Made by a program: the position numbers and the translations under genes. Below the pieces are notes generated by a model. It did not search any database, was not told where the DNA came from, and worked only from the letters and a program-made list of their open reading frames with translations. From Sedimentisphaerales bacterium (GTDB taxonomy: Bacteria > Planctomycetota > Phycisphaerae > Sedimentisphaerales > SM23-30), in assembly GCA_963666285.1 (NCBI GenBank), contig OY762711.1: a stretch of DNA of 64,000 bases. The stretch is one strand, 5' to 3'. Positions 1-64,000 of this stretch are shown piece by piece (within the stretch, counting starts at the first letter, position 1; the number at the start of each line of letters is the position of its first letter).

Positions 1-2423
1 ATATTTACTACTGTATCAAATAGTTTTATTTCGATTTCCTGCCCGGCCAGAGCACCAAAGCCGTAGTAATCAGAGGCGTCATAAACAATAGACTCACATT
101 CTCCTATTACCCTGATGAGACCGTCAGAGGTCGTACCGAGAAACTGAGCTGACTCAGGCGTATCATTTGTTATGATATAATCAAGAGAACCGGAATAGAA
201 GTCAACTGCACCTTGTGTATTCGTTCCCGATTTACGTTCTATTTCACGATATGTATTATAATACTGGATATCAGGGTTTTCTGTATCAGTTGCATCACTA
301 TACAAATATTCAAAAACACCCGGAAACGAAGCTACATCATCATAACCCCAAACTCGTATAGGCAGCCCCCAGTCTTCATTACTCTGGAATGAACCCATCT
401 GACCGAGAACTTCAAGAACCGTAGTTGTTGTATCGTAGATATAGCCCTGGCCGTAGTCATAATAGATTGCATTTAAGGCTGGCTGCCAGGATTCATCACT
501 TTCATTGATACCGCCGGCCTGTGTTCCAACAGCAAGGTTTTGCAGGTCGCCATTAACAACAAATTCATTTGTCCCCAGAAACCCAGCATAAAATGTACCG
601 ATACTACCATCCCTGACAACTACATCGCCAAATACGGGACCGGCAATACTAATCATTCCTACATCGTTTCCCTCTTCTACAACAATACCGGGGCGAATTT
701 CGCCATTTTCCCAGACTCCGGAATAAGAATCATCAGGAGCAGGAATTGTCTGAGATGGATCCAGGTAGAAAGTAACACCATCAAACCAAATTTCTTGATC
801 ATGATATACAGGGTAAGTGCCTATCGCCGCACCTCCGGCAAGCGAAGGAGTTTCTACGGCCACAATATCTTCATCAGTATAAAGGTAGGAAGATGTTCCG
901 TCCTGAGGAGTATAAACAATAACTCCATTTTCTATAACATAACGGGTTAGGGTAATATAAACATCTGCAGTACTCTGCTTGACATACAGCTGGTAGATAT
1001 CTACAGGAAGTCCTTCAAAACCTTGATCAGTTTGAATTAAACCATCAAAAATCATCTCGTAGGTATTTAAACCAGCAAAGGTCTCTGTTGAATAAGCAGC
1101 CTGAATTACATCATTATATGTCAATGATTCAAGAAACCTGTCTGGAGGATCGTCTGGGATCTCATCATGCTGGCCCATTTCTGTGACATCAGTATATTGA
1201 AAACCAACCTGAACACCCGGAATTGTAACCCCAAATTCGACTACAACAATTTTTCCATCCGAGCGATCTCCATTATCGCCAACTTTATATTGGGTCGCAA
1301 AGAGGTCGGTATCGCCATCATGATCGAAGTCGCAATATGCCATACCGGTAACCCAGATTTCATTATCGCGATCTTCATCATATGTCGACATAATCTCGGT
1401 ATCAAGCGACCGATTACCTGTAAACTGATTTTCACCAACACTCAAGGTCAGAAACCGATATGAAGTGGAATCATAGGCGAGAAAAACCGGTTCCGTGGTA
1501 TTGTCACTGTCATTATGATTTTCTTCACTAAAAACAATAGAAGTGATATTTGGGTTCAGAGCTTCGCCCGTATCATCGTCATTATCATAGCTTCGGATAG
1601 CACTGGCAGTATAGCTGCTGGTACCATTAACTTCACCTACCGGCTCTGCTTCACCAGAAAGGGGGTCTATCGTAATAAGCACAGCTCCTTCACCGGTAAC
1701 AACACCGTTTTCATTTACCCATGGGCCTTGAACTACAGCATAAATAACTTCTTTAAAAACCGTGTCGTCATAGAAGCCATCGCCATCTGTATCAATGTCA
1801 ACATCAGCCCAGGCGAAATCAGCAGATTCAAAACCTGAGAATGTAATTGATTGCGCAAATGGGTTGTTCGTATCGCGTACCTGACCGATATAAGTAGTAG
1901 AAAAATCGCCTGTTGTATCCATCCGGTATAAATAACCATTGGTGGTGATACCGAAAGTATTACCAACAGAATCGGTAGCAGTAGCATGGAAATCCAGTCC
2001 ACTGGCAGCAATCGGGTCGATTATCTCACCGTCATTTAAACCACCATCCAGCTCACCGGTTGTACCGTCAGGCAATATATAGTCTCCAGGAATACCGACA
2101 GGATCACCATATATGTCAACACCCAAAATTTCTATAATTACATCCTGCTCTGGCCCCATGCCGCTAAGAGTGCCTATTCGCAACTCATTATAGGCATCTT
2201 CACCATGTTCTGGATCGGCATAACGGTAAATATACTCGCCCTGCTCGCCTTTCGGCAGAACCAACGTGGTAAGTAGCACGCGGTTTTCCAGCGGTTCAAG
2301 AGATAAATTACTATTTTGCAGAGATTTATACCCCTGTTTTTCCCTGGTGCGGCTCAAAAGAGCTGAAAACAGGTTATTTGCTTTTTCGATACTTCTGCGG
2401 CTTCTACGAATCAATCGCTTCAC
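1..2423 (-). CDS. Large acidic secreted/surface protein with LEPR-xLL (planctomycete extracellular) leader; 3' end runs off the window (>800 aa)
   Basis: Translated by hand: GTG at 2423 with AAGGAG at 2430-2435, then MKRLIRRSRRSIEKANNLFSALLSRTREKQGYKSLQNSNLSLEPLENRVLLTT, followed by D/E/G/T-rich sequence. The same frame is still open at the window edge (...QEIEIKLFDTVVN). Absent from the ORF track because it has no in-window stop. Confidence 0.88.
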   Translation of the reverse strand, partial: MKRLIRRSRRSIEKANNLFSALLSRTREKQGYKSLQNSNLSLEPLENRVLLTTLVLPKGEQGEYIYRYADPEHGEDAYNELRIGTLSGMGPEQDVIIEILGVDIYGDPVGIPGDYILPDGTTGELDGGLNDGEIIDPIAASGLDFHATATDSVGNTFGITTNGYLYRMDTTGDFSTTYIGQVRDTNNPFAQSITFSGFESADFAWADVDIDTDGDGFYDDTVFKEVIYAVVQGPWVNENGVVTGEGAVLITIDPLSGEAEPVGEVNGTSSYTASAIRSYDNDDDTGEALNPNITSIVFSEENHNDSDNTTEPVFLAYDSTSYRFLTLSVGENQFTGNRSLDTEIMSTYDEDRDNEIWVTGMAYCDFDHDGDTDLFATQYKVGDNGDRSDGKIVVVEFGVTIPGVQVGFQYTDVTEMGQHDEIPDDPPDRFLESLTYNDVIQAAYSTETFAGLNTYEMIFDGLIQTDQGFEGLPVDIYQLYVKQSTADVYITLTRYVIENGVIVYTPQDGTSSYLYTDEDIVAVETPSLAGGAAIGTYPVYHDQEIWFDGVTFYLDPSQTIPAPDDSYSGVWENGEIRPGIVVEEGNDVGMISIAGPVFGDVVVRDGSIGTFYAGFLGTNEFVVNGDLQNLAVGTQAGGINESDESWQPALNAIYYDYGQGYIYDTTTTVLEVLGQMGSFQSNEDWGLPIRVWGYDDVASFPGVFEYLYSDATDTENPDIQYYNTYREIERKSGTNTQGAVDFYSGSLDYIITNDTPESAQFLGTTSDGLIRVIGECESIVYDASDYYGFGALAGQEIEIKLFDTVVN

Positions 2424-2525
2424 AGTTAACTCCTTGCTGGATAATAAGGTTCCACGTCAAAAGTCACATAGTGGCAGGCTTTATGGCAGGCAAGAATACA
2501 GGGCGGCCATAATAATAACTTTTTG

Positions 2526-2541
2526 TGCAAAAAGTACGCCT
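2526..2541 (-). promoter_or_regulatory. Possible sigma54 (-24/-12) promoter for the LEPR-xLL gene
   Basis: Minus strand AGGCGTACTTTTTGCA has GG-N10-GC spacing and ends TTGCA, about 100 nt upstream of the GTG start. Confidence 0.35.
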
Positions 2542-2905
2542 AAATTTCTGCTGACCGGTGGTTGCCACCGGCACGGTCCCCTGTACTTATAATTACTCTA
2601 TTATTAAGGTTTTATTCTCTAATAAAGCTTCAGATTTGTCAACAAAAAAATAGAAGGGCCCGCCAAATAAAATACGCCGATAAGGTTTTTATTCACAACA
2701 GCTTACAAGCTGGGCCGTCCTTAATCACACCAATAATAAGTTCTTTATTAATTATTAGCCGTTAATCGAGTAATACCAGAAAAATAAACAGATATTAGTA
2801 CTATTATTTGAAGTATTTAAAAATAAACATCGAGTTAGGTGGGCCCAGAATCGTTCGTATTAGCACATATATTACTGAAAAAAACAGTAAAATAACCAGG
2901 TATTA

Positions 2906-4084
2906 TCAATGCTGATATGCTGCCTCTGAGATTTCAGCAAGTGCCCTGACGGCAACAGAAGCATCCTCAACTGTATTAAAAGGACCACCACTAAATCTGG
3001 TAGTACCACCCCGTTCAAATGAACCTATAGCCTGATGAGCATAAGGCGCACAATGCAGCCCCGGCCTGGTTAGCAACCCATAATCTTTTTCAAGCTTCTT
3101 TGCAAGTTCGACAGGAGTGTAACCATCTACAGAGACAGAAAAAACACTCACTCGCTGCTCCAGGTTTCGCGGGCCATAGACCGTCAAGCCGTCAACCGAA
3201 TCGGCCAGGGTAAGAAATTCGCGACATACTTCCATGTCATGTTCCCGAAGCTGATCTACTCCATGATCCAGAATCCAAGAGACACCTTCGCTAAGTGCTG
3301 CTATACCAAGGGCATTATGGCTGCCTGCCTCAAATTTATCAGGCATCTCCTCCGGCTGAAACGGGTCCTCGCTTCTGCTACCGGTACCGCCCTCTTTTAA
3401 CGGGCGAAGTACACTTTCCATTCCTGGCCGAATATACAAAGCACCTGTACCAAGCGGCCCCAACAAACCTTTATGGCCGGGAAATGCCAGGAAATCAACA
3501 TTCATTTCGTCAACATTTATCGGGTAGTGACCGATGGTTTGAGCTGCATCTACAAGATAAGGAATATCATGCTCTTTTGCAATAACGCCAATTGTGTTGA
3601 CATCCTGAACACTACCGCAAACATTACTGCCATGCACACAGGCAATAAGAGCAGTATCCGGCCTGATCGCCTTTCGGACATCATCCGGATCACACATGCC
3701 ATACCGGTCAGCCTTAATATATGTAACATCAATATCAAGCTGCTCAGACAACGCATACAATGGCCGAAGAACAGAATTATGATCCATGGCGGTAGTGATG
3801 ACATGCGAGCCTGGTTTTGTCACAATTCCTTTAATAACAAGAGCTAATCCATCAGTACAATTAAATGTCATGATAATATTCTGACTATGTGTACTACCTA
3901 TCAGGCTGGCAATTCGTTCCCTGCACTTCTGGATTACCACCCCTGAAGACATAGCTTCGGCATAAGCACCCCTTCCGGCGGAAGCACCTATATGACGGCT
4001 GTAATGATCCAAGGCCTTCCATACTGATTCTGGTTTTGGAAAACTGGTTGCTGCATTGTCAAAATATATCCTTTGGCTCATCAA
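2906..4084 (-). CDS. Cysteine desulfurase family protein (PLP-dependent aminotransferase class V)
   Basis: YFDNAATS, VDAAQT, FPGHKGLLGP (PLP Lys), RPGLHCAP (catalytic Cys). Confidence 0.9.
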   Translation of the reverse strand: MMSQRIYFDNAATSFPKPESVWKALDHYSRHIGASAGRGAYAEAMSSGVVIQKCRERIASLIGSTHSQNIIMTFNCTDGLALVIKGIVTKPGSHVITTAMDHNSVLRPLYALSEQLDIDVTYIKADRYGMCDPDDVRKAIRPDTALIACVHGSNVCGSVQDVNTIGVIAKEHDIPYLVDAAQTIGHYPINVDEMNVDFLAFPGHKGLLGPLGTGALYIRPGMESVLRPLKEGGTGSRSEDPFQPEEMPDKFEAGSHNALGIAALSEGVSWILDHGVDQLREHDMEVCREFLTLADSVDGLTVYGPRNLEQRVSVFSVSVDGYTPVELAKKLEKDYGLLTRPGLHCAPYAHQAIGSFERGGTTRFSGGPFNTVEDASVAVRALAEISEAAYQH

Positions 4085-4330
4085 TCTATAAAGCTCCTGT
4101 TTCTTTAGCTGGCTTTCTACTCCTATATTTACGTCACAAACAATTGATTTTATAAGAATTCATAAGAAAAATAAAGGATTTGATTGGAAACGAATAAAAA
4201 TGAGAACTGCAAAGTCGATATAATCACGCAATTATTCGCTTTTTTATGAAAAATTGCTGGCATAACATCTAATAATCACATAAAATACTGAACTCCAATG
4301 AAAAAAACATTGGGATTTACCCAAATATCA

Positions 4331-4403
<73 letters not shown>

Positions 4404-4409
4404 TTAAAT

Positions 4410-4448
4410 AAAGCTTGTAATAGAATATATTACAAGCTTTTTGTTTTT
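4410..4448 (+). terminator. Intrinsic terminator after tRNA-Ala (probably bidirectional)
   Basis: AAAGCTTGTAATA-gaata-TATTACAAGCTTT followed by a T-run. Confidence 0.75.
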
Positions 4449-4624
4449 ACATTATCAGAATATAATAGAAACTTGGTGATAAACAGCCTTGATCCAAATA
4501 ATACTTTTACCGGCATATCATGTTATATTTCCCGGCCAGAAGACTTCTGCAATACTACTTTGTAAAGTTCTTACATCATTTCATCCTTCCGATCTATACA
4601 CGGTTTTATAGTGCATTATGAATT

Positions 4625-5929
4625 TTACTTTCCAACTTTGACACATAACATTCGTTTTTGGTCTCTAATAAGCAGTTTGCCATCAGACAATGCTATCGGA
4701 GCCCAGTTCTGGTTGGAGCCGCCAAATCTTGTCATACGATTCTCATCATTTACCCCACCCTCTGCAAGTAAGGCAGCTGAGGCCAGTGGCTTAAAGCCGG
4801 AAGGGTCCGGCTCAATAAGATACAGTGTTTTAACACCATCAGTAGCCAGAATCAGTCCATCAGCTAAAATAATACTGCCCTTGGTGAATTCCGGCGAACG
4901 ATTAGTTTTCCACATTATTTTGCCATCCATATTCATACATACCATGCCATCATGACGGCTGTTAGTTCCATATTCGGCATAAAAATGGCACTTATATAAT
5001 AATGGAGTTTTAGTCTGGTCGCCAAATTCCTCAGTTCTAAACAGTTCTGTTGTGCCGTATTTGCCATCCGCTGTCTTTTCTACCTTGATCATCAGAGCCC
5101 CGAGTTCGTATCCGCCAACGATAAGTACCTTGTTGTCACCGGCATCAACGGCGCTTGAAACAGGGATATGACAATGCCAGTTATTAAACTGCCATATAAT
5201 GTCACCTGAAAGCGGATTAATACCTACAACCTTGCCCATGTCGCCACCTCTTCGGCCCGAAGCCGTTATCATAACAACATGGTCGTTACCGTCAATTTGA
5301 ACTATAGACGGGCTAACATATCCAGCATTACCTAATGATGGAGTTTTCCATTTCACATCACCTGTGAGCTTATCATAAGCAATTACACCGGCATCTGGAG
5401 CTTGAGAGGCAATAATAAGCAGATCACCATATATTAGCGGACTTTGGGTGATAGCCCAGGTTGGTATTCTCTGACCACCGAAATCTGTCCATATATTCTT
5501 ATTCCACACAGACTTGTGTGTATTTATATCAATACAATAAAGATCTCCGTAAGGACCACAGGAATACACATGCTTATCATCAACGATCGGTACACTTCGA
5601 GAGCCCGGAAAGCTTACTGAGCCGGGCGCCTTGTATTCAAGACTCCAAAGCTCTTTACCATTTGAAAGGCCAAGGCATCTCATATTGTCACCGACCTTGT
5701 CATCTCTATCGAGCAGATAAACTTTGCCATCTTTTATGACCGGACCACCATAACCAATGCCAACATTTACAGCCCAGAGCACTTCCGGACCACTTTCCGG
5801 CCAGGATCGCAAAATCCCTTGCTCCGGAGATATTGAATCCCTATTGGGACCAAGATATTGCGGCCAGTCTGCTAGACTAATACTTGCAAATAGCATTAGA
5901 GTTAATATAATCATGAATTTAAACTTCAT
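4625..5929 (-). CDS. Secreted PQQ-like/BamB-type beta-propeller protein
   Basis: Signal peptide MKFKFMIILTL..SLA, then DWPQYLGPNR and repeated G..W blades. Start moved to ATG 5929, which has an AGGAG RBS. Confidence 0.85.
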   Translation of the reverse strand: MKFKFMIILTLMLFASISLADWPQYLGPNRDSISPEQGILRSWPESGPEVLWAVNVGIGYGGPVIKDGKVYLLDRDDKVGDNMRCLGLSNGKELWSLEYKAPGSVSFPGSRSVPIVDDKHVYSCGPYGDLYCIDINTHKSVWNKNIWTDFGGQRIPTWAITQSPLIYGDLLIIASQAPDAGVIAYDKLTGDVKWKTPSLGNAGYVSPSIVQIDGNDHVVMITASGRRGGDMGKVVGINPLSGDIIWQFNNWHCHIPVSSAVDAGDNKVLIVGGYELGALMIKVEKTADGKYGTTELFRTEEFGDQTKTPLLYKCHFYAEYGTNSRHDGMVCMNMDGKIMWKTNRSPEFTKGSIILADGLILATDGVKTLYLIEPDPSGFKPLASAALLAEGGVNDENRMTRFGGSNQNWAPIALSDGKLLIRDQKRMLCVKVGK

Positions 5930-6005
5930 TTGACGCTCCTTCTTAATATCAATCTTAATACCATCAGCTATAACACTGAAAATCAAGCCATTGTTAAAAA
6001 TTTAA

Positions 6006-7196
6006 TTATAAAGCAGCTTTGAGCACATTGACAATATCGGCTTCCGTCATTGGCGGCAATGCCGGCAGATTGCCCTTGCCATCGTTAATTATACGCAAAG
6101 TTTCTTTAGCATAAGTTACAATCTTTTCATCGGTGATATCCAGCTCTGAAAAATGCGTAGGACAGCCAATTTGCCTTAAAAACTCTTCAAATTTATCTAT
6201 GCCGGCCATAGCACAATCAATATCATCCGGCCCTTTGGCTTCCAAACCAAAAATTCGTTCGGCAAACTGCACGAATTTAGCGGTATTGCTCTTCGCTGCA
6301 AAACGCATCCAGGAAGGATTGATAATTGCCAGGCCTGCGGCATGAGTAATATCATGAAATGCTGAAACCGTGTGTTCTATCATATGAACCGGAAAGCCGG
6401 CACTGCCAGACCCGGAGCCAATCCAGCCATTTAACGCTACTATTGAAGCCCATTGCACCTGGGACCGGGCTTCCAGGTCTTCACCGTTATCGATTGCTCT
6501 CACTCCATATTCCATTGCAGCTAAAATAGCCCCTTCTGCAAAACGGTCCTGAATCGGAGTATTGTCAGAACTATTAAGATATGATTCGGTAATATGTGTA
6601 ATAATATCACAAACTCCATAGGCGGTTTGATTTTTGGGCACACTCACTGTAAGTTCCGGGTCCACAACTGCTACTTTAGGATAAAGACAACCTGTACTCA
6701 TAAATGATTTTTCAGTTGTTTCCTCGTTAGAGATTACAGCGCCGCAATTCATTTCTGAACCAGTCGCGGCCAGGGTAGGAACGGTAATTATAGGTAACGC
6801 CGCAGTAGGCACATGCACTTTTTTCTGGCCATGGTATATCATGTCCCAGGGATCACCATCATATAATGCAGCGGCTGCTATAGCCTTTGAAGCATCCATT
6901 GTACTGCCTCCGCCAAGTGCAACAACCATGTCACATTTATTCTCACGTGCAATTGCCGCGCCGCGTCGAACAGATGAAATCTTAGGATTAGGTTCGACTC
7001 CATCACATTCAAATACTGCAATTCCGGCATTAGAAAGACTTTTAGCAAGTCGGTCGAATGTGCCATTACGCTTGACGCTGCCGCCACCGGTTACAACCAG
7101 GGCACTTTTGCCAAATTTGCTTGCCGCTTCACCAATTCGTTCCAAAGAACCGGCACCAAAAATTAAATGTGTTGGATTGTAATATTCAAAATTCAT
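6006..7196 (-). CDS. Iron-containing alcohol dehydrogenase (butanol dehydrogenase-like)
   Basis: NPTHLIFG, GGGSTMD, PTLAATGSE, and His ligands HxxEH / HAAGL. Confidence 0.9.
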   Translation of the reverse strand: MNFEYYNPTHLIFGAGSLERIGEAASKFGKSALVVTGGGSVKRNGTFDRLAKSLSNAGIAVFECDGVEPNPKISSVRRGAAIARENKCDMVVALGGGSTMDASKAIAAAALYDGDPWDMIYHGQKKVHVPTAALPIITVPTLAATGSEMNCGAVISNEETTEKSFMSTGCLYPKVAVVDPELTVSVPKNQTAYGVCDIITHITESYLNSSDNTPIQDRFAEGAILAAMEYGVRAIDNGEDLEARSQVQWASIVALNGWIGSGSGSAGFPVHMIEHTVSAFHDITHAAGLAIINPSWMRFAAKSNTAKFVQFAERIFGLEAKGPDDIDCAMAGIDKFEEFLRQIGCPTHFSELDITDEKIVTYAKETLRIINDGKGNLPALPPMTEADIVNVLKAAL

Positions 7197-7231
7197 AATT
7201 ATCATCTCCATTAAAATATATTTCATTATAA

Positions 7232-8266
7232 TTAATTATTCGTAGCCGCTTCATATTCAGCATCAGTTACAGGGCCAATCCATACAACATCATTTTCGCT
7301 CATCTTCGGCGTCATGCCGACATGTACAAATTCAGAATCAGGAGCAGCTCCATGCCAATGCTCAACAGCGGCAGGTATATTAACAACATCGCCAGGCGAA
7401 AGAAGTTGAGCCTCTTTTCCCCGTTCCTGGTAATAACCAAATCCGACAGTACACAGAAGAATCTGGCCAACATCATGTTTATGCCAATAAGTGCGGGCGG
7501 CCGGTCCAAACGTAACATTATAAACAGAAATATCACATTCTTTGTTATTTGTCAGGAACGCAAGCCATGCTTTGCCGGTAAAATTGTCATCCAGTTCTAT
7601 ATCTTTGGGAAATACATCCGGCAAATGTTCACTTCTGACTAACAACAAAATAGCACTTATCTGCTCATCCGTTAAACCATTGTTTTGACCTATTACTATA
7701 TGAGCATTTAGCTGACTCTCAACCCCGCCCATTGCCGCAAGCGCCGCAATGGTTGCCAGCTCTCGAGTCCGCCAGTCAAGAGTATCTCTGGCAAAGATAT
7801 CACCAAACAGATGCGACTTTAAATACTCATCAATTGCCGGGGCGAAATCAAATAGTTCACCTTTAACAGGAAAGCCGCATAGCTCTGTCTGATTTGCCGT
7901 GCCAAAATCGATACTTTTTCCCTCTGGCAGTGGGCCGGGGATCTCTCCTTCAGTATCAACAATGCCCTTTGCCTGGCGATCTTTCAATAATTCCATAAAA
8001 TTCTGCAATGCATTCAGGCTTCGAGGAAATCCACAGTATGTATATAACTGGGTAAGTACTTCTTTAATTTCGGAAACCGTTAGTCCGGCTTCCAATCCTT
8101 CGGCCAGGGCAGCATTAAGTTTTGCCATATCACCTCTTGCCGTATACATACTTATTGTTACTATCGTATTTTCTTTAACCGTAAGGTAATTCATTGTTTG
8201 TTTCTCCGCATAACTAATATCCCCCAATAAAAAGAGAATAATTATATAAATAATACTGTATTTCAT
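7232..8266 (-). CDS. Carboxymuconolactone decarboxylase-like + cupin fusion protein, with possible signal peptide
   Basis: YCGFPRSLNAL and LFGDIFARDTLD (CMD repeats); RTYWHKH..GQIL..EHWHGA (cupin); hydrophobic N-terminus. Confidence 0.8.
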   Translation of the reverse strand: MKYSIIYIIILFLLGDISYAEKQTMNYLTVKENTIVTISMYTARGDMAKLNAALAEGLEAGLTVSEIKEVLTQLYTYCGFPRSLNALQNFMELLKDRQAKGIVDTEGEIPGPLPEGKSIDFGTANQTELCGFPVKGELFDFAPAIDEYLKSHLFGDIFARDTLDWRTRELATIAALAAMGGVESQLNAHIVIGQNNGLTDEQISAILLLVRSEHLPDVFPKDIELDDNFTGKAWLAFLTNNKECDISVYNVTFGPAARTYWHKHDVGQILLCTVGFGYYQERGKEAQLLSPGDVVNIPAAVEHWHGAAPDSEFVHVGMTPKMSENDVVWIGPVTDAEYEAATNN

Positions 8267-8274
8267 GTCCTGAC

Positions 8275-8802
8275 CTATATATTTGTTGTTTTGTTTATAT
8301 CGATCCATTCTTTCAATTTAGTTTTATTATCACTCCGTCCGGAGCCATACAAAGCAATTGCCTGCCCAAAAATTGAACCCGGACACGCTTGCTGTATATC
8401 ATTTTCACAACGAGCCATTCCCCCTCCGCCATGAGTAATAAATGGGATAACTTTTTTCCCCTTCAAATCATGACTCACAAGAAAACTTAAAACCGGCGGC
8501 GCCATTGTATGCCACCAGTTTGGTGTACCAATATAAATAACCTCGTATTTACCAATATCTTTCAGCATACCTTCCAACTCCGGCTTAAAGTGATCAGCAC
8601 ATTCTTTTTTAGCTTGAGTCACACAGTCATTATATCCATCTGGATATGCTTTGACGGGCTTGATCTCAAAAACATTACCATTCGTAAGTTTCTCGATTTC
8701 TTCTGCCGCGAGCCTGGTATTACCGCTATGGGAAAAATAGGCTATCAATACTCCATTTTGCTTCACATCTGACAATTTATTTTCACTTGCTTTGAAATCC
8801 AT
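8275..8802 (-). CDS. Flavodoxin
   Basis: IAYFSHSGNT, GTPNWW, PFITHGGGG. Confidence 0.88.
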   Translation of the reverse strand: MDFKASENKLSDVKQNGVLIAYFSHSGNTRLAAEEIEKLTNGNVFEIKPVKAYPDGYNDCVTQAKKECADHFKPELEGMLKDIGKYEVIYIGTPNWWHTMAPPVLSFLVSHDLKGKKVIPFITHGGGGMARCENDIQQACPGSIFGQAIALYGSGRSDNKTKLKEWIDINKTTNI

Positions 8803-8994
8803 TATGTCTTTTCCTTATTATAAGTACCCATATCTTCTATTATCTCACCTCATAAGTAGTATACGATATTAGAGCGGTAAAGTGGTATAACGATCCTATC
8901 TATTTCTTGCCTAAAAATACGAGGAAATGTATTTTTCTTGGTAAAATCAATAATTGATTATATAATTCATTAGAAAGGTTATAGGAGATTAAAC

Positions 8995-9927
8995 ATGGCA
9001 AACAACGAAAAACAAAGCACTTACAAAAAAAATAGTAACATCGACCACTATTTGGAGCTAAAAAACTTAATTGCACAATTAACCAGCAAAGGCGAATTAC
9101 ACACTACCTTAATACCGGAACTCTCATTATTTCGCCGAGACGAGCCAACCCAGATGGTTGCCAGCTTGTACGAACCGAGCATATGCCTGGTGATCCAGGG
9201 AGCAAAACGAGTATTCCTGGGAGATGAAACATATGAGTACAACACCTCCCGCTACTTGATAACCTCAGTAAATCTGCCCGCCACTGTACAGGTCATCGAA
9301 GCCAGCCCGGAAAAACCGTATCTCGGTCTAAAACTAAATCTTAACAGACATGAAATATCAAAGATGATGGTTAACTGCAACCTGCCTTCGCCGAAAGAAC
9401 AGAAGTCAAACCGCGGCATGGCAACCGGCGAATTAACACTCCCGCTACTGACATCTTTCCAAAGACTGGTTGACCTGCTGAACCATCCTGACGATATACC
9501 TATCCTCTCTCCATTGATCCAGAAAGAAATTATTTATCGCCTGCTGACCGGTGAACAAGGCACACGCCTGCGTCAGATCGCATCTGCCGGCAGCCAGAGC
9601 CATCATATGGCCACAGTTATCGATTGGCTCAATGACAATTTTAAGAAACAGATCACTATCGATGAATTAACAGACAAAGCGTGTATGAGCACATCAACCT
9701 TCCACCATCATTTCAAATCTATTACCGCTATGAGCCCACTGCAGTATATAAAAACATTAAGACTGCATGAAGCTCGCAGGTTAATGCTTATGGAGGATAT
9801 TGATGCCGCACACGCATCATTTCATGTAGGATATGACAGCCCTTCGCAGTTCAGCCGGGAATATAAACGACAGTTCGGCGAATCTCCGCAAAAAGACATT
9901 AAAAACCTCAGCAAGGAATTTAACTAG
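8995..9927 (+). CDS. AraC family transcriptional regulator (YqhC-like), divergent from the flavodoxin/ADH operon
   Basis: YEPSICLVIQGAK N-terminal domain; C-terminal HTH SPLQYIKTLRLHEAR..VGYDSPSQFSREYKR. Confidence 0.92.
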   Translation: MANNEKQSTYKKNSNIDHYLELKNLIAQLTSKGELHTTLIPELSLFRRDEPTQMVASLYEPSICLVIQGAKRVFLGDETYEYNTSRYLITSVNLPATVQVIEASPEKPYLGLKLNLNRHEISKMMVNCNLPSPKEQKSNRGMATGELTLPLLTSFQRLVDLLNHPDDIPILSPLIQKEIIYRLLTGEQGTRLRQIASAGSQSHHMATVIDWLNDNFKKQITIDELTDKACMSTSTFHHHFKSITAMSPLQYIKTLRLHEARRLMLMEDIDAAHASFHVGYDSPSQFSREYKRQFGESPQKDIKNLSKEFN

Positions 9928-9976
9928 ACCTCTTTCCGATTATACTGATACTGAAATTACATTGTTGCAGCCAATA

Positions 9977-10002
9977 ACATTCCCAGGCATGCATTATATT
10001 TG
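9977..10002. repeat. 26-bp direct repeat, identical copy at 24291-24316
   Basis: ACATTCCCAGGCATGCATTATATTTG at both positions, each at the edge of a gene module. Confidence 0.85.
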
Positions 10003-10033
10003 AATAAACTCAACGGTTAACATAAGCATAAAA

Positions 10034-11038
10034 TCACCGAGGTTCAATATACTTAATCAACTCTTCACATTTTGCATTACTAAAATCTAAATTACTGCTA
10101 ATTGAATATAAAGCATATAGTGACGGGTCAGTGAATGGCTTTTTCAAATCCAAAATATTCGACATGGTCGATATAATCCAACCACAAAGTATCCCCACCC
10201 ACATAGGCAAATAAATAGTTCTAAAATGTTTCTCAGGCATATACCGCTTCGCTATCATACGATAATAACCATCTATACTTACATTCTCCGACTCCAACAC
10301 ATTAAAGGCCTGACCATTGGCCTGGCAAAGCGAAACAGCAGCAAATATTGCTCGGGCTAGATAATCAACATGCACCAACGGCCAGCGATTTTTCCCTTTC
10401 CATTTACCAAAATGCAATATAATAGGACTTTTTCTAAGAAAATCAACCGTACGTTTGGTTAATGTTGGATCATCATCACCCCAAACCGCAGCAGGACGAA
10501 CTATACAATACTTATCCTTCGGCATATGTAATTCTATCCATTTTTCAGCAAGTATCTTATACTTCGGGTAAAAATTCTTCGCCTTATCATCAAAAGCAAG
10601 CTCTGACTCACCTTCTCCCGAAAAATCCCGCATGCCGTACACATCAGTTGTCGATATAAAGACAAACTTACCAACCTCGTTTTCCAGGCAGATTTTTACT
10701 AAATGCTGAATTGACTCATAGTTGGTTTTTCGAAAATGCACTTCCCTACCAACATCAGATGCACGCCCGGCACAATGCACAATTGCAGTTAACGGAACAT
10801 TAGCATCAGTCATACATTTTACAACCACTTCATGCATTGAATCATAGCTGCAAATGTCGCCAGACAATAAACTGACATTCCCTTTTCTTTCTAATCCATC
10901 AAGCCAGTCTGGAATATGCTGATGCGTTAACGCGTATACATACCAGCCGCGTTTAACAAACTCCAAAACAGCATGAGAACCAATAAAACCACCGGCACCA
11001 GTTACAAGCACAACCTTATCAGAACGTCTTCCAATCAC
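10034..11038 (-). CDS. Extended SDR, NAD-dependent epimerase/3-beta-HSD-like reductase
   Basis: VLVTGAGGFIG, HCAG, STTDVYG, YPKYK (YxxxK). Confidence 0.85.
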   Translation of the reverse strand: MIGRRSDKVVLVTGAGGFIGSHAVLEFVKRGWYVYALTHQHIPDWLDGLERKGNVSLLSGDICSYDSMHEVVVKCMTDANVPLTAIVHCAGRASDVGREVHFRKTNYESIQHLVKICLENEVGKFVFISTTDVYGMRDFSGEGESELAFDDKAKNFYPKYKILAEKWIELHMPKDKYCIVRPAAVWGDDDPTLTKRTVDFLRKSPIILHFGKWKGKNRWPLVHVDYLARAIFAAVSLCQANGQAFNVLESENVSIDGYYRMIAKRYMPEKHFRTIYLPMWVGILCGWIISTMSNILDLKKPFTDPSLYALYSISSNLDFSNAKCEELIKYIEPR

Positions 11039-11039
11039 T

Positions 11040-12296
11040 TTAGATTACCCTGTATTTCTTACCTGTTTCAATAATAATATCGGCAGCTCTACTTAACTGC
11101 TCTTTACTAAAACTACTCATTACACATATTCGCACACGAGCTTCCTTGTGCCTTACTGCAGGATAACTAACTATATTTGTATACACACCATCCTCAAATA
11201 ATTGCCTGTGAAATAACGCTAATTTCTCATCATCTCCTATTATAAGAGGAATTATACCGGAATTGCTTACACCAATTTCAAATCCTGCTTTTTGCAGAAT
11301 AGCCTTAAGGAAATAAATGTTTTCCCAGAGCCTGCTACGACCAGCCTTATCTTCACTAAGTAATTTAAATACCTCGACAAGGCCTGCAGCAATTGGTGCA
11401 GGTAAAGCAGTAGAAAAGAAATACGAACGAACATAAATTCTCAAATAATCTATAATCTCTTTTTTACCCGCACAATACCCACCGAGACCAGCAGGAGCCT
11501 TACTTAACATACCCACATGCATATCCACTTTATCCATAACACCATAATACTCAGCAGTTCCCCTGCCGGTAGGGCCAACTACTCCTATGCCATGAGCATC
11601 ATCAACCATCAAACGACAACGATATTCTCCTGCCAGCTCTGCAATTTCATCCAGCCTGGCCATATCACCATGCATAGAAAAGACACCATCGGTAACAATA
11701 AGTTTACCGCCATTATTACTGTCGCATTTTTCCAATATACGCCTCAAACAGCGAATATTACCATGAGGATATATCTTTATTCCTGCCCCTGAAAGCATTG
11801 CCCCATCAAATATTGATGCATGATTAGCAGAATCGTTAATTATAATATCACTCTTGCCGCACATAGCTGATATTACGCCCACATTAGTACCATAACCAGA
11901 TGGAAATACAATCGCATCCTCAGAACTATAAAAGTCTGCTATCTGTCCCTCTAACTGCTCGTGCAAATCCGTCAGACCGGCATAAAGAGAAACTGCACCC
12001 ATACCATAACCATATTTATCTATCGCTTCTTTTGCGGCTTTGATTACAACTGGATGACTATTCAGATTAAGGTATGAATTAGAACCAAGCATATAGACTT
12101 CTCTCTTACCACCCTTCTGCTCAATTTCCACTTCCGGCCGAGCATACGAACTAACTACATGACCTAAACCATCAAGTAAACCTTCCGGAGTTTCTCTCAG
12201 GCACCTTGCCAGTTCATATGCCTTATAGAATATATCATTATTTGCCACTTCGACAAAATCTTCAAAACTTTTCTTTTCAACCGTAGTATTCTTCAT
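11040..12296 (-). CDS. PLP-dependent alpha-oxoamine synthase (serine palmitoyltransferase/BioF/KBL family, SPT-like)
   Basis: GSNSYLNL, NHASIFDG, DGVFSMHGD, DDAHGIG, GMLSKAPAG (PLP Lys). Confidence 0.85.
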   Translation of the reverse strand: MKNTTVEKKSFEDFVEVANNDIFYKAYELARCLRETPEGLLDGLGHVVSSYARPEVEIEQKGGKREVYMLGSNSYLNLNSHPVVIKAAKEAIDKYGYGMGAVSLYAGLTDLHEQLEGQIADFYSSEDAIVFPSGYGTNVGVISAMCGKSDIIINDSANHASIFDGAMLSGAGIKIYPHGNIRCLRRILEKCDSNNGGKLIVTDGVFSMHGDMARLDEIAELAGEYRCRLMVDDAHGIGVVGPTGRGTAEYYGVMDKVDMHVGMLSKAPAGLGGYCAGKKEIIDYLRIYVRSYFFSTALPAPIAAGLVEVFKLLSEDKAGRSRLWENIYFLKAILQKAGFEIGVSNSGIIPLIIGDDEKLALFHRQLFEDGVYTNIVSYPAVRHKEARVRICVMSSFSKEQLSRAADIIIETGKKYRVI

Positions 12297-12350
12297 TTAC
12301 ACACCTCTCAATCCTCAATCATTCCATCTAAAATATAATGTACACGGTAT

Positions 12351-13547
12351 TTACTGACAATAACATTGCAACATTGACTTGCTATCACAATTAACAGCAC
12401 ACAAATTACAATTTGTACATTTAGACTTTTTCCAATTATTTTCCGCAATTTTACTAACAATATCCGGCTCGCAGATAAACGGCCGACACATACTAATAAT
12501 CGGAAGCTTAAAATCATTAACAATCTTTTGAATACTTTCAAGCGACCGTATTCCGCCAACAGCAAATACCGGCATGGAAGTAGATTCACTAATTTCTCTG
12601 GCTGCTGCCAGGTTATAATTCTCACTAAATGGTATAAAATGTTGCAGATAACTTTTTAACCTGAATCTTCGCCACACAGCCCGGATAATACCTGGCATTT
12701 TATTAAACAAAGGATTTACTTCAAAGACTTTACCAACAGGACAACCTCCCCTGAAAATATTCATTGCATATTCCATCGTGCCATAGCTGATCTCAACAGC
12801 ATCTGCTAATCCCTCTAATTGCTTAACCGTTTGTATTGTATCGGAAACTCTTAGCCCTCTATCATCACTATGGCTTAATTTAACCAGCACCGGATAACTT
12901 TCATCACATCTTTCCTTTATTTTACGTAATATTTCACAAAGCAGTAAACTGCGTTTACCCCACCTGTCATTCCTGTTGTTAGTATAAGGCGACAAAAACT
13001 GGTGTATCAGATATCCGTGAGCTGCATGAACCTGAATACCATCAAAACCTGCAATCTTGGCTCGACTTGCAGCCCTGGCAAAATCATCGATTATGGCTGA
13101 GATTTCAGCATCTGCCAGCATTCTCACTTTTTGCCGAAAATAACTGCACCTTTTACTACCGGCCCCTACAACTCCACAATTACTCACACTACTTAATGTC
13201 TGCCGACCAGTGTGAGCAATCTGCATTATCATTTTAACCTCAGGATACTCCCGCTTAACTTCACTGATTACTTTTTGCCAGGCCGTACAATGTCCTTCCG
13301 AAGCAATTCCAGCCTGATACCGCTGCATAGCTCGCCCCTGCCGACTGACATAACAAAAACCTGTAGCAATCGCACCAACACCACCGGCAGAAAGTCGCTT
13401 ATACAAATCAGCAAGCTTCTGAGATACTATTCCATCACTATCTGCCATGCCCTCATAAGTGGCTGATCGCATAAAACGGTTATCAACAGTAAGACTACCA
13501 AGCTTAACCTGTGTAAATAATAATTCCTTATTTGAACACACGATCAA
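12351..13547 (-). CDS. NADH:flavin oxidoreductase (old yellow enzyme family) with C-terminal Cys motif
   Basis: NRFMRSATYE, QIAHTGRQ, HAAHGYLIHQFLSP, CTNCNLC. Confidence 0.9.
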   Translation of the reverse strand: MIVCSNKELLFTQVKLGSLTVDNRFMRSATYEGMADSDGIVSQKLADLYKRLSAGGVGAIATGFCYVSRQGRAMQRYQAGIASEGHCTAWQKVISEVKREYPEVKMIMQIAHTGRQTLSSVSNCGVVGAGSKRCSYFRQKVRMLADAEISAIIDDFARAASRAKIAGFDGIQVHAAHGYLIHQFLSPYTNNRNDRWGKRSLLLCEILRKIKERCDESYPVLVKLSHSDDRGLRVSDTIQTVKQLEGLADAVEISYGTMEYAMNIFRGGCPVGKVFEVNPLFNKMPGIIRAVWRRFRLKSYLQHFIPFSENYNLAAAREISESTSMPVFAVGGIRSLESIQKIVNDFKLPIISMCRPFICEPDIVSKIAENNWKKSKCTNCNLCAVNCDSKSMLQCYCQ

Positions 13548-14490
13548 CCAACTCCAAAATCATGTTAATATATTCAGCCTTGTTAGTTATTTCTCTTGCA
13601 CAAGGCGGAATACTTTTAAGCTTTGAAAAATTACCGTTAGTATTAAAAAATATTCCATGATCGCTAGATTGTTTCACTCTTCCGATCCTGACTGAATCCA
13701 TTTCAGGCATCACCCCAACCGGTAAAGTAAACATCAACTCATATTCTCCAGCTCCGCCAAACAAAAATGCCTGCGGTGCGACCCCATTTTCTTTACAAAA
13801 TACCAATACTTCCTTATCAATGGGCAGTTCATCAGTCTGAATAGAAAATTCCAAATCAGGATTATTACCTGCAAGCGTCCATAATGAATCAATAAAACCA
13901 CCACTGGTATCAATACAACCCAATGCGTTTTTCCTGATATATTCGGCTTCGATCTTTCGCAATTCAAAAGCAGGAACCGGTTTCTCCAGCAAAGCTGCCA
14001 GGTTCGCATCACATAAACTTCCGGTAACCCATAACTCCTGCTCAATCAAAGGTAATTTTCGAGATAAATATTTCTCACCATCCAGCTCTCCAATAGCCGT
14101 TGCAGTATACCGCCAATTTGCGCCGAATCCCAGATCTCCACCTATAAGGCAGCACCCGGCATTCTCCAATACTCTACTAACCCCAACTGATAATTCGGTG
14201 GAAAATTCAACATTACCGCCCTTAGACAGCACAATTGCATGAATATAATATTTTGGAATTGCACCACAGGCATACAGATCGCTGAGAACAGCAATTGCCA
14301 TATTACTCCCTAACACAGCAGCCCCAGGATCGCCGAACATATCTTCATCGGAAAACTCATCCATTGTAACCGCAATATTGCCGCCAGATACTTTTACAAT
14401 TTCCGCATCACATTCAAAAGATTTATTCAGCTGATCATCACTGCGATCGAACTGGCCAAGTATATTCTCAATTATTGCTTGTTCACGCAT
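13528..14490 (-). CDS. Divergent ThiL-like kinase (PurM/AIRS fold)
   Basis: AVLSDLYACGA, LIGGD, VTGSL, IDTSGG and GGAGEYEL correspond to ThiL motifs with substitutions. Confidence 0.7.
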   Translation of the reverse strand: MREQAIIENILGQFDRSDDQLNKSFECDAEIVKVSGGNIAVTMDEFSDEDMFGDPGAAVLGSNMAIAVLSDLYACGAIPKYYIHAIVLSKGGNVEFSTELSVGVSRVLENAGCCLIGGDLGFGANWRYTATAIGELDGEKYLSRKLPLIEQELWVTGSLCDANLAALLEKPVPAFELRKIEAEYIRKNALGCIDTSGGFIDSLWTLAGNNPDLEFSIQTDELPIDKEVLVFCKENGVAPQAFLFGGAGEYELMFTLPVGVMPEMDSVRIGRVKQSSDHGIFFNTNGNFSKLKSIPPCAREITNKAEYINMILELVDRVFK

Positions 14491-15400
14491 ATTCTATCCC
14501 TAACAGTTCGATTGCCCCCGGAACGATTTTCGCTTTAACAGGTAAATACCCCTTACTATCTCCATCAAATTCAACCTTTACTGAACCTGACCCATACACT
14601 TCAAGTTTCACAAACTCACTTAACCAGAGTTTTCCTTCTACCTCCAGCTTCTTAAGCGTAAACAAATCTCCTTTATAAAACTCTGGCAGAAGTTTCAACA
14701 ACCCCATTTTCCCTTTTGCCATTATCGCTAAAACATAAGCTTTCCCATCATCAGCAGAGATATCCAAACCAACTTTAATGCCTGAAGCTATATATGGATT
14801 CTTTATTATCATTATGTGAATACATGATTTTAAACTCTGCTTTTCCCCATCAACCATTACATCCAGATCATGTGGCTTATTCACTAGCAATGCTTTTATC
14901 AAACCGAATAATGTACCAAGTCTGTCACCAAAATATTTCCTGTACTTATTAGAAAAATCTGCAACATCTGACCCTAAACCAATATTTGAACTGCAGCCAA
15001 AATACCCTGTTGCGGCTTTACCGCTTTTATCTTTATATTCAATCTGAACCAGGTCAATCTTACTGCTCCTTTCACTCAAAATCACATCCACAGCCTTACC
15101 TGGCTCAACAGGCAAATTATGAAATTTGCAGAAATCAGGACTTGTGCCAGAATATAAAACTCCCATAATGCGGTTCTTTTCTCTCTGCATCACACCATTT
15201 ATGACCTCATTTATCATCCCATCACCGCCAACCGCAACTGCAATTTCCTCATTTGCCGCGGCAATCTCTGTAGCATGCCCTGGATATTCCGTTTCCATCT
15301 GACCAAAATCAACTTTAGATTTTCGCAATCTATCCAACATCACCGGCCAGAGCTTTCTCCCTTTGCCGAATCTTGAATGTGAACACATTATAAGCAGCAT
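14483..15400 (-). CDS. Diacylglycerol/sphingosine kinase family (YegS/DgkB-like)
   Basis: TEYPGHA, AVGGDGMINEVING, GTSPDF, EFDGD. Confidence 0.88.
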   Translation of the reverse strand: MLLIMCSHSRFGKGRKLWPVMLDRLRKSKVDFGQMETEYPGHATEIAAANEEIAVAVGGDGMINEVINGVMQREKNRIMGVLYSGTSPDFCKFHNLPVEPGKAVDVILSERSSKIDLVQIEYKDKSGKAATGYFGCSSNIGLGSDVADFSNKYRKYFGDRLGTLFGLIKALLVNKPHDLDVMVDGEKQSLKSCIHIMIIKNPYIASGIKVGLDISADDGKAYVLAIMAKGKMGLLKLLPEFYKGDLFTLKKLEVEGKLWLSEFVKLEVYGSGSVKVEFDGDSKGYLPVKAKIVPGAIELLGIEYA

Positions 15401-16704
15401 TATTTCCCACCATTCATATTTCTACGGTATATCCCAAGTTTCTTATAAAGCTTAGTCTCCTTACCCCTATCCCATTTCCCAACCAATTCCCTGGTATATT
15501 TCCAGGGTACAGGAGTGTGTGTAAGACCATACTTTTCAACAAGCCCGGCAATCCCCTCAGCCTGGCTGCAGCAGAGCCAATCTTCACATGGATAAGGGAA
15601 ACAACTCCTCATACGATCAAAAACCTCATCAAAACCCTCTTCGACGATATTTCCAAATGAAATATTCAGGAATTCACATGGCTGCATTTCACCTGCGGCA
15701 TTAATATAGAATCTGTCAATTGCTCCGGCAGTACAACCAAGGCCATCTGGCCGTTCTTCAAACACCTGGGCAGCCAGGGCAGGAAACTCCTTTTTGCATG
15801 ATGAGTTATATTCTTTATGCTTATCTCGAACTGCCTCAATATGCCTTTTATGCTGAACAATATCTTTACCTGAAGCCAGCCACTTCCCTGCTGGTTTTGG
15901 ATGGATAAGCTGCACAAACTGAACATCAAGTTTTTTGGCAAGCTCCATCAACCTGTCCAACTTACCACAATCCAGCTGTTGGGCTGTTAAAACACTATTA
16001 ATTGCTATCACAAGCCCAAGTTCTCTTGCCATACCAATTGCGTTACATGCTGCATTAAAAGAACCTTCAACGCCGGTAAACAAATCATGCTCAACTGCAT
16101 CAGGTGAATGTATAGAAACCATCAGTCCAAAAAGTCCTTTACCCTGCAACTCCAGAAGTTGCTCCCTGCTCACTGACCTGCCATGAGTATTTACCCATAC
16201 CTCACTTTTGTCGTCAAAAACTTCTAAAAGCTTACTCAAACGGTCAAATAGCAAAAATGGCTCCCCACCTTCAATATCAAACATAGCTACACCCTTTTCA
16301 CGCAGCTTTATTGCGACTTGCTGAAGATGCTCAAGAGCAATATCATTACCTCCATCTTTTCGCTGATAACAATGTGGACAATGGAAATCGCATGCACGCG
16401 TCATACTGTAAACAATTGTTACCGGTCGTGCCGGGCTATGGATAAGCTTTGATTCGATTGCATGAAAGAAAGCACCGGTTGGATATGCTGGCAAATATAA
16501 ATGAATTTTATAACCACTGGGGACTTTCACAGGCTTATCCGGCCAGAAAGTTTTTAACAATATTGATGCACGCCATAAAAAACTGGGATATCTTTTGGGA
16601 TTAACCCTAAACATGTAGTAAAACATCACATGCAATGCTATTCGAACATATAGCATTAGTTTTGGCACCCCGGTTATTTGCCTGGTCTGGTTAGTATATT
16701 TCAT
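15400..16704 (-). CDS. Radical SAM protein with SPASM/twitch-like C-terminal domain
   Basis: CDFHCPHC (CxxxCxxC), GGEP, GCTAG..YINAAGEMQPC. Confidence 0.9.
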   Translation of the reverse strand: MKYTNQTRQITGVPKLMLYVRIALHVMFYYMFRVNPKRYPSFLWRASILLKTFWPDKPVKVPSGYKIHLYLPAYPTGAFFHAIESKLIHSPARPVTIVYSMTRACDFHCPHCYQRKDGGNDIALEHLQQVAIKLREKGVAMFDIEGGEPFLLFDRLSKLLEVFDDKSEVWVNTHGRSVSREQLLELQGKGLFGLMVSIHSPDAVEHDLFTGVEGSFNAACNAIGMARELGLVIAINSVLTAQQLDCGKLDRLMELAKKLDVQFVQLIHPKPAGKWLASGKDIVQHKRHIEAVRDKHKEYNSSCKKEFPALAAQVFEERPDGLGCTAGAIDRFYINAAGEMQPCEFLNISFGNIVEEGFDEVFDRMRSCFPYPCEDWLCCSQAEGIAGLVEKYGLTHTPVPWKYTRELVGKWDRGKETKLYKKLGIYRRNMNGGK

Positions 16705-16707
16705 TTT

Positions 16708-17694
16708 CTACGCCTTCGTATCACCATAATGACTGAAGAAAAACTGGATCAATATATAACTTGCAATCATAAGATATAATGCCAGAGTCCCATCAAAAAT
16801 TGCTATCAGGGAAACCTGCCCAGCAACACATGCCTGTATATTTGTTACAAGACTGAAATACGTTTTTTGCCCGTACGGGTTAGTAAAAAACAGATATGCT
16901 GTCCAACATTGCAAAAACAATGTCACCAGACAGCAAAACAAAAATGTCTTCTGATACAGAATTGACTCCACTGGAAGCCAATCTATTGTTATAAAAAACA
17001 CTAATGCTATCGCTGATATAAATGCTCCAATAATCCCGGCATAGCGACCTATATTTATACCATACCGTACAATAAAAGTCTTTTTCCCCGCAGCTTTATC
17101 GCCTTGATAATCTTTGAAATATGTATAATACGTCATTACCGCATTTAATATTGCTACTAATATTAAACCTGTTATCCTGTTACTTGTGAAAAATGGGTCC
17201 AATAGCGGACCACACGCCAGGAAACCATACGCCGTACACATGGATATCATAATACCAAAAACAATATTTCCTGTCAGGCTCCACGCTTTTGCATATTCAT
17301 ATAAAACATTTAACAATATACCTAAAACTGCCGGAATAATTGCCCAGGGATTCAATAGCCAACTTATAAATATCATAAATATAAGAAAAAAAATAGTTAC
17401 TACTAATGCACATTTGGGATCCAACTCACCTGTCACCATAGGCCTGTTAGGAGCATTGATTTTATCTTCTTCCAATCCAAGATAATCATTAATGATCTGA
17501 TTAATTCCCCAGCTCAAAAAAAGCATAGCTAATATCAGCATCAGCCTTTCATTAGATACAGCTCCATCCACCTTAAAATTATAAAAAGACACACCCACCC
17601 AACCTGCTATCCCTGTAACAAAAGCATAGTATAATCGCATTGACTTTATGTACGCCTTTGTAAAACCCATAACTTTTTTCAATTCTAACTCCAT
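16708..17694 (-). CDS. UbiA-family intramembrane prenyltransferase (DGGGP/chlorophyll-synthase-like motifs)
   Basis: About 9 TM segments; NDYLGLEEDKINAPNRP and KDYQGDKAAGKKT. Start at ATG 17694 with a GAGGA RBS. Confidence 0.85.
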   Translation of the reverse strand: MELELKKVMGFTKAYIKSMRLYYAFVTGIAGWVGVSFYNFKVDGAVSNERLMLILAMLFLSWGINQIINDYLGLEEDKINAPNRPMVTGELDPKCALVVTIFFLIFMIFISWLLNPWAIIPAVLGILLNVLYEYAKAWSLTGNIVFGIMISMCTAYGFLACGPLLDPFFTSNRITGLILVAILNAVMTYYTYFKDYQGDKAAGKKTFIVRYGINIGRYAGIIGAFISAIALVFFITIDWLPVESILYQKTFLFCCLVTLFLQCWTAYLFFTNPYGQKTYFSLVTNIQACVAGQVSLIAIFDGTLALYLMIASYILIQFFFSHYGDTKA

Positions 17695-17749
17695 TTTTCT
17701 ATCCTCAAATTCCAAAAAACTCTCATAAAAACACCAAAATAATATCCAA

Positions 17750-18322
17750 CTATAGATTCAGTATGTTTTTATCCAACATTTTCTCTCTCATCGAATCACC
17801 AAAAAGCTCTAAGTGTTTGCCTATTGTTATCATTGTCCCAATCCCAATCAAACGCCATGCTGTCGATTCTGCAAAATCTGTAACATCCTGCTTATTATTC
17901 CCATAATAACTTAAAATCATATCAACCAGGTACCTGTGAATACGATTATACATTTCTTGCAGCACTTTTTTTATATCCGGCTCATCTACCTCATTTAAGC
18001 CGGAAAAGATAATCATATAATGCCCCAATTCGGCAAAATGGGTTGATTCATAATCAAACAGTACTTCAAGCGGCTTGTTCTCCTGAAGCGTTTTGGATAT
18101 TTGCCTTTCCCAAATCTCAAGAATATTATCCGTCAGATATTTCACAGAAGCGACAAACATTGCCTTTTTGTCTTCCCATAATCGATAAAGTATCGCTTCC
18201 TTCACCCCACATTCATTGGCAATCGCAGACGTAGTCGCACGGCGATATCCAAGACACGCAAAAGCCTTAGCCACTAATGGAAGCATTTCTTTACGCTTTT
18301 CATATCTTTTATCTGTTTTCAT
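17750..18322 (-). CDS. TetR family transcriptional regulator
   Basis: N-terminal HTH AFACLGYRRATTSAIANECGVKEAILYRLWEDK. Confidence 0.9.
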   Translation of the reverse strand: MKTDKRYEKRKEMLPLVAKAFACLGYRRATTSAIANECGVKEAILYRLWEDKKAMFVASVKYLTDNILEIWERQISKTLQENKPLEVLFDYESTHFAELGHYMIIFSGLNEVDEPDIKKVLQEMYNRIHRYLVDMILSYYGNNKQDVTDFAESTAWRLIGIGTMITIGKHLELFGDSMREKMLDKNILNL

Positions 18323-18339
18323 TCTTAAATCCTCAAAAC

Positions 18340-18372
18340 GTTAGCAAACACTAACTGTTAGTAAATGCTAAC
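18340..18372. promoter_or_regulatory. Tandem palindromic operator, probably for the TetR protein
   Basis: GTTAG-CAAACA-CTAAC (18340-18355) and GTTAG-TAAATG-CTAAC (18357-18372), directly upstream of the tetR start. Confidence 0.65.
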
Positions 18373-18423
18373 ACTATTATCAGCAGAATGCAAAATAATT
18401 CTCAAAAAAATATGAGAGAAACC

Positions 18424-18445
18424 ACTACACTTATACTACACTTAT
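18424..18445. repeat. Tandem 11-bp direct repeat, candidate integrase arm-type site
   Basis: ACTACACTTAT x2, about 100 bp inside the attR-like tRNA copy. Confidence 0.55.
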
Positions 18446-18544
18446 GCGGCTGTGTTTAATGGTATTTACAGGCATATTACAAAACTGTTAACCGCTGTTA
18501 ATAGCATAACTTACAAGATTTAAACAGTTAGCTGGATGCACTCA

Positions 18545-18584
18545 GCATGCAAGAGGTCGTCGGTTCGTTCCCGATCGGCTCCAT
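18545..18584 (+). repeat. attR-like copy of the tRNA-Ala 3' end
   Basis: 39/40 identical to 4365-4404; 5' half of the tRNA is absent. Confidence 0.92.
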
Positions 18585-18590
18585 ATAACA

Positions 18591-18630
18591 AAAAACGCCC
18601 TACAGAATTATTAACTGTAAGGCGTTTTTA
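18591..18630. terminator. Bidirectional intrinsic terminator after the attR-like site
   Basis: AAAAACGCCCTACAG..CTGTAAGGCGTTTTT imperfect hairpin. Confidence 0.65.
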
Positions 18631-18782
18631 ATTGATACTTCCTAAACTACTCCTAATCAAAAGAATTACCATTACATAGCCATAATTATATAAAGAAAAT
18701 CATAATTGCCATAATACTGGTTATATTGCCGCACATCTTAAAAAAAAGTAAAATTACTATCTTCAACATCTTGCACTTGAGC

Positions 18783-19454
18783 TTATCTTTTGGTAGCTAA
18801 AGCAGCTTCTGCCACCCTTTGACCTAATTGAACAGCAGTTTTGATACCAAACTCATCCTTAGTAATATCATCATTGTAGGCATTAACCAGGGTGGCTCCC
18901 TGGTGAGCGCCAGGCTTTCCACCTACAATCATAGCTTCATGGCAAAGAAGTGCCGCTTGTATTTGCTGAATACCCATTTCCTGCCCGCCATTCCTATAAG
19001 CACCGACAGTCAATGCACCAACCGGCACATTGGCTAACTTCAGCTCAGGTTTTCGTAAAACCGCTATACGCTCTAAAAATGACATACAAACTGAACTGAT
19101 ATTCCGAAAATATATAGGAGAGCCAATTATCATGCCATCCGGGTATGGGTCTTTAAGTTTAGGCAGAACAAGATCTGTAAAATGATCTTGCTGAAATTTA
19201 CCAGTGCTGTTCCAGCCAGAGAAATACAATTCACCCAAATCTATCAATTCAACTTGAATCTGGTTTGATATTTTACTAGCCGCATCCAAGGCAACCTGCA
19301 CTGCTGTTGCAGTTGTCTTACCTTTTCTTGGACTGCAACTAATACCGACAATTCTAACCTTACCTTCTGTTTCATCTTTTGCCTGAGCTTGTGAAGCAAA
19401 CGCAACGACTCCACCAACAGCTGCACTTTTAGCTATAAAACTTCGTCTATCCAT
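18783..19454 (-). CDS. Tat-exported flavodoxin-like / NADPH-dependent FMN reductase family protein
   Basis: MDRRSFIAK twin-arginine signal; SCSPRKGKT, GSPIYF, GAYRNGGQE. Confidence 0.82.
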   Translation of the reverse strand: MDRRSFIAKSAAVGGVVAFASQAQAKDETEGKVRIVGISCSPRKGKTTATAVQVALDAASKISNQIQVELIDLGELYFSGWNSTGKFQQDHFTDLVLPKLKDPYPDGMIIGSPIYFRNISSVCMSFLERIAVLRKPELKLANVPVGALTVGAYRNGGQEMGIQQIQAALLCHEAMIVGGKPGAHQGATLVNAYNDDITKDEFGIKTAVQLGQRVAEAALATKR

Positions 19455-19487
19455 AATAATACTCCTGATGTAAAAATGATTATGCAA

Positions 19488-20186
19488 TTAAGGAGCTGTA
19501 TAAATCAGCCACACACCTCCTATAAGGACTAGAACACCACATATTTTCTTCAATATAACTGAACCTTTGGATTTATCATTCCAATTCATATACCGCTGAA
19601 CGATTTCAGTAAACGTTCCCGCAAAAATAATCACAGAACAATGCCCTACACCATAGGTAAATAATAAAAGAATACCATATGAGAGGTTAGTAGAAGAAAG
19701 CTTAAATGTTACACCAAGCATTGGAGCCATATATGCAAAAGTACACGGCCCAAGCGCAATTCCAAACACAAGACCAAGGATAAATGCAGCAAGCAACCCT
19801 TTCTTCTTCATACCTATCTGCCCTGGACCGGATAACGGAATATTTATGACTTCAAGCAGATGCAGCCCCACAACAAAGAATATCAATGCTACAAAATAAT
19901 TGCCATATTGACCTATATCACCCATCATCCTGCCAGCGGCGGCAGTTATTGCACCTATAGCACCGATTGTAATCAAAATCCCAACTGAAAACAGGGTTGA
20001 TATCCAGAAAGCCCGCCTGGTAGATATTCGACCCTGTTCATCAATAAATCCAATTATCAGTGGAATACTGGCAAGATGACACGGACTTAGTACAATGCTT
20101 AGCACACCCCATATAAAAGAGGCAAGCAATGCGATAAACCAGGCTCCTTCAACGGCATTTGTTAGCTCGGTAAATAATTCCTGCAT
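19488..20186 (-). CDS. ccdA: CcdA/DsbD-type transmembrane thiol-disulfide electron transporter
   Basis: LSPCHL and LGPCTF motifs; 6 TM segments. Confidence 0.85.
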   Translation of the reverse strand: MQELFTELTNAVEGAWFIALLASFIWGVLSIVLSPCHLASIPLIIGFIDEQGRISTRRAFWISTLFSVGILITIGAIGAITAAAGRMMGDIGQYGNYFVALIFFVVGLHLLEVINIPLSGPGQIGMKKKGLLAAFILGLVFGIALGPCTFAYMAPMLGVTFKLSSTNLSYGILLLFTYGVGHCSVIIFAGTFTEIVQRYMNWNDKSKGSVILKKICGVLVLIGGVWLIYTAP

Positions 20187-20187
20187 A

Positions 20188-21108
20188 CTATTTTATTTCC
20201 AAAACATCAATCTTATTAATAATATCTTCTTCTGTATAAAAACCACTATGCCGGAAAACTTCTTTTCCCATATCGTCAAAAATAATTTGTGTTGGTATTG
20301 ACTTTACTCCATACCTTGCCGACAAAACCTGTTGCTCTTTTGCATTAATATATACTATATTCAGCTGATCTTTATATTTATTTGTCAGTGCGTCACGTAT
20401 CGGAGCCATCTTATCCGGACCGCAACAGCTGGCAGCACTAAAAATAGCAATAGTAGCTTTCTCACTGCTTCTTGCCATATCCAGTAAATTATTTTGCGAG
20501 ATTAAGGCCTGCTCCTTAAGCCAATTACCTGCAATAGAAATATCATATTTAAGACCGATGTTCTTTATATATTCAGCAACAAGAGATAGCTTTTTTTCTT
20601 GCAAAACATAAGATTTAATTTGCTCTTTTACTGCTGACAGTGGTGTCCCATTAAACACACTGACGTTTTCTTCATAAAACTTTTCAACTTCCTGGTCATT
20701 AACAGAGGTGTCGGCAAGCATATTTTCCAAATAGGCAGATATACTATTATTATCATTTTTAGACTGTATGTTATTTTTAGCATTTTCTTCCAGGGCAATA
20801 TCAGCCAGGATCTGTTTACCTGCATACTGCTCGAGAACAAACAGTAAATTTTCTTCCAACTCTGCACGAACCAGGCCGGGTTGAGATGTGATATAGTCCT
20901 TCAAGTCCTTTTCATTAATCTCAATATTTTTATACTTCAGAATAGTTCCATTTTTCAGATCTAATATTTTAGCATAGGTCAAAACACCTGTAGTTAAACT
21001 GGGATATACTTCATTTACAATATTTGACTTAACCGTAACTCTTTCTGCTGCAATTGACAGACTCCCAATTAACAGGAATATAAACATATAATAGCAATTA
21101 GTTTTCAT
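20188..21108 (-). CDS. Secreted protein with SurA/PrsA-like helical region and C-terminal thioredoxin-like domain (CC instead of CxxC)
   Basis: Signal peptide; VNDQEVEKFYEEN..VKEQIKSYV; AASCCGPDKM..YGVKSIPTQIIFD..RHSGF. Confidence 0.7.
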   Translation of the reverse strand: MKTNCYYMFIFLLIGSLSIAAERVTVKSNIVNEVYPSLTTGVLTYAKILDLKNGTILKYKNIEINEKDLKDYITSQPGLVRAELEENLLFVLEQYAGKQILADIALEENAKNNIQSKNDNNSISAYLENMLADTSVNDQEVEKFYEENVSVFNGTPLSAVKEQIKSYVLQEKKLSLVAEYIKNIGLKYDISIAGNWLKEQALISQNNLLDMARSSEKATIAIFSAASCCGPDKMAPIRDALTNKYKDQLNIVYINAKEQQVLSARYGVKSIPTQIIFDDMGKEVFRHSGFYTEEDIINKIDVLEIK

Positions 21109-21538
21109 TTTTGTCGCCTTTCTCAGCATCAACTCCAAATTCTTTCCACTTACCTAAGATGTCTTCTTTTGAGAAAAATCCTTCATGCCTGAAAATCTCT
21201 TTTCCAGAGGCATCAATAAATATTTGTGTTGGGATCAGGTTTATACCATACTTCTCTTTTTCACCAGGATTTTCCCAGACATCAATAAAATTCACATTGA
21301 ATGAATCTTTACATTCCACCTTCAGCTCTTCCAGAATCGGAGCCATCATTTTACATGGAATGCATTTGCCTGCACCAAGATCAATTAGAGTTGGTAAGTC
21401 AGAATTGATATTGCCTGCAATTTGCTTTTCCTGGCCAGAGTCTGTAACAGGCAAATCTTTTTTGTCTTGCTTTGCCAAAAAAGCTATCGCCACTACTACC
21501 AACAAAGCTACTACAATAATTATATTGGTTTTTTTCAT
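21098..21538 (-). CDS. Membrane-anchored thioredoxin family protein
   Basis: GAGKCIPCKMM, IPTQIF, N-terminal TM segment. Confidence 0.9.
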   Translation of the reverse strand: MKKTNIIIVVALLVVVAIAFLAKQDKKDLPVTDSGQEKQIAGNINSDLPTLIDLGAGKCIPCKMMAPILEELKVECKDSFNVNFIDVWENPGEKEKYGINLIPTQIFIDASGKEIFRHEGFFSKEDILGKWKEFGVDAEKGDKNEN

Positions 21539-21627
21539 TATTATAACTCCTTAAAAAATGCATTATCACAGAACAAATTCATACTGCCTCAGCAATTATC
21601 ATAATAGTATAAATCTGTTAAGCAATC

Positions 21628-22002
21628 TTATTGCAGCATTTCCTTTGCTTTAGAAACAACTTTTCCAACATTCTCTTCATTTGCAGGGCTATTGCCTTTT
21701 TCAAGGCCTAAATCTGCCAGCTGAAGATGATCAAACTTGCAGAAACCTGCCTGCTCTAAAGAATTTTTCACACAATTCAGAGGACAACCATCAATAGCCA
21801 GAACCTGCTCTGCCGCTTCAGTAGTTTTCATAATGCCACTGACACGTCCACCAATTCCAGCTAGACAGAACATTTTGCCGGAACCATCTTTGGTTAACTT
21901 TCGTGCTGCCTGATCCGACACCGCTCCTACATCGGCTGCTCCGGAGCAGGCGAAAATCAACTTTGTGCCACCGCTGCATACACATGATTTTTCTGTACTC
22001 AT
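21628..22002 (-). CDS. DGC-domain putative zinc-binding protein
   Basis: FACSGAADVG, MFCLAGIGG, AIDGCPLNC. Confidence 0.85.
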   Translation of the reverse strand: MSTEKSCVCSGGTKLIFACSGAADVGAVSDQAARKLTKDGSGKMFCLAGIGGRVSGIMKTTEAAEQVLAIDGCPLNCVKNSLEQAGFCKFDHLQLADLGLEKGNSPANEENVGKVVSKAKEMLQ

Positions 22003-22043
22003 AACAATTCCTTTTTATCGTCTTAGAAAATTATCAATATTAA

Positions 22044-22277
22044 TTAAGCTAACATAGCCTTAATATCATCAGCAGACAATACTTTCCCTGCCGATTTAAC
22101 TTCACCATCAATTGCAATCGCAGGTGTTACCATTACACCCATTGCCATTATATCATTAAGTTGAGTTACCTTTTCAATCTCAGCCTCAATTCCAAGTTCA
22201 CTAACCGCAGCTTTTGCATTACCTGCAAGTTTTTCGCATTTGGCACATCCTGTACCTAGTATTTGTATTTTTTTCAT
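22044..22277 (-). CDS. Small redox-active disulfide protein (MTH895/TM0996 glutaredoxin-like)
   Basis: MKKIQILGTGCAKC..GVMVTPAIAIDG. Confidence 0.9.
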   Translation of the reverse strand: MKKIQILGTGCAKCEKLAGNAKAAVSELGIEAEIEKVTQLNDIMAMGVMVTPAIAIDGEVKSAGKVLSADDIKAMLA

Positions 22278-22290
22278 TGTTATTTCTCCA

Positions 22291-23763
22291 TTAAAATACG
22301 GTTCCAAATATTATTCCTGAAATTGTTGCCATTACAATAACCAGAGTTACAAACACGACTGTTTTTTGCGTTCCCATCACAGAACGAATTACCAGCATAT
22401 TTGGCAAACTTAATGCCGGTCCGGCCAGCAATAAAGCTAATGCCGGTCCTTTACCCATGCCGGCACCAATTAAGCCTTGCAAAATCGGTACTTCAGTTAA
22501 AGTAGCAAAATACATAAAAGCACCGGCTACCGAAGCAAATAGATTTGCCCAAATGGAATTACCGCCGACTGCCTTAGCAACCCATTCGGGCGGGATAAGC
22601 CCCTCATGGTTAGGCCTTCCAAGCAATAAACCGGCAACAACAACACCTATAAGAAGTAATGGCAATATCTGTTTTGCAAATGTCCACGTTGAACTGAACC
22701 ATTCCTCCGGTTCACCTTTAGTTGTACTGGTAGCCCAGGAAAGCCCCATTACGGCAATTGAAAATGGGATCATTACCATCATCCCATCCATCGGTAATAT
22801 AAATGCTGAAATCACAGTTGGTATTGCAGTCAAGAGTATTTTCCACCATGGGATTGCAAACCAGGCAGTTAAAACAACTGCCAGAATCATTCCAAATCCA
22901 CTGGCAACTAACCATTTATGACTCCAGATTGAAGTCCATGCCCCAGAAACGGGTTGTTTTTCAATAATATTACTAACTGATAATTCTATCTCCTGACCTT
23001 TTTCATTCCCATCTATAAGCTTAACAACATAAGAGCCATCTTGTTCTGAATTATGTTCCGGAGCCTTGATTACGGCTGCCCTGATAGTATTCCCATCTTT
23101 CATCTTAAAACTGAAATCGTTTGGCGCACCCCAGTTTGCAAAAACAAGTACTCCTACCATAACAGCAAAAAACACTGCATTTTGCCATAATGGACGAGAT
23201 ACTTCCGGCTCTGGCATTACTGCCTGCTGATTAGCTTTGGCCATTTCTTCTTTTCTATAAATTAAATGCATTATCAAACCAATAATGACACTGAAACTTA
23301 TTGCGCCAACAGCCCTGGCTATACCAAGCTCCAAACCAAGAATTCTTGCAGTAAGAATAATTGCTAAAACATTGATCGCCGGGCCGGAGTAGAGAAATGC
23401 AGTTGCAGGACCTAAACCAGCTCCCATTTTGTATATTCCGGCAAAAAGAGGAAGAATAGTACAAGAGCATACAGCAAGGATCGAACCTGATACAGACGCA
23501 ACCGCATAAGCAAGAACTTTATTTGCTTTTGCTCCCAGGTATTTCATAACTGAAGCCTGGCTGACAAAAACAGATATTGCTCCTGCAATAAAAAATGCCG
23601 GGACAAGACATAGCAAAACATGCTCTTGGGCATACCACTTAACAAGATGAAGTGACTCCATTATCGCATTATCGAAACGTTTCCAGCCTACTGGCAGATA
23701 AAAACATCCAAGAAATATAAGAACTATCCAAAGAAGTTTTTTCCATTCACTTTTCCAAAACAT
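22291..23763 (-). CDS. ArsP-like (DUF318) permease
   Basis: LAVCSCTILP, FLYSGPAIN, YFATLTEVP, LLAGPALSLP; multi-TM. Confidence 0.85.
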   Translation of the reverse strand: MFWKSEWKKLLWIVLIFLGCFYLPVGWKRFDNAIMESLHLVKWYAQEHVLLCLVPAFFIAGAISVFVSQASVMKYLGAKANKVLAYAVASVSGSILAVCSCTILPLFAGIYKMGAGLGPATAFLYSGPAINVLAIILTARILGLELGIARAVGAISFSVIIGLIMHLIYRKEEMAKANQQAVMPEPEVSRPLWQNAVFFAVMVGVLVFANWGAPNDFSFKMKDGNTIRAAVIKAPEHNSEQDGSYVVKLIDGNEKGQEIELSVSNIIEKQPVSGAWTSIWSHKWLVASGFGMILAVVLTAWFAIPWWKILLTAIPTVISAFILPMDGMMVMIPFSIAVMGLSWATSTTKGEPEEWFSSTWTFAKQILPLLLIGVVVAGLLLGRPNHEGLIPPEWVAKAVGGNSIWANLFASVAGAFMYFATLTEVPILQGLIGAGMGKGPALALLLAGPALSLPNMLVIRSVMGTQKTVVFVTLVIVMATISGIIFGTVF

Positions 23764-23820
23764 AATAATATCCTCACTGGGTTATTTGCACATATTACCA
23801 AGTGTTATCCTAAAAAAAGA

Positions 23821-24141
23821 TTATTGAAGCAATGCAGCATGAGCTTGTGCCTGCATTTTAATAACTGACTCAATACAATCCATAAATTTCAATAAGCATG
23901 GTACTTTTAATGAATAGTAAACCTGTTTGCCTCTCTTTTCATCCTCAACAACACCGGCCTGCTTCAAAATTGAAAGATGTTTGGAAACTGTAGAGAAATC
24001 AGCCTGTATAACCTCTGCAAACTCACAAACACATTTCTCACCTTTTGAAAGCTGCTCTGTCATCCACAAGCGGGTGGGATGAGCTAAAGCCTTTAATACC
24101 TTTGCCTTAGCTTCATATAATTTTTTATCATTTTCAGTCAT
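23821..24141 (-). CDS. ArsR/SmtB family metalloregulator
   Basis: KALAHPTRL, EKCVCE, STVSKHLSILK. Confidence 0.92.
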   Translation of the reverse strand: MTENDKKLYEAKAKVLKALAHPTRLWMTEQLSKGEKCVCEFAEVIQADFSTVSKHLSILKQAGVVEDEKRGKQVYYSLKVPCLLKFMDCIESVIKMQAQAHAALLQ

Positions 24142-24384
24142 TTCTATTCACCTTTGGTCATTTGAACATATGACAATATAACCAACAATACTAATACTGT
24201 CAATTTTTATTTTAAGTTGCTTTAAGTTTTATATTCTATTTACAATAGCATACCCCCAATTACTCCCATCACCCCCATGCGGCTGCATTGACATTCCCAG
24301 GCATGCATTATATTTGCAACAGCTAGCTAACTACTGCATAATAAGCAACTTATAAGACAATTACACCAAATTGAACATGCCAGA

Positions 24385-24420
24385 CAAGAGACAATCAATT
24401 CAATCCCGATAGGCTACATT
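24385..24420 (+). repeat. Degenerate further copy of the tRNA-Ala 3' end (old attR)
   Basis: CAAGAGACAATCAATTCAATCCCGATAGGCTACATT aligns without gaps at 27/36 to CAAGAGGTCGTCGGTTCGATCCCGATCGGCTCCATT. Confidence 0.6.
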
Positions 24421-24593
24421 TCCATTCTCATTTACAATAGTTCTACCATAGCTGCAACTTTCAAACACCTGTTACACAATATTTCCTTGAGATAACATTT
24501 AAAATAGCAATGCCGCACCGGCCACTTGATTCCGATGCGACATTTTAATAAATACAGCTGACAGCTATAAGGAAAAAGTTACACCACTGCCAA

Positions 24594-26018
24594 CTATATA
24601 TTTTCGATTGCTTTCCTGCTCTTTGCCGCACTTTGCAGCACACAAGGCCCGCCAACGCAGCCGCCGGTACAACTCATGACCTCAATGAAATTACCGGGAG
24701 CCTTTCCCTTGGCATACGCTTTCAAAAGAGCAATACTCTTTTTATCCAGCCCGTCAATACAAACCGGATTCAGAGCTGTTTCCCCGGCATAACTGCCCGC
24801 AACTGCGGAAGACACCCCGGAACTGATGGCAAATTTGCGTGCCGCAGCTGATGCCGTACCGTCTACCTGGGCAATATCCGGCATCTCGTCCAAAAATATT
24901 TCGGTCGCCACCAGCATAGCACCCAGCTCTTCAAAGGTTATCACATAATCAACATCTTCCAGTTCTGTTCCTTCCTTACGCTTGGCAAGACATGGGCCAA
25001 TAAACACGGTTTTAACATCGGGATTGTCAGCCTTAACCTTCCGGGCCGTAAAAGCCAATGGTGAAGGTGTATCTGATACATTGCCGCATATTTCCGGAAT
25101 ATGCTTTTTCGCAAGTTGAACATAAGATGGACAGCATGAAGTAGTCATAAACTTTTGACCTTCTGCCAGCTTATGGGCCAGCTCTTCTGCTTCGTGAGCA
25201 ATAGTTTCATCCGCTCCCTCTGCAACTTGCACAACAGAAGTAAATCCAAGTACATGCATGGCGGCAGTAAGCTGATTCCAATTAGCCTCAAACTGCCCTT
25301 CCATTGCCGGTGCCACCATAGCAGTCACATCTGTACCCTTAGTTATTTCAGCAAGGACATGAACCACCTGTGAGCACTCCATTATAGCTCCAAACGGACA
25401 GGCGTTTATACACTTGCCGCAATAGATACATTTCTCATCATCTATCACCTTCTTGCCATCCGGTCCGCTGGCTATAGCACCAACCGGGCAAGACTCTTCA
25501 CATGGAACGGGAATACGTACTACCGCATGAAAAGAACACGCACTCTGACATTTACCGCAATTGATACATTTGTCTGTATCGATTTTGGCCTTCCCGTTTA
25601 TTACGCTGACAGCATCCTTAGGACATACCATTGTACACGGTCGAGCGGCACATCCGCGGCATGCATCAGTAATATGATAATGCGCATCGGGACATGAACT
25701 GCACGCTACATCCAGAACGGTAAGAAATCTGCTGTTTGATTTTCTCTTGAGCGTCTGCCCGAGATATTCCTTGATTGTGGTCAGTTCATCAACTTCGTCT
25801 TCGACCGCTATCCCCAGCGAAGCCATACAACGATATTTGATCACCGCACGATCTTTATAAACACAACAGCGGGTAGTATTATTACGTAAAGGCCGCATCT
25901 CCAGCGGTATCCTGTCAAGGTCAGTTGAATCCTTGGGGCGGGTTACCGCATTTATGATACGAATCATAATCTCCCGGCAAATACGTCTGGCATTGTTATA
26001 TTTAGCTTCAGGCATCAT
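24594..26018 (-). CDS. Monomeric [FeFe]-hydrogenase (group B-like) with ferredoxin domains
   Basis: H-cluster motifs TTSCCP, GPCLAKRKE, EVMSCTGGCVGG; several CxxCxxCxxxC motifs. Confidence 0.9.
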   Translation of the reverse strand: MMPEAKYNNARRICREIMIRIINAVTRPKDSTDLDRIPLEMRPLRNNTTRCCVYKDRAVIKYRCMASLGIAVEDEVDELTTIKEYLGQTLKRKSNSRFLTVLDVACSSCPDAHYHITDACRGCAARPCTMVCPKDAVSVINGKAKIDTDKCINCGKCQSACSFHAVVRIPVPCEESCPVGAIASGPDGKKVIDDEKCIYCGKCINACPFGAIMECSQVVHVLAEITKGTDVTAMVAPAMEGQFEANWNQLTAAMHVLGFTSVVQVAEGADETIAHEAEELAHKLAEGQKFMTTSCCPSYVQLAKKHIPEICGNVSDTPSPLAFTARKVKADNPDVKTVFIGPCLAKRKEGTELEDVDYVITFEELGAMLVATEIFLDEMPDIAQVDGTASAAARKFAISSGVSSAVAGSYAGETALNPVCIDGLDKKSIALLKAYAKGKAPGNFIEVMSCTGGCVGGPCVLQSAAKSRKAIENI

Positions 26019-26289
26019 TCAGGCCCTCCGGCAGATCCAGCATCTCAGCGATTACTTCCATAACCTTTTCCGGGGTGGCATTACCGATCGGGACGGAATT
26101 TATGCGGACATAAGGTGCCCCGCTGAATTTACCTTTCCGGCATAAGCCAAGGCATCTGGACGCTGTAACCTCAACAAAATCCTTCCATTCTGCAGGCAGG
26201 CTTTCTTCAAAAGATTCAAACTGAACACTGCCCAAAACAAAGCAGGTTGTTCCTGCACATATCTCTATTTGTATTTTTTTGTTATGCAT
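26008..26289 (-). CDS. Thioredoxin-like [2Fe-2S] ferredoxin (NuoE/HfsA-like)
   Basis: ICAGTTCFVLG..RCLGLC..GAPYVRIN. Confidence 0.85.
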   Translation of the reverse strand: MHNKKIQIEICAGTTCFVLGSVQFESFEESLPAEWKDFVEVTASRCLGLCRKGKFSGAPYVRINSVPIGNATPEKVMEVIAEMLDLPEGLNDA

Positions 26290-26310
26290 GATTATTTTTC
26301 CATTTGATTG

Positions 26311-27480
26311 TCAAATGTATTCTATTCGCACTTCTTTCAGATACTTGTTTTCTAAAATTTCTGCTATCTTTTTGATAATATTTCGCCTTATGTCAAGATC
26401 AGCCGGCAAGGTCGGATCCTGGTGGGCCTCGTTTACCTTCGTACCAACACAAAAATCAATAATATCGTGATTCTTGATATGCTCGATCATCTCTGATGCC
26501 GGAGAACCATCTTCACCTCCGCGCTCGAGAAGAGAACATACCCTGGTAAGTGTAAGGATACCTTCTGTTACCAGGTCGGCACCTTTCATTACAGAAACTG
26601 CCGGCAAACCGGCACGAGATCTCAGTTCTGTCTTTATATCAAGTTTCAGCTCTCTTGCCAGGATATTCGATGTCGTGCCGCCGCAGACTATTTTTGAGCC
26701 CTGATAACCGGTATATTTAGAGGCCCAGTAGCTGTCCTGACTCTCACGGAACGGAGGGCCTGTCATTATCATAAGCTTGCGCGGTCTGCGATAGTAAACC
26801 ACCGCACATGACATATCATCATGCGGCAGATTACCAGGCTCATAACGCAACGCCTGCTTGATCACCCGGTTTACCAGAACCCTGGCTGACAATTCCGGAT
26901 TTTCTGCCAGCTGGTCTTTTACAAATTCTACACAGCCTTTCCTGCGCCAGCCCAGTTTATGCTCTTCCGAACCAAGACCAGCCTGGGTTATTCCATCAGA
27001 AAACATAATTATCCGGTCGCCGGGGCGGGTTTTAAACCTGCTTATCTTTATTGAACGGTTCTGCCATTCTTCAAACTTCAGTTCACGGGTATCACATTCA
27101 ACTTCCTGGCCGTCACGGATAAAAATAAATGATGGGTTACCCATCTCTACAACACGCGTTTCACCGTTCAAGGTTGAATCGATAATCGTATATGTTGCAT
27201 AGCTTATTTTTCGTTCCAGGCAAACCGGCAAGGCATCCATCATAACACCAAGAGCCTTGGGCAGCTCGATTTCAGATGCGATAAACTTCTCGGCCATTGT
27301 CGCGGTCATCTTAGACAATATTGCAGCCTTTACACCACTGCCCAGGCCATCAGACAGCACAACAATATTCCTCTGCTGCTGACTGTATTTGCTGGCAATA
27401 ACAGAATCTCCGCAAATACCCTGCCGATCTTTCATGCGGCTTAGCCATTCAACTTCAACAAATATAGGTGCGCTCATCAT
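26311..27480 (-). CDS. SpoIIE/PP2C-family phosphatase (HfsC-like)
   Basis: CGD, VLSDGLGSG, FSDGITQ, HDDMSC, VCGGTT, LVTEGILTL. Confidence 0.88.
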   Translation of the reverse strand: MMSAPIFVEVEWLSRMKDRQGICGDSVIASKYSQQQRNIVVLSDGLGSGVKAAILSKMTATMAEKFIASEIELPKALGVMMDALPVCLERKISYATYTIIDSTLNGETRVVEMGNPSFIFIRDGQEVECDTRELKFEEWQNRSIKISRFKTRPGDRIIMFSDGITQAGLGSEEHKLGWRRKGCVEFVKDQLAENPELSARVLVNRVIKQALRYEPGNLPHDDMSCAVVYYRRPRKLMIMTGPPFRESQDSYWASKYTGYQGSKIVCGGTTSNILARELKLDIKTELRSRAGLPAVSVMKGADLVTEGILTLTRVCSLLERGGEDGSPASEMIEHIKNHDIIDFCVGTKVNEAHQDPTLPADLDIRRNIIKKIAEILENKYLKEVRIEYI

Positions 27481-29204
27481 AACTGTTCCCTTTCCGGGTC
27501 CGGCTGATCATCTTCATAGCTGTAGGCAATAGAATTCAACAGGATTTCCGTATCTGCCATATGTTCGCCAAGACTGCTGGCTATGTTCTGAACCGTAGCC
27601 AGGTTTTTCCGCAGTACCTCTCGTGCCTTGCGAGCTATCTGCTGACGCTGCCATTGAACCTCTGTCACATCCTGGATAACAGCACCAACGGTCTCGTTTT
27701 TCTGGATAGAAAATATCGTAAGGTTAAATATCCTGCCGTCGCAATCATATCGCTCCCTGCATATATCATCACCGGTATGCAGAACCAGCCTGAAAAGGTC
27801 GCCAAAAGGAACAATCGAATTAAGCTTTGCATTCTCTAAGTTATCTAGAGCATCAAATGTCACCCTGGTATCATCGTCAAACATCTCCGCAAAGGGACGA
27901 TTACATTCTATTATCTCAAGTTTGCGGTTTACTATAACAACACCTGAAGGCATTGAACGGAGTAAGGCATTGGCTTTACGCTGGGCCTTGATACGCATAT
28001 AAGAAACACACATCTCGGATTCGGCCTTGCCCTGGAGCATTGCCGCGGCAAATTCCCTGCAGGTCTCATAGCCGCAGCCGCCGCAGTTCAGTTCGTCCTG
28101 CTGACTGTGTTTATTAAGGCTGACCAATACTGTTTGAATTTTCTGATCTGTAAACACCGGCGCAGAAACATATTCCCTGCCGTAATGCGTTTTAATGTCC
28201 AGATCAACAGCTTTATTACCTGTTTTTTGTTCGGTTAATATTTCCACATTTTTTATCACGGAAAGCCTTTTACTGATTCCCGCCTTTTGCGGACAAATAG
28301 TACCCGGTCCGTTAATACAGCCGCCGGCACAGGCAAGTGCTTCAAGAAAAACAGGCTTGTCTATATTTGTCTTCGTCAAACCTTCAAGCTCTCTAATAAT
28401 ATTGTCCAGGCCAGAGATACTAATATTTTCGACATTATTTTTTTCAAGGGTTCTTATCATTCCGCCTTCAAGGGGATAAAACATCCCCTCCCTGGCTTTA
28501 CCAAAGATATGAACTTCCTTATGATGAGAACTGCCGCTTCCCAAAGCAATGCCGGCTTCTGTCAGCAAACTATTCAGGTCAGCAAATGTCAGGGCTAAAT
28601 TGAGTAATTCCGGATTCCGGTCTGCTTCAATTTTCTTGGCAGCACAAGGGCCGAAAAATACCACCTTATACTCATCGCCATAATTCTGCTTTATCATCTT
28701 GCAGTGAGCCAGCAGTGGAGAATACAAAGATGTAATATTATCACTCAAGCCCGGCGTATACTTTTTAACCCATTCCACTACCGCGGGACATGCAGATGAG
28801 ATATATAGTTTATTTTCCCAGTTTGGCATATCCTTCATCAGCTCGCCGGATACCACTTCTGCCCCTAAAGCCGTCTCGCTAACTCCTGCGAAGCCAAGCT
28901 CGCCAAGAGCGGCAGCCATATCTTCAAGGCTGACATCTGGAAATTCACTTACCCAACTGGGTGCAAGCGAAACAAATACCGGGGTGCTTTTGAGTAAATA
29001 TCTCAGGCGATTAACATCATCTCTGATATGCTTGGCACCAACAGGACAAACCTCTACACAATGACCACAGCCAACACAATATTCCGGAAGAACATTGGCA
29101 AGGTTATTCTCTATCTGGATAGCCTTTACCGGACATTCCCGAACACATTTGTAGCAATCCTGACATTGTGCCAGCGCTGTATATACTGGAAATTTGTGGT
29201 CCAT
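27477..29204 (-). CDS. Sensory [FeFe]-hydrogenase with Fe-S and PAS domains (HydS/HfsB-like, group C)
   Basis: N-terminal CQDCYKCVRECP; H-domain ISSACP, GPCAAKK, ACAGGCING; LNCGGCGYETC; C-terminal PAS-like domain. Confidence 0.9.
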   Translation of the reverse strand: MDHKFPVYTALAQCQDCYKCVRECPVKAIQIENNLANVLPEYCVGCGHCVEVCPVGAKHIRDDVNRLRYLLKSTPVFVSLAPSWVSEFPDVSLEDMAAALGELGFAGVSETALGAEVVSGELMKDMPNWENKLYISSACPAVVEWVKKYTPGLSDNITSLYSPLLAHCKMIKQNYGDEYKVVFFGPCAAKKIEADRNPELLNLALTFADLNSLLTEAGIALGSGSSHHKEVHIFGKAREGMFYPLEGGMIRTLEKNNVENISISGLDNIIRELEGLTKTNIDKPVFLEALACAGGCINGPGTICPQKAGISKRLSVIKNVEILTEQKTGNKAVDLDIKTHYGREYVSAPVFTDQKIQTVLVSLNKHSQQDELNCGGCGYETCREFAAAMLQGKAESEMCVSYMRIKAQRKANALLRSMPSGVVIVNRKLEIIECNRPFAEMFDDDTRVTFDALDNLENAKLNSIVPFGDLFRLVLHTGDDICRERYDCDGRIFNLTIFSIQKNETVGAVIQDVTEVQWQRQQIARKAREVLRKNLATVQNIASSLGEHMADTEILLNSIAYSYEDDQPDPEREQL

Positions 29205-29344
29205 AATCTATATCTCACCTTAACTGCTTGTTAAACGTACTTATACTGATCAATAAACAACTGTATCAATATAAAACAAAATTCACATCACACAAAAATG
29301 CCAGAAATAAGGTAACAGAGTGAGACTATCTACTTTCTACTCTA

Positions 29345-29584
29345 TCATTCCATCATTGAATTCAGGACATCAAGCAGCGTTCCGCTATCTACCCCAAACA
29401 AGGTTTTGGCATCCACGGTTATTACCGGCCCCTTCGCACAATTCGATTCGCAGCGGCTGCCTACCAGTTCGATTTCAGCTTCCAGCTTGTTATCACTGAT
29501 AAATGACTCTATCAACTCCAGGTTATGTTCGTTGCCCCTGGAAAAACATGAGCTGCCCATACATATTGTAATTTTATGTTTCAT
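29345..29584 (-). CDS. Thioredoxin-like [2Fe-2S] ferredoxin (HfsA-like)
   Basis: ITICMGSSCFSRGN..RCESNCAKGPVITVD. Confidence 0.88.
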   Translation of the reverse strand: MKHKITICMGSSCFSRGNEHNLELIESFISDNKLEAEIELVGSRCESNCAKGPVITVDAKTLFGVDSGTLLDVLNSMME

Positions 29585-29606
29585 TGGAAAAGTAAAGGTA
29601 AATGTA

Positions 29607-29647
29607 TGTTTATGCCCTATACAGGTTAACTGTATAAGGCATAAACA
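29607..29647 (-). terminator. Strong hairpin between adhE and the hfsA-like gene
   Basis: TGTTTATGCC-CTATACAG-gttaa-CTGTATAA-GGCATAAACA; followed on the minus strand by a pyrimidine-rich tract. Confidence 0.55.
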
Positions 29648-29703
29648 AGCTACACAAGTAATTAATAGAAGTAATCCGTATTATTTTTCAGAACCAGTTA
29701 CAT

Positions 29704-32337
29704 TTATTTCCGCTCAGTTTCATTTGGTCTGAACGCACTCATGTACAGTTCCTTGATTTCTCCGATCAGCGGATACCTTGGATTACATCCGGTACACTGA
29801 TCGTCAAATGCCATCTCACTCAGCTCATCCAGAGACGTAGAAAATTCCTTATCGTCAACACCGGCATCATAGATACACATCGGGATATCCAGCTGTACCT
29901 TCAGATTATTGATAGCCTCGATCAGAGCATCTACCAGTTCATCATCGGTCTTGCCTTTCAGTTCCAGGTATCGGGCGACACGGGCGTAACGACTCTTGGC
30001 ATCCGGATATTCATACTGAGAAAACGCTGCCTGCTTAGTTGGATTGTCTGAGGCATTAAACTTGATCACTTCATTGATCAGTAATGCATTCGCCAAACCA
30101 TGCGGCAGATGGAAGCGTGCTCCAAGTTTGTGTGCCATAGAATGACAGATTCCAAGGAACGCATTTGCAAAGGCCATACCGGCCATAGTTGCGGCATTGT
30201 GTACTTTTTCGCGGGCCTGGACATCGTTCATGCCGTTGGTATATGCCTTAGGCAGATACTTAAACAGTATGCGAATTGATTCCAGGGCCATCGCATTAGT
30301 ATAGTCTGTTGCGGTAACAGCTACCATCGCTTCCAGGGCATGAGTAAGTGCATCAATACCAGAAAAAGCTGTAAGCGATTTCGGCATACTCATCACCAGG
30401 TCGGCATCACAGATAGCAATATCAGGAGTCAGCTCATAGTCGGCTATCGGGTACTTCTTGCCGGTGGCATCGTCTGTTACAACCGCAAACGGGGTAACCT
30501 CACTGCCGGTACCTGATGTGGTCGGTATCGCTACCATAGTAGCCTTGCGACCCAGTTCTGGGAACTTGAATACTTTCTTACGCATATCCATAAAACGCAT
30601 TGCGATATCTTCAAATTCTACGCCAGGCGCTTCATACATCAGCCACATAATCTTGGCCGCGTCCATCGGACTGCCGCCGCCGACTGCTATGATCACATCC
30701 GGGTCAAATGTCTGCATGCGTTTAACACCGGCAAGTGTAGTGGTTATATCCGGGTCTGGTAATACATCGTAAAATACATCTGTTTCAATGCCCATGCCGT
30801 CAAGAATGTCTGTAACCTTATCAACAATACCGAGGTCAAACAGTGGCTTGTCAGTTACAACAAACGCCTTCTTTTTACCTGCCAGGTCGCCCAAAGCTAC
30901 CGGCAGACAACCGCGTTTGAAGTAGATCTTTTCCGGAACGCGGAACCATAGCATATTTTCACGACGTTCTGAAATTGTCTTGATGTTCAGCAGGTGTTTG
31001 ACACCTACGTTTTCACTTACTGCGTTTCCGCCCCAGCTGCCGCAGCCAAGAGTCAAAGATGGTTCCAGGCGGAAATTATATATATCGCCAATAGCTCCCT
31101 GGCTGGACGGCTGATTGATCAGTACCCTGCCGGTATCCATCATCTCGCCAAACTGCTCGATACGGTCAACATTCTTAAGATCGGTATATAAAACTGCGGT
31201 ATGACCTCTTCCGCCAAACTGGACCAGCTCTTCTGCCTTGGCAAATGCTGCCTGATAGTCTTTTGCCTTGTACATAGCCAATACCGGAGAAAGCTTCTCG
31301 ATACTGAAAGCTTCATCTGTACCAACTTTTTCTACTTCTCCGATCAGCACCTTGGTTTTGTCCGGCACTGTAATACCTGCTAATCCAGCAATCTTAACAG
31401 CAGGCTGGCCAACAATATTTGCATTAAGCTTACCATCATGTGCAATTACCTTTCTAACTGCATCTTTTTCCTTGTTATTCAGAATATATGCTCCCCGTTT
31501 GAGGAACTCATCTCTAACAGCATTATAAACTTCTTCTGCGACAACGACTGATTGCTCTGATGCACAAATCATACCGTTATCGAAAGTTTTACTGACAAGG
31601 ACAGAGTTTACAGCCATCGGGATATTCGCTGTCTCATCTATTACCGCCGGGGTATTACCGGCACCAACACCTATAGCCGGTTTACCGGAAGAGTAAGCGG
31701 CGTGAACCATTCCCGGCCCGCCGGTCGCCAGTACCATATCTACATTCGCCATCAAATATTTGCTCGCTTCGACTGACGGCTCATCTATCCATGCGATTAT
31801 GTCTTTAGGGGCTCCCGCCTTAACCGCGGCATGTAAAACTAACTTCGCCGCCTCGATTGTACATTTTTTCGCACGTGGATGTGGTGAAAAGATGATCGCA
31901 TTTCTGGTTTTCAAAGCAATTAAAGACTTGAAAATGGCGGTAGATGTAGGGTTAGTGGTCGGCACCACACCAGCCAAAACACCTATTGGTTCGGCAACCT
32001 TACGGATACCAAACGTTTCATCTCTCTCTATGATCTCACACGTTGGGACATTTTTAAACTTGTTATAAATAAACTCACTGGCAAAATGGTTTTTTATTAC
32101 TTTATCCTCGGCAATACCCATCTGGGTTTCTTCGGCAGCGGCCTTCGCTAATGGAATTCTCATGGAGTTTGCTGCCATCGCCGCCTCCTTGAATATGGTA
32201 TCTACCTGCTGCTGGTTGAACTTGGAATATTCCTTCTGGGCCTTCCGAACCCTGGCGACCAGTTCAGCCAGTTTTTCGGTTACGGTTGGTTCGGCTGCCT
32301 TCTCTTTCTTTTTTGTTAATGTCTTTGCTGTTGTCAT
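29704..32337 (-). CDS. adhE: Bifunctional acetaldehyde-CoA/alcohol dehydrogenase
   Basis: 877 aa; PTTNPTST, FDNGMICASEQ, GCGSWGGN, GGGSPMD, HSMAHKLG. Confidence 0.97.
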   Translation of the reverse strand: MTTAKTLTKKKEKAAEPTVTEKLAELVARVRKAQKEYSKFNQQQVDTIFKEAAMAANSMRIPLAKAAAEETQMGIAEDKVIKNHFASEFIYNKFKNVPTCEIIERDETFGIRKVAEPIGVLAGVVPTTNPTSTAIFKSLIALKTRNAIIFSPHPRAKKCTIEAAKLVLHAAVKAGAPKDIIAWIDEPSVEASKYLMANVDMVLATGGPGMVHAAYSSGKPAIGVGAGNTPAVIDETANIPMAVNSVLVSKTFDNGMICASEQSVVVAEEVYNAVRDEFLKRGAYILNNKEKDAVRKVIAHDGKLNANIVGQPAVKIAGLAGITVPDKTKVLIGEVEKVGTDEAFSIEKLSPVLAMYKAKDYQAAFAKAEELVQFGGRGHTAVLYTDLKNVDRIEQFGEMMDTGRVLINQPSSQGAIGDIYNFRLEPSLTLGCGSWGGNAVSENVGVKHLLNIKTISERRENMLWFRVPEKIYFKRGCLPVALGDLAGKKKAFVVTDKPLFDLGIVDKVTDILDGMGIETDVFYDVLPDPDITTTLAGVKRMQTFDPDVIIAVGGGSPMDAAKIMWLMYEAPGVEFEDIAMRFMDMRKKVFKFPELGRKATMVAIPTTSGTGSEVTPFAVVTDDATGKKYPIADYELTPDIAICDADLVMSMPKSLTAFSGIDALTHALEAMVAVTATDYTNAMALESIRILFKYLPKAYTNGMNDVQAREKVHNAATMAGMAFANAFLGICHSMAHKLGARFHLPHGLANALLINEVIKFNASDNPTKQAAFSQYEYPDAKSRYARVARYLELKGKTDDELVDALIEAINNLKVQLDIPMCIYDAGVDDKEFSTSLDELSEMAFDDQCTGCNPRYPLIGEIKELYMSAFRPNETERK

Positions 32338-32653
32338 AATATACTCTCCTGTTAAAAAAATCTATCTACTCTATGAAACAATCTAATCGTTATTTCTATA
32401 TCAATAATAATATACCAACGGCGAACTGTCAATCTATTTGATAAAAAGATATCGATATATTTTTACCGATTAATGAAAGGGTACGTATAATTACTTATAA
32501 AAAAACAACTTAAAAAATAGAGAAATTTTTGACAATTTTTTAATTTTCTCGACATATATAACTATGGGCAAATATAAAATCAACCCTAAAGCTTGAAAGA
32601 CCGATAATTAAAAATCGTATAAGTAGATAAAAAATAAAGATTTATATAACGAA

Positions 32654-33682
32654 TTACTTTCTGCTGCCATTAAAGAATTCCGGATATATATCCATATTCT
32701 TATTAGCTGCCCCACTTCTATCAAACAGATTACCCCAGCGAGGTGAAGTTGCTTCCCAGATAAAAGTTCCCCAACCATTCTCGTTTGGAAGACCTCTGAC
32801 AATTTCATTGACCTCTTTTCTGTAATATTGATATTCAACTACAATTATGGGCTTCTTATAGCGGTCGGCTAAATCGGTCAAATTGCTCTTTAGATCTTCA
32901 AGTGTGCCATGGTGTTCCGGGTAATATGACTGGCCAATTACGTCAAATTCTATCCCGTGCTTTTTGATCATATCAAAAAAACTGATAGAACTTTCCTTCT
33001 GGCCTCCCTTGGCAATATGCACCATTATTTTTATACCAGGGTCGGCATCTCGAACACCGGCAATAGCCCGCCGCAGCAGATTACAAAATGTATCCGTTGA
33101 TTTTCCCATTTTCCCCTGTGGCCAGAGCATACCATTATGAATTTCATTTCCGGTCTGCACCATATCCGGCTTCACCCCCTCTGCAATAAACCGCTTAATC
33201 ACATCATTGGTATACTCGTATATTTTTGACTCAAGTTCTGCATCGCTAAGATTCTTCCACCCGGACGGCGTAAACTGCTTGCCCGGATCGGCCCAGGTAT
33301 CGCTGTAGTGAAAATCGAGCAGAAACTTCATCCCGACAGCCTTAACACGTTTGGCCATTACTATGGTATGTTCCAGATCGCAATACCCCTGTTTCGAATA
33401 GCCATTTTCTGCTTTGGGATCAACAAACAAACGCAGCCTAATCCAGTTGAATTTATTATCTGCCAGTATCTGCAGGGCGTCTTTTTTCTCTCCGCCATCC
33501 GAAAAAACCATCCCCCTATCTTCCTGAGATTGAAGCCAGGAAACATCTGCCCCTATAATCGGCCTGGCACATTTCACATTATCACCCTGCTTTTCCTCAC
33601 GGTCAACCTGCCGGGCATAAATAAATGAAACAATAAACACCAGCACCAGAAAACTACGCCATTTATTTCCTGCATTTAGCAT
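32654..33682 (-). CDS. GH53 endo-beta-1,4-galactanase
   Basis: GADVS, IRLRLFVDP, LDFHYSDTWADPGKQ, VQTGNE, SYYP; signal peptide. Confidence 0.93.
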   Translation of the reverse strand: MLNAGNKWRSFLVLVFIVSFIYARQVDREEKQGDNVKCARPIIGADVSWLQSQEDRGMVFSDGGEKKDALQILADNKFNWIRLRLFVDPKAENGYSKQGYCDLEHTIVMAKRVKAVGMKFLLDFHYSDTWADPGKQFTPSGWKNLSDAELESKIYEYTNDVIKRFIAEGVKPDMVQTGNEIHNGMLWPQGKMGKSTDTFCNLLRRAIAGVRDADPGIKIMVHIAKGGQKESSISFFDMIKKHGIEFDVIGQSYYPEHHGTLEDLKSNLTDLADRYKKPIIVVEYQYYRKEVNEIVRGLPNENGWGTFIWEATSPRWGNLFDRSGAANKNMDIYPEFFNGSRK

Positions 33683-33786
33683 AATAACATTCCTTTATCA
33701 TACAACTCAAGATATCTCCATATTGATTCTACTCCATTTTGCATGGAAATTCCCTGCTTTGCAACAAATAATAGATCACAATCCAT

Positions 33787-33820
33787 AAAAAAAACCGGAA
33801 CCTCTTTTGAGATTCCGGCT
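33787..33820 (-). terminator. Intrinsic terminator after the LamG gene
   Basis: CCGGAA..TTCCGG hairpin; the flanking A-run reads as a U-tract on the minus strand. Confidence 0.6.
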
Positions 33821-33851
33821 TCACATACAATTATAAAATTTTCAGCTAAAA

Positions 33852-36089
33852 CTACTGAGCCGGATAAAAACCGTCATTCAGCCAGTTAGCTGCAAATGCA
33901 GCAAAGTCCATAATATCAATCCTGCAATAGGAGGAACCAGAATTAACTACATTGAATATATCACCATCGAAACTTCCCATACAGGCAGGATTACCTGTCA
34001 TATCAAAGTATTCCTGGCCGATATCTTCTGGAGTAATCTGATAGTTATAAACTCTCAGGGCATCAATCTTGCCATCAAAATAATTACCTGTTTCAAATGC
34101 GCCGATTATGGTGTCGTTAGTCCATAAGCTGAACTCGTTCGGCGTACAGCTTCCGGAAGCTACCAGGCTACCGTCTACATATGAATAAATCGAACCATTC
34201 ATATCCCAGGTAACTGCCAGCATATGCCACTGGTCATCCCCTGCCATATTAAATTTATCGCCATCATAAGTTGGTCGCCATGACTGCCAGTAAACCAGGC
34301 CTTCCTGATCTCCCCACTCATATGACTGCAAATTAGTATAAGTAGCAGGATCATCAGATTCTATAGCCAGCTGGAACTGGGTAACTGGCCAGCCGGTATT
34401 TGTGTTAGCCAAAATAGCACCTTGAGTTACAGGAGCTGAGTTTAGCTTCACCCAACATGTTACTGAGCCAACATCCAAACCGCCGCCTATGCCGCCAACT
34501 GCGTCAAGACCGGCATTGGGATAACCTCCGCCAACATAAACATCATCTTCTGTACTTTCGTCATCTTCGCCATAAATTGTATAACCTTCTATCTGTACAT
34601 ACTGATCTACACCATTCAGAACGAGAGCGGAAGAACCTTCGATACTGTCACCGGATACTGCTGCTGCTCCATTTACCCCTGTACCGTTATTGCCTTCGCC
34701 ACTACTGTCATTCAGATTACCCTCGAACAGATATTCTGCGACTTTTCGTTCGATAACACAACCGACAATATCAGAATACAAGTCAGGATCGGTTCCGCCA
34801 TCAGATATTGTTGAAGCATTTGAAACTCTACAGTAGAAGTAAGCCTGGTAAGCCTTATGATACAAACCTATAGTAAGCGTATCAGTATTGCCGCCGGAAC
34901 CCGATCCTATTTGAGTATCACCTTCATCAATAACACTATCAAGAGAATAGTACCATTGGTAATGAGGGGTCGAAGCACTTGACACTTCAATTGTAAACGT
35001 TGGATTTGGCCCGCCAATAGGGAATCTTGCACTAACCGGCTGAGTAATAATTTCAGGTGCCAGACTTAATGCGTTAAAGTCCCAGGTTGTACTGCGGATA
35101 TTGCCTTCTGCCAAATCGTCGATTGTGCTGACATTTTCGATTAAAGTCTGCTCGAAACCATCTATCGCTTCTGCTACTATCCACTGGTATTTGGTATTGC
35201 TTGGAATAGTAATCGGGCCAAACTGCGATGCAGGGTCAGTCAACCCGGGATCTTCACCGGTTTTACCAATATAATATATATTTGGATCTTCAAGGTTACC
35301 GCTTGTCAGAAATACATACTGATCAACAATATCAGGGAGAATCGGATATGTACTATCATTCGGGTCATTTCCTGCCATCCAGTGGAAAGTTACATCAACA
35401 TACATTGGATCTGCATTAAACACCTGCTCAACTGATGGATCGTATGCGGCATATTCACTAATAGGCCCTTCTGGATAAATCCAGACATTATCAATATATA
35501 CTGTAGCAGCAGAGCCTTCAACTGTATTAAAACCAAAACCAAAATTAGCACCCCAGCCATCAGCATCAATAGAAGCCTGAAAGGCCTCTTTCATTGCATC
35601 ATGAACCTCAAAATAATACGTGTGAGGTACTCCGTCAGTTATCAAAAACTGCCAAAGCTGATAATCCCAGCTGCTTTCGCCATTACTTGTACTATGAAAC
35701 AAACCTATCTGAGATTCGCCACTTGATCCTGGCACATCTGCATCAAAAGCAGTTACATCTACAGCAATAACAGATTTTTCTGCTACGACAGCCAGGGCAG
35801 TTGCCCATTTTTCTTCCTGGGTAGTTCCTCCATAATCTTTTGTCGCTGTAGCACCACCCCAACCCCAAACGCCTGCTGGAATCGAAATTTTCAATGAATG
35901 GGTACCTCGGGTAACTCCTTTTGTTGTATCATCAACAAAAACAGTATCAGTTCCAAGTTCCCACCAGTTATCATACCTGTTATCATCACCTGTTTTGCCA
36001 TTTTCAAAATCGCCTACCAGTACAGGCTCCAAAGCTGCAAAACTGCAGGAAGCAAAAACGGCAATAATTACCAACAATAATCGTTTCAT
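33852..36089 (-). CDS. Secreted multi-domain protein: CBM-like N-domain, Ig domain, LamG-like domain, dockerin-like C-terminus
   Basis: Signal MKRLLLVIIAVFASCSFA; PEIITQP..YQWY..YCRVSN (Ig); WVK..QWHMLAVTW..FDGKIDALRVYN (LamG); CRIDIMDFAAFAANWL. Confidence 0.82.
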   Translation of the reverse strand: MKRLLLVIIAVFASCSFAALEPVLVGDFENGKTGDDNRYDNWWELGTDTVFVDDTTKGVTRGTHSLKISIPAGVWGWGGATATKDYGGTTQEEKWATALAVVAEKSVIAVDVTAFDADVPGSSGESQIGLFHSTSNGESSWDYQLWQFLITDGVPHTYYFEVHDAMKEAFQASIDADGWGANFGFGFNTVEGSAATVYIDNVWIYPEGPISEYAAYDPSVEQVFNADPMYVDVTFHWMAGNDPNDSTYPILPDIVDQYVFLTSGNLEDPNIYYIGKTGEDPGLTDPASQFGPITIPSNTKYQWIVAEAIDGFEQTLIENVSTIDDLAEGNIRSTTWDFNALSLAPEIITQPVSARFPIGGPNPTFTIEVSSASTPHYQWYYSLDSVIDEGDTQIGSGSGGNTDTLTIGLYHKAYQAYFYCRVSNASTISDGGTDPDLYSDIVGCVIERKVAEYLFEGNLNDSSGEGNNGTGVNGAAAVSGDSIEGSSALVLNGVDQYVQIEGYTIYGEDDESTEDDVYVGGGYPNAGLDAVGGIGGGLDVGSVTCWVKLNSAPVTQGAILANTNTGWPVTQFQLAIESDDPATYTNLQSYEWGDQEGLVYWQSWRPTYDGDKFNMAGDDQWHMLAVTWDMNGSIYSYVDGSLVASGSCTPNEFSLWTNDTIIGAFETGNYFDGKIDALRVYNYQITPEDIGQEYFDMTGNPACMGSFDGDIFNVVNSGSSYCRIDIMDFAAFAANWLNDGFYPAQ

Positions 36090-36236
36090 TTTAATTGCCT
36101 CTCTCAAAGAAAAATTAATAAACACTACGACACAATTCAATAAGACATGCATACAGAAATCTTATAAAAACAAATTTTGGCTGGAAAAATATAGGCAGCC
36201 CGCAATTACAATGCAGACTGCCTTTCATATTTAATT

Positions 36237-36899
36237 TTAACTGCGTTTTCTGATAAGAGCCAGGCCGCCAAGGCTCAACATTACCATTGTTGCCGGTTCT
36301 GGAACTATCTGAACATTGTCAATATAATAGGTTATCTCACCATCAAATACTTTAACGGTACCTGAAATATCATCATAAACTGTTCCTGCTGAATTGCCAA
36401 TAAAACCAACGTTTAGCCAGCTTCCTTCTTCAACTGCTAAAACGTTAGCCATACCGTCTGCAGTAAGATCAAATGTTACTGTTTGTGTCTGGCCAAGTAC
36501 CAGATCCTGCCAGCCATAAGAATTCCATTCTACTCCCGAATTAATCAGAAGACCTAGCTGACACCATTCTGCTGTTTCTTCAGTGGCTATAGGAGTAACA
36601 TCTATTATTACCTGGCCATAGGTGCCTAATGTTGACTGCAAAGCTGTGTCAATATCAAATAGACCTACTTCGGCAATTTCAACCCATCCGCCATTTGCAA
36701 TTACACCTTTCATAGAATAATCGCCTAGAGTAGCATATTCTTCTACTGACGTAGCTGAATCTCCTGCATTCCACGCTGCTCCATACCAGGGAGATATATC
36801 GCCGCCTTCAAAATCGCCAATTACAACATTACCATAACCGGCAGATACCATCAAACCGAGACACATAAGCAAAACAACTTTAAATCCTATTTTACTCAT
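36237..36899 (-). CDS. PEP-CTERM surface protein with CBM-like domain
   Basis: Signal peptide; C-terminal VPEPATMVMLSLGGLALIRKRS. Confidence 0.9.
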   Translation of the reverse strand: MSKIGFKVVLLMCLGLMVSAGYGNVVIGDFEGGDISPWYGAAWNAGDSATSVEEYATLGDYSMKGVIANGGWVEIAEVGLFDIDTALQSTLGTYGQVIIDVTPIATEETAEWCQLGLLINSGVEWNSYGWQDLVLGQTQTVTFDLTADGMANVLAVEEGSWLNVGFIGNSAGTVYDDISGTVKVFDGEITYYIDNVQIVPEPATMVMLSLGGLALIRKRS

Positions 36900-37084
36900 C
36901 CTATAAACCTCCTAAAAATAAAGTGTTAAAAAAAATACGCATAGAATTGCAAATAAACATTCATAGATATACCATTATTCTAATGACACCTGACTGCTTT
37001 TAGAACGCCAAATTTGTCATATTTTCCGCCAATTAATACACATATTACTTGAATTAGCCATTATTGATAAGTTATAATAATACA

Positions 37085-38266
37085 ATGAATAAGAGTTATA
37101 AAGTCGCGTTATTACTTGACACTTCCCGTCATTATGGCAGAAAATTAACCGAAGGTATTATCCGGTATTCTCAGTTATATGGACCATGGTCTTTTTACAT
37201 TGACGACCAGTTTTACTTGAACTGGCCTTCTAAAAACAACCTGTCTTACTTAAAAAAATGGGGAGTTAGCGGCATAATAACGCGAGACTTTCAGGAAGCC
37301 AATCATCTGCTGGAACTGGAAGTGCCTATTATTACCGCAAGAAATCACGGATACTTAGAGACACCTGTCCAAATCCGAACCGCTGATTCCAGGATCGGTT
37401 TTATGGCTTTTAATTTTTTCTGGAATAAAGGCTTAAAAGAATTCGCATTTTGCGGATTCTCCAATATGCCGTGGTCTGAAAAAAGACAGAAAGGCTATCT
37501 AAAAGCAGCAAAGGACCTCGTATCAAAACCTGAAATTTTTAACTCACCTTCTTCCAACAGAATGCTGCAAAGAAATAAAGAATATACAAATCTTGCCGAA
37601 TGGTTAAAACAATTGCCGAAACCGATTGGCATCTTCTGCTGCAATGATGACAGGGGATACGATGTAATTGAATGCTGCCGCCAGGCAAACCTGAAAGTGC
37701 CATACGAAATCGCCGTTCTCGGTGCTGACAATGACAGCCTTGTCTGCAACCTGTCAAACCCAAAACTGTCAAGCATACTGATTGATGTTGAGCAGGCAGG
37801 CTATGAAACCGCAACGAATCTTCACAAACTCATGAACGGTGAAAACGTAAGCGACTGTGATATTATTGCAAGACCGATCAATATCTCGGAAAGACACTCT
37901 ACTGATATTATGGCTATCGAAGATATTTCGGTCAAATCTGCCCTGCAGTTTATCCAGGAACAGGGCCAGAAACTCATACAAACCGAAGACGTAGCCTCTT
38001 TTGTCGGAATCTCGCGAAGAAGCCTGGAGTGCAGGTTTCAAAAGGCACTTGGCCATTCTGTGTTTGCCGAGATACGCCGCAACAGAATCGAAAAAATATG
38101 CAAACTGCTGATCGATACCGATCTCGCTATTTCAGAAATTGCTCTTCTGCTTGGCTATAACGACTCAGATCATATCGCACGCTTTTTCAAAAAAGAAAAA
38201 GAAATGACACCAAAACAGTTTAGAAATCTTCACGGCATGAAAAAGCATCTCGATAAAGACATATAA
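37085..38266 (+). CDS. XylR-type regulator (sugar-binding domain + AraC HTH)
   Basis: YGRKLTEGI, LPKPIGIFCCND, VLGADND, SRRSLECRF, C-terminal AraC HTH. Confidence 0.9.
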   Translation: MNKSYKVALLLDTSRHYGRKLTEGIIRYSQLYGPWSFYIDDQFYLNWPSKNNLSYLKKWGVSGIITRDFQEANHLLELEVPIITARNHGYLETPVQIRTADSRIGFMAFNFFWNKGLKEFAFCGFSNMPWSEKRQKGYLKAAKDLVSKPEIFNSPSSNRMLQRNKEYTNLAEWLKQLPKPIGIFCCNDDRGYDVIECCRQANLKVPYEIAVLGADNDSLVCNLSNPKLSSILIDVEQAGYETATNLHKLMNGENVSDCDIIARPINISERHSTDIMAIEDISVKSALQFIQEQGQKLIQTEDVASFVGISRRSLECRFQKALGHSVFAEIRRNRIEKICKLLIDTDLAISEIALLLGYNDSDHIARFFKKEKEMTPKQFRNLHGMKKHLDKDI

Positions 38267-38283
38267 AACGCACTTGGAGCACT

Positions 38284-39180
38284 TTAATATTGCTCGTATA
38301 TCTGCTGTTTACGGTAGTGGTCAGGCGCTATCCCTACAGTCTTTTTGAAAAGCCGGGAAAAATAAAATTCATCACAAAAACCAACTTGGTGAGCGATGCC
38401 GTAAAGTGTTTCATCAGTACCAAGTAACAATTCTTGTGCTTTTTCGATCCGCCGCTTGTTGATAAACTGTAATGGCGGTATCCCCATTAGCTTACGAAAC
38501 AAATTGGAAAAGTAGGTTGGATTCAAATTGGCTAGTTTTGCCAGTTCCGGAATTGTAATTGGTTCTTCCAGGTGATCCTGTATATATTCAAATACTTTAT
38601 CGAAACGCTTCAGGCCGTGCAATGTATTTTGAACCTGTAAAAAACTGTGGTCTGACAAAAATGCAGACAGAAGCATACGGATAATCGCATTTGACTCGAG
38701 CAGATTTCCGGGCGATTTACCCTTGTCAAGATGGGCGGCTCTGTCAAAAACCTGGGTATAGATCGGTTTGTTCGCATCATAATCCACAAGCTCTTTACCT
38801 GGATTTAGCTGCAAAAGCCGTTCAAAAAGATGCTTCCCAATTGAATTGTCGCTTTCGTCTACCTGGTAGCTGCACTGGAATAACGAAAGAATGTCCAGCC
38901 CGGTTTGAAGCCTGGAGGTGAAATGCACGTAAAAATGTGTAAAGTGTTCCGGACAGAATAAGTTCACCGTTGTATAGCATGGTACCAGGTAGATACTGCC
39001 CGGCACAAGCTCAAATTCGCGTTCATGATGGCGAATTACACCATATCCCTCCGTTATATAGTAAATCCTTGAATATGGGTTACTTATCTTTTGATAGTTC
39101 CATTCTTCACCAACTGTATACAGCTCTATGTTCAGAATGGTTATATCAAGAAAATCTATTATATTCTTTAGGCCTATCAT
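38284..39180 (-). CDS. AraC family transcriptional regulator
   Basis: Cupin-like N-terminus; LNPTYFSNLFRK..RIEKAQELL..VGFCDEFYFSRLFKK. Start uncertain (39180 or 39216). Confidence 0.9.
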   Translation of the reverse strand: MIGLKNIIDFLDITILNIELYTVGEEWNYQKISNPYSRIYYITEGYGVIRHHEREFELVPGSIYLVPCYTTVNLFCPEHFTHFYVHFTSRLQTGLDILSLFQCSYQVDESDNSIGKHLFERLLQLNPGKELVDYDANKPIYTQVFDRAAHLDKGKSPGNLLESNAIIRMLLSAFLSDHSFLQVQNTLHGLKRFDKVFEYIQDHLEEPITIPELAKLANLNPTYFSNLFRKLMGIPPLQFINKRRIEKAQELLLGTDETLYGIAHQVGFCDEFYFSRLFKKTVGIAPDHYRKQQIYEQY

Positions 39181-39763
39181 AAACTCAACTATAGCATTAA
39201 TCTGTAAAATGTCCATGACATTCTGTAAATCATATATGTTTCTTGTTTGAATCTATTTGTATAATAACTGCTTACTTCTAATGTTATTAACTATGCTCGT
39301 TATCAAAGGTACATGGAAATAAATATCAGTAAACTAATATTTATAAGTCTGAGTTATATTAATAATAGTAATTACTAAACTTTTGTGTTCTGGAGGTCAT
39401 CGTGCGAATTAAAAAATTAACAAATGGTTTCACTCTGATTGAGTTATTGGTGGTTATTTCAATTATTGCTCTTCTGGTTAGTATTCTTATGCCCGCTTTA
39501 AATAAAGCCAAACAGCAGGCATATATCTCTGTCTGCACATCAAATGAGAAGCAAATACTTACTGCATGGATAATGTATGCAGATGCTAATGAAGACAACC
39601 TGGTAAACCCGTTTACAAATGCGATAGTTGCAAATTGGAATCCTACCAACGATAAAGATCATTGGGTAGGTTCACCTATCAATGATAACGGAAATTCTTT
39701 TGATTCTTATAGTGCAAGTACAGAAGAAGAAAAAATTCGAGGAATTAAAGTTGGTGCCCTCTA

Positions 39764-41190
39764 GTAAACTTTCGCATTTTTTATAGTGTATTTAAGCCGC
39801 TGGAGCCAGAGCATCCAGCAGAAACGTATATTTTTTATCATGAACGGCCGAATTACCGAACATATATTTAATTCTTTCACTCCAAAGTTCCCTTCGGAGG
39901 TCAGCGATAGCATCGGCGAAGCTCGGAGTCTCTTTGTGTTGATACCATGGCTGAACAAAGAAGTATTGTTCATTGGGTTTCTTGGTCAGATACCTCAACC
40001 AGACCATCGAGTACAGCCAGAGTCCAAGACCAGCGGCTCTTTCTGGTCCTTTGCCCTTATATGTCTGCAGCTGTTGAACACCGAGCAGCTGTTTAGTGTT
40101 CTTGAACGTATCTTCAATAGCCCAGCGATCGGCATAACAGGTCAAAACTTCCTCAGGCGCCATAGTAATATCTGTCGTAAAGAAAAAGTCATCTTTTTCC
40201 TTACCTTCAGGGTCTCTACATATAACAACAAGGATTGGTTTGCGAGTTACCTTATACCAGAGAGCAATACGAGTATAAACCAGCCTTTCAATAATCGTAC
40301 CTCTCTGACTAAACTCAACTGTTCTCCAATTTCTGATATGGGCAGCCATTTTTTCCAACTTAGCCAGTTTTTGCCCTCTACAGCGAGGTCTGCCACGGGT
40401 TTTCTCTTTAACTTTAGGCGGCAGCTCAAACAGATCGGCATTACGCCTGATTCGAGAGATAATGGTAACATTCTCAAGATTCTTTCCAGCCAGAGTAGCA
40501 TAAAACCCGTCTGCTACAAGCCTTATACGCCTGTTTGGAAGCCATTGGCATATTTCATTAATGATTTGTACCGCCAGTTCAATCAAGGATTCTTCTCCTT
40601 TGCGATGCAACCGCATATTGACCGGCAGTGCCAGAGGTTCGCCACCCCAAGATGGTTGAATTTGCAGACACGTTACTACCAAATTCAAACCCCAGGCATA
40701 TACTATTCTTTTCTTGGTAGAACGAACGGCATCTCTCCAGAATCCGGCTCCATGGACTTTTGGACCGCTTCGATGAAACAGGGTGTCGTCCATGGACAGA
40801 GTGATTGTTCCTTTGGGACAGAATCTTTGAACCATAATCAGGGTGAGCATCTTCCACATCCGGCTCAGAGACCAGCGGCAATCTGGAAAGAAACGATGAT
40901 ATGCATCGTGAGCTCGTTCGCCCAGCGGGTCTGCGTAGGGTATTATGCCTGTTATCGTGCGGCGAGTAGTGCACAATATCCAACCAATTACCACCCGGCA
41001 GAAGATTTGTGCCCCCGGCTCTGTAAAAATTGGAAAAAATTGTTGAATAAATTGCGTCCATGTCGAATAATATTGATAGTACATATCGGCCTCCGTGTCC
41101 TATTGTTATCAATCATTAAAGACATCGGATCGCCGATATTTTTTTGTTTATATTTTCAAATTTTAACCCTCAAAAAGTGCGAAAGTTTAC
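39764..41190 (-). mobile_element. Insertion sequence, IS701-like, 1427 bp
   Basis: Terminal IRs GTAAACTTTCGCA(T/C)TTTTT (18/19); 5-bp target duplication CTCTA at 39759-39763 and 41191-41195. Confidence 0.93.
39792..41084 (-). CDS. DDE transposase (IS701-like)
   Basis: MDDTLF, VADGFYA, YADRWAIEDTFKNTKQ. Confidence 0.9.
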   Translation of the reverse strand: MYYQYYSTWTQFIQQFFPIFTEPGAQIFCRVVIGWILCTTRRTITGIIPYADPLGERAHDAYHRFFPDCRWSLSRMWKMLTLIMVQRFCPKGTITLSMDDTLFHRSGPKVHGAGFWRDAVRSTKKRIVYAWGLNLVVTCLQIQPSWGGEPLALPVNMRLHRKGEESLIELAVQIINEICQWLPNRRIRLVADGFYATLAGKNLENVTIISRIRRNADLFELPPKVKEKTRGRPRCRGQKLAKLEKMAAHIRNWRTVEFSQRGTIIERLVYTRIALWYKVTRKPILVVICRDPEGKEKDDFFFTTDITMAPEEVLTCYADRWAIEDTFKNTKQLLGVQQLQTYKGKGPERAAGLGLWLYSMVWLRYLTKKPNEQYFFVQPWYQHKETPSFADAIADLRRELWSERIKYMFGNSAVHDKKYTFLLDALAPAA

Positions 41191-41793
41191 CTCTACAAAT
41201 ATTACAAAAATCCTGAGTTGCTTCATTGTCCGGCAGACAGAAGGTCTATGAAGGCTCCAACCAGCTCTAATGTAAACAGCGGTGTCGGGGGATATCGGAC
41301 CTATTCTTTTATTCACCATGTTGGCGGAGCTGTGTATAATAATTCTAACTGGCTGACACATGAAGGTTTATACAAAAAACACGCTCAGATCAGACATCCA
41401 AGTGAAAAGTTCGTAATGGTAGAAGAAAATGACAATCGCTGTATGAACCAGGGATCTTGGGTAATGGGACTTGCTCAAGGGACTTTAGTTGATCCCTTTG
41501 CCGTTTTTCATAATATGCGAAGTGATCTGGGTTTTGCCGATGGGCATATAGAGTCCATTGGATGGAAAGATAAAAGAACTGAAGAGCATTCACAGGCTAT
41601 CACTGACGGTACTGGTAGTTTTGCTGCCGGGCCATTTAATCCGATCAACGAGGATATTAATTGGCTGATACAGCATTATGCAAAACAAAAATAATTCAAA
41701 ATCTTAAAAATATGAAATATATAACTCAAAATGGCCGTTGTTTTTTTGAGGAAAGTGATTGACATCGTAGATAAGTATTTAAGGAAATTCATT

Positions 41794-43506
41794 ATGACAA
41801 AACAAATTAAAGCAACTGTTTTACCCGAAATTAAAAAGGCTACCCCTAAAATCCCTGTTATTGGCGTATTTGCACCATGCGACCCTCGTATAGATCAGGC
41901 CAGTCGCCAGCGGGCACTAAATATTATCGGACTGGTTGCTGATACTATCAGCGGACAGGTTTTACTGCCGGACAAAACTCCTATTCCTGTTGTCTATTCA
42001 TCAACCCTGATTGACAGCGAAGCTCAGGCTGATGTCGTTGCTCAGCAATTCCGTCAGGCCGGTGTCGATATACTTGTCTGTGCCCCGGACACCTGGGCTT
42101 TCCCTCAATTGACTACTATCTCGCTGCTTCAGCAGTTTCCTGACGATACTCCGTTAAACATTACCTGCGGTAACAGCGGGCCAAAACCAGGCGTTGTTTA
42201 CGCACACGCTCTCTCCGGTGCTATCAGCCAGTATGGCAAAATGGTTCACCTCAATGTAGGCAACTGGCCCGACACCGGCTTAAAACCGAAAATGAGCGAT
42301 GCTACTGCAACAGCTCTTATCGACTGGTGCTATGCCGCCGTTACCGCCAAAGCATTAAAAGGCCGCCGTGCTATGGTATTCGGACACGACTCAATGGGCA
42401 TGGAAACTGCACTCGCACATATTATCCCGACCCGTAATACTTTCGGGATCGAAATCACCAGGCTCGACATGAAACTGCTCGCCGATATGCTCAAAAAAGG
42501 GGCATACAACAAAAAAGAATTAAAAGAGCTGCGCAGCTGGATCGACAGCAATATCGGTAAACGGCTCGAAATCAAAACTGAAGCTGACAGCAATCGTTTC
42601 GATATGTCACTCGCTATGTACCTTATCAACCGGGATCTTATCGAAAACCTTAATGCAGTCGGCGGCGGATTTATGAGCCAGCTCGAATGGGGCAGCGATA
42701 GCCGGGGCCTGCCGCTGCCGGTTGCCGATGCCATGGAGTCACTATTTAATAGCTCTTTCGATCACAACGGGCCAAAAGCACCCCTACCGTTCGCTACCGA
42801 AGCTGATGTACAAGGTTTACTGACAATGCTGTTTATGACTTATCTTTCAGGCGGTAACCCTCCGCTATTTATGGACTTCCGAAAAGTATGGGAAGGATGG
42901 GAGGTCAAGGAGCTGGCAAAGAAAAACGGCATAAAAATCAATCCAAAAGCCGATTATATCGTCAAAGGCCTGGTCGACGGTGACAACTCAGGCAGTGCTT
43001 CCTTCGATTGGGCCGGCAAACCGGGCTCAACCATCAAGCAGTTAATGAGCAAAGTTACCATGCCGCTGGCTGACGATGGCTACTTCCCCGGCGGAGGCAA
43101 CAGCGTTACGTTTATGACACCTGCCGGTATCGAAGGGATCGCAGGACGACTGGCATACAGCGCACTTAACAATAAATTCAGTCTGTTCTGGGACGAAGCT
43201 AAAACTGTCTCTGTTCCTGCTAAGCTGGAAAATAAAATGGTCAACCTGACCAACTGGAACTGGCCGCACACTTTTGTTGTTCCTAAATATGCTACCATGG
43301 CCGAGTACAAACAGTATGCTCCTGCTAACCATTTCCATATGACCTGGAACCTGCCGGTTTCAAGGCTTCAATACTGGATGGACCTGACTGGTGTTATTAG
43401 CGCTGCTCCTTGGGCTGCCAGACCTGTCTTCGTAGAAGGTACTGACAGACCTCAGCCGCTTATTCACATCCTTAACGGCGGCGAAAATATGTACAAAAGT
43501 TTGTAA
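41794..43506 (+). CDS. fucI: L-fucose/D-arabinose isomerase family
   Basis: RPG-like PKPGVVY; metal-ligand motifs ATEAD, FMDFRKVW, ANH; WPHTF; next to fucP and fucU. Confidence 0.75.
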   Translation: MTKQIKATVLPEIKKATPKIPVIGVFAPCDPRIDQASRQRALNIIGLVADTISGQVLLPDKTPIPVVYSSTLIDSEAQADVVAQQFRQAGVDILVCAPDTWAFPQLTTISLLQQFPDDTPLNITCGNSGPKPGVVYAHALSGAISQYGKMVHLNVGNWPDTGLKPKMSDATATALIDWCYAAVTAKALKGRRAMVFGHDSMGMETALAHIIPTRNTFGIEITRLDMKLLADMLKKGAYNKKELKELRSWIDSNIGKRLEIKTEADSNRFDMSLAMYLINRDLIENLNAVGGGFMSQLEWGSDSRGLPLPVADAMESLFNSSFDHNGPKAPLPFATEADVQGLLTMLFMTYLSGGNPPLFMDFRKVWEGWEVKELAKKNGIKINPKADYIVKGLVDGDNSGSASFDWAGKPGSTIKQLMSKVTMPLADDGYFPGGGNSVTFMTPAGIEGIAGRLAYSALNNKFSLFWDEAKTVSVPAKLENKMVNLTNWNWPHTFVVPKYATMAEYKQYAPANHFHMTWNLPVSRLQYWMDLTGVISAAPWAARPVFVEGTDRPQPLIHILNGGENMYKSL

Positions 43507-43551
43507 TTCAGGCTTTATCTTTCAAAAATTAAATTTCTTAGAGATCAGATA

Positions 43552-45174
43552 ATGAAAAACAAAAGTGATTCTGTACCGGTTATACAGAGAAAAATGCTGT
43601 TATCATTTATACTCGTAACAGCACTTTTCTCACTTTGGGGGTTTGCTAACGATGTTACTAACCCACTAGTAAAAGCATTTAAAGATGTCTTTGTCATCAG
43701 TAATACTCAAAGCAGCTTCGTCCAGATGGCTTTTTACGGTGGTTATGCCACTATGGCTCTACCGGCCGCTATTTTCATCAGGAAATATAGTTACAAAGCC
43801 GGTATCCTGGTAGGACTTTCGCTCTATGCCATCGGTGCCCTTATGTCTATCCCGGCGGCATATATGCTAAGCTTTAACCTGTTCCTGGTAGCTCTGTATA
43901 TCCTTACCTTTGGACTGGCTTTTCTGGAAACAACAGCAAATCCATATATCCTCTCTATGGGTGATGAAAAAACCGCTACCCAGCGACTCAACCTGGCACA
44001 GGCTTTCAATCCAATTGGCTCACTTACCGGTATGACTGTTGCTATTTTTGCCATCCTTGGCAACTTAAACGTTCAGGATTTTCGTAACGATGTTGCACAG
44101 TACAGGTCAGAATTATCTGCACAGACCAATGCTGTTACAGTTGATGAAAGTCAGAAAAATGGCGGTACCGTCGATAATCTTATGAAATTCCTTAATATGG
44201 ACCAGGACGACGACTTGCCGGTCGACGAAAACCTGCTCGCTTACCTTAACACCTGGCAGGAAGGCAGAAATGCTCCGCTTACCAAAGATAAACTGGAAAA
44301 AGTTAAAACTGGAGAACTGACTATCGATCCGGAAACTGCTTCTCTCGCTGATTTATCTTACGACAGCGTACTGACCCAGGCATTGGCAGACTATAAAGAT
44401 GGAAAAATTGAAAGCTTCCGGGGCTTATCTCATTCGCAGCTCCAGTCAGAAGACTTGAAAATTGTCCGAGCTCCGTATGTTGCCATTGGTATTGTCGTAC
44501 TGGCATTCCTGTTTCTATTTATTATTTCAAAAATGCCTGATACAAGTAATCATGAAAAAAATCTGCACATTATGGAAACTTTCAAATACCTGTTCCATAA
44601 TAAAAGGTATCTTGAAGGTGTTATTGCTCAAACTTTTTATGTTGGCGCTCAAATTATGTGCTGGACTTTCATTATTCATTACGCAACTGACTTACTGGGT
44701 TTCAGCCTGGCAAAAGCACAGGCATATAATGTCATTGCCATGATCATTTTCTGCTCCAGCCGATTCATATGCACCTTTATGCTTAAATACATCAGCCCGG
44801 GTCGCCTGCTCATGACTTTGGCAATTGGAGCAATGACTTTAACCCTTGGCACAATTTTTCTTCAGGGTATGCCTGGTCTCTATTGCCTGGTGGGCATCTC
44901 GGCTTGTATGTCGCTTATGTTCCCAACCATTTACGGTATAGCTCTTGACGGCATGGGCGAAGAAGCAAAAATTGCGTCTGCAGGACTAATCTTTGCTATT
45001 GTTGGCGGATGCCTTATGCCGCCGCTGCAAGGACGAATTATTGATATGGGAAATATTGGCAGCCTGGAAGGTGTAAGGATATCATTTATCCTGCCGTTTA
45101 TTTGTTTTGTTGTCATCGCTATTTACGGTTTCAGAACATTTGCTGTCCACCATCCGCGTTCTGAAGATATCTAA
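43552..45174 (+). CDS. fucP: L-fucose:H+ symporter (MFS) with a long hydrophilic insertion
   Basis: LFSLWGFA, AFLETTANPY, RLNLAQAFNP, YVGAQI, SLMFPTIY. Confidence 0.88.
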   Translation: MKNKSDSVPVIQRKMLLSFILVTALFSLWGFANDVTNPLVKAFKDVFVISNTQSSFVQMAFYGGYATMALPAAIFIRKYSYKAGILVGLSLYAIGALMSIPAAYMLSFNLFLVALYILTFGLAFLETTANPYILSMGDEKTATQRLNLAQAFNPIGSLTGMTVAIFAILGNLNVQDFRNDVAQYRSELSAQTNAVTVDESQKNGGTVDNLMKFLNMDQDDDLPVDENLLAYLNTWQEGRNAPLTKDKLEKVKTGELTIDPETASLADLSYDSVLTQALADYKDGKIESFRGLSHSQLQSEDLKIVRAPYVAIGIVVLAFLFLFIISKMPDTSNHEKNLHIMETFKYLFHNKRYLEGVIAQTFYVGAQIMCWTFIIHYATDLLGFSLAKAQAYNVIAMIIFCSSRFICTFMLKYISPGRLLMTLAIGAMTLTLGTIFLQGMPGLYCLVGISACMSLMFPTIYGIALDGMGEEAKIASAGLIFAIVGGCLMPPLQGRIIDMGNIGSLEGVRISFILPFICFVVIAIYGFRTFAVHHPRSEDI

Positions 45175-45185
45175 GGAAAATTTAT

Positions 45186-45623
45186 ATGCTAAAAAATATA
45201 CCATCAATACTCAGCCCGGAGCTGTTAAAAATTCTAATGGAGATGGGCCACGGCGATGAAATTGTCATCGCAGACGGCAACTTCCCCGGCGCCTCGATCG
45301 CTCAAAGACTCATACGTGCCGACGGCCATGGCGTACCGGCAATACTGGAAGCTGTATTAAAACTGTACCCGCTCGATATATACGTCGGCAAACCATGCGC
45401 ACTTATGGAAGTAGTACCCGGCGATAAGGTTGAAACACCTATCTGGGACCAATACGACAAAATCATACAAGCAAGCGGCGAAAAATTTGAAAACGGTTTC
45501 GATATGGTAGAACGTTTCGCATTCTACGAAAGGGCTAAAAATGCCTATGCCGTTATTATGACCGGCGAAACCGCGTTATACGCTAATATCATCCTCAAAA
45601 AAGGAGTTGTTGTAGAAAAATAG
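45186..45623 (+). CDS. fucU: L-fucose mutarotase (RbsD/FucU family)
   Basis: MGHGDEIVIADGNFP, ERFAFYERAK, TGETALYANIILKKGV. Confidence 0.9.
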   Translation: MLKNIPSILSPELLKILMEMGHGDEIVIADGNFPGASIAQRLIRADGHGVPAILEAVLKLYPLDIYVGKPCALMEVVPGDKVETPIWDQYDKIIQASGEKFENGFDMVERFAFYERAKNAYAVIMTGETALYANIILKKGVVVEK

Positions 45624-45944
45624 TTTGCCCCACTGCAGCAAACCTTCCCCGATATCTATATTACAACCAGATCATCCCTCTTATTACTTATATACTGTCG
45701 TGTTTCCATGCATGACAGTATATTTTTTATCTTTCTATCAGTTAACTTTCGTTGTTTTGAAGTAGCACATATCGCCTAAAAGGCCATTCCTGCAACATTT
45801 TGAATTTAAACAAAATGTGAGACGATAGCGAATTATTCCTGATGTCAACGTACATCGGGACACCTTAAATTTTCACTATTCACTATTCATTTTTAACTTA
45901 ATTGGCCCTGTTCCGACCTTTGCGTATAGTGTTGAACAGTTAAA

Positions 45945-46030
45945 ATTGCCAGTTCGAGCGTGGTATAAGTGACTACATTACCATCACTTACCTTGAGAGC
46001 GATCAGACAAAATCATACACTGTGTGTATA
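45945..46030. repeat. 86-bp intergenic direct repeat; second copy at 55235-55320
   Basis: 73/86 identical without gaps, including the exact core GAGCGATCAGACAAAATCATACACT. Confidence 0.85.
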
Positions 46031-46065
46031 GAATTTCAAATCAACACCGCAAGACAGCAATACAA

Positions 46066-46956
46066 CTACCTTATTCTTCTACGTATTATACCCACTATAC
46101 TAGTACCAAAACCTGCCAACAAAACTGCTCCTGGAGTAGGCACTGTTGTAACTGTAGAGATAGCAACGACACGTAAACCGATATATTTGGATTCATCATT
46201 CAGGAGTCCGATTGTATGAGTATTCGATGATCTGATCCTATTTTCATCGCCTAAGTAGCTCCCGCCAAAAATTAAGCGACATGATAGCATTTCCGTCTCG
46301 CTCCATTCCCAAAGATTACCCATAATATCAAATGTTCCATTCTGCTCTTCAACACCAGAACCAACTATCCAAGGCCGGCCCACACTTCCCGCATAGTTTG
46401 AATCTACGCCAGGAACTGGTGCGGTATTTGTTCTATTGGCATATAAAGAGTATCCGTTGCCATCCGGAGTATAAAATGCCGCTTTGTACCATTCATCAGC
46501 TGTAGGAAGTACATAGGCGATTTCGTAAGCTAAAATGGCTGATTCTCGATTAGTACCCGTAAAATTACCACTTGTATCAAATTTATAAGCACCGGAATAC
46601 TTATCACCACTTGTAAGATAATTACAAAATTGAGCAGCCTCGTACCAGCTTACAAAACCGACAGGATGATGATTTGGACGAGCCCCCAAAAAAACTTCAT
46701 CATAACCATCACCCGGATTACCAGTTGGTGCTCCTGCGGCTGAAACAAAAGCATCCCACTGACCATTAGTAACCTCATACTTGCCAATCTGATACTCATA
46801 ACCAACCGCACCATAACCATTTACATTAGCAGCATTTCCAGCATTTCCTATAGTTACAAAATCAAAATCAATACCCTGCACACTTACCGTTGTGCCTGCT
46901 GATGCAATACCGGAAAACACACAAACACTTAAAACCAAAACCAATAGCTTTCTCAT
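46066..46956 (-). CDS. Formylglycine-generating-enzyme (SUMF1/FGE-sulfatase) fold surface protein with PEP-CTERM-like tail
   Basis: IGKYEVTN, VSWYEAAQFCN, LPTADEWYKAA, GNLWEW, IGLRV; tail VPTPGAVLLAGFGTSIVGIIRRRIR. Confidence 0.85.
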   Translation of the reverse strand: MRKLLVLVLSVCVFSGIASAGTTVSVQGIDFDFVTIGNAGNAANVNGYGAVGYEYQIGKYEVTNGQWDAFVSAAGAPTGNPGDGYDEVFLGARPNHHPVGFVSWYEAAQFCNYLTSGDKYSGAYKFDTSGNFTGTNRESAILAYEIAYVLPTADEWYKAAFYTPDGNGYSLYANRTNTAPVPGVDSNYAGSVGRPWIVGSGVEEQNGTFDIMGNLWEWSETEMLSCRLIFGGSYLGDENRIRSSNTHTIGLLNDESKYIGLRVVAISTVTTVPTPGAVLLAGFGTSIVGIIRRRIR

Positions 46957-47324
46957 TTCCCATTCCTTTCAAACATAATATACAAATATGTTAATCTCTA
47001 TAAAAGGGATCAAGTAATTATCCCGATGATATATGGATTATACTAATTTTCACTTATATATCATAACAAAAACATGTCAAATTCAGTTTAGTGATTTATT
47101 TTACCTAAATTAACTTTCTGTAATTTCTATATCACTTTACATGAGAATTTAACGAATGACTAAATGCATACCATTTTCCCTTGCCCAAAACGCCGTATTC
47201 GCTTATCATATTCCCTTTAAACAAGACAGATACCATTGAAAATAAAAGACTTAAGACAGCTCTAAAATTTACTTTCAATCGAGAACGACATTTTTTAGAA
47301 ATTGCTTATGGAGGAGCGACAACT

Positions 47325-49607
47325 TTGCAGGATATTCTCAAAAATCTTACCGAACCGCAACGGCAAGCTGTAACACATATAGAAGGACCGGTTCTGGTTC
47401 TCGCCGGACCCGGCTCCGGCAAAACACGCGTTATTGTCAACCGCGTCGCATATATGGTCCGCCACTGCAATATCGCACCCTGGAATATCCTCGCTATCAC
47501 ATTCACCAACAAAGCGGCCAACGAAATGAAACATCGTCTCGAAGCGATGGGCATCAACCGCGGCGCTACCGTTTGCACGTTCCACTCGCTCGCCGTCAGA
47601 CTGCTGCGTGAGTTCAGCTCGCTCGCAGAGCTGCCGCCGCAGTTCAGTATCTACGACGATTCCGACCAGCAGGCAGCTGTCAAGGAAGCCATGAAACAGC
47701 TTGAGGTCGACCCCAAGCAATATCCGCCCAGGTCATTACTCGCGCGTATCAGCAATTGCAAAAACGATCTGAAAATGCCGGACGATGTCGCACTCACAAA
47801 CGACTTCGACCTGCGTACCAAGGTATTCAAACGAGTATATGCCCTCTACCAGGAGATCCTGCAAAAAAACGGGGCCGTCGACTTTGACGACCTGCTCGTT
47901 AAACTCGCTTTCATGCTGCGCGACAACCCGGAAACACTGCTCACGTTAAACGAACGATATAAATACATACTCGTCGATGAATATCAGGACACCAACTCAT
48001 GCCAGTATCAGATTGCCCGCGGGCTCAGCCTCCATCATGGCAACCTGTTCGTATCTGGCGACCCGGACCAGTCTATCTACGCCTGGCGCGGTGCCGATAT
48101 CCAGAACATCCTTGCTTTCGAACAGGATTACCCCGAGGCAACTGTTATTCGACTGGAGGAAAACTTCCGCTCCGCACCTGAGGTACTCACTCTCGCAGAT
48201 GAGGTCATCAGCAAAAACAAAAAGCGGAAAGCAAAAAAACTCTTCACTACCAACCCATCCGGACCGATGCCGGCCCTGTACGACTACTATAACGAGTACG
48301 AAGAAGCCGACGGGCTCGCTGACTGGATTAAGCAAGTTGTAGAAGAAGGTAAACAGTACAAAGATATCGCGGTTTTCTACCGGATAAACTCTATGAGCCG
48401 TGTTCTCGAACAATCGCTCCGCAAAGCCCAAATACCATACCAGATCGTCCGCGGAGTAGAGTTCTTCAAACGCAAAGAGATCAAAGACATACTCTCATAC
48501 CTCCAATTACTGGTCAACCCCGCCGACCAGGTCGCTCTCCAGCGCATTATCAACCGCCCCACCCGCGGCATTGGCAATACCTCGGTTGACAGGCTCATCC
48601 AGCACTCAATCGAACAAGGCATGGACCTATGGAGCGTCATACAGAACGTCGAACAGGTCGAAACCATCAACGCCGGTGCCAAGGCCAAGGTCAAGCGTTT
48701 TGCCGACCTGATTATCAACCTGCAAAAAGAACTCGAAACGATGAATATCGAAGATATCATCCGCACCACATACAAGGCTACCGGACTGGAAGCTCAGCAC
48801 GAAACTGATGAAGATGAAAATGCTATCGAGAACGTTACCGAACTGGTAAACTCAGCGACCCAGTTCACCTCTGAAGCTGAAGATGAAAATTACGGACTGA
48901 ACGACTTCCTCCAGCAGATATCACTGGTCGGCGATGCCGACGCCTACGATGAAGAGGCCGGCGTCGTCTCGCTTATGAGCCTGCATGCCGCCAAAGGACT
49001 GGAGTTCCCCGCCGTTCGTATTGTCGGTATCGAGGAAAACATTCTGCCTCACAGCCGCTGCATCGACGATCCCGACGGCATGGAAGAGGAACGAAGACTG
49101 CTTTTTGTCGGCATAACTCGCGCCGAACAAATGCTAACTCTCAGTATGGCTCATAACCGCACCCAGAACGGCATGTCTAATGCTACTATCCAGTCCCGGT
49201 TCCTGCGAGACCTAGAAAACATCGAACGAAGCTCGTCCATGAGCGACGAAACCAAAAACATGTGGCAGCAGCAAGTAGGCTACAGCAAACAGTCCTTTGG
49301 CTCCAGATCAACCGGTAAATCCGCCGGCTCGGGCGGCGGCTGGAAAAAAGCTGCTCCTGCCCAGTCCGGCTATTCCAGACCGGCCGCAAAACCTGAGCCA
49401 ACCCCAAGCTACGCTGACAGCGACGGCATAACTTACGAATATGAGGAAAGCTACCTCCGCGAAGGTCAAAACGTTCGACACGGCTCGTTCGGCATCGGCA
49501 AGATCGAAAAACTCATACCAGGCGGCAGCCCCAAGGTCGTTGTCAACTTCCAACGCGTCGGAAGAAAAACTCTTGTGCTAGAATACGCCAAACTTCAGGC
49601 TTTGTAA
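47325..49607 (+). CDS. UvrD/PcrA superfamily 1 DNA helicase
   Basis: AGPGSGKT, ITFTNKAA, VDEYQD, GDPDQSIY, HAAKGLEF, EERRLLFVGITRA, C-terminal Tudor-like domain. Start TTG 47325 after GGAGGAG. Confidence 0.95.
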   Translation: MQDILKNLTEPQRQAVTHIEGPVLVLAGPGSGKTRVIVNRVAYMVRHCNIAPWNILAITFTNKAANEMKHRLEAMGINRGATVCTFHSLAVRLLREFSSLAELPPQFSIYDDSDQQAAVKEAMKQLEVDPKQYPPRSLLARISNCKNDLKMPDDVALTNDFDLRTKVFKRVYALYQEILQKNGAVDFDDLLVKLAFMLRDNPETLLTLNERYKYILVDEYQDTNSCQYQIARGLSLHHGNLFVSGDPDQSIYAWRGADIQNILAFEQDYPEATVIRLEENFRSAPEVLTLADEVISKNKKRKAKKLFTTNPSGPMPALYDYYNEYEEADGLADWIKQVVEEGKQYKDIAVFYRINSMSRVLEQSLRKAQIPYQIVRGVEFFKRKEIKDILSYLQLLVNPADQVALQRIINRPTRGIGNTSVDRLIQHSIEQGMDLWSVIQNVEQVETINAGAKAKVKRFADLIINLQKELETMNIEDIIRTTYKATGLEAQHETDEDENAIENVTELVNSATQFTSEAEDENYGLNDFLQQISLVGDADAYDEEAGVVSLMSLHAAKGLEFPAVRIVGIEENILPHSRCIDDPDGMEEERRLLFVGITRAEQMLTLSMAHNRTQNGMSNATIQSRFLRDLENIERSSSMSDETKNMWQQQVGYSKQSFGSRSTGKSAGSGGGWKKAAPAQSGYSRPAAKPEPTPSYADSDGITYEYEESYLREGQNVRHGSFGIGKIEKLIPGGSPKVVVNFQRVGRKTLVLEYAKLQAL

Positions 49608-49708
49608 TACGTTGAACACAAGCCTGCCAGTTAAGAATACAGAATTTTATTCCTTAACGAGAAATATGTTTATGAAAACTATTGATCTCTATTTTTTTTG
49701 AGAGCATA

Positions 49709-49963
49709 ATGATGAAATATGCAATTATTTCTGTAACATCCAATAGCCTTTGCGGTGGAATTAGTTTCCTCATAATAGCATGTTTGTCATATTTTTTTTC
49801 TTCTCGACGTGATTTATTTATAAGGATTTTTGTAAGGGACAAATCTGAACTTGCTCATTATAATAAAAACTTGCCAAATGAAACCGATTTCAAGAGAGTA
49901 CTTCGTTTGTTTGCAATAGTAGAAATTATCATTGCTGCAATTATTGTTATTATAGGAAAATAG
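49709..49963 (+). CDS. Small hypothetical membrane protein
   Basis: Two hydrophobic segments; fills an AT-rich gap; start uncertain. Confidence 0.4.
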   Translation: MMKYAIISVTSNSLCGGISFLIIACLSYFFSSRRDLFIRIFVRDKSELAHYNKNLPNETDFKRVLRLFAIVEIIIAAIIVIIGK

Positions 49964-50023
49964 ATCTTCCTGCTGGAAACGACGAGCCACAGCTTGGCAC
50001 ATTTAAACTAGAATTGCGAAGCA

Positions 50024-50062
50024 AAACCTTCCCTAATACCTGGTACCTAATACCTAATACCT
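50024..50062. repeat. Partial composite intergenic repeat (CTAATAC heptamers)
   Basis: AACCTTCC-CTAATAC-CTGGTAC-CTAATAC-CTAATAC, matching 60379-60410. Confidence 0.7.
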
Positions 50063-50108
50063 TTCACAAGCTAACTTCCCCAACCCGGGCATCCATTAAT
50101 CAAAAATA

Positions 50109-51467
50109 TCAACAAAGCTTTTCCACTTTACTAACATAAGCTTCCACATCAAACTTTCTTTTCAGCCCCGCCGCATTCATATAGCGCACCTTGCCGAATA
50201 TCTCCCGCTCAGACCACGCCCGATCATGCTTGCCAAAGCACCACGCCACCCCCGCATAGCCGTTCGGATCACGACCATCCAGCTCATATTTATTATTCAG
50301 GTACAATGCCGCCTCATATGCCTGCCTGGGGCTCTTGCTCCATTCCAATATCTTCTTACCCCAATACATCCGCATATAGCCGTGCATCTTACCGGTCAGC
50401 ACCATCTCCATCTGCGCCGCATTCCAATACACATCATGCGTCAACCCTTTCTCCAGCTGCTCCAGCGAATAAACATACTCACGCTTATCACTACCATGAA
50501 ACCGCAGCGTATTCCTCGCCCACGGCGGCAGACACTCATACTTATCATAATCCCTGTTATAATAGACAAAGTTAAAACTCAGCTCCCGCCTCACTATCAG
50601 CTCTTCCAGAAACGAATCCTTCCCCACACTGTCAGTCTCCGCGGCCTTCAGAGCAACATACAGCGGTGATATCTGGCCAAAATGCAGGTACGGGCTAAGC
50701 CCCGAACAATAATCCAGGCTCGGGTCATTTCTCTTATCAGCAAAATTATCAATCTTATTCTTTAGAAAATCCGCCAGCCGCTTTTTCGCCTCAATCGTCC
50801 CGCCTTTATACTGTTCAACCGCCCCCACACTCCTGTCAATATCCAGCTTCGCCAGCGCCTTATCAATATCTGAAATATCAAAACACTTGATACCCTTAAA
50901 CTTCATCCCCAGACTATCATATTTAACCTTGCCATGCTTAACCGGCACCATATACTCTGTCAGCTGCTTATTAATCCTCGGCCGCAATGTGCCCGCCGAA
51001 TAATTCTCCTTATCAGAAACCTCCCGTATCGGCACTATCAGGTTTGTCTCAACCTCTACCATTCCGCAACCCGCCTCTTTCGCCGCGTCCCTTCGCCACT
51101 GCCGCTGAATCCTGGTATGACCGGCATCAACCACCACCATAGCGGCATCCTTCGCCATCTCCACTACCGCCTTCTCCGGCGACTTATGCAAAACCACCAG
51201 CTGAATCCCGCGCTTGGCCAAAGCCTGCCGGACATCTGCCAGCCCCTCAAACATAAAGGTATAATGCCGCAGATTCGCCTCAGGATAACCATCTGTAACC
51301 CCAAACATCGCCGCTACCGGCAGCTTCAGCTTATTAGCAGCCGTTATCGCATACTCCAGCGCATGATTATACTCCGACCTCTGGGCCGCCTGCATCCAGT
51401 ACAAAACATACCTGCCCTGCAGCACATCTGCATTATTCAAATATCTTATCCGCGTTTCCTCGATCAT
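50109..51467 (-). CDS. phr: Class II CPD DNA photolyase
   Basis: VLYWMQAAQR, LSPYLHFGQIS, MHGYMRMYWGKKILEW, DGRDPNGY, GKHDRAW. Confidence 0.93.
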   Translation of the reverse strand: MIEETRIRYLNNADVLQGRYVLYWMQAAQRSEYNHALEYAITAANKLKLPVAAMFGVTDGYPEANLRHYTFMFEGLADVRQALAKRGIQLVVLHKSPEKAVVEMAKDAAMVVVDAGHTRIQRQWRRDAAKEAGCGMVEVETNLIVPIREVSDKENYSAGTLRPRINKQLTEYMVPVKHGKVKYDSLGMKFKGIKCFDISDIDKALAKLDIDRSVGAVEQYKGGTIEAKKRLADFLKNKIDNFADKRNDPSLDYCSGLSPYLHFGQISPLYVALKAAETDSVGKDSFLEELIVRRELSFNFVYYNRDYDKYECLPPWARNTLRFHGSDKREYVYSLEQLEKGLTHDVYWNAAQMEMVLTGKMHGYMRMYWGKKILEWSKSPRQAYEAALYLNNKYELDGRDPNGYAGVAWCFGKHDRAWSEREIFGKVRYMNAAGLKRKFDVEAYVSKVEKLC

Positions 51468-51587
51468 ACCTGCTTTTCCTGCTCTTCAGTATTTACCGCC
51501 AACACTTCAAAACTTCCTACTCCTCGCTTCCATCTTCTAAACCAAAAGATATCTTTTTACAATTTGATATTGAAAATTAAAATAGTT

Positions 51588-51667
51588 TGCCGCTTTGCGG
51601 CATTCCTTGCCTAATACCAAATACCTGACAACTAATACCTCTCAAGCTGACCATCAGTCAGTTTGAG
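51588..51667. repeat. Complete composite REP-like repeat: palindrome + CTAATAC units + 27-bp palindrome
   Basis: TGCCGCTTTGCGGCA ... CTAATAC-CAAATAC ... CTCAAGCTGACCATCAGTCAGTTTGAG. Related pieces at 50024, 55360 and 60365/62067. Confidence 0.75.
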
Positions 51668-51697
51668 TTCTGACTTATTTGATTACTGGAAAGGCAA

Positions 51698-52690
51698 TCA
51701 AATATAATGCAATTCAATATCTCCAGCTCGCAACATCCCAAAAACATCTTCCAGGCTCTGCCAGAATCTTTCCACCTCAAGCTCTGACCAGAACTCCTTA
51801 AACCGGATAAACTTGATCTCCCTGTTATGCTTAACTTCTTCCAGCAAAAATTCCTGACCCGGCATAAGCTTAGCAACCAGAAATGCATACCGATGATCCA
51901 CGCCTACTCTTACATCGCTCTGCAGCAGGCTATCGCTCAATATCACTTCCCAAACATCATAGTCATGAATCTCGCCCAGCATAGCCTGTATCGCTTTCAC
52001 CTTCTGAACAAAACAATCCAATATGCCGCCCATTACCACATCAGACAGCTCAAGCGTATATCGCAGCTGCTTGGACTTAATACGCATATTATGATGTGCC
52101 TTCTTTTCTTCCGGGCTCGCCAGGCAATATTCACACTCTCTTAGCTTTTTTACCTTCTCACCAATTCTCATATGAAGCAGCTCGATACCTGACTCTGTGA
52201 CCCCGCCAGGAAAACTTGATTCATTATCTTTAAGAGTTTTTTTCAGCTCCTTGCGAATATCTTTTAATAATCCTTCTTTCCTCACCGATTCTATCGTTTC
52301 AATCAATCCCGGCTGACATTCCTGCCGTCTCTCCTGACGCTTTATCAAAATATCTTTCAAACCCGGTCGATATCTGCTTTCATTATCGCCCAGCTGAGAC
52401 AAGATATTTTCAAGGTATAATATCTGCACATCCAGATCACGTACATCACCCATCGCCCTCAGAAGATTAGCGACTTTCTTATGCCACTGTTTATAATGCT
52501 TTCTGTCAAAAAAATCCCGGAAAAATTCCAACCCGGCCAATAACCGCCGACATGATGTCCGACTCTGATGCACATCTTCTATATCATCAGAATCACATAC
52601 ACTTACCAGCTTTTTTTCCAGCCGCTTCGTATACTGATTGATATAATCATATCCCGGCAAAAACAAACTCATGTCACCAGAATATTTCAT
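51698..52690 (-). CDS. CHAD domain (polyphosphate-binding) protein
   Basis: EDVHQSRTSCRRL, GDVRDLDV, HNMRIKSKQLRYTLE, QAMLGEIHD. Confidence 0.88.
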   Translation of the reverse strand: MKYSGDMSLFLPGYDYINQYTKRLEKKLVSVCDSDDIEDVHQSRTSCRRLLAGLEFFRDFFDRKHYKQWHKKVANLLRAMGDVRDLDVQILYLENILSQLGDNESRYRPGLKDILIKRQERRQECQPGLIETIESVRKEGLLKDIRKELKKTLKDNESSFPGGVTESGIELLHMRIGEKVKKLRECEYCLASPEEKKAHHNMRIKSKQLRYTLELSDVVMGGILDCFVQKVKAIQAMLGEIHDYDVWEVILSDSLLQSDVRVGVDHRYAFLVAKLMPGQEFLLEEVKHNREIKFIRFKEFWSELEVERFWQSLEDVFGMLRAGDIELHYI

Positions 52691-52815
52691 AATACCGCCT
52701 GTCGAAAACGAGAATGCCGTAACTACAGCCATCCCCTATATTTACACCAAAATACAAGCCCTGTAATTACTTATATCGTAATTCTGCATATTATTTGTTA
52801 ATCTTTGGTGATATT

Positions 52816-55185
52816 TTACTCTCTATTATCTGTTGATGCAATCTCTTCCGCTCGCTTCTGCAATTCCTGGTCCATTCTAGGATAGTATACCTCACGATGT
52901 GGAAACAGCTTCGGCTGAAGCTCCATACAGCCGCGTTCTATTTCCAGCGCGTTCTCCGCCAGGTTTCGGGCCTGACCTATATCGCCAAACTCAAACTTAA
53001 TATCCGCCAGCATCGTAAGAACATCCGAATTCCCCGGGTATTTCTCCAGGTAATCTGAAAAATAACCGGCCGCCTTATCATAATTCTTCTTCCGCTCTTC
53101 ACTGCCAACTTTATATTGACCACCTCTTTTCATATATAGCTCGCCCAGCAATTTGTCATACTTAAAATGTGCCGGATCTCGCTCGATAGCTTTTAGCAGA
53201 GAATCAACCGCTGTATCAAAATATTTATTCTTTTTTAATTCACTATTATACCACAACTGGTTACATAACCTGCCGGCATAGAGCAAAGATCGCGAATCAT
53301 TCTGACAGGAATCTGCATTCTCCAGGCAAATATCAACAGCCATTTCCGCATAGCTCAATTGACGCGTTCGACCGGCCATAATTACATATTTTTCCGCCTG
53401 GCTCATCGCCTTATCTGTTCGATAAACTCCACCACCCAGACCCGGCAGCACTGCCGTCAACAAAATCACAACCACACCGGCTGCACACGCATACAGGTAT
53501 ATCGGCTTACGCCTGATAATTACTATTTCACCTTCCTTTGACGAAACTGCCAAAGCCGCCAGCATAAAAAACAACATGCCCACTACCGGCTGAAAAAATG
53601 CAAAATCTATCGTATTATGCAACGCAAATGCCGCCAAACCTGCCAGCAGCGGTATCAAAACACGACGACCGCTTACTTCCAAACTGATTTCTTCCCGGCA
53701 TAAAAACAGGTATCCAAATAATAAAAATATCAATCCAAACGTTATCGCCGGCCCCAGCGTCAGGTACATTTTCGCTACTGTCGGCATCTCACCTAAACTA
53801 TCTTCAACCGATAGCATACGTATTACAAATATTGATATCGACATAATCACTGCAGTTAAACAAACTTCAAATATCGGATATTTATTGTCAGCCGACTCTT
53901 CTAACTCCAAATCATCTAACTGCGATTGCCTGCCAGGCATTACCAGCTTCCACAAAACTGCCAAGGTCGCCCATACCATTGCCGCTATTCCCAATAAACC
54001 CCACTGGCTGAAGATTGCCAGCGGTACACAATGCGGATCTTTCACTACCTCTGGACTTGATGAATTCATATACAGACTGTAATAATGATCGAAATTGAAC
54101 GGCCCGACTCCTGTCAGCCAATGGTCGGTAATCATTCCCGCGGTCGCCTGCCAGTATTGCCAGCGAATCCACAAATTTGAGGTCGGCAGCCTGTCATAAA
54201 GATTACCATAAACTGCAACTGCTGCGGTTCCACCGGCAATTATCAGTATAAATAAACCAAACATTACCCTGCGATATCTGTTTTTTCTCAAAATCGCCAT
54301 ACCGGCAATAGCGGCAAACATAGCAGCCAGGGATAATTTTCCTCCCGTACTATCTGTTAAATTAATGCCCAGCATCAAAATCAGCATCAATACCGCACAT
54401 ATTATTAGCGATATCGGCACCTGCCCCTTCTTCCACCCCCCGGCTCCGAGCACCGCAATCGCTCCGGCAACCGTCAGCAATAAAAAAGAGGCGGCCGTAT
54501 TACTTATCGCAAAATATCCGCCTGTATCACGGCTCCTTACACGCTCTTCCATCTGACGAGCCTGCCAGGAACTTGGCTCCAGCCCCTGCTTGTGCATAAA
54601 ACCGTTATAATCTGACTCCATCTGACTAACGGTGTCCTCATGTTCGCCCTGCTGTTCATAACATCGCAATACCTCACACACTCCCATTGCCAATACTACC
54701 GCTAATAGTATTTTACGCTTTGTATCAGAACCCAGCAGCTGCACCATTACCAGACCCGCGGCCATCATCGATAATAGATTAAGCCCTGAAACCAGCCCCA
54801 CACTTTTATCTGATGCCGAAATATAAGACAGCACCGTAGCTATAACCAGCAAAACAAAAGGACATGCCATACCAGTCTTTCGCCACAACAAATCACCAAA
54901 CTTAAGCTTTAATATCAGCCAGATACCACAGCCCAGAAGAAGCACAATATCAAAACTCAGCATAAAACTCAAACCGCCAAAGCCGACTATCCCGCCGCCT
55001 GCATTTTCACCTACAAGCGGCTCTGACGATGGAAATACTTCATTAACAAACAACCGGCATACTAATACTGCTGTAAACACAACAAATACAATATTATCAA
55101 CCACTGTATTTGCGTTTTTCAATTTGTACTTATCAATATTCACAGAATCAAAACCCTTAATTACTATAAGCAACCGGTCTAACAT
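52816..55185 (-). CDS. O-antigen ligase-like membrane protein with C-terminal TPR region
   Basis: Multi-TM; RWQYWQAT..HWLTGVGPFNF..DPHC; helical C-terminus. Start uncertain. Confidence 0.8.
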   Translation of the reverse strand: MLDRLLIVIKGFDSVNIDKYKLKNANTVVDNIVFVVFTAVLVCRLFVNEVFPSSEPLVGENAGGGIVGFGGLSFMLSFDIVLLLGCGIWLILKLKFGDLLWRKTGMACPFVLLVIATVLSYISASDKSVGLVSGLNLLSMMAAGLVMVQLLGSDTKRKILLAVVLAMGVCEVLRCYEQQGEHEDTVSQMESDYNGFMHKQGLEPSSWQARQMEERVRSRDTGGYFAISNTAASFLLLTVAGAIAVLGAGGWKKGQVPISLIICAVLMLILMLGINLTDSTGGKLSLAAMFAAIAGMAILRKNRYRRVMFGLFILIIAGGTAAVAVYGNLYDRLPTSNLWIRWQYWQATAGMITDHWLTGVGPFNFDHYYSLYMNSSSPEVVKDPHCVPLAIFSQWGLLGIAAMVWATLAVLWKLVMPGRQSQLDDLELEESADNKYPIFEVCLTAVIMSISIFVIRMLSVEDSLGEMPTVAKMYLTLGPAITFGLIFLLFGYLFLCREEISLEVSGRRVLIPLLAGLAAFALHNTIDFAFFQPVVGMLFFMLAALAVSSKEGEIVIIRRKPIYLYACAAGVVVILLTAVLPGLGGGVYRTDKAMSQAEKYVIMAGRTRQLSYAEMAVDICLENADSCQNDSRSLLYAGRLCNQLWYNSELKKNKYFDTAVDSLLKAIERDPAHFKYDKLLGELYMKRGGQYKVGSEERKKNYDKAAGYFSDYLEKYPGNSDVLTMLADIKFEFGDIGQARNLAENALEIERGCMELQPKLFPHREVYYPRMDQELQKRAEEIASTDNRE

Positions 55186-55359
55186 AATTATTACATATAC
55201 CCATAGCCGTTGCACGATGTGATGCGAAGCATATATTGCCCGTTCGAGCTTGATACAAATAATTACATTATCATTACTTACCTTCCGAGCGATCAGACAA
55301 AATCATACACTATTTGTATACTACGTATTGTAAAACATTCCCCTTCTTCCTTAACTCTT

Positions 55360-55386
55360 CTCAAACTGACCATCGGCCAGTTTGAG
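55360..55386. repeat. 27-bp palindrome (REP-like unit)
   Basis: CTCAAACTGACCATCGGCCAGTTTGAG; related copies at 51641-51667 and 62067-62093. Confidence 0.8.
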
Positions 55387-55692
55387 TAAGTTATCACAAT
55401 ATATTACTAAATTCCAGATAAAAAGAATTACCCCGACCACATAGCCCACATATGAAACCTTAATTCCAAAATATCCCTAAAATACGCGTTATTTTTACCC
55501 TTATCACCAAAAAATGCCCAAAACTGACTAATATCCTGCGCGAAATGCTCTATAATAGGGCGGTTTTTGTGGTATAATAATCCGTACATGGATTATTAAG
55601 TTCAGAATAGAACCCCTTATCTGGTTATATGGACTTTTATATTTTTTTAGTAAGAACTTTGATTTGTTAATGAATAAAGAAGAGGAAATCAA

Positions 55693-56943
55693 ATGAAAAT
55701 CGAGAAATACTCATTTGGAATAGGAGACCGTTTTGCCCATCAGGGCAAAGCTCAGCTCCAGGCCATGATCAACGCAGCTGAACTTGGCATAAACATTGTT
55801 CCGGTATGGAACAAGTCTTTCCGCGAACACAAAACTATTGGTACCAAACCTCAAAGTGTACGCGCTGAAGCTAACGAAGCTGTTGCTGATCTGGGCTGGG
55901 AAAAGCCTTTCTACTGTGATGCCGACCATATTAACCTGTCAAATGTCGACCTGTTCCTGGAAAGCTGCGACTTTTTCACGCTTGATGTTGCAGACTATAT
56001 CGGCCAGAAAGCAAGTGATGAAGACATCGCGGCTTTCGTCGAAAAGCATTCTCAGCTGACCGGCTCTCTAGATATCCCCGGCATAGAAGAACCTATCGAA
56101 GTTACAAAAGAGGATATCAAAGCTATCGCTGAAAAAACGCTGCTCGCTGTCCAGGAAGCCGGTAAAATTTACCGTTATATCGCCGAAAACAAAGGCGAAG
56201 GAAATTTCATTACCGAAGTCTCCATGGACGAAACCGACCTGCCGCAAACGCCAAAGGAAATGCTCTTTATTCTGGCCGCTATCTCAGACGAGCAGATACC
56301 GGCCCAGACCATCGCCCCAAAGTTCACCGGACGTTTCAATAAAGGTGTTAACTATGTCGGTGATATCGATACTTTCGCCAAAGAATTCGAGCAGGATGTA
56401 GCCGTTATCGACTTCGCCGTTAAAACTTTCTGTCTGCCTGAAACTCTCAAACTCAGCGTCCACTCCGGCAGCGATAAATTCAGTATATACGCTCCTATCA
56501 ACAAGACTCTCAAGAAATTCAACGCCGGAATCCATGTCAAAACCGCTGGCACAACCTGGCTCGAAGAAGTTGCCGGACTCGCACTCGCTGGCGGTGAAGG
56601 ACTCGAAATCGCCAAGCAGGTATACACCGATGCTCTCGCAAGATTTGACGAACTCTGCGGACCGTATGCTACCGTTATCGATATCGACAAGGACAAACTG
56701 CCATCTGTCAAGGAAGTCAACGAATGGGACGAACAGACTTTCGCCGCTAAACTTCGACACGATCCGGAAAACCCGCTATACGACCTCAACGTCAGACAGC
56801 TTATCCATGTCGGATACAAGGTCGCTGCGGAAATGGGCGATAAATTCATCTTCGCCCTCAAACGATACGAAACCGTCATCGCCAAAGGCGTTACCGAAAA
56901 TATCTTTGAAAAACACATCCTGAAAATATTCAAAGATATGTAA
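55693..56943 (+). CDS. uxaE: Tagaturonate/fructuronate epimerase
   Basis: SFGIGDRF, DADH, EVSMDE, KLSVHSGSDKF, HVKTAGTTWLE, RQLIHVGY. Confidence 0.9.
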   Translation: MKIEKYSFGIGDRFAHQGKAQLQAMINAAELGINIVPVWNKSFREHKTIGTKPQSVRAEANEAVADLGWEKPFYCDADHINLSNVDLFLESCDFFTLDVADYIGQKASDEDIAAFVEKHSQLTGSLDIPGIEEPIEVTKEDIKAIAEKTLLAVQEAGKIYRYIAENKGEGNFITEVSMDETDLPQTPKEMLFILAAISDEQIPAQTIAPKFTGRFNKGVNYVGDIDTFAKEFEQDVAVIDFAVKTFCLPETLKLSVHSGSDKFSIYAPINKTLKKFNAGIHVKTAGTTWLEEVAGLALAGGEGLEIAKQVYTDALARFDELCGPYATVIDIDKDKLPSVKEVNEWDEQTFAAKLRHDPENPLYDLNVRQLIHVGYKVAAEMGDKFIFALKRYETVIAKGVTENIFEKHILKIFKDM

Positions 56944-56962
56944 AATACAAACTACAATATTC

Positions 56963-57000
56963 AAGGGCACTCTGGACTATATCCTTTGTGCCCTTTTTTT
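56963..57000 (+). terminator. Intrinsic terminator after uxaE
   Basis: AAGGGCAC..GTGCCCTT followed by a T-run. Confidence 0.7.
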
Positions 57001-57346
57001 ATTTATGCCATTTCCCACTGCCAACCTCAGCGATTATCAAGCCGCGAGTAAAACTTTCGGTAAAGTCGAAAATCCGCCTCAGGCGACCGTTTCAACAGTC
57101 TAACCTGAGCGACACCTTCCCTGCTAACTGCTAAGTAACATCTATTTTCTACACTTTCCACTCTGCTGCATTGTTCCTTCCCCAAAAAACAATTACCCGT
57201 ATTATTTTGTTTTTTATATTTTTTCAAAACATTTGCGCAAGATAGCAAATTTAGATGCTTATATAGTACAGTAATAAGCATTTTTCCCGGAAAAATATTG
57301 AATTTTAACAAAAACAAGAACTAAAAAACAAGAAAAGGAAAATACC

Positions 57347-57688
57347 ATGACTACAGCAGCAATTAACACAAATCGTCCTAAATCCATAACAGCAGTCTGC
57401 ACTATAGGCATATTGGGTTTATTCGGAGTAATGGCAATATTATTCTCAGCAATTTCAAATCAGGTCAATCCGCTTTTAATTTCGCACCTGCTGATTTCTT
57501 CCGCTATCGGTGCAGCATGCTTTTTCGGCATGTGGAAGATGAAAAAATGGTCTGTTTACGTATATACAGGGCTTTTTGTAATTAACCAGGTACTTGCTTT
57601 TGCAACTGGCGGATGGAGTCTAATGACAATTCTGGTACCGGCAATCATAATTTATGTCGGTTGGAAAAATATCACAAAGATGTCCTAG
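57347..57688 (+). CDS. Small 4-TM hypothetical membrane protein
   Basis: AAGGA RBS; RPKSIT..GMWKMKKWS; hydrophobic throughout. Confidence 0.75.
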   Translation: MTTAAINTNRPKSITAVCTIGILGLFGVMAILFSAISNQVNPLLISHLLISSAIGAACFFGMWKMKKWSVYVYTGLFVINQVLAFATGGWSLMTILVPAIIIYVGWKNITKMS

Positions 57689-57746
57689 ATGCTCATCAAA
57701 GTTTTGCTGACAATAACAATTTGATAATCAGGAAAAGGAAAATATC

Positions 57747-58406
57747 ATGAATACAGCAGCAACTAACATTAATCATCCAAAAAACATTTCTGCATTCCGC
57801 ACTATTGTTTCTTTAAGTTTAATTGGAATATTTTCATTACTATTCTTACCTGGTTGCAAAGATAATAGTTCAACCAAAAACAATACCGTAAATGAAAAAT
57901 CTACGGGTGAAAATGATTGCTCATTGAACATTGTACCTGCCGATAAAAACGGATTAAAATTATTATTCACTGAACTGCAGGAAGCTATTTGGTCTGATGA
58001 TACTGAAACTGCACTGGTAATAACAAAGTCTTTGTTCCCGGATGAAACAAGCCTTCGTAAAGTCGTCAAAGACCCAGAAGCCATCAAAAATGTCAAAGAA
58101 ATGCACAGTAAGTTTTGTAACGAACCCGACCAGAAACTCGCTGGATTATTTAGAGCTGATCCCGAGAATACCGAAATTCTTGTTTTCCCGGCAACCACCG
58201 AGGAAATTGCCGGCGAAATTGGCAGGGGCAGTAAATTCCCTGGTGGCGCGGTCAACCTGGCCAAAACAGTTCTACAACCGAATGTAACTTTTTACGAGGT
58301 CAAACTGGTTAAACCTGGCGAAACACTTGGCATGGCATACCACTTGTTTTATCATGATGGTAAAAACTGGAAAATGCTTGGACCGGCCTGGCGTGTCCTG
58401 CATTAA
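57747..58406 (+). CDS. Hypothetical lipoprotein
   Basis: AAGGA RBS; lipobox FLPGC; followed by a terminator-like hairpin at about 58456-58487. Confidence 0.7.
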   Translation: MNTAATNINHPKNISAFRTIVSLSLIGIFSLLFLPGCKDNSSTKNNTVNEKSTGENDCSLNIVPADKNGLKLLFTELQEAIWSDDTETALVITKSLFPDETSLRKVVKDPEAIKNVKEMHSKFCNEPDQKLAGLFRADPENTEILVFPATTEEIAGEIGRGSKFPGGAVNLAKTVLQPNVTFYEVKLVKPGETLGMAYHLFYHDGKNWKMLGPAWRVLH

Positions 58407-58851
58407 GATAACCGCCTCACCGCAGGATATATAATAGAAATTCCCTACACTACACAAAAAGCACAAGTCACTGACCTGTGCTTTTTTATTGTTCCGAACG
58501 ACTATCATTAAAACGCTTCTTTCTTTCCTATTCCGTTCTAGAGCACTTTAATATTTTCTGTTCCGATTTATGCCTCTGTGAGGACGAGGCTGACAAAGAA
58601 GAAAACACAGTAATATTCATATATTACGAGCACTTCTGATGAAGCCACCCGACCAGCGACCTTCGACCACCGGGTACTTCTTCAAAACTTCTTCCGCTCC
58701 CGCAGTAGCTAGTGAACTTACCATTCCATCTAGCGATATCATTATTGCCATTATCAACATTAACTTTTTCTTGATCATCATAACACCTTTCCTGTCTATA
58801 TAATGCCTAATTATTTTTCATCCTTCAGACCTCATACTTCTCAAAATTAAG

Positions 58852-60258
58852 TTATTCATTTTGAGCTTGTTTCCACTCCCTGAACTCATCATTACCACTC
58901 AGCATATGCTCAAAAGCCGCCATCTCTGTTCCCATACCGCTATCACCCTGCGATGCCATCCATTTATCCAGCTGCCTCTTCAACTTGGCCTGAACCTCTG
59001 AATATTTTACCTGACCGGCTAAATTAGTCATATTATAGGGATCATTCACAACATCATAAAGCTCAAACTCTGGCCTGGTAAAAAAACGCTCTAACATAGC
59101 CTTGGCATGTACGTCACCTTTATCCGCTTTCCTCTCCCAGCTCTTAAACCAGTCTGTATTCACAGCAGTATTCCGGAATTTTGCTTCCGGGTCGATATTC
59201 CATATCAGCTTATACTCATCTGACCTAACCGAACGTATCGGGTAATCACGCGGCCCGTTATATATCCCGCGAGTAGTCTGCAATCCAAAAACATATTCTT
59301 TATGCTTGTCTGTCTTGCCGGCAAATACATCCAGCATACTCCTGCCATCCAGTATATCAGCTGGCGTCCCGCCCGCAGCTTCGACAAAAGTTGGTACTAT
59401 ATCAACATACTCTACCATAGCGTCAGATTCCGCACCCTTGGCCGCCTTACCCGGCCAGCGCACAACCATAATCGACTGCAGCCCGGAATCATAACACGAC
59501 CACTTGGCAAATGGAAACGAGTTGCCCTGCTCCGACACCACCATCACCAGCGTATTATCTGCCAGTTTATGTTTATCCAGCATCGCCAGTATCTCGCCAA
59601 CCTGGTTATCAAAGTATGTTATCTCTGCCAGGTAATTAATATATCTTTCCCGTGTCTTTGGCGTATCTACCATATACGGGCGAAGCTTCAATTCCTCCGA
59701 TTTATATAGCTTGCGATACTCCTTACCTTTATTCCATGGAGTATGCGGCTCATTCGAACACGCCATCAGGCAAAACGGGGTATCACTGCCGGCACATTCG
59801 CCAAAAAGCTTATCAATTTCTTCCATTGACGGATTAGCACCGTCTCCTTTTGCATTGCTGTATTCAAATGGAAATACTTCTATCGGGCCAATATGCCTCT
59901 TACCTGACAATGCCACCCGGTAACCCAGCGGCTTGAGATATTGTACTATACTCTTTGTTCCTTCCTTGGCAAAGGTATGGTTAGGATACGCTCCGCTTTT
60001 TACCGGGTATAAACCGGTATATATACAATGCCTGGTCGGCGAACACATCGGCGCAGCCTGGAAGCATCTCTTCATCCGGATACCTTCGGTCGCCAGTTTA
60101 TCGACATTAGGCGTATGAGCCTGGCCGCCGTAACATCCGATATCACGAAAAGTGCAATCGTCAGCTATAATGAATAAGAAATTCGGCTTATCCGCCGCCA
60201 GCGAAAAACTACATAACAGAAATAAAACAACAACTGGTAAACAATACTTTTTCTTCAT
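58852..60258 (-). CDS. Secreted sulfatase (S1 family)
   Basis: PNFLFIIADD, CSPTR (CxPxR), GKRH, EPHTPW. Confidence 0.93.
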   Translation of the reverse strand: MKKKYCLPVVVLFLLCSFSLAADKPNFLFIIADDCTFRDIGCYGGQAHTPNVDKLATEGIRMKRCFQAAPMCSPTRHCIYTGLYPVKSGAYPNHTFAKEGTKSIVQYLKPLGYRVALSGKRHIGPIEVFPFEYSNAKGDGANPSMEEIDKLFGECAGSDTPFCLMACSNEPHTPWNKGKEYRKLYKSEELKLRPYMVDTPKTRERYINYLAEITYFDNQVGEILAMLDKHKLADNTLVMVVSEQGNSFPFAKWSCYDSGLQSIMVVRWPGKAAKGAESDAMVEYVDIVPTFVEAAGGTPADILDGRSMLDVFAGKTDKHKEYVFGLQTTRGIYNGPRDYPIRSVRSDEYKLIWNIDPEAKFRNTAVNTDWFKSWERKADKGDVHAKAMLERFFTRPEFELYDVVNDPYNMTNLAGQVKYSEVQAKLKRQLDKWMASQGDSGMGTEMAAFEHMLSGNDEFREWKQAQNE

Positions 60259-60408
60259 TTACGTTCCTTTTTGCAATTTAACTTACTCAAAGTGACCGAT
60301 TTTACACTTTTTATTGCTATAACACAATTTAATGCAAATTGTTACATTAATGATTTAATTAGCTTGCCGCTTTGCGGCAAACCTTCCCTAATACCAAATA
60401 CCTAATAC

Positions 60409-62061
60409 CTAACCCGGACAAGCCGGAACCAAACAGGTTTTTATAATTATATTTACGCTGCATAAGAATTCCACGATAATGTATCAGAATTATTATGCAG
60501 AACTTTATTGAACGACATTTTAACAAAATTAAGGGAGTTACCTCCTGTTTTGACCGTGTCATATTTACTGGTACAATACCGGGAATATGTTTTGCCGATG
60601 GAATGACTGTGCATTTGCGTAAACACAACATTCGAATATTTGATTTCACTAAATGGGCTGAACCTTTGCGTGACCTCATTAATGAAAACGCCAAAGTTGT
60701 TGCATCTGACAATGGTCTTGAGATAGAATTTATTCGTAAAAAGAATTTCCGCAAAGAGAAAGTTATTAAACAGATAATTGACCAAAGAGGTAATCACCCT
60801 GGGCTGGTACATATTTTCTCGGCTATGGAAACCTGCAGCAGCTATGAACCATGGCATAACAAACAAACCGGAAAAACTTATATTAGAGGTTCTCAGGGAA
60901 GGTGTTTGCATTATTATTTCTATTTTATTGATAAAGCATTGGGGCTCTGCTATTTGAGAGTACCAACCTGGGCTCCGTTCCGATTGCAATTGTACTTTAA
61001 CGGTCATAATCAACTGGCTGCTAAATTGAAAAGTAAAAATATCGATTACACCATGCTTGACAATGTTTTTATTGATATCGAAGATTTCGACAAGGCCCAA
61101 AAGCTCAGTGACAGCCTTAGCGTCAACCAGCTTCATCGCATTATTGAAAAATATGCTACTACTTATTGTCCTGTAATTACAGAGCTTAAGGAAAATTTCC
61201 ACTGGAGTATAATGCAGGCGGAATATGCTACAGACATTGTTTTCAAAAAACAATCTGACCTGACCTGTATATATGAGGAATTGACCAGAACAGCTATTCA
61301 TTCGGTTAAGGCTGATAATATCGCCACCTTCCTGGGAAGAAAGTTGTATACCAGCTATGAAGGTGAAATGGGCAATGACTTTAGCACCAGAATTGAAGGC
61401 ACACGGATAAAACATCACATGGGGCCGGCTTCTGTCAAAATGTACGATAAGCATAAGCTTGTTCTGCGAATTGAGACAACAGTTAATGATGTCAGCTTTT
61501 TCAAACACTACCGCAAGGTGGAACATCGCGACGGCACAACGAGCATGAAGCAGGCTCCGTTGCGTAAAAGTATTTATTCCTTTCCGGTTCTCACCGACCT
61601 GCTTGCCGCTTCTAATAGAAGATATATTGACTTTATCTCGGCTATTGATGACCCTACCTCTGCTAATAAGGATATTGATAAAATCTCCAGAGCTAAAAAG
61701 AAAAACGGTCGCAGTTTCAAAGGGTTTAATCTGTTCAACAAAGATGACCTTAAACTGATGCAAACTGTGTTGAGAGGAGAATTTAATATCAATGGCTTTA
61801 CCAGCAAACTTTTGAGAAAACACATGGGTAATAAAACCCCTAATCAGGTCTCCAGGATGCTCAAAAGACTCCGAATACATGGCCTGATTAAGAAAATCGG
61901 AAAAACGTACAAATACTATCTGACCAAAATGGGAAGAAGAGTTATTACCGCTGCTTTGAAAGCAAAGGAAATGCTCCTTATCCCTTTGCTCAGAGGTAAT
62001 TTGAACTAATTGTAATAATTTCTTTGCCATTTTGCGCAAAATTTTATTGGTAAGATACTAA
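60409..62061 (+). mobile_element. IS-like element without terminal inverted repeats, flanked by CTAA, splitting a composite repeat
   Basis: CTAA at 60409-60412 and 62058-62061. Removing it rejoins the repeat architecture seen intact at 51588-51667. Confidence 0.8.
60495..62009 (+). CDS. Putative transposase of unassigned family (KMYDK..LRIE motif, C-terminal winged HTH)
   Basis: Single 504-aa basic ORF filling the element; SCFDRVIFTG, HYYFY, VKMYDKH..LRIETT, VSRMLKRLRIHGLI..YYLT. Confidence 0.75.
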   Translation: MQNFIERHFNKIKGVTSCFDRVIFTGTIPGICFADGMTVHLRKHNIRIFDFTKWAEPLRDLINENAKVVASDNGLEIEFIRKKNFRKEKVIKQIIDQRGNHPGLVHIFSAMETCSSYEPWHNKQTGKTYIRGSQGRCLHYYFYFIDKALGLCYLRVPTWAPFRLQLYFNGHNQLAAKLKSKNIDYTMLDNVFIDIEDFDKAQKLSDSLSVNQLHRIIEKYATTYCPVITELKENFHWSIMQAEYATDIVFKKQSDLTCIYEELTRTAIHSVKADNIATFLGRKLYTSYEGEMGNDFSTRIEGTRIKHHMGPASVKMYDKHKLVLRIETTVNDVSFFKHYRKVEHRDGTTSMKQAPLRKSIYSFPVLTDLLAASNRRYIDFISAIDDPTSANKDIDKISRAKKKNGRSFKGFNLFNKDDLKLMQTVLRGEFNINGFTSKLLRKHMGNKTPNQVSRMLKRLRIHGLIKKIGKTYKYYLTKMGRRVITAALKAKEMLLIPLLRGNLN

Positions 62062-62310
62062 TACCTCTCAAACTGGCCATCGGTCAGTTTGAGTAACTTA
62101 AATTAGGCCTTGTATCGACCTGCACAGATTACATTGAACAGTCAATAGTACGCCTTGAATAAAATACGCCGCATAAAGCGTACCAATTATATTGCACAAT
62201 CGAAAGGTTTCAGGGACACAAATAGACCATAATTATAATTACCACAAAATTTATACACAACCAGAAATAAACCACTCAACAAGCATAATGAGTTCTATTT
62301 CAGACCAGGC

Positions 62311-63624
62311 TCAATTCTCGCACAAGGCTTTATCCATCATTATCTTCAGGATAGTCCTATCAGTCTCGATCATGCCCTCATTACTAAGCTCACCCATATT
62401 ATCAATTGTTTTCTCCGGGCTCAGGTCAATTATTCCGTCGCTTTCCTTTACATTTATGCCATGCAGACTCAACAGCGCAGACTGCACCGCCGTACCAGCC
62501 GCTGTCGAAAGCTTTAACGCACATCCGGACTTCGCCCCATCACAGATCACACCCGCCAAATCGCTTATCAGATTCTTTATCGCTCCGGCAATATGTCCCA
62601 GCGACCCGCCCAGCAGATAAGTCACACCCGCCGTCGCTCCGGCACCTGCCGCTACCGAACACCCGCATACCGCCGACAACCTGCCGGTATGTGCCTTAAT
62701 ATAACCCGTCACCAAATGACTGAGTGCTATAGCTTTTAATACTTCCCTGTCATCGTCTATCTCGATATAATCCTTGACCGCCCACACCGGTAGCACTGCT
62801 GTCAGGCCGTGGTTTCCGCTTCCTGCACTGCTCATAGCCGGCAGCTTCACACCTGACATCCTGGCATCACACGCTGCCGAGGTTAATATTCGAGACTGCA
62901 ATATCATATCCTTATTAATCAGCTTCATACGCACCATCTGCTCAAGAGTTCTGCCGATCCCCAGGCCGCTGCCATAGGTCAATCCCTGCTGTGCCAGTTT
63001 AAGATTATAATCCACTCCGCGCTGGATAAACGTGTAATCATCTTCATCCATCTCATTGATCATTTCCAGCAGACTGGCCAGCGTCTGTTCTTTCAAAAAC
63101 GCTTCCAATTCATCGTGCGACTGCTGCTCCTCCTGTATACCTGACAGTAACGGGTGTCCCGTCTGCATTTCACCATTCAACTTCAGCGAGACTATTCTGT
63201 CATGCGAATCCTCGATCTCTGCCTCACTAACATCCGACCCGCATACAATCTTTGCTCGTATATATATGCCGGACTTCTCCTTCAGCAAATTGATCTTTAC
63301 TTCATTTTTATCCAAAAATGCCATAGCCTTTTTTATCGCTTTTTCATCTGCCGGCTCCAATACTTCCAGCCGCAAATCAGGATCTCCGGCTATCGCTCCC
63401 AGTACCGCCGCCAGGTCAATACCAACCGCTCCCTCTGTTCCCGGTATCGCAACCGCAAAGGCATTCTTATATATATTGGGGCTCAGCCATAGCTCTATAG
63501 AGTCAAATTCGCCATTTCCAAGTACGGTTTGTGCCGCCGATGTACATAACGCTACCGCAGCCGGTTCTGTACAACCTAGTGCCGGCGATACTTCAAACTG
63601 TAATATCTCTTTTATTGAATACAT
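62311..63624 (-). CDS. L-cysteine desulfidase / serine dehydratase alpha-like (YhaM/CyuA family)
   Basis: PALGCTEP, DARMSG, SAGSGNHG, GRLSAVCGC, ICDGAKSGCALK. Confidence 0.88.
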   Translation of the reverse strand: MYSIKEILQFEVSPALGCTEPAAVALCTSAAQTVLGNGEFDSIELWLSPNIYKNAFAVAIPGTEGAVGIDLAAVLGAIAGDPDLRLEVLEPADEKAIKKAMAFLDKNEVKINLLKEKSGIYIRAKIVCGSDVSEAEIEDSHDRIVSLKLNGEMQTGHPLLSGIQEEQQSHDELEAFLKEQTLASLLEMINEMDEDDYTFIQRGVDYNLKLAQQGLTYGSGLGIGRTLEQMVRMKLINKDMILQSRILTSAACDARMSGVKLPAMSSAGSGNHGLTAVLPVWAVKDYIEIDDDREVLKAIALSHLVTGYIKAHTGRLSAVCGCSVAAGAGATAGVTYLLGGSLGHIAGAIKNLISDLAGVICDGAKSGCALKLSTAAGTAVQSALLSLHGINVKESDGIIDLSPEKTIDNMGELSNEGMIETDRTILKIMMDKALCEN

Positions 63625-63849
63625 AATCAATCTAATATAACTGTCTAAATAAGAATCAATATTAAAATTATATAAATTCCTACATTTTCAATACTTAGCA
63701 ACAACGCCAAGTTTCCAAACTTACAAAATCGTCGCTCAAAAGCCCGCCAGACTGTCACAATAGTACATGTCAGACTTGACTTTTCAAGCCACACCTTCAA
63801 TAGTATGTAATGATACCCTACCAATCAAAATATAAAAAGGAGATTTTAT

Positions 63850-64000
63850 ATGATTTGCTGCAAAACATTTCTACGTATAGCTATATGTTTAATTTCGTTG
63901 ACAGCTTTTACTCTCGCCGCTAATGGCATTCTCCCCGGCTCCGGCACCGAACTCAATCCCTATCTTATCGAGGACATCAATGACCTGGAAGCTTTTATTG
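63850..64000 (+). CDS. 5' end of a secreted surface protein (GLUG-type N-terminus), truncated by the window edge
   Basis: AGGAG RBS; MICCKTFLRIAICLISLTAFTLAANGILPGSGTELNPYLIEDINDL. Confidence 0.75.
   Translation, partial: MICCKTFLRIAICLISLTAFTLAANGILPGSGTELNPYLIEDINDLEAFI

Follow-up and report, generated by a model that had tools for sequence, protein, structure and literature searches.

The bacterial sphingolipid core, outlined in excerpts of 10.1101/2023.05.01.538943 and PMC11334938 as Spt, ACP, CerR, bCerS and CpgB or dhSphK1, shares with the cassette described here an oxoamine synthase, an extended SDR, a GGDG lipid kinase and, in cassette variants, a dedicated ACP. A verified SPT also adjoins a DAGK-family kinase gene in Parabacteroides (L191). 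However, the cassette synthase falls outside the SPT clade, no N-acyltransferase of the bCerS type is present among the conserved neighbours in 160 loci, the cassette DAGK is 27% like the L191 kinase, and the UbiA, ThiL-like, radical SAM (rSAM) and OYE genes are extra. The nearest solved relatives of the UbiA protein are archaeal DGGGP synthase (DGGGPS, PDB 6m31) and chlorophyll synthase ChlG (9sas), with TM 0.63 and 19% identity. Their profiles match it at E 5e-17 and 5e-9, respectively; like ChlG, the protein has a Q ahead of motif 1 and FKx..GD as second motif. The closest characterised-type synthases in the samples are PigH/RedN and RedL/RedK, which use an ACP-tethered substrate and match at 40-43% with a common N-terminal extension and YLRFY, whereas the cassette synthase has no fused ACPs, no TGCR gate and no pig partners. 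As for ThiL, its PurM fold and invariant D/S residues recur in the cassette, but the His and acid sites differ; activation of a phosphate to a diphosphate before coupling is known for HMP-PP and MfnE. SPASM/twitch rSAM enzymes (SkfB, BlsE, anSME, viperin, DesII) have the same fold and CX3CX2C plus three auxiliary Cys, but the cassette enzyme is at most 19% identical, carries N-terminal amphipathic helices and is fused to the SDR in some genomes.

The window (the whole stretch of 64,000 nucleotides analysed) contains eight ORFs, all on the minus strand, in the order tetR-ubiA-rSAM-DAGK-thiL-like-OYE-AOS-SDR (Table 1), AOS being the alpha-oxoamine synthase. Their Pfam domains are TetR_N, UbiA, Radical_SAM+SPASM, DAGK_cat+YegS_C, AIRS (ThiL/PurM fold), Oxidored_FMN, Aminotran_1_2 and Epimerase/3Beta_HSD, respectively. 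The tight, co-directional packing described in the sequence-only reading is confirmed at every junction: ubiA and rSAM are separated by 3 bp, rSAM and DAGK meet in TAATG at 15400, DAGK and thiL-like overlap by 8 bp (14483-14490), thiL-like and OYE overlap at 13528-13547 given a TTG start for OYE, and the OYE-AOS and AOS-SDR gaps are 54 and 1 bp. The ubiA ORF reaches TTG 17715; the start is more likely ATG 17694, which has AGGA ahead of it and lies 55 bp past tetR.

Table 1. Positions of the operon genes and flanking features in the window.
Feature	Position	Strand	Basis or remark
tRNA-Ala(GGC)	4331..4403	+	Left boundary of the island
Extended SDR (3beta-HSD/OleD/CerR-like)	10034..11038	-	S129, K161 in 71/71; Y157 in 70/71
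PLP alpha-oxoamine synthase, own clade, gate motif GAVSLYAG	11040..12296	-	Profile, alignment and tree comparisons
Old-yellow-enzyme-type flavin ene-reductase, C-terminal CxxCxxC...C, optional	12351..13547	-	Conserved residues
ThiL-like kinase paralog	13528..14490	-	Profile comparison
DAGK/YegS-family lipid kinase, GGDG...GTSPDF	14483..15400	-	Pfam, alignment; GGDG in 109/109, two-domain fold
Radical SAM, SPASM/twitch-type C-terminus, N-terminal amphipathic helices	15400..16704	-	Motifs, model, hydrophobic moments
UbiA-superfamily membrane transferase, DGGGPS/ChlG-like, NQxxNDxLGxxED	16708..17694	-	Pfam, structure, alignment
TetR-family regulator	17750..18322	-	PF00440; restricted to the host's lineage
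Two tandem GTTAG-N6-CTAAC inverted repeats	18339..18373	-	Probable TetR operator, function inferred
48-bp copy of the tRNA-Ala 3' half	18545..18592	+	Att-like right boundary; blastn 92% over 48 bp

The operon lies between the tRNA gene and the partial copy. Congeners have the upstream aminotransferase-V gene and the tRNA in common and differ in the DNA beyond it, and in G012 the tRNA 3' end recurs as a separate 44-bp copy ~55 kb downstream. The island proposed earlier thus stands as far as a tRNA-targeted element is recognised by a duplicated tRNA 3' end and by content missing from congeners at the site; however, no integrase occurs among the 53 ORFs scanned (a subset of the window's ORFs), and the GC of the operon genes (0.36-0.42) is not distinct from that of the genome (0.41). 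The host has its own kbl-tdh, bioF (beside bioB) and thiL at other sites. The cassette is rare in the host phylum (2/401 genomes), and its distribution is patchy and island-borne.

The identical seven-gene order is found in 47 of the 68 loci with enough flank, under nine phylum labels, and in 32 of 45 when only species genomes are counted. Because the full order is kept in so many loci, the co-occurrence of the seven genes is far beyond chance. The gene set behaves as one conserved pathway, and the earlier idea that it is undescribed is supported; no description of a pathway with this gene set was found in the literature searched. All seven enzymes score under every NCBIfam cut-off, their best matches being housekeeping families. 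Displaced genes are kept elsewhere, namely OYE in G026 (54%), ubiA-OYE and thiL-like in G030, and thiL-like in G031. In G514 the cluster is split into ubiA-OYE and ACP-AOS-DAGK-thiL-KS-SDR-rSAM, and ubiA and OYE also move as a pair in the split clusters L070, L075 group, L088, L174 and L197. The thiL-like gene directly follows DAGK in 64/68 loci and accompanies the AOS/DAGK module, not ubiA-OYE, in G514 and Riflebacteria. The 9.8-kb contig of locus L167, which has an ACP::AOS fusion, encodes AOS, DAGK, SDR, rSAM and UbiA without a thiL-like gene; a second DAGK replacing thiL-like was found in 0/161 loci.

Variant loci contain an ACP, a FabF-like ketosynthase (KS), a hot-dog dehydratase and an MMPL protein, and SDR::rSAM fusions are found in L164 and, with clustering at 90%, in 19 clusters. 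Together these suggest that the synthase substrate is probably acyl-ACP, which supports the fatty-acyl substrate assumed earlier; KS or ACP is missing from most loci. Among the conserved neighbours there are no RiPP precursor (ORFs of 80 aa or more were clustered), no other pig/red genes and no importer, MMPL being the only transporter inside variants, and the annotated ones include no prenyl-diphosphate synthase.

According to the alignment, the AOS catalytic set (H159, D232, H235, K266, R389) is invariant in 41/41 members. Scores against the NCBIfam Spt models (340 of 640, 305 of 500 and 245 of 670 bits) are all under cut-off, and with the CFB Spt model the best of the 41 members reaches E 1e-112, compared with 6e-206 for true SPT. 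The gate (ThAOS V79 / SpSPT S102 position) is V in 74, P in 5 and T in 1 of 80 sequences, one of them a non-cassette paralog from L089, and never Ser. In a 28-row tree the cassette synthases form a separate clade (support 99/97), and joining them with four SPT-like rows, one of which is over cut-off, is rejected (p-AU 0.025, LG+G4) in a tree built without alphaproteobacterial Spt. The synthase is thus not an SPT ortholog, and with no conserved N-acyltransferase the phrase "sphingolipid-like enzymes" of the sequence-only reading survives only as an analogy. Nor, by score and neighbours, is it a plain KBL or BioF ortholog: it scores 366 of 460 bits as KBL and 339 of 426 as BioF, and is not beside tdh or bio genes, while the host holds a KBL over cut-off in kbl-tdh and a BioF with 406 of 426 bits adjoining bioB. 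In the tree test, an AOS + KBL clade is not rejected (p-AU 0.37). The Val gate is common to AOS and KBL; the next residue is Arg in KBL and Ser, Pro or Ala in 79/80 sequences here. Val occupies this gate also in ThAOS, an enzyme that turned over Gly, Ala and Ser (PMC11906848). Judged from the alignment, the Val gate fits glycine or alanine as well as serine. With glycine or alanine as substrate, no primary alcohol is formed.

As for UbiA, residues R27, N76, D77, D84, Y139, K143, D202 and D206 are present in 111/111 sequences, and the predicted structure (pLDDT 96) has the UbiA fold, with 6m31 as best Foldseek match (E 7e-8). By its nearest relatives, DGGGPS and ChlG, it is of the O-alkylating type. 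Of the 111 sequences, 102 have Gly and 9 have Asn in place of the second Asp of motif 1, and Glu83 is newly invariant; the replacement hints at an altered donor site. The protein is not a DGGGPS ortholog: it reaches 68.5 of 353 bits, the NDxxD first motif is not kept, and GGGPS/PcrB (PF01884) occurs in 0/5 carriers (control found in 5/14). Automatic annotation names it "geranylgeranylglycerol-phosphate geranylgeranyltransferase". To our knowledge, the diphosphates reported so far as UbiA donors are either allylic or able to form an oxocarbenium ion.

The ThiL-like protein matches the profiles of ThiL (1e-29), HypE (4e-12), PurM (2e-9) and SelD (2e-5) in this order, has invariant D28/D44/D71/D194/S196 and a PurM fold, and its nearest solved structure is ThiL. 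It is not a ThiL ortholog, having 100.6 of 184 bits with TIGR01379, and the true ThiL encoded elsewhere in the host has 233. The ThiL "xxHF" His and the first acid of "GG(E/D)DYEL", which we take to be thiamine-binding, are replaced. Over-cut-off ThiL is missing from 4/5 other carriers searched, and for this reason the kinase may have a thiamine role there. It is a probable monophosphate-to-diphosphate kinase and the best clue to UbiA's substrate; the biochemical interpretation of the sequence-only reading, which is partly borne out, gave it no role. In this genome near-invariant sites are altered in both kinases: residue 62 of DAGK, after GGDG, is Met (Thr in 108/109; the letter is confirmed by one sample's contigs), and ThiL-like residue 160 is Cys (Gly in 101/102). 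As many deviations as T62M and G160C are seen in 20-29% of other members.

The rSAM cysteines C105/C109/C112 (CX3CX2C) and C324/C343/C378 are present in 134/134 sequences. The predicted structure (pLDDT 91) is nearest to SkfB (Z 23.7) and BlsE (21.5), and no named subfamily cut-off is reached (best 99.9 of 400 bits). OYE has H174/H177/Y179 in 77/77 and the four Cys in 75-76/77 sequences, and is missing from 9 otherwise complete loci. OYE-type enzymes depend on activation of the alkene, which an isolated prenyl C=C lacks.

Our preferred, still tentative reading is a self-contained pathway, spread horizontally between distantly related, mostly oxygen-avoiding bacteria, that would make an undescribed membrane amino-lipid and supply UbiA with its own diphosphate donor. 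We infer all of its substrates, the order of its steps and its product. The synthase would form a 2-amino-3-oxo chain by condensing acyl-ACP and a small amino acid, for which serine is the probable choice, and the SDR would reduce the ketone, giving a sphingoid-like amino-alcohol. The rSAM enzyme would then carry out an adjacent oxygen-independent step, most likely dehydrogenation or dehydration, leaving a double bond beside the carbon destined for the leaving group. Next, the DAGK-type kinase would phosphorylate the amino-alcohol, the ThiL-like kinase would make the diphosphate, and UbiA would expel pyrophosphate and join the chain to an oxygen nucleophile as an ether or ester; the optional OYE would reduce the remaining C=C. 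A sphingoid 1-diphosphate is neither allylic nor oxocarbenium-forming, and therefore the rSAM step, whose assignment is a guess, bears the entire model. An own donor is supported by the lack of a prenyl-diphosphate synthase among the annotated conserved neighbours and of GGGPS in five carriers, and the kinase relay by the resemblance of the ThiL-like protein to phosphate-to-diphosphate kinases in a host with true ThiL; against the own donor stands L167, whose contig has neither thiL-like nor a second DAGK in its place. In broader terms, a backbone of fatty acid and amino acid, made reactive by radical SAM chemistry, might be converted by the DAGK/ThiL relay into a non-isoprenoid diphosphate and coupled by UbiA into an ether-/amine-linked or dipyrrole-type lipid, conceivably a third way to a two-part membrane lipid in anaerobes of many phyla. 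If true, UbiA would here be shown for the first time to use a donor derived from a sphingoid or a pyrrole, and the pathway might be where some of the unassigned nitrogen lipids in anoxic waters, sediments and guts come from.

It is unlikely, though worth weighing, that the amino-alcohol phosphate is instead the UbiA acceptor, mimicking lyso-type GGGP, and that a host FPP, GGPP or polyprenyl-PP chain is joined to its O or N to give a sphingoid-isoprenoid hybrid lipid. The ThiL-like kinase would then recycle prenyl-P or add the terminal diphosphate, and OYE would reduce C=C later. Only known UbiA chemistry is required, DGGGPS, the closest relative with a solved structure, takes a lipid 1-phosphate as acceptor, and both the ubiA-OYE pairs of the split clusters and L167 are in agreement. 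However, the thiL-like gene follows DAGK and moves with AOS/DAGK, the motif-1 replacement hints at an altered site for the donor, and an isolated prenyl C=C does not suit OYE.

A pyrrole route appears improbable. In it, beta-ketoacyl-ACP and serine or glycine would yield an alkyl-pyrrole(-methanol), the kinases a pyrrolyl-methyl diphosphate, and UbiA would couple it in PigC's place, with SDR, rSAM and OYE setting the redox state without oxygen. Heteroaryl-methyl diphosphates are coupling intermediates in thiamine and methanofuran assembly, and such a diphosphate would be a good carbocation donor. According to PMC11188435, PigH/RedL join serine or glycine to beta-ketoacyl-ACP by condensation, and ring closure then gives an alkyl-pyrrole. 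PigH-type proteins take the first five places among the plasmid matches to AOS and two further places down to the ninth; the three whose surroundings were inspected all lie inside pig clusters and match at 40-42% over the full length, N-terminal extension included. PigH-type proteins are sister to the cassette clade in the 28-row tree (89/93), and variants have KS and ACP. With 104 rows, however, PigH is one of several unresolved neighbours, along with FAAL-ACP-AOS, KS-ACP-AOS and AOS-GNAT proteins, its gate is TGCRL and not GAVSL, most loci are without KS or ACP, and an O-alkylating UbiA does not fit. Moreover, L070, L167 and G514 carry a more distant synthase type, for which a single origin with the cassette AOS is not rejected (p-AU 0.11).

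Salvage or detoxification is quite improbable: an imported lipid alcohol (phytol, farnesol or a sphingoid base) would be activated by the two kinases, attached by UbiA either to the product of AOS and SDR or to a lipid of the host, and sensed by a ligand-responsive TetR/MarR. Phytol and farnesol are known to be salvaged in two steps, via the monophosphate to the diphosphate, and the patchy island-borne distribution and the upstream regulators (TetR homologs in just 4/160 loci, a MarR-type family instead in 11) fit, but no importer is conserved, and ACP, KS and dehydratase suggest de novo synthesis. A chance assembly of ordinary kbl/bioF, thiL, lipid kinase and quinone prenyltransferase genes in an island, to which the housekeeping names and matches and the KBL clade result might point, is scarcely credible and is ruled out by synteny across phylum labels, fusions and retention of displaced genes, all seven enzymes being under cut-off and the host having its own kbl-tdh, bioF-bioB and thiL.

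Finally, the inverted repeats lie immediately downstream of a promoter-like TTGAGA-18-GATAAT (18405-18376). With one mismatch allowed, the motif precedes tetR and ubiA in L009, L089 and L090 and in 0/157 remaining loci. Exact GTTAG-N6-CTAAC sites number 5 genome-wide, 2 of them at the operon, compared with 1-4 for other spacings. One sample, from which the assembly may derive, was sequenced in two runs, and both agree with the operon letter for letter.

All eight open reading frames of the operon, tetR and the seven enzyme genes, lie on the minus strand at the positions claimed in the sequence-only reading, according to an ORF check of the window, and their claimed domain content was matched by domain search. 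The seven-gene cassette spans 7.7 kb, with junctions measuring, gene by gene, 3 bp, TAATG, an 8-bp overlap, an overlap of at most 20 bp, 54 bp, and 1 bp. A 40-sequence alignment of the radical SAM enzyme (rSAM), used as query, recovered relatives from both species genomes (254) and metagenomes (233), and the best 80 of each (160 loci) were used. Among the 68 of these 160 loci whose flanks reach 1.3 kb or more upstream and 6.5 kb or more downstream, the order ubiA-rSAM-DAGK-thiL-OYE-AOS-SDR is present in 47, followed by 9 with the same order without OYE (the ene-reductase), 5 partial, 4 with ubiA-OYE...AOS-SDR-rSAM-DAGK-thiL, 2 with ubiA flipped to the end, and 1 otherwise shuffled; near-duplicate loci are included, and the counts are not independent. 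For species genomes alone (loci from the best 80 of 254), the full order is found in 32 of 45. The gene set, proposed earlier as a single operon, is thus conserved, and its full order extends over nine phylum labels. Counts were taken from the profile census, because clustering of neighbours dropped shadowed ORFs and hid some real genes in high-GC loci.

According to record titles, the full order occurs in Planctomycetota, Verrucomicrobiota, Lentisphaerota, Kiritimatiellota, Armatimonadota, Elusimicrobiota, Melainabacteria, Acidobacteriota, and Auribacterota, and rearranged cassettes in Riflebacteria and Neomarinimicrobiota. The full gene set is also present in the genome of a named isolate, Elusimicrobium posterum Dip510. 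Judging by their lineages, the carriers are probably mostly anaerobes. The cassette is rare. Within the host family, 2 of 25 genomes encode a close ortholog of the rSAM; ubiA occurs in 2 of 401 genomes of the host phylum and 2 of 151 of another. In a quick rSAM tree of 71 rows, which leaves out duplicates and loci covering <85% of the query, Elusimicrobiota are split between two positions, and an Elusimicrobium, a Gastranaerophilales, and a Lentisphaerales genome group together (support 100). With taxon labels taken from submitters' titles, this pattern fits horizontal spread. No ubiA relative, and thus no vector, was found in the plasmids or viral contigs searched.

Where clusters are broken, the missing genes are usually retained elsewhere in the genome. 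One genome (G026) has OYE at 54%, away from the cluster; G030 keeps ubiA-OYE and the thiL-like gene at other sites, G031 retains the thiL-like gene, and in G514 the genes are divided between two contigs, as ubiA-OYE and ACP-AOS-DAGK-thiL-KS-SDR-rSAM. OYE was not found in two genomes (G032 and G033) with the OYE query used, and is therefore regarded as optional. Variant clusters contain ACP, a FabF-like ketosynthase, a double hot-dog dehydratase, and MMPL; one locus (L167) has an ACP::AOS fusion, and SDR::rSAM fusions occur in 19 clusters. From these variants and fusions we infer that the pathway is tied to acyl-ACP and that the SDR and rSAM steps are adjacent. The SDR + rSAM complex prediction (score 0.00) is uninformative in either direction. 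Very probably the seven genes belong to a single undescribed pathway acting on a fatty-acyl amino-acid product, a conclusion much safer than any one route.

Two further proteins were observed in cassette loci. A hydrophobic protein of 123-132 aa with no Pfam match is encoded in six of them, beside ubiA in five; it probably forms four helices and might serve as a flippase or accessory subunit. In the Riflebacteria ketosynthase the Cys motif is intact (SSSCTS), but both FabF His positions seem to be substituted, and the enzyme may be a transacylase or a non-elongating KS.

All seven cassette enzymes fall below every NCBIfam cut-off. For UbiA, earlier proposed to join lipid diphosphates to acceptors, the relationship check placed DGGGPS and ChlG nearest among solved relatives. 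The residues taken to form its diphosphate site are retained in all 111 sequences; Gly or Asn takes the place of the motif-1 Asp, and Glu83 is a new invariant. GGGPS was not found in the 5 carriers searched. As for the kinases, GGDG is present in 109 of 109 DAGK sequences, and the ThiL-like protein is nearer to ThiL than to HypE, PurM, or SelD; a true ThiL is encoded elsewhere in the host, and 4 of 5 other carriers have no ThiL over the cut-off. The thiL-like gene directly follows DAGK in 64 of the 68 loci with enough flank (from the best 80 of 254 plus the best 80 of 233), and no second-DAGK variant was seen among 161 loci. In the window copy each kinase has a substitution at a near-invariant position (T62M in DAGK, G160C in the ThiL-like protein), and these kinases may be impaired or shifted in specificity; general decay is unsupported, with 0 deviations in five of the seven proteins. 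The rSAM has a SPASM/twitch fold without a close solved relative; fold searches singled out no particular radical SAM reaction, and an ESM Atlas search returned only generic rSAM/SPASM clusters. OYE has the H/H/Y triad and a four-Cys motif.

The explanation that we tentatively prefer is an ordered route, in which acyl-ACP and a small amino acid would give an amino-ketone and then an amino-alcohol, followed by radical activation, conversion of the activated product to a phosphate and a diphosphate, joining of the diphosphate to an oxygen nucleophile by UbiA, and an optional reduction as the last step. An alcohol kinase and then a phosphate kinase, adjacent as described, would supply the kind of substrate that UbiA consumes; the order is proposed because this relay fits a UbiA donor, and in split clusters both kinases stay with the synthase module. 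Against the route, the donor would be non-allylic unless the radical step makes it allylic, and locus L167 has no second kinase. Transfer of a host prenyl donor to a phosphorylated amino-alcohol acceptor is rather unlikely.

Regarding the oxoamine synthase, the catalytic residues are intact, and 74 of 80 sequences have Val at the gate, as in KBL and ThAOS and unlike the Ser of SPT. Wild-type ThAOS accepts Gly, Ala, and Ser, according to PMC11906848. Cassette synthases form their own clade (support 99/97). The sphingolipid-like label given from sequence alone fits only by analogy: the gate is Val, and a joint clade with SPT-like rows is rejected (p 0.025). A joint clade with KBL is not rejected (p 0.37), and the protein lies below the KBL and BioF cut-offs. 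The host has kbl-tdh and bioF-bioB at other sites. On plasmids, the closest matches are genes of PigH type within prodigiosin clusters. PigH as a proven sister was dropped: in a 104-row tree it is only one among several neighbours whose branching is unresolved, and these are mostly synthases fused to ACP, FAAL, KS, PilZ, or GNAT. A PigH/RedL-like pyrrole route is improbable. The supplementary tree of Spt-like clade B in PMC11334938 may include cassette synthases. Salvage of an outside alcohol is quite improbable, and a chance gathering of genes so widely conserved in order can practically be dismissed.

Other synthases were noted in passing. Prodigiosin-type pig clusters occur on alphaproteobacterial plasmids of Methylocystis iwaonis (L186) and Thioclava (L187), and SPT-clade synthases on Gram-positive plasmids; downstream of the Rubrobacter one lie a hypothetical gene and then an extended SDR, a layout like Spt-bCerS-CerR. 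A large group of uncharacterised oxoamine synthases is fused to PilZ, receiver, STAS, GNAT/FemAB, or PAP2 domains (P0244, P0250, P0253, P0274, P0310, P0361, P0383, and others), which suggests c-di-GMP-controlled amino-lipid or signal synthesis.

The cassette looks like a union of the opening half of bacterial sphingolipid synthesis with the final step of archaeal ether-lipid synthesis, yet it was found to belong to neither. As the sequence-only reading had also noted, no described pathway with this gene set was found in the literature searched (most subscription journals and supplements being outside its scope), nor one uniting an oxoamine synthase, two kinases, and UbiA. The novelty lies in the gene set, every enzyme being of a known family and none passing as the known enzyme. 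If true, the pathway would add a class of lipid and bring new chemistry for UbiA, ThiL-fold, and radical SAM enzymes, along with a gene marker for unassigned lipids of anoxic settings, where surveys report many unexplained sphingoid-type structures (PMC11334938). It would also caution that about a thousand proteins (1129 hits), some of them labelled 'geranylgeranylglycerol-phosphate geranylgeranyltransferase', do not attest archaeal lipids in bacteria.

The claimed tRNA-Ala island was recovered, with the operon block flanked by tRNA-Ala(GGC) and a 48-bp copy of the tRNA 3' half. Its left flank is common to the congeners and its content is not; one congener has its own insert at the same tRNA-Ala, and the site is an integration hotspot. 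In congener G013 the ADH-CMD-flavodoxin-AraC block is found elsewhere, unaccompanied by the lipid operon; the island is therefore a mosaic. The 53 ORFs scanned included no integrase, and no credible excision joint was seen in the contigs searched. The GTTAG-N6-CTAAC motif precedes tetR and ubiA in 3 of 4 other TetR-bearing loci and is found in 0 of the other 157; a wider TetR regulon is unsupported, the 3 other sites in the genome being near background.

Coordinates of features in the window and in compared loci
Feature	Coordinates	Position	Remark
Promoter-like site	18405-18376	upstream of tetR	such sites no commoner than chance in region
Two tandem GTTAG-N6-CTAAC repeats	18339-18373	follow promoter-like site upstream of tetR	probable TetR operator
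DAGK T62M	15215-15217		
Left island half	4625-9927		PQQ/BamB-type beta-propeller, Fe-ADH, CMD-cupin, flavodoxin, divergent AraC
Arsenic/redox-type module	18783-24141	right of att copy	ArsR, ArsP permease, DGC, two thioredoxins, DsbD-TM, Tat-like FMN reductase
Sensory-type [FeFe]-hydrogenase cluster	24594-32337	after adhE	PAS-bearing hydrogenase, SpoIIE phosphatase, 2Fe-2S protein, second hydrogenase
Congener insert	G012:C1:3144034-3199565	same tRNA-Ala	~55 kb, 44-bp repeat at ends
Probable four-helix small protein	L069:188-580; L167:7956-8354; L078-L080; L048		
Riflebacteria ketosynthase	L075:4458-5702; L081:4683-5936		
SPT-clade synthases	L189:7941-11308; L192:5878-7092	Gram-positive plasmids	Rubrobacter; Priestia
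Further oxoamine synthase (L203)	G025:C1:1046357-1047547	genome of E. posterum Dip510	one in-frame TGA

The arsenic/redox-type module was not seen after the tRNA in two congeners checked, and is possibly a second tandem insert. The neighbouring [FeFe]-hydrogenase and AdhE-type genes indicate an anaerobic host. Three extra contigs of the assembly (G000 C2-C4), of near-equal length (65.6, 65.6, and 66.6 kb) and GC, are possibly variants of one element.

Follow-up and report, generated by a model that had tools for sequence, protein, structure and literature searches.

Several described systems share parts with the locus analysed here. Two-step prenol activation, by VTE5/VTE6 in plants and GGK/GGPK in Sulfolobus, leads from alcohol to phosphate to diphosphate and on to a UbiA-family enzyme. 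VTE5 and VTE6 are membrane proteins. DGGGP synthase, represented in archaea by MjDGGGPS (PDB 6m31) and in bacteria by the GGGPS/DGGGPS pair, has the UbiA fold and uses a lipid monophosphate as its acceptor; the motif aspartates of MjDGGGPS are reported to affect acceptor binding more strongly than donor binding. The bacterial sphingolipid pathway, as given in PMC11324152, comprises Spt, AcpR, AasR, CerR, CerS and the ceramide kinase CpgB, with cerS reported in a separate operon. ThiL (TIGR01379; PDB 3c9u, 5cc8 and 8yku) is the thiamine-monophosphate (TMP) kinase; the metal ligands of PaThiL are Asp30, Asp47, Asp75, Asp122, Asp211 and Ser213 (PMC13254938), and Asp214 of ThiL forms a bridge between the metal and the phosphate of TMP.

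The window, which is the whole stretch of 64,000 nucleotides analysed from a Sedimentisphaerales bacterium, contains an operon of seven genes (UbiA, radical SAM, DAGK, ThiL-like, OYE, alpha-oxoamine synthase and SDR), all on the minus strand, which continues past both kinase genes to position 10034 with three further enzymes. An assembled contig from a public run, probably of the source sample, covers the window with no differing letters. The features are as follows.

17750..18322, minus strand: TetR-family regulator, accessory, first gene of the operon in the window (TetR_N, 34 bits)
16708..17694, minus strand: UbiA-superfamily membrane transferase, nearest to archaeal DGGGP synthase (UbiA, 97 bits); the ATG at 17694 is taken as the start, and the open reading frame list gives a TTG at 17715
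15400..16704, minus strand: radical SAM enzyme whose C-terminal part holds a SPASM/twitch-like group of Cys residues
14483..15400, minus strand: soluble lipid kinase of the DAGK/YegS family, 305 aa (DAGK_cat, 70 bits, and YegS_C)
13528..14490, minus strand: PurM-fold enzyme related to ThiL but forming its own family, 320 aa (AIRS, 41 bits)
12351..13547, minus strand: ene-reductase of the old yellow enzyme (OYE) family with a C-terminal Cys cluster, accessory (Oxidored_FMN, 163 bits)
11040..12296, minus strand: PLP-dependent alpha-oxoamine synthase of the Kbl/SPT/BioF family (invariant H159, D232, H235 and K266)
10034..11038, minus strand: extended SDR, 3-beta-HSD/OleD-like (conserved GxxGxxG, S129, Y157 and K161)

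The seven-gene operon recurs with unchanged gene order in bacteria scattered over many phyla, and the order UbiA, radical SAM, DAGK, ThiL-like is kept in 58 of 60 loci of relatives. Among genome loci retrieved with the ThiL-like protein, counting for each partner only those long enough to show it, the ThiL-like gene was accompanied by DAGK in 66/66, UbiA in 56/57, the radical SAM gene in 60/61, the oxoamine synthase in 53/56, the SDR in 45/48 and the OYE in 48/60; the figures for DAGK and UbiA indicate an association beyond chance. Reverse retrieval starting from UbiA yielded both kinases in six of seven new loci with room. Where UbiA was missing upstream, one genome (that of locus L008) was checked, and its UbiA and radical SAM genes are located on other contigs. 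Of the loci with room, just 2 of 50 from genomes and none of 24 from metagenomes have a TetR regulator, and TetR or MarR regulators stand at the head of several cassette copies. The carriers include gut and sediment organisms. A prior interpretation, hereafter the sequence-only reading, had described a DAGK-family gene overlapping a divergent ThiL-like gene, and the overlap is confirmed at eight bases; it had also placed both kinases beside UbiA, with which they do travel, although they lie one gene away with the radical SAM gene between. The radical SAM residues C105/C109/C112 and C324/C343/C378 are invariant, and five loci of gut Lentisphaeria carry the enzyme as a fusion with UbiA.

The ThiL-like protein has a PurM fold with the ATP/metal aspartates, and ThiL ranked first for it by sequence, profile and fold. 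Its residues D28, D44, D71, D119, D194 and S196 correspond to the PaThiL metal ligands listed in PMC13254938; D28 occurs in 116 of 118 sequences (two gaps) and the others in all 118. In a phylogenetic tree the family stands next to ThiL, a placement whose support is modest (94/69). It scores 103.9 bits against TIGR01379, below the cut-off of 184, and no cassette copy exceeds that cut-off among the matches listed for 50 genomes. As a canonical thiL, for which the sequence-only reading had suggested looking, is located elsewhere in the same genome (233 bits), the housekeeping role of TMP kinase almost certainly does not fall to the ThiL-like protein. It differs from ThiL also in always occurring in a lipid-type operon and in the replacement of its C-terminus by a helix. 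By alignment, the position of the TMP-binding His54 is M51 in the window copy and variable among the 118 sequences, and it is directly preceded by an invariant acidic pair (E/D49, D50), which is new relative to ThiL and could hold an ammonium group. The motifs IDTSGG (193–198) and GGAGEYEL (245–252), earlier noted as divergent, are both in the translation; however, alignment and tree reveal IDTSGG as the derived state of one subclade, not a family signature, and most of the wider family retains DxSDG. The phosphate-bridging Asp at the Asp214 position is retained in 109 of 134 rows of that wider family but lost in the subclade of the window, where G197 occupies the position in 104 of 118 sequences. 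Retention of the ATP/metal residues and of the wider family's bridging Asp, together with loss of the TMP His, is consistent with a monophosphate kinase whose substrate is new, and judged from its sequence the protein is likely a monophosphate-to-diphosphate kinase with a non-thiamine substrate.

The DAGK-family protein belongs to the soluble lipid kinases by its DAGK_cat and YegS_C domains and GGDG motif, and it would likely perform the first phosphorylation. GGDG, GTSPD and ExDGD are invariant among 107 sequences; the window copy departs from conserved sites at C6/S7 (for N/P) and M62 (for T, which is found in 105 of 107). Every NCBIfam score against the named subfamilies falls below its cut-off, the best profile being DgkB (112 bits; SphK1, 35 bits), and the family is closer to DgkB/BmrU than to sphingosine kinase. 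In the parallel with phytol kinase and phytyl-phosphate kinase that the sequence-only reading had drawn, the functional logic is shared, but the known kinases are of different protein families from those of the operon. No match to DUF92 (PF01940), which we take to be the VTE6-type protein, was found in the genome.

The UbiA protein passes the PF01040 cut-off and adopts the UbiA fold, which makes it a superfamily member; its best sequence match is DGGGP synthase, although it scores below all DGGGPS cut-offs. Three of the five catalytic aspartates of DGGGPS are kept: the positions of N62, D70, D183 and D187 are conserved, while D66 is replaced by G73 and D180 by Y192. Its motif 1 is ND-YL-G-LE-E-D, and G73 is found in all 120 best homologs, in contrast to Asp or Glu in all 31 other UbiA proteins. 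The Gly is not universal: Asp occurs in all five radical SAM-fused copies and in the L173 variant, so motif 1 is ordinary in those cassettes. Given the stronger effect of the MjDGGGPS aspartates on acceptor binding, G73 may reflect a new acceptor. Unlike the bacterial GGGPS/DGGGPS pair, this UbiA has an oxoamine synthase and two kinases as partners, and the 97% complete genome has no match to GGGP synthase (PF01884). The sequence-only reading had pointed to a missing prenyl-diphosphate synthase; none is in the operon, but this says little because IspA- and IspB-like genes lie elsewhere in the genome. A polyprenyl synthase is near the cassette in 1 of 163 loci, directly upstream of UbiA in L035.

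As far as family membership predicts, the oxoamine synthase probably joins an acyl thioester to an amino acid, and the SDR probably turns the ketone into an alcohol. The window synthase (Kbl-like 368, SPT 340, BioF 339 bits) falls below every NCBIfam cut-off, including those of the curated SPT models (340/640, 305/500 and 245/670 bits), so serine and a long chain are only putative for this copy. In L173, the synthase is SPT-like, with 499 bits to NF047600 (cut-off 640), its best match by 150. In seven distinct loci an ACP adjoins the oxoamine synthase, five have a FabF-type synthase, and the L183 variant carries a fatty acyl-AMP ligase with an ACP-like ORF; these variants point to a fatty, sphingoid-type chain. 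An oxoamine synthase, a reductase and a DAGK-family kinase are common to the operon and the bacterial sphingolipid pathway outlined in PMC11324152, whose dedicated ACP and acyl-activating ligase are matched in variant clusters only. The window synthase, however, is below SPT cut-offs, no N-acyltransferase or ceramide synthase is found within the operon, and UbiA, ThiL-like and radical SAM genes are absent from the pathway as described there.

From the observed operon, its conservation, the enzyme families, the residue states and the separate thiL, we infer the following steps. The oxoamine synthase would couple acyl-ACP or acyl-CoA to an amino acid, probably serine; the SDR would reduce the ketone, with the OYE optionally reducing a double bond; the DAGK enzyme would form the monophosphate and the ThiL-like enzyme the diphosphate. 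UbiA would then release pyrophosphate and attach the chain to an acceptor through O or N. The simplest acceptor would be another molecule of the monophosphate, by comparison with the lipid monophosphate acceptor of DGGGP synthase, and the radical SAM enzyme would either make the donor reactive (allylic) or tailor the product. That the operon makes a sphingoid-type fatty amino-alcohol and phosphorylates it twice, the diphosphate being the UbiA donor, is our leading but tentative explanation, at somewhat below an even chance. A genome with IspA- and IspB-like enzymes would not need a monophosphate-to-diphosphate kinase for prenyl donors, which counts in favour of this explanation. So do the co-inheritance of the genes, the retained ThiL metal ligands and wider-family bridging Asp, the new acidic pair, the fatty-acyl components of variant clusters, the altered UbiA site and the lack of a GGGP synthase match in the genome. 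A more specific form of the explanation is an unlikely proposal: a two-tailed phospholipid with neither glycerol nor amide, derived from one kind of amino-alcohol. Here a repurposed ThiL would convert part of the monophosphate pool to the diphosphate, and a DGGGP-synthase-like UbiA would join this donor to the acceptor through an ether or amine bond, with oxygen-independent activation by radical SAM. That the kinase pair builds a lipid diphosphate donor, as proposed before, agrees with the retained phosphotransferase residues and wider-family bridging Asp, but the DAGK product could equally be the acceptor. A non-isoprenoid chain, also proposed before, accords with the fatty-acyl-based variant clusters; on the other hand, according to PMC9385802 a diphosphate with a saturated chain fails to ionise as prenyl donors do and serves known prenyltransferases poorly, so the model requires an unproven activation, by an allylic bond or amine participation. 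The lost bridging Asp of the window subclade, the non-universal UbiA Gly, the L035 polyprenyl synthase, the sub-cut-off scores of the window oxoamine synthase and the DgkB/BmrU affinity of the DAGK would likewise speak against the twice-phosphorylated donor.

A less probable, though serious, alternative is that the monophosphorylated amino-alcohol is the acceptor, to which UbiA adds housekeeping FPP or GGPP. The result would be a sphingoid lipid bearing a prenyl chain, on which the ThiL-like enzyme would make a diphosphate head group. It requires no new donor chemistry, and the kinship with DGGGP synthase, the possible acceptor meaning of G73, the genomic prenyl synthases with the L035 gene, and the grouping of UbiA enzymes by acceptor (reported in PMC9385802) all suit it. 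However, the single occurrence in 163 loci is against it, and it offers no clear purpose for the ThiL-like enzyme, which every cassette with room possesses. As a rule, lipid diphosphates are intermediates that supply a leaving group, which also counts against a diphosphate head group. Salvage, in which the kinases turn environmental free prenol or phytol into prenyl or phytyl diphosphate and the unphosphorylated amino-alcohol is the acceptor, is improbable: known UbiA donors are allylic prenyl diphosphates, two-step prenol kinases exist in plants and in Sulfolobus (the latter named in PMC9385802), and the gut and sediment carriers and leading TetR/MarR regulators would fit, but solved relatives include no soluble DAGK-family prenol kinase, the cassette has no conserved uptake gene beside it, and variant clusters bring an ACP, a FabF and an acyl-AMP ligase of their own. 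Still more doubtful is that the ThiL-like protein, instead of being a phosphate kinase, works on a pathway amide or amino-alcohol as an ATP-driven dehydratase or ring-closing ligase of the PurM/HypE type, in view of the first rank of ThiL, the position in the tree and the DxSDG of the wider family. A second TMP kinase located by chance in a lipid operon is hardly credible, since, although thiL is the best family match and 18 of 50 carrier genomes lack a thiL over the cut-off, the window genome and 32 of the 50 have one, thiamine pyrophosphokinase is present in all five tested carriers without it, and the TMP His and ThiL C-terminus are gone.

No published description of the operon was found in the literature searched. 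Under both leading explanations, donor or acceptor, it represents a lipid pathway, a ThiL-derived kinase family and a UbiA family whose catalytic motif is altered, none of which that literature described, and its product is likely an undescribed membrane lipid. Lipids of anaerobic gut and sediment bacteria that still lack an assignment could be matched to this gene set. The pathway is directly testable: it comprises seven genes, both kinases are soluble, and one carrier in culture, Elusimicrobium posterum Dip510 (L053), has a complete genome. If the donor is non-isoprenoid, the rule on which substrates the UbiA superfamily uses would change; if the two-tailed phospholipid proves real, this would be the first UbiA reaction with a fatty-acid-derived donor and a third route, beside acylation and prenylation, to the second tail of a membrane lipid.

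The four genes from which the sequence-only reading proposed that two kinases build a lipid-diphosphate donor for UbiA are real and lie within a tightly packed minus-strand run, with intergenic spacings of 55, 3, -1, -8, -20, 54 and 1 bases in gene order from TetR to SDR; the motifs that it quoted are present in the ThiL-like translation.

Genes of the operon in the window
17750-18322, minus strand, TetR (accessory)
16708-17694, minus strand, UbiA
15400-16704, minus strand, radical SAM
14483-15400, minus strand, DAGK-family kinase
13528-14490, minus strand, ThiL-like
12351-13547, minus strand, OYE
11040-12296, minus strand, alpha-oxoamine synthase
10034-11038, minus strand, SDR

A contig from a public run that probably derives from the source sample matches region 10000-18400 with zero differences. 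The window copies carry odd residues at conserved sites, namely C160 in the ThiL-like protein (13528-14490; G in 117 of 118 family sequences), C6/S7 and M62 in DAGK (14483-15400; T at 62 in 105 of 107), and K78 and Q287 in UbiA (R in at least 90%); these are confirmed by contigs, and their number is within the range of the family. Upstream of TetR, the run at 18783-24141 includes an FMN reductase gene and others that we take from their translations to be CcdA-like, thioredoxin-like, permease and ArsR-like genes. It is followed at 24594-32337 by presumed FeFe-hydrogenase-like and PAS/phosphatase genes and then a bifunctional aldehyde/alcohol dehydrogenase, also labeled from translations, a content consistent with a fermentative anaerobe.

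The operon is conserved. A search profile of 55 ThiL-like homologs yielded 70 genome and 77 metagenome loci, some of the latter duplicating the former and related loci not being independent. Among loci with room on the contig, the ThiL-like gene is accompanied in genomes and metagenomes, respectively, by DAGK (66/66, 46/47), radical SAM (60/61, 30/32), UbiA (56/57, 26/28), oxoamine synthase (53/56, 30/30), SDR (45/48, 24/24) and OYE (48/60, 43/47), and rarely by TetR (2/50, 0/24). All four of UbiA, radical SAM, DAGK and ThiL-like occur in 60 genome loci, and 58 of these keep them in that order. A reciprocal search from UbiA, guarding against single-gene anchoring, gave 16 regions (5 earlier contigs again, 4 cut short), and both kinases occur in 6 of the remaining 7. 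The seventh, L181 (G499:C66:8865-9761), is a distant stand-alone UbiA (116 bits) with the YFKD motif of the family and D at position 73; its genome also has a cassette contig, L183, ending at the DAGK gene.

Carriers, by record titles, belong to Planctomycetota, Elusimicrobiota, Armatimonadota, Kiritimatiellia, Lentisphaeria, Alphaproteobacteria, Desulfovibrio, Gastranaerophilales, Fibrobacteres and Halobacteroidaceae, and the cassette is rare and patchy. With centres not counted, it is found in 2/60 relatives, 0/3 genomes of the same genus, 1/400 within the phylum, 10/200 and 5/150 in two other groups, and 0/200 and 0/150 in two further groups. A genome of the same order (G050) has a cassette locus titled Sedimentisphaeraceae. 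In G730, a ThiL-like carrier of unstated completeness, neither UbiA nor radical SAM was matched.

Five loci (L071, L073, L177, L178 and L179) show in full another arrangement, UbiA-OYE-ACP-synthase-DAGK-ThiL-like-FabF-SDR-radical SAM, which is partly visible in L176 and L180. In L183, an ACP-like ORF and a fatty acyl-AMP ligase accompany the DAGK, ThiL-like and radical SAM genes. According to PMC11324152, proteobacterial sphingolipid synthesis is fed by a dedicated ACP and acyl-activating enzyme next to Spt; from this and the variants, we infer that a long acyl chain is condensed with an amino acid. The oxoamine synthase of L173 scores 499 bits to the Bacteroidota-type serine palmitoyltransferase, with the next match 150 lower. 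For that of the window, the scores are 368 (a Kbl/BioF subfamily), 340 (SPT) and 339 (BioF), none reaching its cut-off, which counts against the long-acyl reading; serine is therefore only a candidate amino acid. Among other variants, five gut Lentisphaeria loci (L064-L068) encode a UbiA::radical SAM fusion (718-725 aa) and have no OYE gene separating ThiL-like from the synthase, several having what is presumably a nitroreductase-like gene downstream. In L123, UbiA is relocated behind SDR on the opposite strand (14534-15757), the other six genes being in the usual order. Unrelated small genes, one HTH antitoxin-like by eye, are inserted between DAGK and ThiL-like (L011:9133-9492) and between UbiA and radical SAM (L098:2045-3159).

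The sole solved sequence match of the window UbiA is the archaeal DGGGP synthase MjDGGGPS, with chlorophyll synthase next when a profile is used; by fold, ApUbiA, MjDGGGPS and AfUbiA are all within about 1 Z unit. MjDGGGPS requires D66, D70, D180, D183 and D187, as stated in PMC9385802, and the window UbiA retains three of these (D66 is G73 and D180 is Y192). Position 73 is G or N in 72/72 stand-alone cassette copies (coverage of at least 80%), and G in 120/120 best homologs versus D or E in 31/31 other UbiA proteins; one of the 32 baseline loci fell out of this alignment and has D in a separate comparison. Because D is retained in L173 and in the UbiA::radical SAM fusions, pyrophosphate chemistry is ancestral and Gly derived. 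The D180 position is less informative, being widely variable among other UbiA proteins. The genome search found no GGGP synthase, the partner enzyme. L161 (G000:C1:627954-628805) is another DGGGPS-like UbiA, its aspartates intact, behind a methyltransferase-like gene, and no GGGP synthase was found in its genome.

An alcohol-forming module, an alcohol kinase, a phosphate kinase and a pyrophosphate-displacing enzyme, as their roles are predicted, are inherited together, one each. On this ground, we tentatively favor the simplest order, in which a sphingoid-type fatty amino-alcohol (base) would be converted to its monophosphate and diphosphate and then coupled by UbiA. The earlier argument from a missing prenyl-diphosphate synthase is weak, since the genome carries IspA- and IspB-like synthases; given these, a phosphate-to-diphosphate kinase would gain the cell little unless the donor is something else. 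As saturated donors fail to ionise, according to PMC9385802, activation of the donor would have to come from either the radical SAM enzyme or the nearby amine. The main rival, somewhat unlikely, is that ordinary prenyl donors are kept and the base monophosphate is the acceptor; against it, only 1/163 loci have a polyprenyl synthase next to the cassette (L035:4701-5762, directly upstream of UbiA on the same strand). Prenol salvage is improbable, a PurM/HypE-type dehydratase role for the ThiL-like protein slightly less probable again, and a second TMP kinase scarcely credible; the protein departs from ThiL in the membership features tested.

The UbiA and oxoamine synthase likewise depart from DGGGP synthase and SPT, respectively, in the features tested. 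Unrelated papers aside, the gene combination was not found in full-text literature (subscription journals and supplements lay outside the search), and the operon is undescribed within that coverage. In the favored order, the cassette would work as a hybrid of a sphingoid-base module and a DGGGP-synthase step.
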